From Lepidodermella squamata (lineage: Eukaryota; Animalia; Gastrotricha), in NCBI GenBank assembly GCA_047495785.1, contig JBLDXI010000042.1:4278001-4342000 (forward strand): a stretch of 64,000 nucleotides of DNA, given 5' to 3'. Positions within the stretch are counted from its first letter, which is position 1. Every line of letters begins with the position of its first letter. The notes under the pieces were generated by a model. It had not been told where the DNA came from. It did no database searches and saw only the letters and a program-made list of their open reading frames with translations. A program made the translations under genes and the position numbers. Below are positions 1-64,000 of this stretch, one piece after another.

Positions 1-2203
1 ACGTCGAAAACAGATCCAGCAACCTTAAATCGTATTAACTCTACAATATTGCCTATTTTCAGAAATTGATAGCTCGGTCGGAATTTCTTAAAAATTATAT
101 CGGGAGATAGATATCAATGATACGTTAATTATGCATATTTTTTTGAAATTTTTGTATTCATAATGTTGAAATCAACCGTCCCGAAAATTGTCGAGAACTG
201 ATGAAATTGGAATTTTGTGGCCGCTTTTGTTTGACGATAGAGCGGCGTCCCTATTTTGGGGAGCGACGAGCTTAGACTCATTTGAAAGCCAGCAAAAATT
301 ACTATCGGGCGTATCATTTTCATTCATTTTGGAGGAGACAGTTTTCGTAGAAATGAGAGAAAAAATGACCTTTTTTTTAATGCTTTTGTCTAGGCACGCG
401 TTGCTTTAATAAAAGCACGTTTTTGTTTACTTAGCAGATGGTGACCTTTGCAGCGCGAGATTTTGACAACATTAGAGGATCGAGAGTTTCACATCTTAAC
501 CTTTATCTATGGATTCATCTTTCGGCTTGCTGTTCCCTTTTCAAAGTACATCAAGAATTTAGAAAATCCGACTACATTCTTTTGATCGTTTTCTCCCCTC
601 TTATCGTATGGAGTAGGACTTATTAAATTATACTAACGCCAAAATGGGCACTGCGGAGAGACATCGGAAAGTCTGTTTCTTATTTCTTATCATCATTTAG
701 TCGGAAAAATGGGGAACTGAACTGGACGATTTGATTCAATTCTTTGCGGGATAGTATAAGGTTACGTTGTCAAACAATACTTATATTTTATATATGCTTA
801 AGAAATGAAAATCCATCTAAATGATCGAGTGAAAAAGAGGAGGAATCCAATGCGCTTTTGGAGTTAACAGCGAATAGTACGTGTCATAAGTATTCAAAGC
901 TAAAGTGAGCACTCGCTGAATTGTGGAGCAAAGCCACTGACAGTTTTAACCATGTAGCTAAGTGGTGGCAGATCGCAATTGTGAAGGGAAACAAGGGAAA
1001 AAGAAGGGAAGGACTTGGAAACACCAAAAGATTACCACCCCGTACGTCAGGCTTGTTGCCCTTGAAGCTGTCAGCCAGCACCGCTTTGGCCTGAACTGTA
1101 AACAAAATCTACGGCAAGATCCTGCTAGTATTTTACAGCCCGTGCTGAGGGCTCAGAAAATTTCGTTGACTTTTTTCATTGCCCTCGTCACTGACCTATT
1201 GAAACCCTCTCTTATAGCTCTGTTGCCTTATTCAAGTGCAATTTTGGGCTTCAAACATTTAAATCTAGATGTAATATTTTTATACTCGCGGTCTTGCGGA
1301 CTTCGAAACGGACTAAAGGAATCTGCTCTTTTGTTACTTTTGAATGGCATATTTTGCTGTTATGCCTGGTTAATCATACAGTCACATAGAGCCAAAAACA
1401 CATGAGAGCATAACTGCAGGAGCTAACTCCTTTGATGATAGACTTATCGCTACTCAAATTTGAATAAGTGAATCAGACCTCTTATGCTGGGGCCCGAGTG
1501 ATAACGGCTTTGATCGAAATTGATAGACCAGGTGACAAATACGCTAATAAGGTACACCTGTGGAGCCCCCTAAAATGTAATTAAATAAAAATCTAAACGT
1601 CAACTGCATACTCGATCAATGAGCGCTCTTCCGCTTGAAATGAAAAATTAGTTCAGTATTCAAGTTTTGACTCATTATCATCTATCATCTATAATTGATC
1701 CGATCCGAGATGCGATTAATCAGTTGAAGACTATTAATTGTAACGTAACTGTGTGGCCCTAATCTCTTGCCTGAAATCACTATTTATAAATTGCGATACG
1801 TACGTCTCAAGTTTGACAAGCTTTACATGACCAATTAAATTATAGCTTGGCAAAAAAATATGATCTATATCGCATAATTGGGACATCTTTAGTGAGCTAT
1901 TTACTGATAGTGATCGCGCATCCGCTAAACAGTTTCATTCACAAAAAACATTTGTCTGCGTTTTACGGTGGTTTTTAATATGATTCATATAATAAAAAGG
2001 AGGAGATAGGAGATATCCATCGGCGATTACAAGAGGTTCAATACACTATGAAGAGCGATGTTTGCAACTGTAACTAATTTGTACCCGATTTTCTGTTCAA
2101 ATGAGGAGTGCATTAGCTCTTCGGGGTATTACTATTTATCTTTCAACAGGTCCAATTAGGAGGGTAAACATGAGGACCCACGCCCCACGCTTGCTATCTC
2201 CAA

Positions 2204-2211
2204 TATATAAA
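2204..2211 (+). promoter_or_regulatory. TATA box of small secreted-protein gene copy 1
   Basis: TATATAAA about 60 nt upstream of ATG 2266; conserved at the same offset in copy 2 (20504-20511). Confidence 0.65.
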
Positions 2212-2265
2212 GACTGTAGTGATCAGGCCCGATATAACTAGAATACCCTTTGGCTTCTTTCTAAC

Positions 2266-2713
2266 ATGCAAACTATCAACTACTTTATTGCGATTACGCT
2301 ATCCGTGATTGTAAACAGCATAGCTGAAGAACTGGAAATTATGGCGGAAGTTGTACCAGTTCGTGAAGCTGTTTCTGAGGAAAACCCCATGTCCTTGAAA
2401 ACATTGATCCGGGTTCCGCCTCGGCTGGACGGTGATTATTTAAATCATTCCATGACCTGCCAATTATTGAGAATTTATTCATTTTGCAGCAAAGACAAGA
2501 ATCGGTCTAAGGCGGAGTGCTCAAGTAATATGGCAACAGTTACCGCATCAAACCCGGGGTCAGATTATACGGAAACTTCGCATGAAGAAATGTATAGAAC
2601 TCATTGGATCGCAAGCAATTTGTGACAATAGAGCATCATTCTATTTATGGGCTCAGTTCCTTGCGAAAGACATAATGGCTGGAAAGCTCGATGGCAAAAT
2701 TCGCATAGTCTGA
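2266..2713 (+). CDS. Small secreted protein (129 aa), two exons 2266-2431 and 2490-2713; signal peptide, acidic pro-like segment, cationic C-terminal region with two Cys
   Basis: A 58-nt GT..TTTTGCAG phase-1 intron joins MQTINYFIAITLSVIVNSIA..PPRLD to AKTRIGLRRSAQVIWQQLPH..KKCIELIGSQAIC..KIRIV*. The same structure occurs in the paralog, and exon-2 differences are mostly synonymous. Confidence 0.85.
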
Positions 2714-3460
2714 TTTTGAGTTTTGATTTTTCCGAATTAACAATTGATTCGAAAATTGCTAGCACTGGATTCTATCTAATAAAATTTGCCATTCGCCATT
2801 TTATTTTATACACACTTCCGTTGTACTGATATTTCAGCTCTCAGCAATCAGTGTAGAAAGTGTCCTCTCGATCTTTGAAATCTCCTCCTAGACGTTCGAT
2901 TTTGAATAATGATTGAATAAAGCCTGCTCTTTTGCAAATTTTGTTTATGGGATATAGCGTGGGTTTGAATAATGAGCTCACGTTACTGCGAAGCTTCCAA
3001 GGGAAGTGATGCTGGTTTTGTAAGAGTGAGAGGTGAGTGATAAGGGTGTCACCATAGTTCACGGAAGCACTGTAATGGTAACGCGATAATCGCTGTGACG
3101 TCGCGGAAAGGCGGGCACTTCGGAGAGACATCGAGCTGAGCGTCTGCTTTTTGTTAAACGCGAAGATTTAATTAATGAAATGAAACGGGATCGCGACCTT
3201 ATTTGTTGCTCTGAAGTTTGACATTAGTCGATTGGCACATATACTTATTGGTTAGCGGTTATTTATTGCAGAAAAGAAAGTATTAGTATTTGTAGAGAGG
3301 AAATTGCAATGAATGACGCAGGAAGAGTCCACAAATTTTACCGTGACGAATAAAAATCTCTGGAGCCGATTTGCAATAGTTTTGATGAAATCAGATTAAT
3401 TCCAGCGTGAATACGTGCTGCTCAAATAGGCTATCAATATTATCCTAGCCAATCTTGTCC

Positions 3461-4657
3461 TCATCTTGTCATCAAATAGAAAAAGCATCCATCGACGACG
3501 AGGAGGGTTATGGTGGAGGTGGTCGCTATTACCACGTCAACCAGCCTCAGAAGAGTCAACTCATGCGCGAAACCCATTGACTTCAATGAAACCTCACGGC
3601 GCCAGTAATGCATTCGAGCCATTTCAACGGCAGCCAAAGAGTAGCATGTGATAACGATGCCAGTTGCCATGTTGAAAACGACCAGATAAACCAGCCAGAC
3701 AGGTTCCGTTGTTCGTGGTATAGACGAGAAAACGATGTCTAAAAGCATCGTGAATGCTAGGACAGTAGTTATTCCAAAAGTTGGCCGATCAGGTAACTTG
3801 GGCGGCATCAAGAATTGTCCAAGGTGGAGGACCGTAATGCTAACGACAGGATAAACTATGCTAGTCATAAAATAATGGGATTTGCGCCTGAATTTTATGC
3901 CGAATTCCATTTTGTAGTTTGGAAATCCCGAGAAGTTTGCTAAGTAAGTTCTCGATCTAAGAGGAGGCACGAACTCCCAAATTTCAGTAGAATCAATGAA
4001 TTTTAAAATGTCGTTAATATCAAATTTTAGAACTCGGAATACCACTTTGTTGGTTTGTTCTACAGAGTAGAAAATGATGTCGCAATCAAGGGTGTCGAAC
4101 GGGAATTTTTGGTAGGCGAATGATCCGCAAGCCGTATCAATTGTTTTGATCGAAATGTAATAAGCCGATCGAGAGTGGCTGAACGGATACACAGTAACGC
4201 TCTTGATAGCGTCTTCAAATGGCGCCGATTGTTCGTAGCCATTTTGATGCATCAGAGTCGGATACCACGTTTCTTCTTTTTTCATGCTGATTTCAAGTGT
4301 TCTCATTCCCGAAACATTGCAAGCTTCGCTGCCGAAGTAGTCCTCACATGCGGTTGAACAATTGTACCTCCAGTTTACGGAGATTTCACCGAAAAGGGAC
4401 AGCTTCTTATTGGTGTCGTCGATTTGTACAAAGCGGTCGAGAAACCACCATATGTCGACTTCAATAGGATTTTTGAATTTCTTGTCCACAGCCATATGGC
4501 TAGGCAGATCAATTGCTGTCACGTAAGGGCACTTCTCGAGGTAGATTCGTCTGAACTGTGACCAATTGATAGTTTGGTTGAATCTGAATCTCTCCACCGA
4601 AAAATCATCACTCCAGACTATGGATGAGCACAAAATCATTGTAAGTATGCATCTCAT
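3461..4657 (-). CDS. Divergent Cys-loop ligand-gated ion channel subunit, subfamily A (A1), intronless, 398 aa
   Basis: Signal peptide, WYP loop A, Cys-loop CGSFAYQKFPFDTLDC, pre-M1 FRRK, four hydrophobic helices, M2 PDRPTFGITTVLAFTMLL. Confidence 0.93.
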   Translation of the reverse strand: MRCILTMILCSSIVWSDDFSVERFRFNQTINWSQFRRIYLEKCPYVTAIDLPSHMAVDKKFKNPIEVDIWWFLDRFVQIDDTNKKLSLFGEISVNWRYNCSTACEDYFGSEACNVSGMRTLEISMKKEETWYPTLMHQNGYEQSAPFEDAIKSVTVYPFSHSRSAYYISIKTIDTACGSFAYQKFPFDTLDCDIIFYSVEQTNKVVFRVLKFDINDILKFIDSTEIWEFVPPLRSRTYLANFSGFPNYKMEFGIKFRRKSHYFMTSIVYPVVSITVLHLGQFLMPPKLPDRPTFGITTVLAFTMLLDIVFSSIPRTTEPVWLVYLVVFNMATGIVITCYSLAAVEMARMHYWRREVSLKSMGFAHELTLLRLVDVVIATTSTITLLVVDGCFFYLMTR

Positions 4658-5389
4658 TGCGAGGAATCATTCGTATTCTATGTGGATTCTGAATCCATAA
4701 TATAATTTAATAAAAGACCCGCAGCATTACCTTTATGATTTCGAATTTCCGTCCAGGAAGCTGCTTCAATTTGGTGGTTAGTAAAATTAATAAACCAACC
4801 TCGCCAATAGCACTCAATTAACCGATTTTTTAGAATTCGCAATGCCATTATGGAGCCAAGTGTAGAGCAGAGAGCGATGTAGGACAGCAGAACTTAGTAG
4901 GATAAGGATAATCGACATGAAGGACCACCCTTCGGTCGATTTCCGACTGAGCTCCCAGTGCTGACCGATAGAACTGGTAGGGATGATCCCTACCATCCTT
5001 AGCAGTACTTCGCTCTCTGGTACAGAGGTCTAATACTGCTGCCAAATGTGGACTTGACAGATTATACTTACGCAAGGGTTACTTACGCTTAGGATCGTCG
5101 AATTTCATGAGAATCGTTACCATGAAATTTGTTCGCTATTTCGAATGATTAATTATATATGTTCTACCGTTGGCTCAAATAAGGCTATGGATCCGTTGGC
5201 TATGAATCAAATAAATAAGGGAATACTCTATTGATAGCTCTATTGATAGTAATCCTATTCCTACATGCGCACTATTTGGAACCCATTTTTGGGGTGTTAA
5301 AGAGACATAACCCTGTGAAAATAGCGTAAATAACCGCAGGCGACCGGCACCTGATGACGAACTTTTGGAGCACCTGATGGCGAACGAAC

Positions 5390-6301
5390 TCGGAGCCCAA
5401 TAGCGAACATTCTGTTTGTTCACCATACCGCTGAGGCTAAAAATGCATTCATCCGATGATAAAATTCGGGGCAAAAAAGCGATAGCTCGAAGTATTGATG
5501 TGCAAAAAGTGCGTCGGCGTTGGAAATCGAAAGGTTTCAGCTGTTGGGTGATCTGCATTTTGTAAGGATGAAATTTTAATTTTTCCCGTAAAAGAATGGA
5601 TGATTCGCTGAGCCGAAGAGCAATCGAACCCTGATGAGTGTTCGATATGGGATTAATCGCTTATGACTCTCTCGACATTACCAGCGTTGGTAACCTTCGG
5701 ACGGCCGCTGCGTGGCAAATCATGCACCCTCCCAGTTTTTTCTAACCGTTTAACCAATCGGCTAACAGTCGTCCGATGTACAGTGACAGTCAAAAGATCC
5801 GCACGGTGGAATTGAGGCGATGCTAGTTGAAATTTTTCGCACGTGCGAAATGAGGCTGTTTATTCCCAGCAAAACGGACCAAAACGACGCCTTTTTCACG
5901 ATCTCCAAAAATAGCTCCAAGGAAATGGGGATAGTTTCAATAATATGAATATATTCATGAGATGTCATGAAACTAGGACATTCTTAGTTAAGAGCTAAAA
6001 ATTGCAGAAAAATTTGAGCACTTAGAGTAAGGTTATAACAAATCAAAAATAATTTTTCCAAAATTTTTCTGACATAATTATCAACTTTGAGGGCCTCGGA
6101 ATATTAATTAGCACCTTATGAATATTCATATTTTTAAAACTATTAAAACTTCACAAACTTCTTGGTGTGTCCGAGTTACACTTTTTGTTTTTAGCTGAGT
6201 TTAACCCAAGCTTGGAGCTAAAAATAGTTCGGGCGCGTGTGAGATATTTTTAGTTTCAACTCAACAACTTCCTGACCGTGCGTAACTTTTGATTTTCACT
6301 G
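5390..6301 (-). mobile_element. Truncated Tc1/mariner-superfamily element with transposase pseudogene
   Basis: The minus strand gives TVSRLVKRLEKTGRVHDLPRSGRP (HTH/GRP linker), an in-frame stop, then FHPYKMQITQQLKP..SSDECIFSLSGMVNKQNVRYW (first D of the triad). A TA|CAGTGAAAATCAAAA terminus lies at 6301; the other end was not found. Confidence 0.85.
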
Positions 6302-8519
6302 TACATAAAACGACGCCAGGATTTTCTAGGCAAAATAATTCGGCTGTTTTCGCATACCTAATTATTTGTCCGGTAATATAACTTAACAATCCTGAGGCGC
6401 TGTTCGGTGGTGTATTTGAGAAAAACCATATTTTTAATTCAGTACTATAACGCGAGAGAAAAACATCGCCACCTGACGCGAGGATAGTGGCTCGTGCCTG
6501 CTTTCAGCGGTTTGCTCACAGTGCAGAACTTCTGACTCTGTCACTGTAGTATTTTGATTTGCGTTTTCAGGCAATAATCTCATCGAAATTGAACTGGAGA
6601 TGTCATTGAATGGTGCGATTGAACGCTCATAACTAAGCGGAAATTACACGGAAACTCAAAACTTGGAAATTACGAAATAACGAGAAACCCAAGAAACTCT
6701 GAACGCCGTTGATTGCTCGCACGTTGAAACAATTTTGAAATAAAATTTAGTTTTATGCACACTGAAACTTTTCGAGGCGAAGTTTTAGCGTTTTAGCACA
6801 AGTTCCATCATCATCTATATTGTTCAGATATGGCATACTTTGCTGTTGATGCGGCGGTAGCTGGCTGTCCGGAGCTGGAGCCCGACGATAAATAGGCGTT
6901 GGTCAGCCGCATGAAAGGTTTTATTGGTAATTTTTTCAGTTTTTTTCCGACTTTCGATCAACCTACTGAAGAGCATGGACGGCGATGAGTTTAACAAGGT
7001 ATTCAATACGGCTGGCTTGCGTATGGCGGCCACTAGGCTGCTTAACTTTCTTCGCGGAAGAAAACCGGTGGGTTAGCAACAACTTTATTTTACGCCTGGT
7101 CACTTTTTAATCAGTATTAAGGCTGTCTCATTGAAATCTCATGGAAATCTCAAAAGAAAACCTGTTCATGATCCATTGAAAGTGCAGATTGACGCGAAAG
7201 TTTATTTCGAAATATTCCTCATATGCTTTTATCATCTTTTAGCAATAAGAGCCTGAATAGCATAGGCTAAAAATTTAATCAAAAATATCTTCAGAATCTT
7301 TGATCAAGGAAACTCCGATATGATTAATGAGGTATTAGCAAGAGTTTTTTCTCTTTTCAGTCAAGCCTGACGATGTTATACTCGTGTTCTATAAAATCGC
7401 GAGACAGCAGACCGACGAAATCCATTGGCCATGCGACCGGCTTCGATCCTGAGCAAAATCGTGGTATCGTGGTTCATCGTCTGCCTTCAGGAAAGAGCGG
7501 CCACTGCTGTGTTACCTCGACTCTACGTTCATGTGTTCTCGAAGGGCTTCACAGCTTGCCGACCCCATCTTAGCTTCCCGCGGCGATGCAAAAGCAGATT
7601 TTTGATGCATATCGAGTGTTAGCTGGTGGCGATTCGATCGAAATTCAGCCTAATTTTGCCTAATTTTTTTCTACTTCCTTGATAATAACGTGACAGTAAT
7701 TCCTCCACCTTAATAATGATTTCTAAAAATTGTGTTTCTTGACATTATCGTCGTTTTACGGTTTAATTTCGTTAAAAACGGCCGAAATCAGCGACGAAGA
7801 GCAGAAATGGGAGCATTTGATTTAATTTCGAACAGCTGAAATAATGCGGATGAAATTGCGGCCGCCAATTACAAGCCAGTAATTCATTGGCGTGAAAACT
7901 TGGGTATGAACTGAGTTCTTGAGATTTCTCACACTAATTCATGATCATGGAATATGTTTCGTATTTTGAGCATGAATTCAGATACATTTTGAAAATCCTT
8001 GAATTAGGATACTCACAGGGCCCTAATTGATGGGATATCACAAGCTGAAAGTCCGATTTTTTATCACCCAAATTAGGGTGGTTTTTTTTTCTGGTGTATA
8101 TGACAACAATAGGACTAAAGTAGATCTTAGATTCGACTGGCATTACATGACAAATTCTAATTTGCCAGACAGTCTCATTTTATGATGATGCTTAAAAGGA
8201 CAACTCTGTGAGCCATTAGGATTACACAGTTTATGAGCATGGCTGATACTTCACTGAACAGGTGAGAATTCATATAACTACTAAAATGTTTTCCCGATCA
8301 AAAAAAGACGCCAAAAAGTAGCGTAACAGTTTAAATGAGGTTTACCCCAGTTAATGTTCAATCGAAGTGAACACAAGCAATTCGTGGTAATTTTGGTTTG
8401 CAAACTTGGTTTCAATTAAGGGTGTAAACATGAGGGACCCCTATTGATATGCCATAAACATGTCAGGCCTTCGTTAACGATGAACAGGTTGATCATTTTT
8501 CACTCCGTTTTTACTTCCT

Positions 8520-9830
8520 TCAAGTATGAAAATTAATAGCAAGCAGGGCCAATATTATTAAGGAAAAGTATGGCGAAGAACTAAGCATAAGAGCCGAGTT
8601 TGAATCTTTTCTGATCCTGTAAGATCCAATAATCGGCGGAACGGAGCGTTGAACAGTATAGATCGTGCCATCGTGATACGTCAATGTCTGGGGGTAAAAA
8701 GTAGTCTGCAGCACACTAGCGCCACTTGCTTTGTTGAAGGCCGTAAGATACGAGCATGCTTCTGTGAAAATAAAATCTTCAGTCACAATTAGGTGGGATC
8801 CGTACGGCTCCGCCAAGGCTTTGCATTGCATCGTTTTGACCCACTTTCCATCGGTGTTGCGGATAACTGCAATTGACGTTTTGTCCTCTGGTATAACGAA
8901 ATAAGTAAAATTTCCATCGCTAGCCATTATTGGCGAAATTGTAGTGCTGCTCACAGCTGAAGACGTCCATTTGACCAAGGGCGTAGGGGCTGTAAGGTCT
9001 ATACCATGCAAATTAGTCTGGCTTTTACCGTCCTTAAGCGCAAAGTTAATAGCAATAATCATATCGTTTACGACAATTGGTGTCCACGAGCCACCAAAGA
9101 TCGAACCCAGGGAAATCTCGTTCAAAATAGCTCCGGTAAGAGGATTCAATTCATAGAGCCGCCCAGAAGAAGAGATAAAGACCCGTTCCTCCTTATAGAT
9201 GGCTGACGAATAAACTGAGTTATCATTTACTCCCACATCGAATAACTCTAGAAAATCTGGTACTGACAGGGCTTTAACTCGTTTCGTGGTATTAGTTCCA
9301 GTTGCGTAAAGTATGCTGTTCTTCTGACTGCAGGACATGGTGAAACTGTCGGCAAAGAGTGCATCTTGCTCGTCATAAGTTTTATTTGATATTTGCTTCG
9401 TCTCAATATCTATTGCGAGAAACACCGACTTTCGAGGGTTTATCGTATTAATTCGAGAAATTAAATACGGCCTCCCATTACTGCCATAGCAGATCAAAGG
9501 TTGGGCTATCGTTTGGCCGAGCGTATTGGGGCTCTCTATGTTGATTGTTGCAGCTAATTCACCATCGGATTCGCGGACTAAGTGGAATGTGCCTTTGTCG
9601 CTTTGAAGGTAGATCAACCCTTGGAAGACCAAAGGCTGGTTAAGGATTGTGTATCCATCCACTGCCTTTTCCCAACGTTTGAAAAATTCCATACTAGGCG
9701 ATGCCTCGCCGAGAACATCAGGCCTGTAGCCGGAATGCGACGAATCACCACCCTCATTGGTCCACCACTCATCAGCTAGCGCTGATGAATTTAGGATAGC
9801 AAAAATGGCAAAAGCAAGTACAAATCTCAT
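8520..9830 (-). CDS. PQQ-like (BamB-type) beta-propeller repeat protein with signal peptide and probable GPI-anchor signal, intronless, 436 aa
   Basis: N-terminal WWTNEGGDSSHSGY, blade motifs (PLVFQGLIYLQSDKGTFHLVRESDGE; GRLYELNPLTGAILNE; LTAFNKASG), C-terminal SNSA + hydrophobic tail without cytosolic extension. Confidence 0.8.
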   Translation of the reverse strand: MRFVLAFAIFAILNSSALADEWWTNEGGDSSHSGYRPDVLGEASPSMEFFKRWEKAVDGYTILNQPLVFQGLIYLQSDKGTFHLVRESDGELAATINIESPNTLGQTIAQPLICYGSNGRPYLISRINTINPRKSVFLAIDIETKQISNKTYDEQDALFADSFTMSCSQKNSILYATGTNTTKRVKALSVPDFLELFDVGVNDNSVYSSAIYKEERVFISSSGRLYELNPLTGAILNEISLGSIFGGSWTPIVVNDMIIAINFALKDGKSQTNLHGIDLTAPTPLVKWTSSAVSSTTISPIMASDGNFTYFVIPEDKTSIAVIRNTDGKWVKTMQCKALAEPYGSHLIVTEDFIFTEACSYLTAFNKASGASVLQTTFYPQTLTYHDGTIYTVQRSVPPIIGSYRIRKDSNSALMLSSSPYFSLIILALLAINFHT

Positions 9831-10103
9831 TTTTCGTAACGTGAGAAGCGGAATAAAAGTTGCTAAAAAAAATGCTTTATATGCTCTAATTTTCTTCTTA
9901 TCAGTAGGCGATAAACGGACTTGCGGGGCTTAGCTGTTTAGTGCACAGTGGATATCCGAAATTTTTGGCAGAGCAGCTACGTCGTCTTACGTTGTAGTCC
10001 GGGTTTTGCATACCCGGACAAAAGGGTAGGGTGTATATTGTTTTGTTGACTGATTCTCGTCTTTTGTCAGCTATTATATGATTTGTATCGTTCTCTGACA
10101 GCA

Positions 10104-13100
10104 CCCGGACTCAAAAAATTTAATCAGGCATGCTCTGTAAATCGGAATAAAATCGTGTATTTGCTTGATTTTCGCTGTAAATTGCTGTGATGTCGATTTA
10201 TTTCAGCTCAGGATCCGGCTGTAAGCTGATTTTTCGCCTCTGTAATTCGAAATAAGGCTTGATACAGCGGTTTACAACCGTGGAAATGCTGCTTTTTGCT
10301 GCTGTAATTGGCAATAAAACATGTTATCCAACTTTACAGATTGTCAAAAGCTGAAAGTATGGTCTGTAAACTGCTAAAAGGCAAGTTACCCGGTTTTACA
10401 GACCTAGACAAGCTGAGTTTCCGGACTGTAACATGCTATAAGCACTTTACTTGGCTTTACAGACTGCCAACAGCTGATACTAAGGGACTGTAAAGCTCAG
10501 TTAGACGAATTACACGGCTTTACAGACATCGGCAGGCGGATTTTTCGGACAATAAAATGCTATAAGGCACGTTACTTGGCTTTACAGACCTAGATAATCG
10601 GAGTTCCCGGACTAAAAAATGCTATAGGGCTTTACACGGCAATACGGATCTAGACCAAGCTGAATTTCATGACTATGTAAGCGGAGAAATCTTCGAAAAT
10701 GACTGATGTGACCTATGTGACCTGAAATTACACACTGTAAACTGCTGTAAACGGAATCTATTCGTGAATAATCACACAATATTTCGATGTGAGGTATTGA
10801 AATTGGCGAAGTGAACAACGCAACCTTCGGGTAATTTAATTTAATTTAATTAGGGATCAATAAATTCGTGTAAATTCTTAAAACTCGCGTGTCCAATTTT
10901 CGATGAAAGTGAGGCAAATCGAGGTGGAACACAAAATTACATAAAATAGGGAAAAATCAGAAATTTCAAAAATCAAAGGAACTTGCCACGTGTGGCGTAA
11001 TACTTTCTCTTAAGACACGTATTTTTGTCTTCAAATTTACGGCGACCTCAAAAGCGTCAATTTCTTCAAAACTAGGACATAACAAGCGTAGTTGCGAAGC
11101 TAATTTCGGTGATTAAACGTCGGTTTATAGCAAATTCTACCCAGTTTCACGTTCCGTATAATAATTAGGGCACATAGATGGAGGGAATTTTTGACATTTT
11201 TATTCTGGAATTTCTAGTTTCTTTCAAAATTCCGCAAAATTCATAGCCAAGTCCAATTTTTCGGATTTTCAAGTATAAAATTCTTATATTTTTTCATTAT
11301 GTTTCATTATATTGAGATTCTATATGTTGGTAGCACTTTTGGAATTTACAGGCATTTTTACCTCCAGAAAAAAGCTTAATTTTTCGCTGATTAGCCATTA
11401 AAATTATATGGTCATATTCAAGGATCAATTGTAAAGTTTATTTAACATGAATTTTGAATTTTCTTAATTAAAAAGTAATCAAGTGTTCACGATTTTTATT
11501 CAGCGAAAATTTAGAAGTTTTACCATTATCATTAAAAGCTAATCGGAATACATTTAAGAGGCAGAAATATATTTTCAGGGACTATTCTTGGCAATAATTT
11601 TGATTCGCCAATTGTTGTAGATGAGCATTTTCCAAATAGGAAATCTGAAATTTCAGGTGAATTGAATAAATTTCAATTGACCTGTTTTCAGATAATATTT
11701 ACCGTTTTTTTAATTTTATGACAGAATAGTAAATGAGCGGCAAGAATTTTAGCTGCGAATAGCGATAGCCAAATTTTTCTGTTAAATAGGAGCGATTCGT
11801 GTTTTTTCAATCACCACGCCGCGGAGTTACGCAACAGCTGCTCGCACGCCGCATTTCGCACACACATATGAAAAATTATGCACAACACAGAAACCACGCG
11901 TTTTTGACCTATAAAACTTGTTTATCAGCTGAATTGCCCATGCAGATTTCTTGGCTAGAGCGAATAATTCAATTTATTGCAGCGAAATTCTGGTCGACAT
12001 GAACTTCACTCTATACCTGGCGTGAGTTTATAATTTGCCGAAATTACATTTAATTTGAAGCATTTTAAAGAAATCGGATCGGCGATGTCGAACGATGAAA
12101 ACGACGTCAAGGTGATACGCATCGTCTTTCTCACATACCACATCGTGGCAAGATACGTTTGAATCCTACCATTTTGAATTCTTCAATTCTATTTTGTAAT
12201 TTGGCTTGATTTTTCCCGGATTTTTTAAACTTTTTGAACACTTCTCAATTTCATTCATTAATAGTTTGATTTGAGGTTCTGGCGGCTAGCTAGGTTCCAA
12301 GTTGAGCTAACTAAAGCCGAAGTTCATAAATTAGCGTCTCGCGTCAATCAATTACGTGCTACAATGTACAAGTACACGTTGTTCTTAAGAAACGTATTTA
12401 TTTATTTTTGCTGGATCGCCGAATTTAAGTAAAATTTTGAAATTTTGAAATTTTGAATTTTATGAACAATTTTAAAATGATTGATAAATTTGAAAAATCG
12501 TTATGGGCGAATTCATTATGATTTTTCGACAATTCGAGGCAAAGATAGAAAAATCAGGGACTACTCAGAATTTCTACTAAGATTGAGAATTCGAAAACCT
12601 TTTGGTCTATTTCATCTCGTCGCGGAAAATTGGAAATTTACTTCACATTGTGAGGCAAAATATGGAGTTTCACAATAAAATAAATTTTCACAAATCATTA
12701 TCATTTCCTGAAATTCTATTTGTGGATTCATTCCTCATAGGAGTTGCTTTTCTTCTCGGGTTCGCCAGCGCATCAATCTTCTTGTGGCTGGTTTTTTTGT
12801 GACAGGTATAGCAATAAATTTCATTTTGATTCCAAGATCTGCTTATTTTCCCCGATTATTTTAGGCTGGGTAAACTACGCACTGAATGCTCGGTGAGTCG
12901 ATGCGTGTCGGAAATCGCCGCCTGGCCGAAACTTCGAGATAACGAGAGGCCTTGTTTTGCTGTTTGCTGCTCGTTCCGCATCGACTTGACTTTTCTTTCA
13001 AAAACGGTTTTTTTACTGTTGAGATCCTCATAATTTTTGCTTATTTTCACGGTTCACGGATAACCGATAATTTTTTGAATTTGTGATGCACGTGTTTTTT

Positions 13101-13771
13101 GTTCGGCGAGAAATATATGGCTGATTTTTCTTGAAAAATTAGACTTGGCGGCATTTGCTTGACATGAGTTGCCTTGCGGATCTGAGCTTTATTAGCGTCG
13201 GAAATATGGCCCGATATAAATAAAAAATACTGATACTCCTCTGAAAATGTGCTAAAGTCGCCGATCGCCAATGATCGTTTCTCCGATCTTTTCAAAATTA
13301 ATTCTTGTTATTGTGAAAATTGTTGTGAAAATCGATTTTGCTTGTAATTCATTGTTTTGAAGTAATTTGTGATCTTTATACCTTATACAGCGATTTACAG
13401 ACGCTGGTCGAGGCACTGTAAATTCCTGTATTAGCCCTGAGACTGAAGACTTCACATTTTCGGCATTTTTGCTCTTCAGTAGTTTACTCAGCCTTCGAAT
13501 TTCAAAGACTGTGTAAACTGCTGTAAGGCAAAAATGGCAGAACTTGTGAAGTTGTCACTTCCTGGGCTTTTATAGGAATTTACAGCGCCTCGACGAGTGT
13601 CTGTAAATCACTGTAAAGGTGAGAATAAATCCCAGTGTAATTGAGTGGAAGGTACCAATAAAATTGCGTTTGTAAACGGGTGTAAGTCAACATAAGATTT
13701 CCAGTGAAATACAGCAGAATACATTGACAGCAATTTACAGCGATTTACAGCGATGAATTTTTGAGTCCGGG
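10104..13771. mobile_element. Non-autonomous TIR DNA transposon (CMC/EnSpm-like), ~3.67 kb
   Basis: Termini CCCGGACTCAAAAA / TTTTTGAGTCCGGG, flanked by CA on both sides (2-bp TSD). Many subterminal CTGTAAA/TTTACAG motifs; no transposase ORF recognised. Confidence 0.7.
10324..10680 (+). repeat. Degenerate ~62-bp tandem repeat (about 6 units) in the transposon subterminal region
   Basis: A TTAC(A/T/C)(C/T)GGCTTTACAGAC-like core recurs near 10324, 10386, 10447, 10510, 10572 and 10631. Confidence 0.75.
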
Positions 13772-14566
13772 CAATGCAATGACCATTTTTTAATTGGACC
13801 ATACTTTAATATTCATCTACCTAATTCCTTTTTTTCTGCATATAATATCTTTCTTTGCATCTGGGCATTTTCTACAGACAATCCCACTTTTTCTCACATC
13901 TGATTTAAAAACAGCCGGAAATGTGAAAAATGATTCAGCGCGTTTTCCTCGACAATAAATCATACGTTTCGTTGCCAGATCAGGCGCGAGGAAAAAGGCA
14001 CGTGGATTTCATAGATGAAGGCACGTGCGAAAGGCGCAATAGTCAATCTTATGCGTTCATCGCTTACCTGAAGAATATCAACATCGTCGAAACCTCTCGC
14101 TCATTCCGCGGCAACTCAGCGTTGTCATAAACACTGTAATTTCAGGGCTGTTATAATTTTCAAGGCCATTCGTTGGAGCATTTCGATAAGTCCGGCAGCA
14201 CTATTGCTGTACTTACAAATACAGCTGGATACCGTACAATCATTTACAGCTGCTATCGACAGTACTTGGACAACATTTTTCATTCCGCAGTACCAAATCA
14301 TACGGCTAACGGCTACCTCGCCGTATTAGGAGTAAAACCGTACTTTTTATACAGTAATACTCGGTACAAAATATGCTTACTGTAATAGTTCTACTGTTTT
14401 TATATTCAATAGAGGTGAATTCAAGCCTTTCTTGGTGCTTTTGGTTAGCAAACTTGGTTCCAATTAAGAGTGTTAACATAAGGGACGCCGAGTGCTATGC
14501 CATGCGAATATAAGAGCTTCGACAATTGATGAGATTGATCATTTTCCATTCCTCCATTTACTTCAT

Positions 14567-15889
14567 TCAAATATTAAATTTAATAGCAAGCAGAGTCAAT
14601 AGTAATACGGAAAAGACCGGCGAAGAACTAAGAATAAAAGCCGAGTTTGAATCGACTTTACTGACCCTGTAAGATCCAATAATCGGCGGTACGAAGAGTT
14701 GAATAGCATAGATCGTGCCATCGCGATACGTCACTGTCTGGGCGTAAAACTTAGTCTGCAGCACGCTAGCACCACTTGTTTTGTTGAAGGCCGTTAGATA
14801 CGAGCATGCTTCTGTGAAAATGAAATCTTCAGTCACAATTAGATGGGAACCGAATGGCTCCTGCAAGGCCTTGCATTGCATGGTTTTCACCCATTCTCCA
14901 TCGGTGTTGCGGATAACAGCAATCGACGTTTTGTCCTCTGGTCTAACGAAATAAGTAAAATTTCCATCACTAGCTATCATTGGCGATGTTGTAGTCCCGC
15001 TCACGGCTGGAGTTGTCCATTTGAATACGGGCGTAGAGCCTGTAAGGTCTATACCGTGCAAATTCGTCTGGCTTATAGCATCGTTGTACGTGAATGTAAC
15101 TGCAAGAACCATATCGTTTACGACAATTGGTGTCCACAAGCCGCCAGCGTTCGAACCCAGGGATATCTCGTTTAAAATAGCCCCGGTTAGAGGACTCAAT
15201 TCATAAAGCCGGCCAGTAGACGAGATGAAGACCCGTTCCTCCTTATAGATGGCTGACGAATAAACTGTGTTATCATTTACCCCTACTTCGAATTGCTGCC
15301 GAAAATCTGGTACGGACAGGGCCTTAACTCGCTTCGTGTTCTCAGTGCCAGTTGCATAAAGAATGCCGTACCTACCATCGCAGGACATGCGGAAGTCTGT
15401 GGCAAACAGTGCATCTTGCAGTAGGTCGTAAGTTCTACTTGTTATTTTCTTTGTATTAATATCAATTGCGAGAAATACGGACTTTCGAGGGTTTATCGTA
15501 TTAATTCGAGAAATTAAATACGGCCGCCCATTGTTGCCTTCGCAAATTAAAGGTTGAGCAATCGTTTGGCCATCCGTATTGGGGCTTTCTATATTGATTG
15601 TTGCAGCCAATTCGCCATCGGTCTCGCGGACAACGTAAAATGTGCCTTTGTTGCTTTGAAGATAGATCAACCCATGGAAGACTAACGGCTGGTTGAGGAT
15701 TATGTAGCCATCGAAAGGACGCACAGCTTTTTCCCACTGCTTTCCGAATTCCATACTAAGTGAGGCTTCTCCAAGAACCTCAGGACGGTAGCCTGAGTGA
15801 GTCGAATCACCACCCTCATTTGTCCACCATTGATCAGCTTGGGCCGAATAAATAAATATGGAAAAAAGCAGATATATTGCTTTTCCCAT
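14567..15889 (-). CDS. PQQ-like beta-propeller repeat protein, paralog 2, signal peptide + probable GPI signal, intronless, ~440 aa
   Basis: Colinear paralog of 8520-9830; likely ATG at 15889 (MGKAIYLLF). The 3' flanks of the two genes are also similar. Confidence 0.8.
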   Translation of the reverse strand: MGKAIYLLFSIFIYSAQADQWWTNEGGDSTHSGYRPEVLGEASLSMEFGKQWEKAVRPFDGYIILNQPLVFHGLIYLQSNKGTFYVVRETDGELAATINIESPNTDGQTIAQPLICEGNNGRPYLISRINTINPRKSVFLAIDINTKKITSRTYDLLQDALFATDFRMSCDGRYGILYATGTENTKRVKALSVPDFRQQFEVGVNDNTVYSSAIYKEERVFISSTGRLYELSPLTGAILNEISLGSNAGGLWTPIVVNDMVLAVTFTYNDAISQTNLHGIDLTGSTPVFKWTTPAVSGTTTSPMIASDGNFTYFVRPEDKTSIAVIRNTDGEWVKTMQCKALQEPFGSHLIVTEDFIFTEACSYLTAFNKTSGASVLQTKFYAQTVTYRDGTIYAIQLFVPPIIGSYRVSKVDSNSAFILSSSPVFSVLLLTLLAIKFNI

Positions 15890-17055
15890 TATTTGTATAA
15901 CGCACAAGAGATGCGATTTGCTAACTCTTTTGTATACTAATGCAATTATTCACTCCGGATTAGGTGTGCCTGACTACAATGTTTTCTTATCTTGAAAATG
16001 TTGCGTGCTGATAAGGCAGCCCTCAAAAACAGTCTGTAAAAGACTTTTTCTCGTGTCTTGCTATTCGCGTATCTTATCTATTCAATTTTCGACCACAGAT
16101 CTGTGGCAAATGGTAAGGACAAATCTGAGTGCATGCTCTGAATTTCTAGTCCCTAACGTAGTTCTAGTCCTCAGCAGGAAAATAGTGTTGCTCATAATTC
16201 TTATCTCCGAATGCGCCGCAGGAATGGACAACGGAAATGAAAATCTTGCAGCTGAAGTTGGACATTCCCATCGATCAAGCGGCGTCTCTGCTCGAGCTAC
16301 CGCTGTAGCCAGCATTTTGCTTCCGGTCTTACTTGTTGGCTCGTTTTGATCGTCAAGTATTCACTTGGGCTCTGCGAGAGTTTCGTGGCTAGTCGCTGCT
16401 ATCAATTTCTCGACACCATCCTGCCACTATGTCCGCATCACCGAGACTGCGATGCCTCTGGCACGTGCGTGTTCAAACTTCCCATTTCCCATTCCCTTCA
16501 CCCGGCGACGAAAAAGTCTCTTCCAACACCTCGTGTACTTCTTACCGAAGCGTTTCCGCAAAAAAAAGAAAATCGTCAACGACACTACGAGTAAGCAGAA
16601 CATTGAGAATTGAGACCCTTGACAGGATTATGAACGGGCGCCTAAAAGCGAACCGGACTGACCCAAAGGCCATCGAACTGGCCTCGATGAACCTCCTCGA
16701 TGTAAGATTGATTCCCTTAATAAGGGAAACGTCCAGTGCCAAGGGCTCTATGCTGGCCATTGAGAAAGAAAAGTTTCCCCCCGATCTAAACCCCCGGTTG
16801 GGCTACAAATAAGGAAGTTAACATGTTTATTTTTTCGAAGAAAACGAATGTCAAACAAATGATTAGATATTTGTAAGCGAAGCGGACAACAAAAGCAGGT
16901 AAAAGTATCCGAACTTCGAATACTTAATTCGAATTCTGTGCTCTCAGCAAATTAACACGTAACGAACCGTGTGTCCATTCCATATGAGTATTTCGTCCTA
17001 TGAAAAATCCATATTTTCTGCATTGTGAGAAAGCGAAGTCGATCCTCGTTCTTCA

Positions 17056-18258
17056 TCATCTTGTCATCAAATAGAAAAAGGAGCCATCGACAATGATGAG
17101 CGTTAGGAGGGAGGTAGTCCCTATTACCACATCCATTAGCCTCAAGACACTCACATCTCGAGCGATACCCAACGCTTTCAATGAAACCTCACGACGCCAG
17201 AAATGCATTCGAGCCATTTCAACAGCAGCCAACGAGTAGCAAGTGACGACGATACCAGTTGCCATGTTGAAAACGACCAGGTAAACCAGCCAAACAGGCT
17301 CTGTCGTTCGCGGTATGGACGAGAAAACGATGTCTAAAAGCATCGTGAATGCTAGGACAGTAGTTATTCCAAAAGCTGGCCGATCAGGCAGTTTGGGTGG
17401 CATTAGGAATTGGCCGAGGTGAAGGACCGTAATGCCAATGACAGGATAAACTATGCTGGTCATAAAATAATGGGATTTACGCTTGAATTTAATCCCGAAT
17501 TCCATTTTGTAGTTTGAGAATACGGAGAAATGAACCGAGTAAGTTTTGCTTCTCAGGGGAGGCACGAACTCCCAAATTTCAGTAGATCCGATGAATCTAG
17601 ACATATTGTTTATCGCAAATTTGTCAATTCGAAATGAAACTTTGTTGATAGCTTCTATGGAATAGAAAATTACATCGCAATCGAGCGTGTCGAACGGGAA
17701 TTTTTGGTAGGAAAACGAGTCACAAGCCGTATCAATTGTTGTAATTGAAACGTAATAAGCGGTCCGGATGCGGCTGAGTGGATAGACTGTGACGCTCTGG
17801 ATAGCCGCTTCAAATGGCGCGGATTGATCGTAGCCGTTTTCGTGCATCAGAGACGGATACCACGTTTCATCTTTCTTCAAGCTGATTTCTAAAGATTTGA
17901 CCCCCGAAACATTGCAGCTTTCCCGGCCGAAGTAGTCTTCACATACGGTTGAGCAATTGTAGCTCCAGAATGCGGTGATTTCGCCGAAGAGGGACAGCTT
18001 CTTATTGGAGTCATCAATTTGAACAAAGCGATCAAGAATCCACCATACGTCGACTTGAATCGGATTTTTGAATTTGGTTTCCAGTGCCAAATGACTAGGC
18101 AGATCAATTGCTGTAGCATAAGGGCATTTCTCGAGAAAAATATGCCGGAACTGAGTCCAATTAACGGTCTGATTGGATCTGATCTTCTCCACGGAAAGAT
18201 TATCACATAAGACTAGTGTGGACGTGCACAAAATAATTGTAGTTATTATGCGATTCAT
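17056..18258 (-). CDS. Divergent Cys-loop LGIC subunit, subfamily A (A2), intronless, ~400 aa
   Basis: ATG at 18258 (MNRIITT signal peptide), Cys-loop CDSFSYQKFPFDTLDC, four TM helices; paralog of A1. Confidence 0.93.
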   Translation of the reverse strand: MNRIITTIILCTSTLVLCDNLSVEKIRSNQTVNWTQFRHIFLEKCPYATAIDLPSHLALETKFKNPIQVDVWWILDRFVQIDDSNKKLSLFGEITAFWSYNCSTVCEDYFGRESCNVSGVKSLEISLKKDETWYPSLMHENGYDQSAPFEAAIQSVTVYPLSRIRTAYYVSITTIDTACDSFSYQKFPFDTLDCDVIFYSIEAINKVSFRIDKFAINNMSRFIGSTEIWEFVPPLRSKTYSVHFSVFSNYKMEFGIKFKRKSHYFMTSIVYPVIGITVLHLGQFLMPPKLPDRPAFGITTVLAFTMLLDIVFSSIPRTTEPVWLVYLVVFNMATGIVVTCYSLAAVEMARMHFWRREVSLKALGIARDVSVLRLMDVVIGTTSLLTLIIVDGSFFYLMTR

Positions 18259-20565
18259 AATGTGATGAACGACTCTTTCTCGAGTGCCATGTACTTGATG
18301 ACGATGGTTTATTAGTTTTAGCAACTGCTGATGTGAAGCAGAGTCATTGGCGGAAATTGGATTGACGCCAAGGTAAAGCTACAGCTCTTTTATTAATTTC
18401 GAGTTAGGAGTCGAAATGGAGGAGCGTCGCCAGAACGCGAGGCCATGGCCTACATTTCCCCGTCAAGAGTCTTGCCCGAAAGAAACTCGGGTGTATCTCA
18501 TAGAATATTTTTAGCAGTTAACGTGTTAACAATGAAGCGAGATGAAATATTTGAATTTTATAACAATAGCAAACATTAACATACTCTCGGCCGTAGGAGG
18601 CGGGTGGCAAAATTAATGGTTTGCCTAGCGTTCACCTAGTTTCTTTATTGCCATTTTTAACAATCTTTTCACTGTGCTCACCTAATAACTTGATCGGACT
18701 TTATTGAACCTGCTATGCTATAGGAATGCCCCGGATGGGAAACGTAAGCGGGGAGAGACAAATCACCCAAACCCCGCAGAGTAAACATGATTACAGATTA
18801 CAGTGTTGCTTGGCTTAAAGAAGGGGGAGGGGAGGACCAATAATTAAGTTAATTCAACGCCAAAATGGGCACTGCGGAGAGACATCGGAAAGTCTGCTTC
18901 TTATTATCGAATCCAAAAAATTGGGAACTGAACTGGACGATTTTATTGAATTTGTAGCGGAATAGTTAGGCCATCAAACAGTGAACATTAGTTGATTGAT
19001 GCTAAAAGTAAGAAAAATCGAATGATTGAGTGAAGGAGAGAATGAATCCTATGCGCGTTTAGAGTTAATCGTTACGTATTATCGTTCAGCTCGGTGCCAG
19101 AATGCAAAGCTGAAACGAGCACTCGCCGAATTTTTGAGCGTAGTCACTAGTATTAAGTAGCTAAGCGGCTCAAGGTCGCTGACTGTGTTCCCAAAATAGG
19201 GAAAGGCTGGAAGTCGTGAACAAATTTCCGCCAGTTTTCCCGGGCTTACTGTACCGAAAGCTGTCAGCCTGCTGTGCTCCGCTTTGGCCTAAATGAAGGC
19301 CGACAATTGTTCAACTGTAAAGGAAACCTACGTCAGGGTCTTGAAAGTGTTTGGCAGTCCGGCATAGACAGGGTTCAGAAATTCTTTTACTCTTATCACG
19401 TTATCCTCCTTCATAGCTATGTTCCTCCTTCAAAAACATGAGGACTAAAGAAACCTGCTTTTCTGTTACTTTTTTATCCAATATATGGTATCTTTTGTTG
19501 TTGAGCTCTCAACCGGGTACATACTATACAATTCTCCAATTTTTAATGTCGAGACTTTTTATTTTTCACCCGATTGGTCTGATGATTTTGCAAGCAGAGT
19601 TGCATCTACCTTCCCTAAAAGTGTCATCCTTACTTCTCACAGTAGATAACGTGAAGCAGCAATTGAACGCGACCGTTTTTCGGCATATATCATATATTTT
19701 CCAAATCTTATTTAGAAAGGAAAATATTTGCCCAAACAGTCCTCACTCTTGGGCGCGTAATTTATCTGCAGTGTTGTGCGATTTTTTCCGCTTCGGTAAA
19801 AGCGACTATGTGAAATGAGAGATCACAAAAGTTCAATCTGTCCAAATTTCAATCTTTGACTCAATTTCATTTATAATTGATCAGTCTTTGCAAGCGGTAA
19901 TTTCATCACTTTTGATCTGAACAGTTTTATATGTATGCAGTACGCTATTAGCGTAATTAATGTGGCCCTTGCTTTTGTCTGAAATAAATAACTGGAGACG
20001 CACACTTGACCTAAAGCGAAAAACGGGTAACTGCTTATCAATTGCGATCGCACTAGCTTACGTCGAAGTTTGACAAGAATTACATGACCAATTAAATTAT
20101 AGCTTGGCGAAAAATGAATGTCACAGACCGCATAAGAGGGACATCTTTAGTGAGCAATTAACTATGATAGCGATCGGGCATTCATTGAACAGCTTCATTC
20201 ATAAAAAACATTTGTCTGCGTTTACGGAGGTTTTTAGTTTCATCCATTTAATCAGTAGGGAGAGAGGAGATAGGGATGAGACATATATCCATCGGCAATT
20301 ACAAGACATGTAAAACACTGTTTACAATGATGTTTTCGCGGTGTAAGGAAGAGCGATGCTTGCGACTGTAACTAATTTTTACCCGATTTACTGTTCAAAT
20401 GAGGTGCGCATTAGCTCTTCGACGTATTACGATTAATCTTTCAACAGGCCCATTTAAGAGGGTAAAAATGGGGACATACGCCCCACGCTTGCTGTCTCCT
20501 ATATATATAAAGGCTGAGTTGACGGGGCCCGATATTACTAGAATCCCCTTTGGCTTTTTTCTAAA

Positions 20566-21013
20566 ATGCGAACTATCAACTACTTTATTGCGATTACGCT
20601 ATCCGTGATTGTAAACAGTATAGCTGAAGAACTAGAAATTGTTCAAGTTGTACCAGTTCGCGAAGCTGTTTCCGAGGAAAATCCCATGTCGTTGAAAACA
20701 TTGATCGGAGTTCCGCCTCGGCTGGACGGTGAGTACTGAGATTTTTATGACTTGCCAATTATATATTGAGATTTTCATTCATTTTGCAGCTAAGACAAGA
20801 ATCGGTCTAAGGCGGAGTGCTCAAATAATATGGCAACAGTTACCGCACCAAGCCCGGGGTCAGATTATACGGAAGCTTCGCATGAAGAAATGTATAGAAC
20901 TCATCGGATCGCAAGTAATATGTGACAATAGAGCATCGTTCTATTTATGGGCCCAGTTCCTTGCGAAAGATATAATGGCTGGGAAACTCGATGACAAAAT
21001 TCGTATTGTCTGA
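20566..21013 (+). CDS. Small secreted protein paralog (128 aa), exons 20566-20728 and 20790-21013
   Basis: GTGAGT donor, TTTTGCAG acceptor, 61-nt phase-1 intron, TATATAAA at 20504; near-identical to 2266-2713. Confidence 0.87.
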
Positions 21014-21698
21014 TTATTTTGTCAGAATTTCCAAGTTATTCGAACAATCAATAGAACTGGATTCTAATATAATAAAATGCGCCATTTTATTTTAAACACA
21101 CTCCCGTGTTGATGTTTCAGCTTTCAGCAATCAGCATATCCTTTCGGTCTAGCAATATCCTCCTGGACATTCAATTTTTCTTTTGCGAAGTTATTATATG
21201 GGATAGCGTGAGTTTAAAAATGGGTGCATGTTATTGCGAAGCTTCCCGGCGTAGTGCTGTTGGCATTTCAGAGTGAGAGAAAAGGGTGTCACCAAAGTTC
21301 ACTGTGGAAGCACCATCTAAGCTAACAGGATTATCGCTGCGACGCCGCGAAAAGGCGGGCACTTCGAAGAGACATCGAGCTGAGATTTAATTAATGAAAC
21401 GAAACGGGATTGTTGCCTTATTCGTTGATTTGAAGTTATCAGACATTAGTCAATATTCAGTTGAAATATATCCTTATTGGTTAGCAGTTATTAATTGCAG
21501 AGAGGAAATTGTTATATAGCATTTGCAGAGAGTAGATTGCGATGAATGACACAGGAAGATTCCGAAAATTTTACCGCAATGATAATAAAATCCCTGGAGC
21601 CGATTTTCAATAGTAGCTACTGATGATGACAAATTAATTCCAGCGTGAATATCTGCTGCTCGAATGGGCTATCAATCTCATCCTCGCCCAACCAGTGA

Positions 21699-22895
21699 TC
21701 ATCTTGTCATCAAATAGAAAAAGCATCCATCTACAACGATGAGGGTTATCGTGGAAGTAATCGCTATTACCACGTCAACCAGCCTCAGAAGAGTCAACTC
21801 ATGCGCGACACCCATCGACTTCAATGAAACCTCACGGCGCCAGAAATGCGCTCGAGCCATTTCAACAGCAGCCAAAGAGTAGCATGTGATAACGATGCCA
21901 GTTGCCACGTTGAAAACAACCAGATATACCAGCCAGACAGGTTCCGTTGTTCGCGGTATTGCCGCGAAAACGATGTCTAGCAACATTGTAAATGCCAGGA
22001 CTGTAGTTATTCCAAAAGTAGGCCGATCAGCTAATTTAGGAGGCATTAAGAATTGGCCGATGTGAAGCACCGTGATCCCAACAACAGGGTAAACTATGCT
22101 GGTCATAAAATAGTTGCTCTTGCGCCTGAATTTTATCCCGAATTCCATATTGTAGTTTGGAAATCCCGAGAAGTTTGCTAGGTAAGTTCTCGATCTGAGA
22201 GGAGGAACGAACTCCCAAATTTCCGTAGAATCAATGAATTTTAAAATGTTGTTAATATCAAATTGCTTAACTCGGAATACAACTTTTTTGGTATCTTCCA
22301 CAGAGTAGAAAATGATGTTGCAATCGAGGGTGTCGAACGGGAATTGTTGGTAGGAAAATGATCCGCAAGCTGTATCAATTGTTGTGATCGCAATGTAATA
22401 AGCGGTCCGAGAGCGACTGAACGGATACACAGAAACGCTCTTGATAGCGTTTTCAAATGGCGCCGATTCTTCGTAGCCATTTTGGTGCATCAGATTCGGA
22501 TACCAAGTTTCCTCCTTTTTCATGCTGATTTCAAGTCTTCCCATTGCCGAAACATTGCAAGCTTCGCTGCCGAAGTAGTCCTCGCATGACGCTGAACAAT
22601 TGTATCTCCAGTATACTGAGATTTCGCCGAAAAGGGACAGCTTCTTATTGGTGTCGTCGATTTGTACAAAGCGGTCGAGAAACCACCACACTTCCACTTC
22701 AATCGGATTTTTGAACTTCGTGTCAACTGCCACGTGGCTAGGCAGATCAATTGATGTCGCGTAAGGGCATTTCTCGAGGAAAATGTGCCTAAACTGTGGC
22801 CAATTAATAGTTTGGTTGGATCTGAACTTCTCCGCTGATAATTCATCGCACAAGACCATGGATGAGCACAAAATCATTGAAAGTATGCTTCTCAT
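21699..22895 (-). CDS. Divergent Cys-loop LGIC subunit, subfamily A (A3), intronless, 398 aa
   Basis: ATG at 22895 by alignment with A1; Cys-loop CGSFSYQQFPFDTLDC; four TM helices. Confidence 0.93.
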   Translation of the reverse strand: MRSILSMILCSSMVLCDELSAEKFRSNQTINWPQFRHIFLEKCPYATSIDLPSHVAVDTKFKNPIEVEVWWFLDRFVQIDDTNKKLSLFGEISVYWRYNCSASCEDYFGSEACNVSAMGRLEISMKKEETWYPNLMHQNGYEESAPFENAIKSVSVYPFSRSRTAYYIAITTIDTACGSFSYQQFPFDTLDCNIIFYSVEDTKKVVFRVKQFDINNILKFIDSTEIWEFVPPLRSRTYLANFSGFPNYNMEFGIKFRRKSNYFMTSIVYPVVGITVLHIGQFLMPPKLADRPTFGITTVLAFTMLLDIVFAAIPRTTEPVWLVYLVVFNVATGIVITCYSLAAVEMARAHFWRREVSLKSMGVAHELTLLRLVDVVIAITSTITLIVVDGCFFYLMTR

Positions 22896-23613
22896 TGCGA
22901 GGAATCGGGAATCACTCGCATTCCGCATAGATTTTGAATCCATAATATAATTTAATAAAAGACCAGCAGCATTGCCTTCACGATATCGATTCCGTCCAGG
23001 AAGCTGCTTCAATTTTGTAGTTGGTAAAGTTAATAAACTAACCCCGCTCATGGCACTCAATTGACTGATTTGTCGGAATTCATAATCCCAAAATAAAGTG
23101 TAGACAGACTCCGTTATTGCAGCAAAAGTTGGGCACGACAGAATATGCTTGATTTTTTTAGAATTTTGCCACTCGGTAATAGACCTTTATTCTACCTATT
23201 AAAATTTGTCATCGCCCATGAAATTTGTCCCGTCTCCATTGAACTGATGAGATATCATTGAGTAGTTTATTGTTAAAACAATGATCCGACTGATACTAAG
23301 TAACAGTTTGCCTATTGACACGGGTATTTACATTTAACTAATTCTTTCTGTACAAATAATGATTATTTATAATTTTGCATGAGTCTTTTATCTTTGAAAT
23401 GACGATGTCGCACATGAGTGACTGCGGATTGACTTATTAATTGGACGTTTCAGGAATCAGTATAGAAAGCGTACTTTCGATCTTTGAAAGAGTTCGAGTA
23501 ACGGGAAATTTTATTGAAATGGAATAATGAATAGGTCTTTGAGTGATGGTTAAATTGAAATCGCAAGCAGCCCTCCAAGAAATAAAAAGCAGAATACATA
23601 TCTTCGGAGCCAC

Positions 23614-24789
23614 TCATCTTGTCATCAAATAGAAGAAGGATCCATCGACAATGATGAGGGTTAACGCTGATGTAGTCCCTATGACCACGTCCATCAGCCT
23701 TAGCACAGTCAAATCGCGAGCGATACCAAGCTGTTTCAATGATACCTCGCGACGCCAGAAGTGCATGCGTGCTAATTCAACAGCAGCTAAAGAGTAGCAC
23801 GTAACAACGATACCAGTTGCCATGTTGAATACAACCAGATAAACCAGCCAAACAGGCTCTGTCGTTCGCGGTATTGCCGCGAAAACGATGTCTAACAACA
23901 TCGTAAATGCCAGGACTGTAGTTATTCCAAAAGTAGGCCGATCAGCTAATTTAGGAGGCATTAAGAATTGGCCGATGTGAAGCACCGTGATCCCAACAAC
24001 AGGGTAAACTATGCTGGTCATAAAATAGTTGCTCTTGCGCCTGAATTTTATCCCGAATTCCATTTTGTAGTTTGAGAATACCGAAAAGTTAGCCACGTAG
24101 GTTTTGTTTCTTAATGGAGGCACGAACTCCCAAATTTCAGTAGCCCCGACGAATTTGGACATATTGTTTATCTCAAATTTTTCGATTCGAAAGGAAACTT
24201 TGTTAGGAGCTTCAACGGAGTAGAAAATGATGACGCAATCAAGCGTGTCGAACGGGAATTTTTGGTAGGTGAATGAGTCACAAGCCGTATCAATTGTTGT
24301 TATGGCAATGTAATAAGCGGTCCGGATGCGGCTGAGTGGATACACAATGACGCTCTGGATAGCGGATTCGAAAGGCGCCGATTGTTCGTAGCCATTTTCG
24401 TGCATCAAAGTCGGATACCAGGTTTCTGCTTTATTCATACTGATTTCGAGGGATTTAACCCCCGAAACATTGCAAGCTTCTTTGCCAAAGTAATCTTCGC
24501 ATGTGGTTGAACAGTTGTACCTCCAAAATGCGTTCACTTCTCCGACAAGGGACAACTTCTTATTGGTGTCATCTATTTGTACGAAGCGGTCAAGAATCCA
24601 CCATACGTCGACTTGAATAGGATTCTTGAATTTTGTCTCTAGTGCCATGTGGCTAGGCAGGTCAATTGCTGTCACGTAAGGGCATTTCTCGAGGAATATA
24701 CGTCTAAACTGTGACCAATTAACAGTTTGGTTGAAATCATCGCACTGGACTATGGATGTGCACAAAATCATAGCAAGTATGCTTCTCAT
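23614..24789 (-). CDS. Divergent Cys-loop LGIC subunit, subfamily A (A4), intronless, ~391 aa
   Basis: ATG at 24789 by alignment; Cys-loop CDSFTYQKFPFDTLDC; four TM helices. Confidence 0.93.
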   Translation of the reverse strand: MRSILAMILCTSIVQCDDFNQTVNWSQFRRIFLEKCPYVTAIDLPSHMALETKFKNPIQVDVWWILDRFVQIDDTNKKLSLVGEVNAFWRYNCSTTCEDYFGKEACNVSGVKSLEISMNKAETWYPTLMHENGYEQSAPFESAIQSVIVYPLSRIRTAYYIAITTIDTACDSFTYQKFPFDTLDCVIIFYSVEAPNKVSFRIEKFEINNMSKFVGATEIWEFVPPLRNKTYVANFSVFSNYKMEFGIKFRRKSNYFMTSIVYPVVGITVLHIGQFLMPPKLADRPTFGITTVLAFTMLLDIVFAAIPRTTEPVWLVYLVVFNMATGIVVTCYSLAAVELARMHFWRREVSLKQLGIARDLTVLRLMDVVIGTTSALTLIIVDGSFFYLMTR

Positions 24790-25708
24790 TGCGTTTTCTG
24801 CGTCGAGATTTTGACTCTGAAATATGAACGAATGAAAGAGCTGCAGCATTACCATAGCGATATCGAATTTCCGTCCAGGAAGCAGCTTCAATCTAGCGGT
24901 TGGTAAAATTATTAAACCAGCTTCGGTAAGTGCATGGCACAATTGAGCGATTTGCTGGAATTTATAATTTCATGAAAATATTAAGGTCAATTATCGCTGC
25001 GGACCCGCCAAATATACACCGGGGTTGCTAATTATATTGTCAAATTCGATAGGAGAATGATTCGTTATTGCGCGTGATTAACGGTAACTTCCTATAGTAG
25101 CCGTGGACCGTAGCAAAATGATGGAAAAAGCAAAGAGATGGGTTGACTTTTGCAAGCTTTTGGAATATTATAAAGCTGCAAGAGAGTATTCCATCATATC
25201 GTTTGCTCCCTTTCAGAATATTTTCATCACTGCAGCATCACAGGAGTGAATCGCACTTGGGTTGCCTCGGAAAGTGATTTTACCTCGGACATACGTCATG
25301 CTTAGTGTATCCTTGAAACTATTTTTAGTCGAAGATTGCTTAGCACACGTCGTAAAATAGTCGATGTTGCAAAATACGCCAAGCGCCCTTATATATCGAT
25401 TGAGACCAATCGACACGTGCACGCACATTTGACGCACATGTACCGCGCCACGTTTGTTGATGTACATCGCAAAATCGTTATTAAGCAGCATTATTTTTAT
25501 TGTATATTTGCCTACCTCACACCAACAGCGGCAGCAGAATACGTGCTTACGTCGTATTTGCTTTCTGGGCCTAAACATATTCACCACCGATTTAGCCTGT
25601 TTTTAACCGCGATCATGCCAAAAAATCCCAGATAGCAAATTTACTTGCAGTATATATAAATTCATGCGATATAGGAAATTCATTGTTAATTGTAAACACG
25701 CTGTGTAA

Positions 25709-28700
25709 ATGCCAGTCAGTGATAGCCAATTCAGCGAAGCGGATGAGACGGGCGATGAGGCGTATCCGTTGTTGGCAGCAGCGGGTGGGGACGCGACCGG
25801 AAGACCAATGCGCCCGCTTGTCCAGCGGTCGAGCTCGGTGGCGCCGTACGCATCGCAGGCTGACAAGGGCCGGCGAAAGTCAGTCGCCGTTATCGGCATG
25901 GCGGAGGGCGAGGTTAGTTCCTTGTAATAATAGCAAGTTGATATGCATCTGCGAAAAATTGGCATAAATCTCACTCATGAAGCTTCAAGTCATCCATGCC
26001 GATAATCCGAAGTGACAAGTCAAGACTTATACAATCTTACCAGATCTTATACAAGCAGCGAGCATATTTTCAATTTTTTTTCTGTTCTTGTGTTTTCCTA
26101 TAAATTCTTTCCTATCATGCACATTTACAAGCAGAACGCTAAGGAAGCAAGTGGAGGCAGCAGATCGGTAAATTCTACAAGAGCCAGGAGATTAGTCACC
26201 TAGTTTAGGGGGTCTCACAGTTTTAACGGGTTAACGGGTTAAGAACGGATAGGATGCCATGCGATAAAATGGGCCACTAACTATTAGCTTTTGGTTACAG
26301 GGCTGAAGAAATGAACCTAACCCTAACCCTAGCCATGTACCCTAAACCCTTTCCAGGTTCCAATGGTTTCGACTTCCTTAGAGGACGCGTTGAACACTAC
26401 AAGGTTTCATAAGTTGGAGGTTCAGACAATAGTTTTGCTTTAACTGGTTTCCATTCTTCTCTGGCTAAATTCCGTGTTTTCAATCCAAATAATTTTCTTC
26501 GTCATTTCAATCAGTTCTCTCTACCGGGCGGAACACGTGTGGGCAGTATCGATGTCTCAAACCGGGCCACTAGTCTCACCGGCATCGGTCAAGGCCGCAA
26601 CAGCATTAGCGGCGCTTCAATCCTCAATGGAGCAGATTCTTCCTCAACGAACCTCAACTCATCCTCTCGAAGCAACATGGCCCTTGACGGCCCGCAGCCT
26701 AGGTCCGCGGGCGAGGCGCAACTCTTCGACACATTGCTCAAGGTTCTAGCACACCAAAACCCAATAGTTATGACTTTCGTTTGCTTGTGTCACCCAATAG
26801 TTTTCTTGCATGATGCATGTTCACCTTTTAGTTGCCCTTAAATGTGGTTTTTATAACTGTAATTCATTATGGCGATTTGCTTTGAAGAATAAGCGCCGGC
26901 AGAGCACTGCTAAGATGAACACTGCTGCTACGTTGATGATGGCGACTGGCCCATCGGCCATCGGTGCCGTTGCTGCGGAGGCTCAGCGATCTGCCCAGCA
27001 GGAGCAAACAGTTGCTAGTGCCAAGAAAAGTGTCTGCTTTGCTGATTTCGTGAAAACCAGCGACGGCGTTGAGTACGATTACGACTACGACGATACAACT
27101 GGCGAAGATCAGGAAGACGCCGAAGAGGAAGAGATCGACGAGGAGGAGAAGCGAAAAAGAACCCTCGAAAGAATGGTAAGCGTCATAATTAAAAGAAAAT
27201 CACGATTTTTTATTGAGAGGTGTTGAATCGATGCCACGGCCACAAGGATGCTTTGTTTTTTATTAAAAGTAAACATCGCCTGTTATTTTTTTCCATAATG
27301 ATTTGCACCCGCGATAGTAAGCTGGGTTACGAATTCACAATTTATCGTAGCTGTCGAATTCTTTAAAATTTTGAAATAATGCCGCCGAAATCAGCTCATC
27401 CTCAAAAATCTAAGCAAAATGAGGTAATTCACAGTTTTTCGTCATTGATTTTTCCATCGCAATATTAATAGAGCTCCAAACCACTGCGGGCGATGGTGTC
27501 CCCTTTCAGATAAATCTATAGGGACGCGCCTAATTTTTATATTTTGAGTGCTGAGTGTGTTATTAACTCAATTTTTTTTATATTGTTTTCCATGTATTTT
27601 ACTAAGAAACGGCGCAAAGAGGATGCGACAATGACGCGGCTGAAGCGATATGGCTACGATCCGCTAAATCCGCCGATACCGAAGGTTATATTTCATGTCT
27701 TGTAGTTAGTTATCATCTATTAAAAGTGTTCAGTTTCTATCCTTCAGTACTGCTAGAGAATTCAGTTTTGGTTAAGAGCCTTGTTGAATTTTTCTTATTT
27801 ACCATAATAGTCGTGGGCCGAGTGGAGCATGCAGCGACGCGACTACCAAGCCGCGCTGCAGGAGGTGCTGCAGTTCCAGAAGCAGCCTCAGCTTTCAACA
27901 GCGGCTATGAAGGGTCGAAAGGAGAGCGTTGCTTTCGTCAAAGAAGACCTGGTGGACCTCCATCTCAACAAGAAAAGTATGCCTTTAACTTTCTTTTAAA
28001 GTCATTTTCTTTGAGTCGAATCTTCCCATATATAAAGCAGGGAAATGAGAAACCGTAGCTATTAAAATTATCAGTGTGTTGAAAATATTTGACTCCAAGT
28101 GTATACTTAACTTATGATTACTATACTTTCGTTTCCAGATAGCGACGGGAGCCTTCTGGGCAAAAAGTCCGAAGATGGGAAAGGCGAAGGCAAGAAAGCC
28201 GAGAAGAAAGTCAAAGAGAAAAAAGGCAAAGGAGCCGTCCACCATCGCCATCACCATGCTCAACTTTCCGATTGTAAGTTCCTTTTCTCTACATGTGGAC
28301 AATTTTCAATGAGTACTTTTAGTTGAGATTGAAATACTCAAAGCATACTATTACCATGGATTATTCACTGTCTCGCGCTTTCTGGGTGTTGTTCTCAACA
28401 TCACTGCAATGACTCTCATTATCGTAGCCATTATAATCCCGATTTGGATCAAAATACCTCATAAAGGTTGGCATTGCGAAAAACGTCCTTTGATTTAAAA
28501 TCATGAAACTACTCCTTTTATAGTTGAACCCAAAGGACCTGAATATTTGTATCAGCTGACGATGTTTGAAAACTGTACTAGCTTGCTTTCTGCAGCTGAA
28601 CATTCCTTACTGGCTGATATTAGAGAATTCGCTGAGGACGTTCGGGAGGTTCTCGACCATGGAAGCATGGCTGCTCTTCAGCACTCTGCAAGTGCCAGTA

Positions 28701-29428
28701 TGGATAAAGCTCAAGCGGAAGCGGCCATGCGTAGCCGGCGGCTGCGGCAAGTAACGAATGAGCCTGATACATCCACCAATGTCGATTTAGCTCAAGCGGG
28801 AGTAACATCTGACCCGGAATCTTCCTCGACGTTGACCACTGGTAGCATTTTGGATAACACTGTCTTTGGGAATCATTCCAATGTCGATGGAACTTGCGAG
28901 GGCTATTCGTTTGGAGGTTTGAGCTTTGATGAGATTGAGACCTGAAATTCATTCAGTTTTTAAAGCTTGGCAAACTTTCCTGATTGGGGTTGACGCTTTT
29001 GCCTGGCTGCTAGCTCTGTTCGGTCTCGTGCTTTCAATATGCGGAGCTGTAAGTTCATGGTCAAACCAAACTCAATTATTGTCCAACTACTGTTCCCTTT
29101 TTAGTGCTCAGGATCTGTTCCAAAATGCCTTTATTACTACCATAGTGCGGCGGAAATGATTTTCATGAGCGGTGAGTGTCTTGAGTTCTAACCCATTAGA
29201 TTTTTATTGCCCCTGATTCTAGCTGTGATAACCACTGCTGGTGTGACAGGGTATCCAATGTGTGTCAGGTTCAAAGTTGAGATTTTGCGTTTCTCATTCG
29301 GGCATGGCTTCTACATCGGCATAGCCTCAGCAGCCTGCTATTTAGTTTCAGCCATTCTCCTCAACCTGGACATCTTCATCATGTGCACGGTGCCTGATAA
29401 GGTGGAGCAAAAGCGTCGCAAACGTTAG
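25709..29428 (+). CDS. PMP22/EMP/claudin-superfamily tetraspan protein (TMEM47/PERP-like) with long disordered N-terminus and enlarged first extracellular loop; about 11 exons
   Basis: Frame-consistent exons 25709-25912, 26515-26742, 26888-27175, 27607-27684, 27811-27976, 28139-28273, then TM exons from 28323. Motifs W..QLTMFENC..C, WQ-TM2, YYYHSAAEMIF, FSFGHGFYIGIAS. The 5' exons are less certain than the TM exons. Confidence 0.75.
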
Positions 29429-29883
29429 TTACGAGACCCCACCCGAAACCCGTTCATTTGTCATGACAAATTCATAACTATTTTAACTCAAACATGATAG
29501 ATTTTTGAATGTATCAATCTGTAATTTATCTCGCAGCAAAGCCTATGCAAACTTAATTTTTATTTTCGTTTGATTTTTGAATAAAATATGACTGTTAATT
29601 TGAGCTATTTTTACCCCACTGATTTTGAATTTAAATACTAGATTAGTTCCGGTAAGTTCAATGGACTTATTCCCGAAAAGAAGCAATCTTAATTGTTCTT
29701 TATTTCAGGTCGAGATCCTCTCAGCTGTTGCAAAGCCCAACTCATTTAACGAGGAGATGTGATTCTTAGCAGAAATAAATGCTGTGATATCAACTGAAAG
29801 ATGAAAGTTGAAATAATGATTATTCAGCAATAAATTAAAACATTCTCTGTGGCTATATCAGCTTTATTTCATTTCCGCTATAT

Positions 29884-31071
29884 TCAGCTGAAAAATCCAT
29901 TAAACTTAGCTACAAGAAAAGCGTAAACGTTGATTGTGAGATGCATTGATATGAAAAATAAGAGCGCAAATGTGTCTAAAACCCTTGTCCGATTGATTTT
30001 TAGCTTCATTTTGATCATAGCGAACTGTATCGGCTTTTTGAACCATTTTTTGTAGCTGTTCACCATCCCACTCATCAGCAAAGTGTGTATCGTTATGCCA
30101 CAGCTGTAAAGGCTGAAGAAATCCGAGTAGTTACTTAGGAAGATTCGATGAGGCTTTGGAGGAACGCGGTTTAGAATAGAGCCACTAAGGAAGACCATTG
30201 CTAGAAGGACTGTAACTGAAAAGGTAGACCTATCCGGGAAACTAGCAGGCATTGAGAATGTAAACAGCTGCAACGTCGCGAGAAAAAAGACAGGTATCAT
30301 CAAATTGTAGATGAAAAATTCTGGATTTCTTCTGAATTGCAAGGTGAAGAAAGCTAGGCTCCTTTTACCTAGCACCTCCATGAGCTGGGTTCGATTCGAG
30401 AATTTGACTAGTGACCAAGCATCGCTTTCCGAGATGAAGTCCGGGCCTATCGAACTTTCTGAATTCAACTGAAACACAGCGGCGTGCCAGATTTCTTGTA
30501 AGGCAAAGACAATTTCACAGGTTTGTGTATCGAAAGGAAAGTCGCGCAGTTCAAGTTGACATGACGAAGTAAAAATTCCGATTTTCTGCCAATAAGATCG
30601 AAGTCTAACATAATGGTCGTCTTTCGAGTACATGCTCACATAAATTCTCTCCGTGAATCCGGCTTTCATGTCGAAATGATTGATAGCATTCTTATGATGC
30701 ATATGCGGCTTCCAGATTTCATTTGTTCCAACGTAGAAATTGCGATTGGCCGCAGATACGTAGTAGTCGTGGCACAATGTGTCCCACTGCAGTGATAATG
30801 TCGCTGATACAGTCATTGTCTCTTGAGTATCATCGATTTCGTGAAAGTCTTGAATGTTCAATTTCAGCGTGATTTTAAATGGTGCGCAGTTGGTGTAGTT
30901 GTTCAGAATTGAGTCAGTGCAAGACGGGGTGTAGATCCTAGGACTGAGTTGCCTCGAACAGTTTCGCCGTAGCTCAGCGAAGTCATCGCTTGGGTCACTC
31001 TGTTGAAGTATGACTTCCTTGCAGATTGTAGCCAGCAATAGGAACACTAACTCTTTCCCCAGCAGAGGCAT
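29884..31071 (-). CDS. Divergent Cys-loop LGIC subunit, subfamily B (B1), intronless, 395 aa
   Basis: Signal peptide, WKP loop A, Cys-loop CQLELRDFPFDTQTC, FRRNP pre-M1, four TM helices. Confidence 0.93.
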   Translation of the reverse strand: MPLLGKELVFLLLATICKEVILQQSDPSDDFAELRRNCSRQLSPRIYTPSCTDSILNNYTNCAPFKITLKLNIQDFHEIDDTQETMTVSATLSLQWDTLCHDYYVSAANRNFYVGTNEIWKPHMHHKNAINHFDMKAGFTERIYVSMYSKDDHYVRLRSYWQKIGIFTSSCQLELRDFPFDTQTCEIVFALQEIWHAAVFQLNSESSIGPDFISESDAWSLVKFSNRTQLMEVLGKRSLAFFTLQFRRNPEFFIYNLMIPVFFLATLQLFTFSMPASFPDRSTFSVTVLLAMVFLSGSILNRVPPKPHRIFLSNYSDFFSLYSCGITIHTLLMSGMVNSYKKWFKKPIQFAMIKMKLKINRTRVLDTFALLFFISMHLTINVYAFLVAKFNGFFS

Positions 31072-31653
31072 TTTCGATCACAGCCACTAAGATTAGGCGA
31101 GAAAAGTCAAAGCTTTGAAAAATCAGGAAGTCAAACATTCATTGATCCCGGCGAGGACAATAAGGCGCTGGCCTGTCTCCGTTTTGCCGTATTGTAAGGA
31201 GATATGCTCATGGGATCCAAATATTGTTGTATGAAAAAATAGCCTGGATTAACACAACGCTTTTTTCATAATTGTAAGGCGGCGGTAAACTTCGGTGTTC
31301 TGTTTTTGTAGAAAAAAATAGCTCGAACTTTGAGAGCCGATCAATAGAAATGACGCGACGCATCGATGTACCGGAATGAGCCCTCATATAAGAGTGGTTA
31401 TGTCACAATTTTATTACCATGGGCAAAGAGGCATGGCGCGAAACCCCACTTCAGTTACTCGCTCGAATTGATCGCTGGTCCTTGTCCCAATCTGCCTTTA
31501 AGTTAAGACGGACTGCAAACAGAGTTCTTCGCAAATTATCGGGCTTCGTATCTTTATTTCGGATGGCACGCACATGAGCAGATGAGTAGAACGATTTGCA
31601 TTATATTACAGATGATTTAATTCATTCAAATAGAGATTATCTTAAATATTAAT

Positions 31654-32838
31654 TTAGCTCAGATAACCGTTAAACTTCGCGACAACAATAGCGTAGCAAT
31701 TGATAGCAAGATACATAGAGAAGAAAAAGCTGAGAGCAAACATGTCGCAAACACGAGCCCTGTTGATTTTTCGATGCAATCCATCCTTCAACAGTTTTAC
31801 CGGGTCTTTGAACCATTTTTTGTGGCTATTCATAAAGCCGCCCATCACCAAAGCGTGAATAGTTATGCCACAGCTGTACAGGCTGAATAGGTCTGAGTAA
31901 TTGCTCAGGAAGAGGCGATGCGGTTTTGGCGGGACTCGGTTCAGGATTGAACCGCTCAGAAACACCATGGCCAGAAGGACAGTTATAGAGAAGGCCGAGC
32001 GATCCGTATAGCTGGTAGGCATTGCAAATGTAAAGAGTTGTAGCGTAGCGAGAAAGAATACTGGAATCATCAAGTTATAGATGTAGTACTCAGGATTTCG
32101 CCGGAGCGTTAACGTGAAGAATGCTAAACTTCTTTTTCCTAGAACTTCCATTAACTGAGTGCGGTTGTGAAATGATACCAATTGCCAACTGTCGCTTTCA
32201 GATATGAAATCTGAGCTAACTGAGCTGTCGGAATTCAGCTGAAAAACAGCTGCATACGAAATCTCTTGAAGAGCGAAAACGATCTCGCAAGTTTGCTTAT
32301 CGAACGGGAAGTCTTTGAGCTCAAGCGGGCAGTTTGATGTGAAAATGCCGATTCTTTGCCAGTAAGATCGTAAGTTAACGAAACGGCTTTCTTTTGAGTA
32401 CATACTAAGGTACATCCTCTCGGTAAAGCCTTCCTTCATGTCGAATTTACTCGCCGCATTCTTGTGGTGAGTGTGAGGCCGCCAGATGTCCTCTTCATAG
32501 ACGTAGAAATTTCGGTTCAAATTGGATTTGTAATAATCTCGGCAACTTGTATCCCACTGCAAGGAGAAAGTGGCCGAAACGGTCATAGTTTCTCGCGTGT
32601 CGTCAATTCCATGGAAATCCTGAATATTCAGCTTTATGATGATCTTAAATGTGTTGCAATTTGTATAGTTGTTCAGGATTGAGTCCGGACATGATGGGGT
32701 GTAAATTCTTGGGCTTAGAAGCCTTGAACAGTTTCTCCTCAGTTCAGCGAACTCTTCGCGCGGATCTACGTCTCGAGCATCGACGTTACTCACAAGCAAG
32801 ATGAGCGTCACTACTAGATAAAGCGATGAGTCAGACAT
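31654..32838 (-). CDS. Divergent Cys-loop LGIC subunit, subfamily B (B2), intronless, 394 aa
   Basis: Cys-loop CPLELKDFPFDKQTC; paralog of B1. Confidence 0.93.
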   Translation of the reverse strand: MSDSSLYLVVTLILLVSNVDARDVDPREEFAELRRNCSRLLSPRIYTPSCPDSILNNYTNCNTFKIIIKLNIQDFHGIDDTRETMTVSATFSLQWDTSCRDYYKSNLNRNFYVYEEDIWRPHTHHKNAASKFDMKEGFTERMYLSMYSKESRFVNLRSYWQRIGIFTSNCPLELKDFPFDKQTCEIVFALQEISYAAVFQLNSDSSVSSDFISESDSWQLVSFHNRTQLMEVLGKRSLAFFTLTLRRNPEYYIYNLMIPVFFLATLQLFTFAMPTSYTDRSAFSITVLLAMVFLSGSILNRVPPKPHRLFLSNYSDLFSLYSCGITIHALVMGGFMNSHKKWFKDPVKLLKDGLHRKINRARVCDMFALSFFFSMYLAINCYAIVVAKFNGYLS

Positions 32839-33211
32839 CGTTTCTCGCGAAAATGTCTAAAAATTGCGCCTAATGGTGTTGCAGCAGGCTATCTTGTACT
32901 TCAACTCTCAGGAGATCAGAATAAATCGCACTTGCGTGATTTTCCATAATTGCAAGAGGTTTGAGTTGCGCAGTTCTACTAATGTTTTATTCCCCATGTC
33001 TTATTAGATTTTCTTTTTTGTCATCAAATGAAGACAAATACACTAAAAGCATCTTCTTTAGCTTTTTTCCAGAAAAAACCATCAATGTCAAATGTCATGC
33101 CTGTCATGTATGATCACGGAATACTCATATATGCGATTCATTTTATTGAAAATAAAAGCTCTGTACATTATCAAAGTACATTATCAAAGAGAGACAGCAT
33201 CTCTCAGACTT

Positions 33212-34375
33212 TCAACCGAAGTAGCCGCTATTGCTAGCGACTACAACAGCATAATAATTGATTGTAAGGTACATGGTAAAAAATAACATGAACGCTAGCA
33301 TATCCCAAGCTCGTGTCCTGTTTATTTTCAGCCGTATGTTCGGTGAACGAAAAAGTACGCGTTGCTTGAACCATTTTTTATGGCTGTTCACCGTGCCGTT
33401 GATAATCAGTGTATGCACGGTGATTCCACAGCTGTAAAGAGAGAAAAGGTCGGAGAAGTTGCTGAGAAACAGGCGATGCGGTTTAGGCGGGACTCGGTTC
33501 AAAATGGAACCGCTGAGAAACACCATAGCGAGAAGGACAGTAACAGAAAACGTCGATCGATCCGCGCAAGTTGCCGGCATTGAAAAGGTAAAAAGTTGCA
33601 GGGAAGCTAGAAACAACACAGGAACCATCAGGTTATAAATATAGAACTCTGGATTTCTTCGAAATGTCAGAGTGAAGAATGCGACACTCCTCTTGCCAAG
33701 GACCTCCATCAATTGGGTTCGATTCGAAAAATGTATGAGAGACCATGCGTCGCTGTCGGTACTAAATTCCAGGCTAACAGAGCTGTCTGAATTTAGGTTG
33801 AATACAGCCGCGTACCAAATCTCCTGCAGGGCAAAAATGATCTCGCACGTTTGAGTATCGAAGGGGAAGTTTCGCAGTTCAAGAGGACAGTTTGAGGTGA
33901 AAATCCCTATTCTTTGCCAGTAAGATCGTATGTTGACGTATCGGCCCTCCCTTGCGTACAAGCTTAGATAGATTCGTTCCGTGAACCCTTCTTTCATATT
34001 GAATTTGCTCGCTGCATTCTTGTGATGCGTATGAGGCCGCCAAATGTCTTCCTCGTATACGTAGAAAATACGGTTCAGGTTCGACTTGTAGTAATTTCGA
34101 CACATTGAATCCCATTGAAGTGACATCGTTGCGGATACTGTCATGGTCTCTTGAGAATCGTCAATGCCATGAAAATCCTGGATATTCATTTTCAGCGTAA
34201 TTTTGAATGGCGCGCAATTGGTGTAGTTGTTGACTATTGAATCGGGACATGACGGAGTGTAAATCCTTGGGCTAAGAATTCGCGAACAGTTCCGTCGAAG
34301 CACAGCAAATTCTTCCCATGGGTCACCTACTTGAGCATGGACTAATCGAAAGATAAGGAAAATGGCTAGTAGCAT
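33212..34375 (-). CDS. Divergent Cys-loop LGIC subunit, subfamily B (B3), intronless, ~387 aa
   Basis: ATG at 34375 by alignment with B4; Cys-loop CPLELRNFPFDTQTC. Confidence 0.93.
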   Translation of the reverse strand: MLLAIFLIFRLVHAQVGDPWEEFAVLRRNCSRILSPRIYTPSCPDSIVNNYTNCAPFKITLKMNIQDFHGIDDSQETMTVSATMSLQWDSMCRNYYKSNLNRIFYVYEEDIWRPHTHHKNAASKFNMKEGFTERIYLSLYAREGRYVNIRSYWQRIGIFTSNCPLELRNFPFDTQTCEIIFALQEIWYAAVFNLNSDSSVSLEFSTDSDAWSLIHFSNRTQLMEVLGKRSVAFFTLTFRRNPEFYIYNLMVPVLFLASLQLFTFSMPATCADRSTFSVTVLLAMVFLSGSILNRVPPKPHRLFLSNFSDLFSLYSCGITVHTLIINGTVNSHKKWFKQRVLFRSPNIRLKINRTRAWDMLAFMLFFTMYLTINYYAVVVASNSGYFG

Positions 34376-34936
34376 TTCACGTTCAGCTTTCTTGAGTCCT
34401 TTTGCATAGGTCACTTCTCTATAGATGAATTTAAAAGGAAGTTAGGATGTTCTCTATGTTTAACATCAAAGGATTTTTTCAAGTTGAAGCGAGATGCTAT
34501 GAGAAATCGTGCGTACTTTCGCAATTTTTCTAAGACATGTAAAATTATTGATTATTAATAAGGATCATCTGAAATGGTGGTAGGTATAGCTTAGGCGGTC
34601 TATTGGTGAAAACCTAAGTAGAGCAGCGCAATTAATGCAATAGTTAAATTCGAAATAGCTTCCATAAATCATAAACTAAGACCTGGCTGTCACCATATCT
34701 GTCAATCACAGTAAGTTAACTCGCAATTTGTTTTAAGATAGCGGAGCAGTTGTCCTCACGCTCGGGCGATTCGCAAGCGAAATAATCTGATCGCGCCGCA
34801 ATGCAATATCGACAATATTCTTTTGCGAGAAAAAAGTGCGTGCTGAAAATGTCGAGATACATCGTAAAAAAAAGTATCAGCTTTTCGGAAATAGAATGTC
34901 AAACAGCTTGAAATAAGCCTTGAACTGTTAGTAATG

Positions 34937-35903
34937 ACGAGGAAGTCCCAGTTGTTATGTGTCGTTATGCGTCCGTTTATCCGATCTGTCGAGTGTTCGC
35001 TTAAGCGAGTGTATGTTAAATAAAGCCCTGGAGGCTAGTTTCAAGGAAAATGCACATAATGAGCCGAGGCGAAGCCGGGGAATATTATGTGATATTTCCG
35101 AGATGATAGCCCGCAGGGAAGCTGTCAACTAAACTGGTAAAACCGGGTATAAACTGGGACAATTGTGACATAGAAACAATTTCGAAAAAATAATTTGAAA
35201 AATAAAACGCGCAGCTTGAAAAAATTTGTTGCCGTTATTATTCTTAATTCTTTCTTGCTTTTACAATGGCATGACGTAGTACGCCCCTTTTAAATCGCAC
35301 TATGATGCTGCTGCTTCGAAGAATCAGTAGTTAAATGTCGGGGATCATTCCCGCTTTACCAACCGGAACTGTTGCTATCCTTGGCTGAATAACCCGGCAG
35401 ACCGCCATAACAGCGAATACCCGAAACAGCGAACACGACAAAACAGCGAAAAATCTAATTTGCGACATAACAGCGATTTTAATATAGGACATTACACAGC
35501 ATTTTGGGGAGGATTTTTCGCTGTTTCGTCGCTTTCGCTGTTATGTCGGTTTCGCTGTTCTGCGCATTCGCTGTTTTGACGTCCTACCGAATAACCCAGG
35601 TTTTATCTCAAGTTGGATGAACCCTGAACCCTCTTCAGGCTGATTTTCGGAAAATGACTGAAATTATTTATATCGATTTATTGTATGGATTGTAGGCAGG
35701 CTAACTTTGGACACTGTTTCTTTGCAGTTGAATAGCATGCATGGCAACAACACAGGACAAATTACGGGGGATTACTGCATAAAATTCCCCGTCTTTTCAG
35801 CTTTCTAATAAGCTGTAAGGCCGGAGATTATTGGAGATTATTGATTTTGGAGAAATTTCATAAGCAGTACGATTTCAGATGTCGAATTGGGACTTCCCCT
35901 CGT
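34937..35903. mobile_element. Probable non-autonomous TIR element (~970 bp) hosting a nested MITE
   Basis: Imperfect inverted termini ACGAGGAAGTCCCAGTT / AATTGGGACTTCCCCTCGT; starts where B3/B4 upstream similarity stops. Confidence 0.5.
35396..35588. mobile_element. Foldback MITE (MULE/Merlin-like) with 9-bp TSD
   Basis: GAATAACCC on both sides (35387-35395, 35589-35597); arms carry repeated AACAGCGAA and inverted TTCGCTGTT. Confidence 0.85.
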
Positions 35904-35940
35904 ATCTCAATCAAAAGAAGATGGCATGGGCATTATTATA

Positions 35941-36121
35941 CAGTCAGAACTCGCTATAGTACACTTTCACGGGGGACAAGAAGAAGGTGTACCTAAGCGA
36001 AAAGTGTACCCTTGCGAGTCAAAATTACCTTGCTAGCTCATAATTGGGACCGGTCGAAAAGTGTACTATGACGAATAAGTGTGCTATACCAGAGTGTACC
36101 TACTACGGCGAGTATTGCCTG
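35941..36121. mobile_element. Tc1/mariner-pogo-type MITE
   Basis: TA|CAGTCAGAACTCGC ... GCGAGTATTGCCTG|TA imperfect TIRs with TA TSD. Confidence 0.7.
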
Positions 36122-36992
36122 TACTATCTCATTCCTCATAAAAGAAAATGAAAATTGGACGATTGGTTTCCGCATGGCGTTCAGGTGTCAAAGCGGGTAA
36201 TGTTGGACCGCTAGACTGGATAGAGTATAAAGATGCTGCGGCGCAAAACGCTTAAATTTGCAATAAGTCAGGTAAAAATAGACAAATGTTCAACAATTTT
36301 CCCTTTGTGCTGCGATTTCGATGGTTTGTCGATAAGATTCCAGAAGTTATTAAATGTTATCTCTGCCAGTGTTATACAACGCGCGGAACTGTTCCAATAA
36401 AGAGCGTAGTCTTAAGTATGGCCGAAATCACATGTCGAATTGCTTGCACTCTGCTCGTTGCTTTTACACTGCAACTGCGGCGGCCAGCAAGTCGCGAACT
36501 CGAGGGAATGCCCTCAGCGCCAGGCATCTGACTTATTGCTGATGCAAACAGCATCTGGGAAACTAGTTTCGAGAGAAAGCGCAGTTTCAAGACGGGTCGA
36601 GTGGTAACTGCTCAAAATTGGGAACATAGGAATTGGGGTGGTTGGGGATGCACTTGGCGCGGCCGGACTGGTGGAATTGGAGACGGGTTTGGTTGAGCGG
36701 GTCCCGCCTGTGCAATGAAAAGTAGTAATGAAATGTTACACAATGCTTAAGAGGAGAAATTTCAAATGAAATATTTTTAATAATTTCGGCCACCATTCTC
36801 AATTCATTTTATTGGCAATAAAATCTTGGTACATATCATAGTACAGTTGGAGCATCTCAGCGGCGACAAAATTGAGTCTCAAGAAAAATCTGGAAATCAA
36901 AGCTTGTCGCTCTTACGGCAAAACCAGCTCATTTCGCCTGCTATCCTCATTTTTGGTATTTTCGGCATTTTTGGCTTAATATGGTCAGCTTT

Positions 36993-38159
36993 TCAACCGA
37001 AGTAGCCACTACTGCTAGCGACTATAAAAGCATAATAATTGATTGCAAGGTACATGGTGATGAAGAACATGAGCGCTGACATATCCCAAGCTCGAGTCCT
37101 GTTTATTTTCAGCCTTCTATTAGATGACTGGAATGGTACTCGCTGCTTGAACCACTTTTTATGGCTGTTCACCGTTCCATTGATAATCAGCGTATGTACG
37201 GTGATTCCGCAACTAAATAGACAAAAAAGGTCAGAGAAGTTGCTGAGAAACAGGCGATGCGGTTTCGGCGGGACTCGGTTCAAAATGGAACCGCTGAGAA
37301 ACACCATAGCGAGAAGGACAGTGACAGAAAAGGCCGATCGGTCCGCGCAAACTGCAGGCATTAAAAAGGTGAAAAGTTGCAGGGTGGCTAGAAATAATAC
37401 GGGAATCATCAGGTTATAAATGTAGAACTCCGGATTTCTTCGAAATTTCATGGTAAAGAAGGCGACACTCCGCTTGCCAAGGACCTCCATCAATTGGGTT
37501 CGATTGGAAAAATGAACTAATGACCAGGCGTCGCTGTTGGTGTTGAAATCTGGGCTGATGACCTTGCTGTCAGAAGTCAGGACAAAGACAGCCGCATACC
37601 AAATCTCTTGCAGGGCAAAAATGATCTCGCACGTTTGAGTATCGAAGGGGAAGTTTCGCAGTTCAAGCGGGCAGTTAGAGGTGAAGATCCCTACTCTTTG
37701 CCAATACGATCGCAAGTTGACGTATCGGTCGTCTTTTGCGTACATGCTTAGATAAATTCGTTCGGTGAACCCTTCCTTCATATCAAATTTGCTTGCCGCA
37801 TTTTTGTGATGTGTATGAGGTCGCCAAATATCTTCTTCGTCAACGTAGAAATTACGGTTCAAATTCGATTTGTAGTAATCGCGACACGCGGAGTCCCACT
37901 GAAGTGAGAGCGTAGCAGATACCGTCATAGTTTCTTGCGAATCGTCAATGCCATGGAAGTACTGGATGTTTATTTTCATCGTAATGTTGAATGGCGCGCA
38001 ATTGGTGTGTTCGTTGAGTATTGAATCGGGGCATGACGGAGTGTAAATCCTTGGGCTTAGAATTTGCGAGCAGTTCCGTCGAAGTTCGGCAAAGTCTTCC
38101 GGTGGATCAGCTATTCGAGCATGGACTAATGGAAAGATAGTGAAAATGACTAGCAGCAT
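36993..38159 (-). CDS. Divergent Cys-loop LGIC subunit, subfamily B (B4), intronless, 388 aa
   Basis: Closest to B3, including ~500 bp of similar upstream DNA (34376-34910 vs 38160-38645). Confidence 0.93.
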   Translation of the reverse strand: MLLVIFTIFPLVHARIADPPEDFAELRRNCSQILSPRIYTPSCPDSILNEHTNCAPFNITMKINIQYFHGIDDSQETMTVSATLSLQWDSACRDYYKSNLNRNFYVDEEDIWRPHTHHKNAASKFDMKEGFTERIYLSMYAKDDRYVNLRSYWQRVGIFTSNCPLELRNFPFDTQTCEIIFALQEIWYAAVFVLTSDSKVISPDFNTNSDAWSLVHFSNRTQLMEVLGKRSVAFFTMKFRRNPEFYIYNLMIPVLFLATLQLFTFLMPAVCADRSAFSVTVLLAMVFLSGSILNRVPPKPHRLFLSNFSDLFCLFSCGITVHTLIINGTVNSHKKWFKQRVPFQSSNRRLKINRTRAWDMSALMFFITMYLAINYYAFIVASSSGYFG

Positions 38160-39332
38160 TTCACGTATTTCTTTTATCCTTCTGCGTAGATCAATTAGAT
38201 CTAGATGAGTTTAAACTAGTGGATTGTAGGATGTTCTCTAGAATTATCATGAAAGGAATCGTTTTCAAGGGAAAGCTCGATGCTATGAGAAAATGCTCAT
38301 AAATTGTTGGTAATCATGGTTTTCTCGGTCACTAGGTGAAAGCCCAAGTAGGACAGCGTAATTAATGCAATAGCTAAAGTCTATACAGCCTCGATCAGTC
38401 GTGGACGAAGACGTGACTGTATCGCAAGTTTACTTGCAGGGTTTTTCAAGATAGCGGATCATTAGCTGCTGTATCAAGTTCGTGCGGCTTAGTAATTATT
38501 GCAAGCGAAATGACCTGGTTAAGCCGCAAAGCAATATGATCGACAAGACATTCTATTTTCGTTTAAGGGAATAAGTTGCGTGCTGACATTTTTTGACAGA
38601 TCGTAAAAAAGTGTCAACTTTTCGGAAATAGAATGTCCAACAGCTTCCATTAAATTTTCAGCTTTAAGTGTTTTGTCCGTGTATTTTCGCAATGTGTTGT
38701 ATAGCGGATGCCCAGTACCGATACAAGGTTGTGTTATGAATCATAGTTTGCTGCTTGTTCGCATCGATAGACGGAAAACAGGATTGCAGCGAAAATCAAG
38801 CTTAAAACAGCAATTTTCTAGCCTGCTCTAGCTGGGTGCTTCAACAACGTTCAATTCGAATGTGTGAGGATTGGATCGATATGGTTGTGATCACGGCAAG
38901 TGAACCTCTGTACCAAGATCCCATTTTCCGATGTTCCTTCAAGTCTGTACTGGAGCCAAGGCTGATATTACACCACAGCCATGAATCACGTAAAAGCAAC
39001 GTGAAAAATAACATATTCAACACATAAGGAAAGTCCTTCATTTCAGCTTAAATCTGTTCATAGATTGTGTATCCATCTCCATTTAAAATACACATAATGT
39101 ATTTTAACTGTTAGCTGTCCCAGTAGATGCAAGAAACGGAGTAATAAATAGTGTAAAAATGTGAAATCAGTCCTCTCTCTTTACCAGTGAATTTATAATC
39201 AAGCTGATTTGCAGCGCTCCATAAATTAAGCTGAATAAAGTGAAGTAGTCTCTTGAAAATCATGCATAATATTTTCAATAAAACAACACGGCATCAATCG
39301 GTATATTTGCACGAAAATATTTTTGCGAGATC

Positions 39333-42112
39333 ATGGCTTCGACCAGCAATGTATCCTTACTGCACCCTGAATCAGCCAACAACACAACAAGTCGTTCAAA
39401 TAACATCCTCAGCCTACCTCAGGACCCACTTCATGCGCGCCGAGGGCGCCGTTTCAGCACACTATCCGCCATCCACCCGCCTGTCACATCAGGTGTGGTC
39501 GGATCAGGAACAACTAACAGTAATCTATGCGGAATCAACAATTTGAACATGGGCTTCAGTCTGATTGGCCACGGTGGCTCGTCGTCAGTCCTTTACCCGG
39601 ACAAAAGCAGGTCCTTCTTTGGAACACTCAACTCACCAATGAGTTTGTCAGCCCAACGTTCATTCCCGATAAGTATTGGAGGTAGCAGCATAGGGGGTGA
39701 TCAGAGCTTCCTATCAGAAAGCCGGCAGCCGTCGAACTACGATTTTAGTAATGAACTCCTTGCGTTCGGTTTGTTATTAAGATATTTTAATAATTTTCTT
39801 CGCTTCAATTGCCCCGTTTTTTCTGTCTCTTCCTGCAAAACTATACTCGATTTTTCCTCCTTGCATGATAAAACTTAAGGTATGCAATTTCTGCTGCAAT
39901 TACAATCCGCAGAGGTTGATTCTGCTGCATTGAGTGCTGGCGGGAATGATGAATTGCGACGGGCCGTGAAACGAAAAGATGTCAAGAAGTCGCACCATCA
40001 CCGCAAAAAGAACAAGAACGGCGAGCCGGAAAATAGGCGGCATCTTGAAGACGAAATTCTAGCAGGTAGATTTAGTCATGACTTCATGCGCCCTATAAAT
40101 TCATTGCATCTTTTTCGAGCCGATCTAATGGTTTTGGAGGATTACTACTACCATCCACTTTTCTTGATCGGTAAAAACTAGAAACTGCCCTTTTTTGAGC
40201 AATGACCAGATGTTTTCGATAGCTCGAGCATTTGCAGTTGTGATCATTCTAGCCGGCGTAATTATGATGTTCGTTTCTCTCACGGCCCCTTATTGGGTCG
40301 AAATTCCACACCGTCGTAAGTTTCAGCTTTTGAAGTATAAGGAATATTTTGTAACTTTTCGACCAACAGCTGTTCCACTTGGGCCTGAGTATCTGTATCA
40401 ACTGACCATGTTCAACAACTGCACGATTCTGTTGCACGAGGCTGAATATTTCAGATTTGCCGATCTAGCAAAGAAGCAAATCTCGGGCATCATCCAATAT
40501 GCTAATTCAAGGGCGAAACAAGACCAATTGCCATTAGCTGCCCCTATCAAGCCTGTCATGATTCACGACCTGCCAACGACAGAGGAACTTCACAACATCT
40601 CATACATTGACGAGTATGATATCAGCCCTGGTCTTCATGTCGAAAATTCAAACAAAACAAGCGCGACCAAAATCGAGTACGGAGTTGATGAATGTCTGCC
40701 ATATTCATTTGGAGGTAAATTTCTCGCGTTAGCAAACAAATCTGAGCCAACAAAAAAGTCGAAGTACCAATTTGACGGCAATAAAAAATCTAAGGCACTT
40801 ACACGGTAATCCATTTTGGACTGGATTTGCATCTTGCGCGGACAAGTTGGCGGCACCCTAAAATTATAATATTTACATCGACCCTCCCGCGAGTGTATAT
40901 GCTGGACTTGGCTGTTCTGATCTGACGCGCGATTTTTGTTGATAATATTATAACGAACGCTCTTTATCGCAATAGCATCGCATGCTGTGCGTGCGCGCCA
41001 ATTGAGGAAAACGGCAAAATATTGACAAAACACTTTGCATACGCAATAATCATAATACATTATGGAAAATTTTCTCGAGAACTGCGCGCAGCCGATAATG
41101 GCCCGAGCCAACGCGACAGATGGCTGGTCTTTTTACGACGTCGTATTATACTAGCCCACAGCGATTAGTCTTGTGCTGCTATAGCCACTCGTATAGGCGC
41201 TTCTCTGTTTTTTGGCACACATGGCGCAGGTGAAAAGTTGGAATACGTTCTTCAAGTTTCGAGTGCCTGCTCTTGACCCAGCTAAGATAGTTATCAGCCA
41301 GCAACAACTTAACCGCGAACAGAAATGCCTACGCCCCTTTCGCCTGTTCGGCGTCCTATTCACTATGAGTGCGCTGTCGATGTCGATAGCAGCGTGCTGC
41401 ATATTTTGGCTACAGGCGCCAAACGGCTTACAGATAACACTGTGGGAGAGGTGTCTCAAAGAAAACGCCACACTTGTCGAACTTGGCATACCTTGCAATA
41501 ACCCTCAGTTAGATTGTTAGCTCAATTCCTGATAATTCCGACCCGGAGTTGTAACTCTGCCTTATTTTTTCAGTATGGCAATCTTGCGTGATTGGAGTAC
41601 TGATTTTCACAAGTGTATTTGGGACAGTGTCTTTCGTGCTTTCCATGTGTGGAGTGGTGAGTTGAAACTCTGATTTTTCCGGTTTTTGATCCTCCCGTCA
41701 ATTTCCTATAGTGCGTCCGATCTCTTCCAAAGCGGTTGTACTATTACCACAGTGCGGCTGAAATGCTTTTCGTCTGTGGTAAGGAAAGCTTCAAAATTCT
41801 ATGGTCCTCCTAAATACTTATATTTCAGCTGTGCTGACAGGAGCTGCTGTGATTGCTTTCCCCCTCAGCGTTCGCTACAAGGTGGAAATAGCCGCGTTCA
41901 CGTACGGCCACGGCTTTTACGTCGCCGCAGTCGGATCTGGTTGTTACCTAATCGCCGCAATCCTCCTTAACTTGGACCTATTCATATTATGCACAGTACC
42001 CGATAAAGGCCATCAGCGTGAAAACAGCAAATCAAGTGCAAGGCCACGGACTAAATCAATAGTCAGTCAGAATGCGGTCCCAGTTATCACGCCAACCCAA
42101 GCAACGGCGTGA
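39333..42112 (+). CDS. PMP22/claudin-superfamily tetraspan protein, paralog 2 (long isoform), multi-exon
   Basis: Shares YYYH, W.EIPH, GPEYLYQLTMFNNC, C..YSFGG, WQ-TM2, YYYHSAAEMLF and TYGHGFY..AAILLNLDLFILCTVPDK with 25709-29428, and the TM-region intron positions largely match. Confidence 0.78.
41221..41515 (+). CDS. Alternative first coding exon of tetraspan paralog 2 (own N-terminus, TM1 and compact claudin-type ECL1)
   Basis: MAQVKSW..FGVLFTMSALSMSIAACCIFWLQAPNGLQITLWERC..C. The phase-1 donor at 41516 and a 58-nt intron lead to the shared acceptor at 41573, in the same phase as the donor at 40715. Confidence 0.75.
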
Positions 42113-42506
42113 AATCGCTTTTTTATAACACATTTTTTATGCAATTTTCCCGAAGTAAAGGTTTTGATGTAAATATAATTGCCTCTTTTATTACTTTACT
42201 GGTATTGTAACCGCCCAATTCACCAAGGCTTTATATGATTCTTTACTGAAAGAGCACAACAAGATGCTTGCCACATAGATTTGTGCGAAAAAATAGGTAG
42301 ACACCTATATTATATCATTTCGACGTATCGTCCGTCATTCTTCGCGCTCTCAACTTTTGGAATACAGATTATACAGATACAACCAGCCAATTCACGGCAA
42401 TACATAAATTGAAGACCATTTTTGCGGAAACATCACGTTTCTCGAATAGTAATAGGAATATGATAACAATGCACATGAAAACAGAGCCTATATACGATCA
42501 TCACTT

Positions 42507-43263
42507 TCACATGGTCCCGACGCGGTCTCGCGGAATGAGGCGAAGATCTGAGCCGTGTTTCAGAAAAACCGTTCCGGCCGTTTGGTTCGGGCTGATGCCG
42601 ATGCCGTCGTTCGTGATGATGGCGCTCGTCTCAGCGGAAACCTTGAACTCCTCGGCTGCGAATCGCAGCACGGCCGTGAAAGGCGTTTGCTCTGGAACAC
42701 TCAGGCTAGAGAAAACAAGTCGCAAAACGTTATTAATCACGTAGTATCATAAAACGACGCGAAAGTCGAACATAACAAAGTCTAGTATTCGTACGTAAAA
42801 TCTACTGGTTACCCCACCAAGAGCATGAAATTGAACTTGGATTTTTCGAAAATATTAAAATGTGGAATTTTTGAAAAATATTCAAAAATTGGGATAGTGA
42901 ATTCATTACCAAATTATTGAATTCTGTACCAAATTATTCCAATCAGTTCCAAGTCCCAATTTTGAGACCCAGCCTCTAACCCTAACCCAACCCTAACCTA
43001 ACCCTAACCTAACCCGAACCAGTTAAATAAATGAATAAAATGGCTAGGTAGTATTGAATTGAAAATGAAATTTGGTACTGCAATAAGATTTTCCCTCAAA
43101 AATTTGGACTTTTAAAAAAATATTCAAAAAGACTTACATTTTGAAAGGAAGACGTGGGTCAGAAGTTAGGGTGATCTTGAAGGTCACCTTGGAAGTAGCC
43201 GTTGCCCTGCAATCGTGAAAAAAATATAAAAAAATTGCAAACAAAAATTCTTTCAACTCACAT
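42507..43263 (-). CDS. UFM1: Ubiquitin-fold modifier 1; exons 43263-43262 (AT), 43206-43138, 42705-42507
   Basis: Spliced product [66 protein letters not shown] with canonical GTGAGT/GTAAGT donors. Confidence 0.96.
42891..43095. mobile_element. MULE-like MITE with 9-bp TSD carrying telomere-like (CCCTAA/CCTAA)n, in UFM1 intron 2
   Basis: TCAAAAATT flanks both ends; GGGA...TCCC termini; internal CTAACCCTAACCCAACCCTAACCTAACCCTAACCTAACCC. Confidence 0.75.
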
Positions 43264-44112
43264 TATTCAGATCGGCTTGGCTGCCCTCACGGGTTTTTCA
43301 GTCGAAAAAATAAAATTCAAATGTGCCTAAATTGGCAAAAATGCAAAAAAATCAGTTTTTCACTTCTTTTTATAAGTTTTATCACGTTTTCATCAAAATT
43401 TTTATCATTATCAATCGATTTCTCTGTCTTCTCAATATTTTTCAAACGTAGAAATAAATATTAATAATTATTATCATCATTTTCAATAATAATCAATTAC
43501 AATTTATCAATTATTATTGCAGAATGTGTTCGATTTTTTGCTTTTTACTTGCTCGCGATGCACCGCTCGAAAAATACGCCGCCACAACAACTTTTCAACG
43601 AACAATAATTACAATAATTATTATTCCGAATTTCTCTCAAATTTCTCGAGCCGGCCACACGTGCTTAAAAAATGCGCATTAGAAGGACGCGAAAAAAACA
43701 TGAGAAGAGAAAAGTCATTAGCACAACAAAAAACAGAACATTGATTATCAGTTAATTTCAAATAAGAACATTCAGTTGGTAGAGTTTCTAAACCGATTCG
43801 ATCTTCTAAATTATCATATCAGCAGAGAAATAGAGAGAGAGAAGGAGATAAGAATAGATAGAGATAGACACACATGCAAAATAACACACATGAAAAAGAC
43901 GAGATTTTACGTTGAATCCGGTATCAAACGTGAACTACCGTGATCTAGGCGAGAAAGAAAGTGTTCGTGGTTTGTTTTTTCTGAAGAATAAACTTCTAGG
44001 GTAATCAAATTTTTTCACTATTTTTTCATCAAGCAGAAATAATTCGCAATATATAATAATTTTGTAGAATTTTTCATCTTCTTCTAAAGGGTTGAAAAAG
44101 CAGAAAACGCAA

Positions 44113-47100
44113 CTAAGACTCGCCCGGCTGTAATAGCGAGTAGTTTGAAAGCATCGAAGGCATAATTTGGCTCGAGCTCGTCGTAGTCGAAGTTGCCGTT
44201 GAAGCCGGTTGTTGTTGCTGCTGCAGATGCATCATCGACTGAGAATTTGTGACCAGGGAGCTCAAGCTGAGGGGCAAAGACGGCGTATTTGTAGCTGTGC
44301 TGCCTGAAGTCCCGGCTTGCGCTGCGAATGACAGCTCGGTGACAAAATTCGCCAGACCCTCGGCTTGCCGGTACTTGTGAATCACGTACTGGATATGGCC
44401 GTGCCGCTCCGCAAAGAAAGGCCTTAAAATCATAAAAATTTCAATTTTAAACGAACAAATAGTAGGAAAAATAGAAAATTTGTATAAATAATTAAAAAGT
44501 GAACGATTTTAAATTTCAAAAAAATTTCAAAATAAAATTTGAAATTTTTTCAGTGAAAAATATAAAATTTTTAAAATGTCGATGATGGTAAAAAGAAATG
44601 ATAATTACCTGTAATGAGGTCTAGCAAAAGCAAGGCTCCTCGAAGCGCCAATAGCCGACGATCGAACAGCCGCGGCAAGGGTAGCAGCGTCTAAAACAGC
44701 ACCATTATACAGTGGTGGGCCGATGACAAGATGCGGCGCGTCGCTGGTCGATGAAAAGCCGTGCTTTCGCTCGATATGAACCTGGTACAGGCCAAGGTCG
44801 GGTAGAGGCTTGATAACAATGACAACATCGCCGAAATCGCCCGGGATCATGTCACGCTTGTACCGCCGCCAATGTTCAGACCAAACAACTTGAACTTCTA
44901 AAAAATGAAGAAAAAATAATTATCATAATCAAAAAAAGATTTTTTTAAATTGAAAACTTTAAAATTTTAAAAAGTTGAGAATTTCGAAATTAAATTATTG
45001 AATTATTTTCAAATAGCCTACCGTCATTTCCAAGGTGTTTAGTCCGTTTTCGAACCGTTTCGTCGACAGTCGCACCGGGCGATATCATCGTCGCAACGTG
45101 GAACGCCACCTCAGCCGTCGCACTGCCGTAATACGGCAAAGTCGTGCCGTAGCTACCATCCCGAGCGACGCCACCCAAGAAACCCTGGTGATGCGCGACC
45201 GGAACCGGCCAACCGAGCCCGGCTACAAAGGCCTCGTATTCAGGCGAACCCTGCGAATTGCGCAACACACTCGCCGAATCTTCCTGACCACGAGCGACAT
45301 AGGCAACCGCGACTTTGTGGAAATCACTCTTCAAATGGTCCAAATGGCGCAAATCGCGGAAAAACGACTCCGACGACCGGAGATGGACGATATCCGAGCC
45401 GCCGTGGCCGGCTGTTAGCCATCCTAACGATTCGAGGAATAGCCTGGTTAACAGGCAAGCTGGTTGTTGGACTGGATTTGACGGTTCGTTATTCGTCGGG
45501 CTCAAACATCGAACGACCTCGTTCGGGCAAGCCGTCGGCGGCGCGACAGTTTCGCCTTTCGCCCAATCCTCCTTAACGAATTTTTCCTCGATTTCAGCGC
45601 AATGCGACACAGCCTCTTCAACATCGCAGGATATCTGCGGTTTAGGAGGTTGATCTTCCTGGCTCGGCGCCAACTCGGTGTTGTTCTGCGAGGCTGATGA
45701 TCGGATTTCGTTGAGGATTTTCAAGAATTGGCACTCAGACCCTGGTTCGCAAGTGACTTCACTGCCGATTAGCTTTTCGGTAGAAACAACGACCGGGTGG
45801 TTGTCGGGTGATTTTTGCGGTTCTTGCGGCCAGTTGTGGGCCTCGACGCAGGCGGACCGGTGGCCGCAGACCAAACGGCTTGCCCACGCGTAGTTGCCGC
45901 TGATGTCACGAATAGCGAGTGACATACTCTTCTCACTTAGCGCCCAGGTAGATGGACTAAAATAGAAAAATTAGCGGTTAAAAACTCATTAAAAACCGAA
46001 CGCCGTGATCTAATCGAATAATATTCCCCAGATGAAATTTTTTAATGGAGATTCATTGTAAAAAATTGCAGAAAGCAAGTAAAATCGCTAAAATTTAAGA
46101 AATTTTAGGGAATTTCTAGAATTTAAGAAATTGAATATTTGGAATACCCAACTGTTCTTTACAAGCGCGTTTCCTGGTAATTTTTAGATTCTACGATATA
46201 CAGTGGAACCCCGATTTCCCGTCTTCTGCGGTTCCACAAAAATCCTGACGGGAAATCTAGGTAGTTTTGCGTGTAATTGCCCACTGCGGGTCCAAGTCGC
46301 TCCTAAATATTTACATGTCGCGATTTCCCGTCAGACGGAAAATCAGGTGACGGGAAATCGGGGTTCCACTGTAATTAAATTGATAAAGTGTAGCTGTGAT
46401 TGGTTTAATTACATAATATAAATTTAAAATTTAAAATTGAAAAATTATCCTTTAAAGCATTATTTGGTGTTAATTCAAATTTTAAATTTTTAAATTAGAA
46501 TGTTAAATATTTAAATTTAAAAATTCTTACTTGAAGCCAAACGTGTCCGCGTGATTTGATGAAGCATCCTCGTCAGCATGCACTGAAATAATCGCCTGGC
46601 CATGCAACGCAATGTACTGAACCGGCGATGATTCAGTCTCGAGACACGTCTCAGCCGCGCCAAAACTCGTGTCTTTCACGCCACTCGGCGCATGAGACCC
46701 CGAGGCTGAGTATGGGTACAGACCCAAATGCTGCAACAAGTACGCCAGGGCCCATCTAGCGGCTAGTTGTAGCAAGGACGGGGCCTGGGACGGTTTTAAA
46801 GTGGCTGGGGCCGGCGGCTGGTCTGATTTTGCCGACGCGGCGGATGAGACCGGGTTTGAACTCGAGGAATCAATGCCGCTTTCCGGGCGGATCGAGCCGT
46901 TGCTGACTTCATTTAGCGTGGCGCTCTTAACAGCACCAGGGTACTGCGAGCCCTTGGTCGCAGCGACAGTCAGGCCTTTGAACACCTTGTAGACGAGGGC
47001 GTGCGGGCCGGATGGGAATTTGACGGTTTGCAATAGGAATTTCAGAGGGACGGCCAGCGACCACTCGATGAGGCAGTACGTCATAAGGCAGCCTAGTCGC

Positions 47101-50100
47101 ATTTCGGCCTCGCGAGTGCAAGTCTCAGCGTGGTGACACAACCAGTACAAGATCGTGGACAAGTCCTATGAAAAATTTGATAAGTTGAAAACATTTCCAA
47201 AATAAAAAATGCATTGGTGGGAAATACTACAAAAATGCTAGAAATATTGATACCTATATTACGAATACTAAGACTCGCAATTCCGATAAAATCTTCCCAT
47301 ATTTCCATACAATATTTGTCCCAAAAAGTCATTATTTGGAAAGAATTCTCATTTTTACCGATTTTTCGGAATTTATCGTTAATTTTCGGTAATTTTTCGT
47401 ATTTTTACCTTTTTATCAGAATTTTCCCATTTTCTCAAAATTCAATCAAATTGATAGTAAGCTTTTCGTAAATGATTTTGTTTTTTTCGTAAATATTTAT
47501 GAAAATATAAACTTACTAGAATGAGATTACGGACGAGTTCTTCGCCACACCGCGTCGCCAGGACGCGTTTCGCGTAATTGGACAAATGCAGGAAAGACAA
47601 AACAGCCGACTCGCACACCTCGAGAGCACCATCCCGATCGACGGCGTGCGGGACGTAACGCACCACGCCGGATAATTGGCGAAAAACCGGCTCGAAATTG
47701 ACGTGTTCCGGGTGGACACTCGGTTCGACATCCCTCAACGCGTTTTCACATTCGTGCGACAGAAAAATTGTTAGAGTGCAGACTAACAGTTGGCCCAATC
47801 TAGGCGCGCCGTAGAAAACTGGCCGATCAGCGAGTTTCAGTAGGGTGGTAATTATTAGCTCGGTGATTTCGAGGCAAGAAACAGGCTTTTCTACTAAATC
47901 TTCGGTATTTGGGTCCAGGCAAATGATTTCAGGACCGTGAGACCGCATGAAACACAGCAAAGAGCCCATCAGTGAAACGGCAGATTCGAGTTTCGAAAAT
48001 TCTCCACCACCTTCGCCGCCAACAAATGAACTCGACATGGCTGATGGTTGTTCCAAATAACCTGAGAAGTAAAGAGAAATTATGATTTTCTGCATATTTA
48101 ATTTTCGCATTTTTTAAACAATTGAAAAATTTATTGAAAAAAATCAAAATAAATACTTAGATCGAACTTCAGACTCAATAAATGTTTGAGATACCAACTC
48201 AAATTAGCCTTTTCTGGGTCAAAATTAAAAAATTCGATGCAAATGAATTTTCGAATGAGCACCAATTTTCAGAATGTCTTTATTCCAAATAAGATAAATT
48301 AAAATTTTACAAATTCGAAAAATACTCAGTTCTTCAAGTTTTTCGCATTTTTTCATTCAAAATTTATCTTCAAAATGGCCCAAAAAATGTATAAATATTT
48401 CGTTACCTTCAATAACGATTTGACACGCTGCAGCAAGATCGGCAAAAAGCAACGTTTTCCCAGGCAAACTCGAGCCGAGAAACCGCACGTTCATCGCATG
48501 AACCAACGCACCAATCAGCGGCTTATTATGCGCTACAACAAAGCCATGCATCGCCAAATAGTAGGCAGTCACAAAATCAGCCGGCGGCGCTAGTTCAGGG
48601 TCGTGTTGCAAACACAACACGCGAGACAGCACGTCAACCGCAATGACATTCGACTGCAGAAAATCGGCTTCATTCGGCGCGAAATTGTGGAGCGAGTCGA
48701 AAAATAACGGCACGAATATGAAAATATCCGGCCGGATAATCGCATTGACCGACTGCGCCTCGCGACAAGCAACCAAACCCCTCGCGATATCGGATAGAAA
48801 TTTGAACACCGTCAAATGGGCATTCGGGTCTTTTGCCAGGGAACTGTTCGGATTTCCGATGATTCCTAACAACCGCCGCCAGATGACGTAGGCCGAGGTA
48901 GGGGTCCAGCCTAACGTACTCCCGCCGGCTAGAACTGGCCGGGAAAAGATGTTGCTGTTGCCCTGGTCAGAATGGTTCTGCATCATCGCAGTCTGGCTAT
49001 GCGAATCTTTCTCGTCGTCGTCGATTTCCGAATTTCCAGCCATCATTGAGTTGTTACTCAGTTGTTTACTATTTGTCGTATTGTTCGAAATTTGATCGCC
49101 GTCACCATTCGCCGCTAAATCAGCCATGTTTTTGCACCCACTTCCGACTGAGATGGTCTCCTGCGGTAGGTGAAGGCTGAATGAGTCGCGTTCAGAGCTT
49201 AGAACGTTGCTATTCGAGTCTTCCGGGCCGCAAAAACCGAGCGATGACGCGGCTCGGTCGACCATGACCAGCCCCGAGCCGGGTCGGCTGTGGTCACTGC
49301 CGGGTGGACCGAGACCCGGGGTGTCGGTGACGTTGGAACCAATGAGTTCGGGCGATGATGGTAGGCCTAGGGTGACAGGCGCTGAGCAGACGTGGATGAC
49401 GGTGGCGTTCGCTGAGCTGTAGAGGTCGTCGCCCTCCTGCACTGTCACGTCGGTAGGCGAGACTGGGAGCGGTGAAATCGGGGACTGGAACACCTGGAAA
49501 ATTGAATATAGTTGCAATATAGTTTTGAAAAATTCACTCATTTCATATTTTCAAATCATTTTCAACACTCAAATGCATGTTATTCGAAACATAAATTTTA
49601 ATATCATTAAATAGTGTCAATTTCGATCCATCTCCCAATTAGTCAAAATAAGAAGTACATACAGTTTAAAATTCCGAAGTTCCGAAGTACAACGTGGCCC
49701 ATAACTTGGGGATAATTTTTCGAGTTTTCAACTTTCAGCGAAAATCATGTTAATATTGCACAGTGGAATCTAAGAATAGCAATCTAATCATTTATTCCCG
49801 ATCCCATCGAGGATAATAAAAAATCCCCTTAAAATTTGATGGTGAAAAGTTTTGTAATTTTCGATTTTTTAGGTTTTGAATAGAATCCTGCGGAATTTTC
49901 CAAGCCATCATTTGCTTACCACTGAAATTTGAATTCATTTTCCTCAAACATCAAGGTAGGAAGGCCCTTGAACCGTTTGTGATAATACGAAAATATCCCC
50001 CAGCCCTAGAATTCTCGCTTAAGGATGATTTTTTAAAACTAAAACAATTACAGTCCCACATTTTACTAGCCCGAATTTGGTAGTGTTTTCGGCTAAAAAT

Positions 50101-53100
50101 AGATGAATTCTCTTGGGATCACTTAAAACACCATAAAAATTAATTTCAAGCGCCTCTCGAGACACGCTAATTAAAACTCCAATAAATCGAATAAATTCAC
50201 AAACCTCTTCCTCGCTAGCACTATGCCGCGTTGAAAGCACTTGGTTAGCACCCGGCTGCGAGTCGTTATTGCCGCCGCCAATCATCGTCAAATCGCCCAT
50301 ACTCTGCGACTTTTTCGCCGCAGCCGGCGTGTTCGTCGCCAAGTTATCCGTCGACGCGCCGCTGCCAACAGCCACCACAACCGGGCTCATCGTATCCACC
50401 CTACTGTCGAGCTTATCCGTCGAGGACGACTGGATTTTCGGCGGAGATTCAATGCTAGGCGATTTTGGTGGTAGAGATATCATCGAAGCAATCGCCTGCG
50501 GGCTGTTCCCCGACAACGACCTCAACCGCTGGTGGACGGCTGAGCCCGCCGCGTAGGGCAGGGTGAATGAAACGTCATCATCCGTCCGCGGGCCGGTCGA
50601 GAAAAAATCGTGATTTATGCGAGCTGACCGGTTTGGCACGACGATATACGACGGAATTCTCGCCTGGTTCTGCTTCGAGTCGAAATGCAACGTTCCATCA
50701 GATCGATCTGTCGGGTTTGAGACGAGAGGGGGCGATACCAGAGGTGCGTACTGCAAAGCATGTGGTCGTTTGACCGCCGTTGCCGAGACAGTCGGGACTC
50801 GCCGCTCGACGAATCGGCGCTGCGAACCGCCGGCTGAGTTCGCCTGCGTCTGGTAGTAGTGATGCGAGTGGTTGGACATCGATGACGAGGGTTGGCGGTT
50901 GAGGCGGTAGCCCATCCGGCCGCCACTTCGCCCGCCCTGCGCTGATCGTTCGGAGGCCATGGCGGCCGCACACGCCGATCGCCAATTCACTTCGAGGGCT
51001 TGGATACTGAATAGCTCAGTCATTTTTCGAACACACTTCATCCATTCGCCCAACACATCCTGAAAAAAATAATTTAATGTAGCCTAGATCCTTCTTATTT
51101 TCTAAAATTATTAACTAGATCACAATTTTGAATCAAAATTACTACAGTGCTCGGTTAGCAATAAATCAAATTCATCATTTTGAAAAAATAATTTCGAATT
51201 TTACAGAGCCTACATTATTACAACATAAAGAATGGATTCTACTTGTTAAATTTGATTCCTCAGTAATCAATCTATTTCAAGAAAATAGACGGATAAATCG
51301 ATAGTTGAAATTTTTCAAATTTTTCAAAATTGAAAATCCTTTGGTTTTCTTACCTGATTAGCGGCATATTGAGCCAATTTTGACGAAGCGCGGTCCCACA
51401 ACTCGGTCGGAATAGGTACAAAAAGAGAGGCACGAACTAAGGTGACTAGAAGGGTCTGTATCAGGTACCGCACAATCCGTCTAAAAAATTCATCATAAGG
51501 AACCAAAATATCAGCGGTAATCTAGCATACTTATCACTATCATCGGCATCTGGCTCGGATGGTAGTCGGCAATCGATGAAACCAAGAAGGGTGTTCAACA
51601 AAAGCTCCCAGCCATCTCGAGACATTGTAGCCGAGTGGGAAACAACCAAATCATGGCAGGTCGATAAGCTGTAGATGAAACCAAATAATTCCTACAATTC
51701 AAGATTTCTCAAATAAAACCTACATGTACATCGCCACTTCGTAATAGGCCATGCTTGAATTAGGTTCGCGAACTGGTATGTTACCAGAACCAGTTTTCGA
51801 AGCCTGGCCCAAGCTGCTCGCCTGACTTAGAGGCGTCGCGTGAGATTGGAATCCCATTTGACTAAAAGCGGCGGCCGAAGAGCTTAGAAAAACACTGACA
51901 AGGCTATCGAAAGGCAACCCGCCTGTCCAGCGATTTTCCTCGAAACTGATTCCTTTATCGTTATTTTCATCGGGTAAATCATCAGATTCTTCCTGGCTAA
52001 GACGAGAATGGCGCCTCGCGACTAATGCAGCCGCCTTCCTCAGCCACTCTCGGTAGGTTCGAGTAACAGCGGCAACTGTGGCTAGATGAGACGGGGGCAA
52101 GTAGTAAGCATGCCGTAGCATGGTGTGAATCGCTGAGACCATGTCACGATTTCCGGTCAAAGCGCGTAATAACAGCCGATCACCACTAGGCATCGTCGCC
52201 GAACCTATCGACGAAGTAACTGAATGCGAGTGGTGTAAAGAGTCTGGAATGATGGCAACTGCTGACGACTGTTCCGGCTCACCGCACGAATCGCCACCGG
52301 CTGACGAACCACTGTCACTACCTTGAGATCGCTGCATTATGTCGCCGTTACCCGGCGTCATTTCAGACACGCCGTTGTCCTTATCATCGTCGTCGTTTGA
52401 GATCACGTTGTTTTTCGCATTATTCACAGAATTAGCCGTCAAAGTACCTCCCTTTTTCACATCATGGCCGTTACTTTTGGAATGAGCTGCGAGTGATGAA
52501 GAAGAATGGCTTGTTACAGTAATGTGCCTCAACAACCACGTAAGGATTGTCGATTGACACCGCGCAAAAACTTCCAGGCCAAGTTGCGCGACAACATCAC
52601 CGCCATTTACGGGTAGAATGGTCGCTTTCTCCCAACCTTCGCCATCTAACGCGTCGTCATTATCCTGATGAGACGCGCTTTGATTTTGTTGAGAATTCGT
52701 TGATATATCACCGTGATGAACAATGTTTAAACAAGGAAATAAGCGAGTTCCATAATACTCCAGGAATTGTGAGAGTAGGAAGGCACAGCTGGAAGAATGC
52801 ATATCCAAATCAACCCAATAAACCTGCGGGCAATCTGGTGACATTGAAGCCAAGAATGTTTCAACGAGGGTGTCTAAAGACCCGGCAACGTTTTGCTGTT
52901 GTTCGGGCTTGTGATCGACAAGAATCGGCGAAAAAGACTCAACTTGAACACCATTGGGTCCAGAGGATGCAGATGAATGCTTGAAGCTGAGCGTACTGGA
53001 ATCAAACTCAGCTGATACTGAACCCAATCCGGGCAGCAACGACGCAAACATTTGATGACAAATCTCAGATGCTTCATTCTGTGTGCGTAACCAAATTTAA

Positions 53101-53566
53101 GCAAACAAAACAACGTAAACGAAATGCTCACCTGTAGTATTTTGTACCAAAGAACGAACAGTTTGATTCCAATGGCTTTGAGTAGAAGTTTGTTGCTGGG
53201 ATGCAGTAATCGCCTTAAAACTGTGAGAATGCTGTTGAAGTGCCATCTCTTTTGAATGAGCTCAGGAAGATAACACAGAATTTTTTCGAACGATGAAAAT
53301 ATCAAATCCAACTCTTCCGGTAGACTAGTTCGGTTCGATGCGCGTTGTTTACCGCTGTTGTCGGCGTCGTACTGACAGAAGCAATCATGAACAGTAAAAA
53401 ATAGCACCGATGCATTATCTTTGAAGAAAAGCTTGAAAGTCTCAAGATCATAGAGTAGGGCAAATTGTTTCAACAGCTTCAGTCGAGTCCAACCATCTTT
53501 TTTCAAATCAACAAGTTTTGATAACTTTGGCGGCTTTTTAGCTTCGGATCCAAATCGTCGTATCAT
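44113..53566 (-). CDS. RALGAPA: Ral GTPase-activating protein subunit alpha, multi-exon
   Basis: N-terminus KKDGWTRLKLL..EELDLIFSSFEKILCYLPELIQKRWHFNSI..LLHPSN; GWTPTSAYVIWRRLLGIIGN; C-terminal Rap/Ran-GAP domain HKVAVAYVARGQED..AFHVAT..KRTKHLGND(E)V..FGDVVIVIKPL. Confidence 0.93.
46201..46371. mobile_element. Pogo/Tigger-like MITE in a RALGAPA intron
   Basis: Perfect 23-bp TIR CAGTGGAACCCCGATTTCCCGTC, TA on both sides. Confidence 0.92.
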
Positions 53567-54328
53567 ATCTCATCGCTGTAATTAATAAAAATCCTTCTGA
53601 AAGCACAAAAAGGATAAGATGAGATTCATTCTTCAAGTAGGAGATTGCTGAGAAGCTCAAGTCTCGAATCTTCAAACAAGCTTGAAAATCAGACATCAGC
53701 TTGAATATATTTCTACAAATGGCTGGAGGAAAATATTTTTGAACGCTCTCACGCTTTAACAGCTCAGAAGAATCAAAGGCCCGAGATTCTAGAGTCCGAG
53801 GGAACGTCAAACGTCAAACGCCACTCCCAACGTCCCACACCCCTGCCAAAAGAGCCGTAAAAAACGCCGCGAGATTTGGCTCCAAGAATGTCGAGTTTTT
53901 ACATTGTCACATTATTTACTGACATTATCATTTAAATTTACAAAGTTTTATCAGTGTCTATTTTTCATTTACACAGATGCTTACTGTGTTCGTTTTTTTC
54001 CTTGTTCTGCCTGTTGTTTTTTTGCTCACGTGATGTTTTGTGTGTGGTGTGTTCTAGAGTGTCCTGTTCCAGTTCATTCACCAGCTCATAGCGGCTTTTC
54101 ACATTTGCTGCAGTAGAAAGTAAATCCGTTTACTTAAACCTTTGTTTTGTCTGCCTAAATACCAAATCTTGCTGTTTTCCATTCATGGGAAGAGATTGTT
54201 TTGTATTTGCTTTTTGTTTTTTCCTGGATTGGTCAATTGTTTGAAGTACCTATGTTTAATTCATATGCTATTGATTTTCTCTTTGTTTAGCGTTTCTTGT
54301 TTGCGAGTTACATACTTATTCCTTCATA

Positions 54329-55394
<1,066 letters not shown>

Positions 55395-57919
55395 ATCGGC
55401 TTTAAAACATGAACACAAGAAAGAACAAGCTTAAAAGACTTGATGAAATCTATTGTGTATAATTTATTGAAATCACTGCGCATTTATTAGTATAATTTCT
55501 ATACGTATTCTCTTGCCCTGTGCTTGTGCTTAGCAAAAGAAAACGTAGACCCCGTGATACCACTTAACAGATTTTCGATGTTTGTTGAAAACAACAACGT
55601 GATATTTTAATCCCGTACATGAAATCTTGTCCTCGACTTCTATTCTCGTCTCAGACGCCTAGTTATATATGAGTTGTTTTCGTCTTTATTCTCACTATCA
55701 CACCCGGTTTACTTCCGAGTAAACTAAACTATTGTTTATCGAGCGATCCTGCCAAAGAAATTCTATGTGCGCAGATTATGTATGGTAAGCAAAACTTATT
55801 TTGTGATCTGTATGCATGGCGTCTGCTTCACCGTTTCAAATAAAATCTAGCATGTAGCAACCGTGGAAAGTACCAGAAATCGTTTGATTAGTGTTCATTG
55901 TTTGCGGCCGGCCCTTACCGGTAATGGCGTTATGTTTTTTCCCTACATCGCTCAGCGTCAGCAGCTTCAGGCCGTTCCAGCAGCCGCAGCGGCGGTTTCG
56001 TTTTATTATGTATTATTATTTATTATTCACTACTATTTCATATCAGCATCAGCCGATGAAGCACGCTCGTTGCGTTAAATAGCAGACACGCCGCTTTTAA
56101 ATGCGTAATAACAAATATACAAAACAACGCAGAAGACGATGGAGAGGCGAGGTATAATACTACTGATGATGGTACTAATAAAGGCGGTTCTACTGAAGCA
56201 GCGCCGGTCGGCTGTTTTTTCATGTGATATGTATTCAGATGTGTAGCTGAATACACGCAGCTCAGTCAAGTGAACACCGGATTTTGATTACTCGATAGCA
56301 TTAATAACCCGATTTTCGCATCAAAAGATGAGATGAAAGAGCATGAGCGCCAGCTATCAGGTAGGAACGCTCCAGACAAAATGGCTTGATGAGTGTCTCG
56401 GGCGAGGCCATAACTTCAAATGCCGTAAACTACAGTATAAAGGCCACACTCGAATAATCGCCGCACCTACCAGCATCACCCTCAATGAGACACCTGGGGT
56501 TATCCGCACTCTTAGCGCTAGCTGCCGGTTTGTGGTTTTTTTTCATTCGAGGAAAGACCCGTTCTTCTGCCGAATGCGTCTTTTGAACATGAGGTGGTAA
56601 TTTTGAATTTAAAAGTGTATTGAGCTGAACACCGGCGAAATACTTACCGCGGTCCTTACCGGCGAAAACTACCTTGAAAGACTTCTTAATCGATTTTAAA
56701 ATGTTACTTCGATGAAGCCTGTCTCATGTAGATAATTCTAGAATTTTCTTCCCGAATTCTAGCACCGTGAAGTTTCGAAGTTTCGTATAAGTTTCGTATT
56801 TTTGGTGAAGCAATTGGTGAATTTCGAAGCAATACCTTGAAAACAGCATTTAAATACAAAACAAAATAAAAAAATAAAATAAATTATTTAAATTTTCACC
56901 ACGCACACGATGAATCACCATTGACGCTAGATGACTAAGTTGAAAAAGGGGCATTACCATAGAGTTGTCAAAGTTGTACTAGCTTGTCAAAATTGTACCT
57001 TTCTTTCGAGCCTTTTATCTCAGGTAAATTACCTGGATCAGGCCGTGGAAAAAATACAACAATTATGCCCAGGACAAAGGAGTTCTAACGGTGTAAAAAT
57101 TTGCTCAGAATTCACCTGAATTGATTTTCTGGAATTTTTTTAAAGTTGTACCTTTTTGTTGTCAAAATTGTACCGTTACCCCGTTAAAAGGCTTGGAAAT
57201 AATACCTTTGGCCGCACCGACGACGAAATTGAGACCTGATTAGGACTACAAAATCATGGGCAAAATCAACGAAAAGCTGAATCAAATCGTTGCGCAATAT
57301 AATAAAATAAAAAAATTAAAATCAAATGCTTCAAAATCAAATCGCGCAAAAATGACCCAAAATCAATCAAATCCCATACACTGATCACCACCTGTGAATA
57401 TCGTGTATCATAAATCACTACGTTCTCTATGTCGTGCATGAAGTAAATGAAATAATATATAGACTTGGAAACATTCAAAAAATGCATCAGTTACACTCGG
57501 CTACGCCTTGATTTGCTCTTCCTTCGACTCGTTTTAACGTCTAGACTGGTTCGAGCCGATATTCCGGCTCGAATTTACCCACCTCTGACAGTGAACTCTG
57601 TGAAATCTGGAACCAAAGTTGCTGGTGGCTGGTCACGTTTTTCTTGTGAAAGGAAGAAAATGATTGTTGGACATTTCTTTTCTCTTCTGGCTTAATAAAA
57701 TGATGCACAAAAAAAAGACTTGATAATTTTTTGGAGATGTGTCTTAAATCTTGAATAGCTCAGACAGAATGGTTTTTCGAATGGGACATGTGCAAGTTAT
57801 CACAGCTTTTCTTGCGGGCGGTGAACATGGGCAATATTTAACCACTTCGTGGTACTTTCAACGACTCATTTTCTCTGGTTGTAAACATCATTTTTATTAT
57901 TAAAATTCGCAGATATAAA

Positions 57920-59932
57920 TTATATTAGAACAGGTTTCAAATTAGGAAAACGAGTAAAAAGAGTAGGCATGCGCTCTTCTGCAATCGAAACAACTTCGTT
58001 ATAGTTTTTCCAAAATGCTTCTTTATCCGCGATGTCCTCATTTATGATGAGGCTCTTTAGCATTTCCAATGTGACGGGGTAGCTTTTACAGTTCTCAACA
58101 TCGCCCAGCAAATGCTCTTTCCCTCTGAAAGGTCGTCGATCTCCAAGCACCAAATGCCCAACTGCCGATGCTAAAGAAGTGACATCGTAAGCTATTGTAA
58201 CGCCCGTTTGATTCATGCCGATAGTACGCGTAGATGGCGATTCCATCGATGGGTTGAGCCGCGAAGCTGATCCGAAATCGCCCAGGACGCATTCGTAGCT
58301 GTTGACTTGGAAAAGATTCTCCAACTTTATGTCACGATGGCCATAACCTTTCGAAACAAATGAGTGAATAGCCGACAACCCGCACAGCATCATAGAAAAA
58401 ATCTGTTCATCTGAAACGGCCTGCTCATTCTTGAGAAGTAGGCGTTTCCATAAGATTTCAACCAAGGAACCAGAATATAGCCTGAAACAGATAAATATAC
58501 AGTTTGACACGAAGAATTCTGAAGAATACGCAAGTGAAGGCAATCCCTACCTCGTAAATTCGTTTTTTATGTTCAGTGTGGGTTTTCGTCTTATCTAGTT
58601 GCAAAGAAGAGGGACACAGATGCGCTTAACTACGCTTTCGGGTGATTTTTTACAGAGTGGCCATAAAATTCTGCATAAGGCGAATTCGATGCGCATCATT
58701 TTGATGAGGAATTTTGAAAGTTGAAGAATTCCCAGCATTCTTTTGCAAATTGAACTCCTCAATTTCTTGAAACTCGTCATTAAATTGATGCGCATCGAAT
58801 TCGCCCTCTGTGGAATTTTTGGCCACACTGTAGTGCTCAGCATGTTCAGCGAGAATGAACCATTGTTCGAAGTTTCAGGCTGCTCACTGAAACTGTTCCT
58901 TAAATAAACCACGTGAATTCGGTTATTCAGCAATAAAAATGACGTAGAAGGGTCAGAATTGCAGTACTTTTTATCCTGAAAAAGAACCCACGAGAACGAA
59001 TAAATTCAAGATTTTCGGTTAAAAATAGGGTATTCTTTTCAGCGGAACCAAATTTGCCTGTTAGCAGAACCAAATTTTGCAAGTTTCAATGAGCCTAAAA
59101 CCACTTTTCGAAAATTTCAAGGATGTCATGAGTCACGATTGATCGGCGTTATGTTAAATATAAACCATCTTAAAATTCTGCATAAGACGCTTTCTTCACT
59201 ATAAATTTATACATTGCCTTAATTTCGTAGAAATATTCGAAAAGCGACCCTTTGCTTATCTAAAATTAGTTTCCGCACCATGCAGATTTGGTTCCGCAAC
59301 AGGCAAAATTGGTTCCACCAAAAGATATTCCGTTAAAAATATTATTACGCAATCAGAGAACAATCCCAAGTAATTCAGAAACGGTATTCAGAAGCTCTGA
59401 GAATTTTTGAACACTCCCCCAGGACGGGTGAAAGTGTGGACAAGATTTCACCGGATATTTCGTAATAATGTAAAGTAAAAGCAAGTAAAAATACCGAATC
59501 TACTTACGGTGCGATAATTGCAATTCGTTTCATTGCACCAAAAGCAACCAAATCGAGTGACTTAACTACAGGCATCACATAATGACCTATCACCACTTGC
59601 GCGACATTTCTTTCCCATTGTAGAAACTCCAAAGGACCAATTTTGGCACAGTATTTCTTTGACGGTTCGTTCAGATCTGTTGCTTCATAAATTTCAACTG
59701 GGTAGCCAAGTGATTCGGAGACATTTATCAGTCTATCAAAACGGAAGCCCGACGCAAATGTAGGTGGCTGAAAGGCATGAATGTGAAACATATGTCCACA
59801 TTCAGTACAAGTTGGTGGAGTAGTCGAAAAGTCGAAGAACTCCTTCTGCTTTTGAGTTATCCTGCAAAATATTCCACATAGGTCACACGGTAGCGTGTCT
59901 GCATGGCCCTTGCAATTAAAACCAGTTTCCAT
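57920..59932 (-). CDS. Divergent protein kinase with N-terminal Cys/His zinc-finger-like domain (~328 aa); exons 59932-59508 and 58481-57920
   Basis: CDLC..C..CTECGH..H, YCAK, helix-C Glu (WERN), HRDIKLEN and DFG; a phase-2 GTAAGT..TTTCAG intron joins the two ORFs in frame. An upstream exon is possible. Confidence 0.8.
58653..58830. mobile_element. Foldback Tc1/mariner-type MITE in the kinase intron
   Basis: TA|CAGAGTGGCCA ... TGGCCACACTG|TA; long inverted arms including GGCGAATTCGATGCGCATCA. Confidence 0.85.
59028..59332. mobile_element. MULE-like MITE with 9-10 bp TSD in the kinase intron
   Basis: TTAAAAATA on both sides; ~50-bp imperfect TIRs containing GGAACCAA(A/T)TTTGCCTGTT. Confidence 0.8.
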
Positions 59933-60225
59933 CGATAACTCTCTAAAAAGATGGAACAAATTAATGAACATCGAAACCAAAAACGGCGTATTTTCAAGGT
60001 CCTACCCAGGTAATAAAACTTAAGAAATTTGCATTGTTGAGCAAATCTGTCGGTTTTTCAAGCACGGGATCGCAAAATAGATTATATATATATGGGTGAG
60101 GGGCTTAAGTCGTTTCTCAAGTGCTTACCCTTAACACCAGAGGTTCAAGCGACTCGTCAAGGAAAAGTACGTAGGTAAAGCAACAAAGGCGAGTACCACT
60201 TTAAGCTTGTCGAGAAGAAGTTAGC

Positions 60226-60425
60226 CATGTGACGTAGATGTTGACGGACGCAGGACTACCCCGATTTTTCGCCTGAGCCATGAAACAAGAATATTCAGAA
60301 ATTCGGCCCGGCCTTTGCATCAAAACAATGATAAATCGAACGAGATAATTTTCTTATATTTTTTCGCGATGTTTTCAGGCAAAAAATCGGGGTAGTCCTG
60401 CGTCCGTCAATATCTACGTCACATG
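60226..60425. mobile_element. hAT-like MITE, 200 bp, 8-bp TSD
   Basis: AAGTTAGC flanks both ends; ~50-bp near-perfect TIR CATGTGACGTAGAT(G/A)TTGACGGACGCAGGACTACCCCGATTTTT. Confidence 0.92.
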
Positions 60426-60699
60426 AAGTTAGCGGTAACAAAATTTAGGTATTAGCGTAACTGGATGAAGTGGCCGAAATTAGGGCATCCGGTTCCGTAA
60501 TCCCGGCCAAGAGTCTAGGTGACTACAAAATAGCGATAAATCAAGATAAAAATCGTCTAGACTGGCGGGAGCCAGCATTTGATAGCCCAAGGACCAAGGA
60601 CTCCTGTATAATTATGTATTTGCCGAATATTTTCTAAAAATTCACCTGGCTGGCTAGGTAGGAAGTAGGAAAACCAAAAAAGTGGCCGATTTTAAGGCG

Positions 60700-60927
60700 G
60701 GATGCTCTATTAAACTTTAAAATGAGCATTTTTCCGATTTTTAACGTGAATTCGAAATTTTGATGCTGGCAGTAGAGCTGAACCGAATTCTCCAATGTCG
60801 CGACGGTCATAACCTTTCGACAAGTGAGTAAATGACCGACAACCGCACAGCAGCGTTGAAACAATTTCTTCATCCTTGCAAAGAAGGCGTTTCCGAAGAA
60901 ATTCAACCATGGAACCAGGATATAGCC
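60700..60927 (-). pseudogene. Decayed fragment of the kinase last exon
   Basis: RLYPGSMVEFLRKRLLCKDE..LLCG..KGYDRRDI aligns with RLYSGSLVEILWKRLLLKNE..MLCG..KGYGHRDI, with deletions and loss of HRD. Confidence 0.7.
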
Positions 60928-61020
60928 TAAAACAGAAAAATATAAGTTTGACGTTAAAAATCGGATCGAAATGTAATCCGTTCATTGCAATTTGTTATTA
61001 AATTAATTTGATACAATTTA

Positions 61021-62010
61021 AGCAACCTTGTGACCTTTGCGGAATTACTTGTAATATTACTCAAAATCAGCAGAATTTATTCGATTTTTCCTACGCTGCC
61101 AACCATCTGTGTAGGTATTTATATCGGATTCATCGAAAGCCAGATCTCCCTTAAGGTTATTATTTATTGATTTTTATAGTGATTACGTGTTACGTGTTAC
61201 GTACGGACTACGAGTCGCGCCTCCGGTGCAGGTCCTTCAGAAGTGGAGAAAGCATGGCACATTGAGCGAATCAATGCTGTGACACCGTTGTCTCCATGCC
61301 TCCAAGACTTCATCATGAAGCATAACTCGCCATATCGCCGGCTTCTAGCGTCTGAAGCGTGGAGCAGTGATCAAGTCAACAGCTTTGCACAACGAGCTCT
61401 CTGCATATTGATGACATCAACTCGAGCTTTTAGCCTGAAGAACTGCGGTTATAGCTTCGACAGGCTTATTTGCATAACCCAGAAGTCTGCCAACACAGTT
61501 TCCATCCATGCAGTTACCGATCAAAATAAACGGCTGCCCATCACCATGATAGGTTTAAAGTTAAAAGTCCCTCCAAGCACATATTGAACACTCAAAGTTC
61601 CCCTAAGAACTTATGACGATTGATATTTCTTTTTTCTTTTATCGAGTATATATTCATAGTGCCTCCGCGAGGATACTGTGCTTAAGTCGGCTAGCTTCAG
61701 TATCTTCAGAGCGAAAGGGACATGGCGAAGTTTGTTAAGGGTGACTACGTGATGTCTGGTCAACTCATTCGAACTGGATGGTTATAATGGTGTGCAGCAA
61801 TTAGCAATTGTCGTAAGAACTTAAGACGATTTGTATTCTTTTATCTTTTTTCTACACATTCTGCATCGATGGCTGACGTGCTACGACGGGGCTAATCGAC
61901 TATTCGACTGCGATCAAGACTGGAGCCAACTTGCTTCAATCGCAGAAGAGCAATTGCCTGGCCATATCGCTGGTTTTCCCGTTTTAAAACCTTGGAAAAC
62001 CCAGAACTGT
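61021..62010 (+). pseudogene. Inverted, decayed paralog of the zinc-finger kinase
   Basis: Fragments PCDLCGITCNITQNQQNLFDFS, GYSFDRLI and WSQLASIAEEQLPGHIAGFPVLKP match the N-terminus, N-lobe and C-terminus of 57920-59932; catalytic loop not found. Confidence 0.65.
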
Positions 62011-62947
62011 TGCAAAAACCATATTTTTAAAGTCATTCTAAACTGACGACTCTACTGAGGCTGAACTTTTCTTTCTCATTATCGAGCTATTAATCATCTT
62101 GCTCATTAAATGGACCGTTATCAAGCACTTTATCCCATATGACTATTTGTGATCAGTTGGCCTCGGTTGTCATTATAAATGCGACGACTATTTTCGGGCA
62201 GTACGGTATTTAAAATGAGTGAAATGGCAATGAGAGAATTATGCTTCGAATCTATTCATGTCCCATTTAAGGACACGCTATTCTAATTCAACTCACCCAA
62301 ATGGATAACGCTGTGTCGGATCCTCGCAAAATCTGGCTCTCCATACTTGCGCCGAGTACTTTAAAATCTGCATTTCGACCCACTTTCAGACGAAACCCGG
62401 CCATGGCACAGTCTAGGAAGGACTTGAGCAGACAGGAAATCAGCAGATATTCATTCAGTCGCTCGAGTAGATAGTAGGTGCAGAGAAGCAGCATCGATTT
62501 CTGGTTTCTGGATCACACTAGTTAAAATACACGGGTTCCATAAGGAAAACTGACTACAGAAATATGAAATACCTTACCTCATGAGTATCAGCTGTTAAGA
62601 CTTGGAAATCATAAATTTAAAAATTCTCTCTAAAATATCTGTGATGAGACAGAAACAAAAAATGTCCAATTACGAATATGTGATTCATCGGGATTAATAT
62701 TTTAATCCAAGCACAGGGAAATATATTCACCGAAGACAGAATGTGCGCAATATATTGAAAAGTGCATCACTAAATATCGTTTTCACCTGAAAAATGAGAA
62801 AATACTATCGCCATATGGCAAGAAGATTCGAATGCAAGTTTTTCATCATACACGTCTGAGCAACAAGAAACGAGTAGAAAGGATTATTTTATCCTTTTGT
62901 TCAGAATGGTAGTTTACTGATATGAAGGAATATGAATAGCGAAAAAT

Positions 62948-64000
62948 TCAGCATCCCCAGTCGTAAGGCTGGTCGATTTCAGCCTGAACGTTGAGGCCGG
63001 AGCTTGTACCGCGGCGTTGTTGAGTCGGGGCGTGCTGGTACGGGTTGGAAACACCACGGCCCAAACCACCGCTGTAAGCACCGCGAGAGCTCATCAATTG
63101 AGCAGTTGACGGCACGAAGGGTTCAGGCTCGGTTTTCCGGACAACCGGCCCTAATACACTGACCCGGCTATTGCTTGCCTGGCTATTCGCATACCCACGT
63201 TCGGCATCCATTCGCAGCTGAGAATCACGCGATCCGGCGTTTTCGGCTGCCAGACGCTCTTCTAGCAGCTTGACGCGCGTCAAATGGCTGTGAACGACGA
63301 GATGAATACGCAGAGAACGAAGGTTCCGAATTGTCACGTTGCATAGCTTGCAGGTGACCTGAAAAAATCAGTCATAAATTCAGTCAAAAGTTTACAGCTC
63401 AAAATGCTCAGAAAAGCCTACCGTTTCAAATTCGACGCCTTCCTCTAAGATCATTTTCAGCTCGGCGAGGTTTCGCTGCAAGTCCCTTAAACTCCAGCCC
63501 TCATCCGCCTCGTTTTGATCGGCCGAATCCCGAATTCCCATATTCGACATGGCTGAATTCAACGAAGCAGCAGCTGCATGATTTCCGGCTTCAAACGCCC
63601 TGGTCACATTTCTGCGATCACGGCCGTCGTGCATCTTGGGGGAGATCACTCTCAACACGTTACGCGGCGGCTGCTTCGCCGTTTCCTTCAGGCCCCAATT
63701 CGGCTGGATGGCAGGCGGAAATTCAATGTCAAGAATCGGCTGACGCTCGCGGATTTCGAACAGCTGAATAGCCGCTTCGATCATGAGTTGCTGCGTTTTT
63801 CGGAACTGAGTCGCGTTTTGCGTAATCACCGGGTTGGCCCGGTCTATCATCAAGTTGACACTGTCGCGGATCGAATTGATCAAAACCAGGTCATCCTGGG
63901 TGATTTTCGCATCCAGGGATAGGTAGAAGTCGTGGTCTAGAAACGCGGGATGCATGGTTGACGGATCTGGGCCGAGACCACACAGAATTCCAATCGGATA
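62948..64000 (-). CDS. TDRD9: 3' end of ATP-dependent RNA helicase TDRD9/spindle-E (piRNA pathway); exons >64000-63422 and 63358-62948
   Basis: GILCGLGPDP..LDHDFYLSLDAKITQDDLVLINSIRDSVN matches the recalled TDRD9 C-terminal motif GVLCGLG..HDMELAFDVQFSVED..VNILR..IN, followed by a spindle-E-type finger VTCKLCN..LRIHLVVHSH. The gene continues beyond the window. Confidence 0.82.

Follow-up and report, generated by a model that had tools for sequence, protein, structure and literature searches.

The window, a stretch of 64,000 nucleotides from the gastrotrich Lepidodermella squamata, carries two open reading frames on the minus strand that a first-pass annotation had described as intact, intronless paralogs lying among animal genes and transposons. 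Both frames were found to be intact and to consist of a single exon. The features of the two genes, referred to as A and B, are listed below.

8520..9830, minus strand: gene A, predicted PQQ_2/BamB-type propeller, single-exon open reading frame of 436 aa plus stop
9771..9830, minus strand: predicted signal peptide of A, aa 1-20, A-L-A before D, hydrophobic window score 3.18
9726..9767, minus strand: N-terminal motif of A, W-W-T-N-E-G-G-D-S-S-H-S-G-Y, aa 22-35
8523..8600, minus strand: predicted GPI-type C-terminal signal of A, C-tail hydrophobicity 2.75
14567..15889, minus strand: gene B, paralog of A, single-exon open reading frame of 440 aa plus stop, ATG at 15889
15836..15889, minus strand: predicted signal peptide of B, aa 1-18, A-Q-A before D
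15788..15829, minus strand: N-terminal motif of B, aa 21-34
14570..14647, minus strand: predicted GPI-type C-terminal signal of B, C-tail hydrophobicity 2.92
8351..9785, no strand assigned: duplicated block, copy 1 (self-blastn), coding sequence plus ~170 nt of 3' flank
14399..15847, no strand assigned: duplicated block, copy 2 (self-blastn)

The proteins are 78% identical over 434 aligned amino acids (dS 0.44, dN/dS 0.31), and the duplicated blocks at 8351-9785 and 14399-15847 match at 82.6% over 1452 nt in the self-blastn comparison. A dispersed, host-specific repeat of ~3.7 kb without long open reading frames separates A from B, and animal genes (Cys-loop channels, Rap_GAP, a protein kinase and GAPDH) flank the pair on both sides, on the same 5.1 Mb contig. 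With these neighbours and this repeat, the description of the locus as lying among animal genes and transposons holds. The GC and GC3 values of the propeller genes (0.44/0.45) resemble those of the adjoining animal genes. Because the Cys-loop genes near the pair are single-exon as well, the single-exon structure of A and B carries no weight for a transfer. An exact look-up of both proteins in an assembled-read collection found neither; the nematode SL1 leader was looked for in the genome and was absent, which speaks against a nematode.

A signal peptide and a GPI-like tail had also been proposed, and a Kyte-Doolittle heuristic applied to the sequence layout finds both in A and in B. Each protein starts with a hydrophobic N-terminus with small residues at positions -3 and -1, and ends in 13-14 hydrophobic residues with small polar residues (D-S-N-S-A) upstream; the hydrophobic stretch is separated from the stop by 4 residues according to the Kyte-Doolittle window and by 2 as judged by eye. 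The tail of A comprises candidate attachment residues (S-N-S-A), a spacer of ~7 residues and a hydrophobic end of 14. In the AF2 model of A, the signal peptide region appears as a low-confidence N-terminal helix, while pLDDT falls below 50 at residues 410-419 and a terminal helix follows. Among 44 sampled family members, a signal peptide is present in 42 and the C-tail hydrophobicity cut-off is passed by 34 (~32 look hydrophobic-tailed by eye), with ~11 members having no C-terminal hydrophobic tail.

Directly after the signal peptide, A and B share the consensus W-W-T-N-E-G-G-D-S-[ST]-H-S-G-Y-R-P, in which W23, G27, G28 and H32 are invariant or nearly so across 26 paralogs. The more general form W-x-x-F/x-G-x-x-x-x-H-[ST]-G occurs in both window proteins, in 42 of 46 other gastrotrich rows and in 8 of 11 relatives from outside the gastrotrich; 18 of 32 bacterial modules fit it as a strict pattern, and the remainder mostly carry near variants as judged by eye. 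Bacterial propeller modules begin with the same motif (for example W-P-T-F-G-N-G-P-A-H-T-G-Y-F-P), and the sharing of this N-terminal motif with prokaryotic propellers, as first proposed, is thereby borne out. The Pfam model PQQ_2 (PF13360) scores A at 24.9 and B at 26.2 bits against a gathering cut-off of 27.6, which several paralogs exceed (best 49.5 bits). A profile built from the 26 paralogs matches BamB in the PDB with an E-value of 2e-18. The AF2 model of A (pLDDT 85, pTM 0.84) has ~33 strands, and Foldseek matched it with probability 1.0 to BamB, tetrathionate hydrolase and designed eight-bladed propellers, the best matches being tetrathionate hydrolase (8e-17) and BamB (~1e-15). On this model, A and B are eight-bladed beta-propellers of the PQQ_2/BamB type, in agreement with the prokaryote-style, PQQ-like propeller first described. 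The ESM Atlas returned just weak bacterial PQQ_2 clusters at 0.83, under the counting level.

Two narrower assignments were rejected. With the NCBIfam models of BamB proper (TIGR03300/NF008351; cut-offs 285 and 423) the scores reach just 17-21 bits, and the signal peptide ends in A-L-A before D with no lipobox cysteine. The match to quinoproteins (PQQ-dependent dehydrogenases) aligns ~86 residues (profile positions 208-293, E 1e-10) and not the full length.

The pair belongs to a large gastrotrich family. At E<=1e-5 the family has 104 matches in the genome, located on more than 20 contigs of Mb size, and these include about 60 full-length stand-alone genes besides giant multi-propeller genes. 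The products of all of them would be eight-bladed PQQ_2/BamB-type propellers that are secreted. Animal genes stand on either side of the pair on its 5.1 Mb contig, family copies lie on more than 20 contigs and the composition is host-like; the genes are integrated into the host chromosomes. Among the six closest paralogs dN/dS ranges from 0.13 to 0.45 and dS is at least 0.38, being saturated in the pairs with the most distant paralog; the genes are under purifying selection. The differences among these six are not concentrated in loops (126 of 195 strand positions variable against 136 of 193 loop positions; Fisher p 0.23), which gives no hint of a diversifying binding face. An acquisition of two genes is not what the locus records, as A and B belong to an expansion of ~60 genes that is old and highly diverged, and any bacterial origin is a property of the whole family rather than of this pair.

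Stand-alone PQQ_2/BamB-like repeat proteins with this N-terminal motif are typical of bacteria and archaea, and the PQQ-like repeats of animals occur mostly within larger proteins such as EMC1 and AASDH. A profile search was performed against 1.84 billion proteins, and relatives were taken from the best 150 matches. Among these, all proteins with a domain of at least 116 bits are stand-alone and ~400 aa long, ranging from P0018 (200 bits) to P0146 (117 bits), whereas bacterial surface-protein modules reach 70-114 bits per domain and none exceeds 114. The relatives at 117-200 bits are secreted proteins. Their sources are bdelloid rotifers (Adineta, Rotaria, Didymodactylos), transcriptomes of foraminifera, the metatranscriptome of a millipede holobiont and unplaced environmental contigs; named examples are Adineta ricciae CAF1536409.1, Didymodactylos carnosus, Rotaria sordida and the Bolivina and Nonionella transcriptomes. 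The bdelloids are the sole annotated animals among the best 150 matches with a domain of at least 116 bits, and 8 of the 11 nearest relatives are without a named organism or derive from mixed samples. With the family profile the host EMC1 scores 2.9 bits, an AASDH-like propeller 13.7 bits and a further PF13570-matching open reading frame 17.4 bits. EMC1 and AASDH (ACSF4) both occur in this genome and belong to the same broad repeat superfamily, but their propellers are domains within larger intracellular or ER proteins. By these scores the family lies closer to the bacterial modules than to the host's own EMC1 and AASDH-like propellers; the place of nearest relatives, however, is taken by eukaryote-derived stand-alone proteins, three bdelloid genera among them. 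A word-based protein search with gene A gave no match, and one with the mixed alignment A2 recovered just P0042 and weak prokaryotic matches; these blanks mean little because the known relatives were missed. A literature search found no paper on the family in gastrotrichs or rotifers.

The bdelloid proteins (CAF1536409.1 / A0A816BKH6 and others, all uncharacterised) are likewise stand-alone and ~400 aa long, and carry W-P-T-F-G-G-x-x-A-H-T-G at the N-terminus, the same motif as the window genes. As with A and B, the bdelloid gene consists of a single exon in the one contig examined, and in A. ricciae an ATG further upstream in the same frame yields a signal peptide. The Rotaria protein shares 31% identity (E 1e-50) with a tail-less gastrotrich member, whereas the window proteins share just 23% identity with a bdelloid protein over half the length. 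Unlike A and B, the bdelloid proteins have no GPI-type tail, and they form one 50%-identity cluster among the best 150 matches in contrast to the large gastrotrich expansion. The bacterial modules (P0009, Verrucomicrobium-related; P0001, with a dockerin; P0003) have the same fold family and head motif and are extracellular, and they presumably bind, in which they may be likened to the gastrotrich propellers. They differ in being parts of proteins 1,000-4,500 aa long that also carry subtilase, bacterial Ig and cadherin-like domains, and in having no eukaryotic targeting signals. Their identification as bacterial rests on adjoining genes, on the subtilase, bacterial Ig and cadherin-like domains, and on Verrucomicrobium relatives.

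A tree of 32 bacterial modules, 48 gastrotrich sequences and 11 outside sequences, unrooted, built by a quick method and containing many long branches, has a 99% branch that separates the 32 bacterial modules from the gastrotrich and outside sequences. The window pair falls in a starred clade with four paralogs from the same contig, and the bdelloid proteins share its side of the tree. Because the bacterial modules make up one side of the 99% branch, the animal genes are sister to them and not nested among them. With the bacterial modules forming a single clade in an unrooted tree, the animal genes do not sit inside a donor clade, and no donor can be named.

The horizontal transfer put forward in the first-pass annotation thus survives in part. 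A bacterial-type profile and motif make an ancient transfer plausible; the tree leaves it unproven, the bacterial modules being a sister group there and not a donor group. Likewise, the nearest relatives are non-prokaryotic and group with the gastrotrich sequences opposite the bacterial modules, so an old bacterial origin of the family, as judged from sequence comparison, is plausible but unproven. The source of the family would be the bacterial PQQ_2 propeller type rather than the host EMC1 or AASDH propellers, the most likely history being that a bacterial module was captured long ago and then underwent birth-and-death expansion in the gastrotrich, during which the GPI tail would have been added; the direction and date of any transfer are what we infer from these comparisons. 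The GPI-type tail arose within the gastrotrich expansion. The tail-less members are the closest to the outside relatives, and the earlier phrase of a conversion into GPI-type surface proteins therefore fits.

An old capture has to be weighed against vertical descent, in which an old eukaryotic family of secreted PQQ_2 proteins was lost in most lineages and expanded in the gastrotrich with no transfer into animals. The position of the gastrotrich sequences with outside eukaryote-derived sequences across the 99% branch from the bacterial modules agrees with this account, as do the relatives in three bdelloid genera, foraminiferal transcriptomes and a millipede-holobiont metatranscriptome, and the fully host-like composition. 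We nevertheless regard it as unlikely, though it deserves to be kept in view: the distribution is patchy, the bdelloids are the one annotated animal group among the best 150 matches with a domain of at least 116 bits, and similarity to the bacterial modules (up to 114 bits) far exceeds that to the host PQQ-like propellers (<=17 bits). Bdelloid rotifers are known for foreign genes. Multiple displacement amplification, for its part, produces chimeric reads. This method was used to amplify the DNA of a tiny animal for the probable source assembly, and 370 non-metazoan contigs needed to be removed from that assembly (PMC11660948), which gives some ground for suspecting that A and B are bacterial contamination or an amplification chimera. 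That suspicion is close to refuted and we give it hardly any credence, in view of the 104 matches spread over more than 20 contigs of Mb size, the Cys-loop, Rap_GAP, kinase and GAPDH genes flanking the pair on a 5.1 Mb contig, GC and GC3 equal to those of the neighbours, the eukaryotic signal peptides and GPI-type tails, the host-specific dispersed repeat between A and B, and bacterial proteins that all remain at or below 114 bits per domain among the best 150 matches.

We consider it probable, with moderate confidence, that the two reading frames are functional paralogs of a gastrotrich expansion of bacterial-type origin that encode GPI-anchored, non-catalytic surface binders. The signal peptide would direct the propeller protein into the ER, and after its cleavage the first propeller strand, W-x-x-x-G-G-D-x-x-H-S-G, would lie at the mature N-terminus. 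The C-terminal signal would be exchanged for a GPI lipid, so that the propeller would sit on the outside of the cell membrane, where it may act as a non-catalytic binding module similar to BamB and to the propeller modules of bacterial surface proteins. This function is suggested by analogy, and the ligand- or microbe-binding role put forward in the first-pass annotation is likewise conjectural. BamB (YfgL) is an eight-bladed PQQ_2 protein of similar size (Foldseek TM up to 0.77, normalised to BamB) that is non-catalytic and lipid-anchored at a membrane surface, as proposed for the gastrotrich proteins; however, its anchor is an N-terminal lipobox cysteine rather than the predicted C-terminal GPI of A and B, and animal cells have no BAM complex at their surface.

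The anchor predicted for A and B from the layout of their tails could instead be a permanent membrane anchor, or the hydrophobic stretch could be non-functional. One outside relative, P0058, does have a genuine transmembrane helix with a cytoplasmic tail behind it, but in A and B the stretch is just 13-14 residues long, lies at most 4 residues (2 by eye) from the stop, has no basic cytoplasmic cluster and is preceded by the small residues and polar spacer of a classic GPI layout. The same layout recurs in ~32 diverged paralogs, and we find a permanent anchor or an idle tail rather doubtful. More improbable still is that these proteins are secreted enzymes, tetrathionate-hydrolase-like or quinoprotein-like, and not binding modules. 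Tetrathionate hydrolase of Acidithiobacillus ferrooxidans (6L8A), an enzyme of acidophilic sulfur oxidisers, is the best structural match and of similar length (E 8e-17, TM 0.66, 14% identity), the profile matches tetrathionate hydrolase (E 1e-7) and PQQ alcohol dehydrogenases (E 1e-10), and H32 and D305 are nearly invariant across the family. Yet it is BamB, which is non-catalytic, that gives the strongest sequence matches, and the PQQ dehydrogenase matches span just ~86 residues, the mature protein being ~390 aa against 560-600 aa in quinoproteins. The conserved aspartate belongs to a repeated [AS]-x-D-G blade motif and H32 lies within a closure motif common to bacterial adhesin-type modules. 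A fast-diverging and, by prediction, largely GPI-anchored repertoire of 60 genes would also be unusual for a single activity.

Returning to the surface-binder reading, a more specific history can be offered as speculation, and as a whole we think it doubtful. A bacterial adhesin propeller module may have been captured once, in an ancestor shared by gastrotrichs and bdelloids or through exchange between them, and may then have gained a GPI signal and radiated into at least 60 receptors and giant tandem-propeller proteins that serve in the recognition of surfaces or of bacteria, whether as food or as pathogens. If this is true, an animal recognition system would have been built on a foreign fold. 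A fold otherwise confined in animals to two housekeeping proteins would have been recruited in its bacterial form, provided with eukaryotic secretion and lipid-anchor signals and expanded until it ranked among the larger surface-protein families of a little-studied phylum. Through the connection with bdelloids the origin of the family becomes directly testable: it may be old in spiralian micro-invertebrates, may have been acquired more than once, or may have moved between them. The family also presents candidate surface receptors in an animal without a described recognition repertoire.

The first-pass annotation described two intact, intronless paralogs encoding prokaryote-style PQQ-like beta-propellers converted into GPI-type surface proteins. 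The gene models were confirmed: genes A and B are intact single-ORF genes whose proteins share 78% identity across 434 residues, and DNA self-comparison demonstrated that the duplicated block spans the coding region and approximately 170 nt of 3' flank.

8520-9830, minus strand: gene A, intact ORF, 436 aa
14567-15889, minus strand: gene B, intact ORF, 440 aa counted from the ATG at 15889
8351-9785 versus 14399-15847: gene-sized duplication, 82.6% over 1452 nt

The dN/dS of the pair (0.31 at a dS of 0.44) indicates that the duplication is not recent and that both copies are under purifying, but not strict, selection. The annotated N-terminal motif, signal peptide and GPI-like tail were all present in both sequences. 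Each protein carries a hydrophobic leader with A-L-A or A-Q-A at its end, then Asp, and W-W-T-N-E-G-G-D-S-x-H-S-G-Y-R-P directly after the leader. At the C-terminus, small residues (D-S-N-S-A) lead through a short polar spacer to a hydrophobic stretch of 13-14 residues. Its best-scoring window lies 4 residues from the stop; read by eye, the sequence continues for 2 residues past the last hydrophobic one.

The window corresponds to C42:4278001-4342000 in a 121.2 Mb assembly of 151 contigs; the published L. squamata assembly, from MDA-amplified DNA, comprises 122 Mb in 157 contigs with 43% GC (PMC11660948). The pair's placement among animal genes and transposons was borne out by the surrounding Cys-loop channel-like genes, a multi-exon Rap_GAP gene, a protein kinase fragment, GAPDH and a dispersed repeat.

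3461-4657, 17056-18324, 21699-23060, 23614-24942 and 29884-38159 (four genes), minus strand: single-exon Cys-loop channel-like genes
1801-4847 and 20059-23090: 3.1 kb segmental duplication, 82% identity, small gene plus Cys-loop gene
10104-13775: ~3.7 kb sequence between genes A and B, no ORF over 85 aa
54450-55394, plus strand: GAPDH exon, GC3 0.78 versus ~0.45-0.59 in other window genes

The Cys-loop channel-like genes beside the propeller genes are a lineage-specific expansion of two tandem subfamilies (388-453 aa, weak Pfam Neur_chan matches, very short M3-M4 loops), and the GC/GC3 of A and B (0.44/0.45) is similar to theirs. Copies of the 3.1 kb duplication sit on both sides of the propeller pair. 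The first ~20 residues are absent from the GAPDH ORF, which therefore has at least one intron, and its GC3 fits the strong codon bias of a highly expressed gene. Having ~10 genome copies at 73-96% identity, the ~3.7 kb sequence is a dispersed non-autonomous repeat; it contains an internal inverted segment and is probably a mobile element. Shorter repeats, present in larger numbers, lie at ~13830-14040 and ~14205-14300. Genes A and B are real, constrained and host-integrated, and contamination as their source is practically excluded.

Both genes belong to a large, old expansion. Gene A as query gave 48 genome matches, while a profile search (E<=1e-5) gave 104, about 60 of them complete genes with a single ORF of 380-500 aa and no internal stop, spread over more than 20 contigs. 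Some matches are fragmentary or have stops, a sign of birth-and-death turnover, and those listed below on contigs C43, C15 and C28 are probably pseudogenes.

C43:299273-301899, C15:617834-619138 and C28:893829-895154: family members with in-frame stops or split into pieces
C10:1332362-1371387 (loci L055 and L056): clustered giant open frames (longest 2587 aa), built from at least four family propellers in tandem

A hydrophobic N-terminus was found in 42 of 44 sampled members. The C-tail hydrophobicity cut-off was passed by 34, of which ~32 by eye have C-terminal hydrophobic tails laid out as in A and B; ~11 of the 44 lack a tail and end at the last propeller strand. An alignment of 26 members (A1) holds W23, G90 and G328 invariant and G27, G28, H32, G233, P251 and D305 nearly so. 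The six closest paralogs gave dN/dS of 0.13-0.45 at dS of at least 0.38, with dS estimates saturating (1.7 to undefined) in pairs with the most distant of the six, and no concentration of differences in loops was seen among them.

To place the family among known proteins, a word-based protein search returned no matches, and an exhaustive profile search, covering 1.84 billion representatives, returned 31,379 at E<=1e-3. The best 150 of these were listed by whole-protein score, so that all proteins with a single domain of at least ~116 bits fall among them. Re-scoring by best domain placed eleven proteins on top, ten stand-alone (300-550 aa) and one of 1,060 aa (P0115): P0018 (200 bits), P0042, P0047, P0058, P0090, P0097, P0101, P0111, P0115, P0123 and P0146 (117 bits). 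Gastrotrich members outside the profile score 113-256 bits, so the scores of the eleven outsiders fall inside the range of the family itself. Adineta ricciae CAF1536409.1 is the source of P0123, and Didymodactylos carnosus and Rotaria sordida have orthologs 61-62% identical to it. EukProt transcriptomes labelled Bolivina argentea and Nonionella stella supplied P0058 and P0115. Two transcript-like contigs, P0018 and P0042, derive from runs SRR15239526-34, which belong to a holobiont metatranscriptome of the millipede Telodeinopus aoutii (PMC9519908), and the remainder are short environmental contigs of 34%-61% GC.

L071:6956-8182, contig CAJNOJ010000970.1: A. ricciae homolog, one segment, aligned at 96%

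Comparison with its contig (tblastn) detected no real intron in the A. ricciae gene; the annotation exceeds the coding length by 42 nt, a gap that may reflect allelic difference instead of an intron. An in-frame ATG 45 nt upstream of the annotated start would add a typical signal peptide, so the deposited protein looks N-terminally truncated. Against these outside proteins, the tail-less gastrotrich member C42:3608698 reaches 31-34% identity, with an E of 1e-50 to the Rotaria protein, and gene A reaches 23% over half its length. The closest kin of the family are eukaryote-derived proteins, including those of bdelloid rotifers.

The next tier is bacterial: propeller modules scoring 70-114 bits per domain within proteins of 1,000-4,500 aa that also carry subtilase, bacterial Ig, bacterial cadherin-like, Calx-beta and FG-GAP domains, on contigs with bacterial neighbours (e.g. 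an ABC transporter, a resolvase and a dockerin-bearing protein). Relatives of P0009, the best such protein, occur in Verrucomicrobium and in other bacterial MAGs. These modules share the head motif of the window proteins (e.g. W-P-T-F-G-N-G-P-A-H-T-G-Y-F-P-G-x-L-G), with the likeness reaching the Y-x-P-x-x-L-G that comes next. In contrast, the family profile gives L. squamata's own EMC1 a score of 2.9 bits, its AASDH/ACSF4-like propeller 13.7, and another ORF matching the latter's Pfam model 17.4. The family is much nearer bacterial surface-protein modules than canonical animal PQQ-like propellers, and "prokaryote-style" is apt to that extent, although the eukaryote-derived proteins, at 117-200 bits, are nearer still.

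A maximum-likelihood tree (IQ-TREE 'quick', LG+C20, SH-aLRT only) covered 48 gastrotrich propeller domains, 11 outside stand-alone ones and 32 bacterial modules, 91 in all, leaving out near-identical duplicates, truncated ORFs and domains covering <330 profile positions. A branch of length 0.75 with 99% support separates every bacterial module from the other domains. Among the latter, five gastrotrich members, including tail-less C42:3608698, cluster with the eleven outsiders (support 84), and the other 42 gastrotrich sequences form an expansion (support 82). The C10 tandem propellers are nested in this expansion, so the giants are products of internal duplication rather than a carried-over bacterial-style giant gene. 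The window pair shares a starred clade with four paralogs scattered along C42, joined next by two on C24. It is the tail-less members that lie closest to the outside relatives, so the most likely origin of the GPI-type tail is a gain in the gastrotrich lineage, in keeping with the proposed conversion into surface proteins.

The propeller reading itself was well supported. An AlphaFold2 model using A1 (pLDDT 85, pTM 0.84) has ~33 strands, after which a low-confidence linker (410-419) leads into a terminal helix. Foldseek against the PDB returned tetrathionate hydrolase (8e-17), BamB of several bacteria (~1e-15), PQQ alcohol dehydrogenases and designed eight-bladed propellers, all at probability 1.0; the A1 profile matched BamB (E 2e-18), PQQ dehydrogenases (~1e-10) and tetrathionate hydrolase (1e-7), with no EMC1 structure up to E 1. 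Pfam PQQ_2 scores of A and B (24.9 and 26.2 bits) lie just under the gathering score of 27.6, which several paralogs pass. Model, Foldseek, profile and PQQ_2 matches together identify A and B as PQQ_2-type eight-bladed propellers, here with eukaryotic secretion signals. BamB proper was rejected as their identity on NCBIfam equivalog scores far under the cut-offs, as was a quinoprotein, the dehydrogenase match spanning only ~86 positions. An enzymatic role is a minor rival to a non-catalytic binding role, which is suggested by the parallel with BamB and the surface modules of bacteria and by the large, diverging, membrane-displayed repertoire.

The proposed horizontal transfer remains a plausible hypothesis. 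Greater proximity to bacterial modules than to the animal's own EMC1 and AASDH-like propellers would fit an ancient bacterial origin, but the eukaryotic kin, bdelloids among them, make an old eukaryotic family, inherited vertically and widely lost, a serious rival. The 99% branch separates the bacterial modules from all others; being unrooted with many long branches, however, the tree shows sisterhood of the two groups rather than direction.

We found no paper on this propeller family in gastrotrichs or rotifers. The tail layout of A and B is classic and recurs in diverged paralogs, from which GPI anchoring is predicted. The genes represent a known propeller family in an unusual form: eukaryotic, putatively GPI-anchored and expanded.
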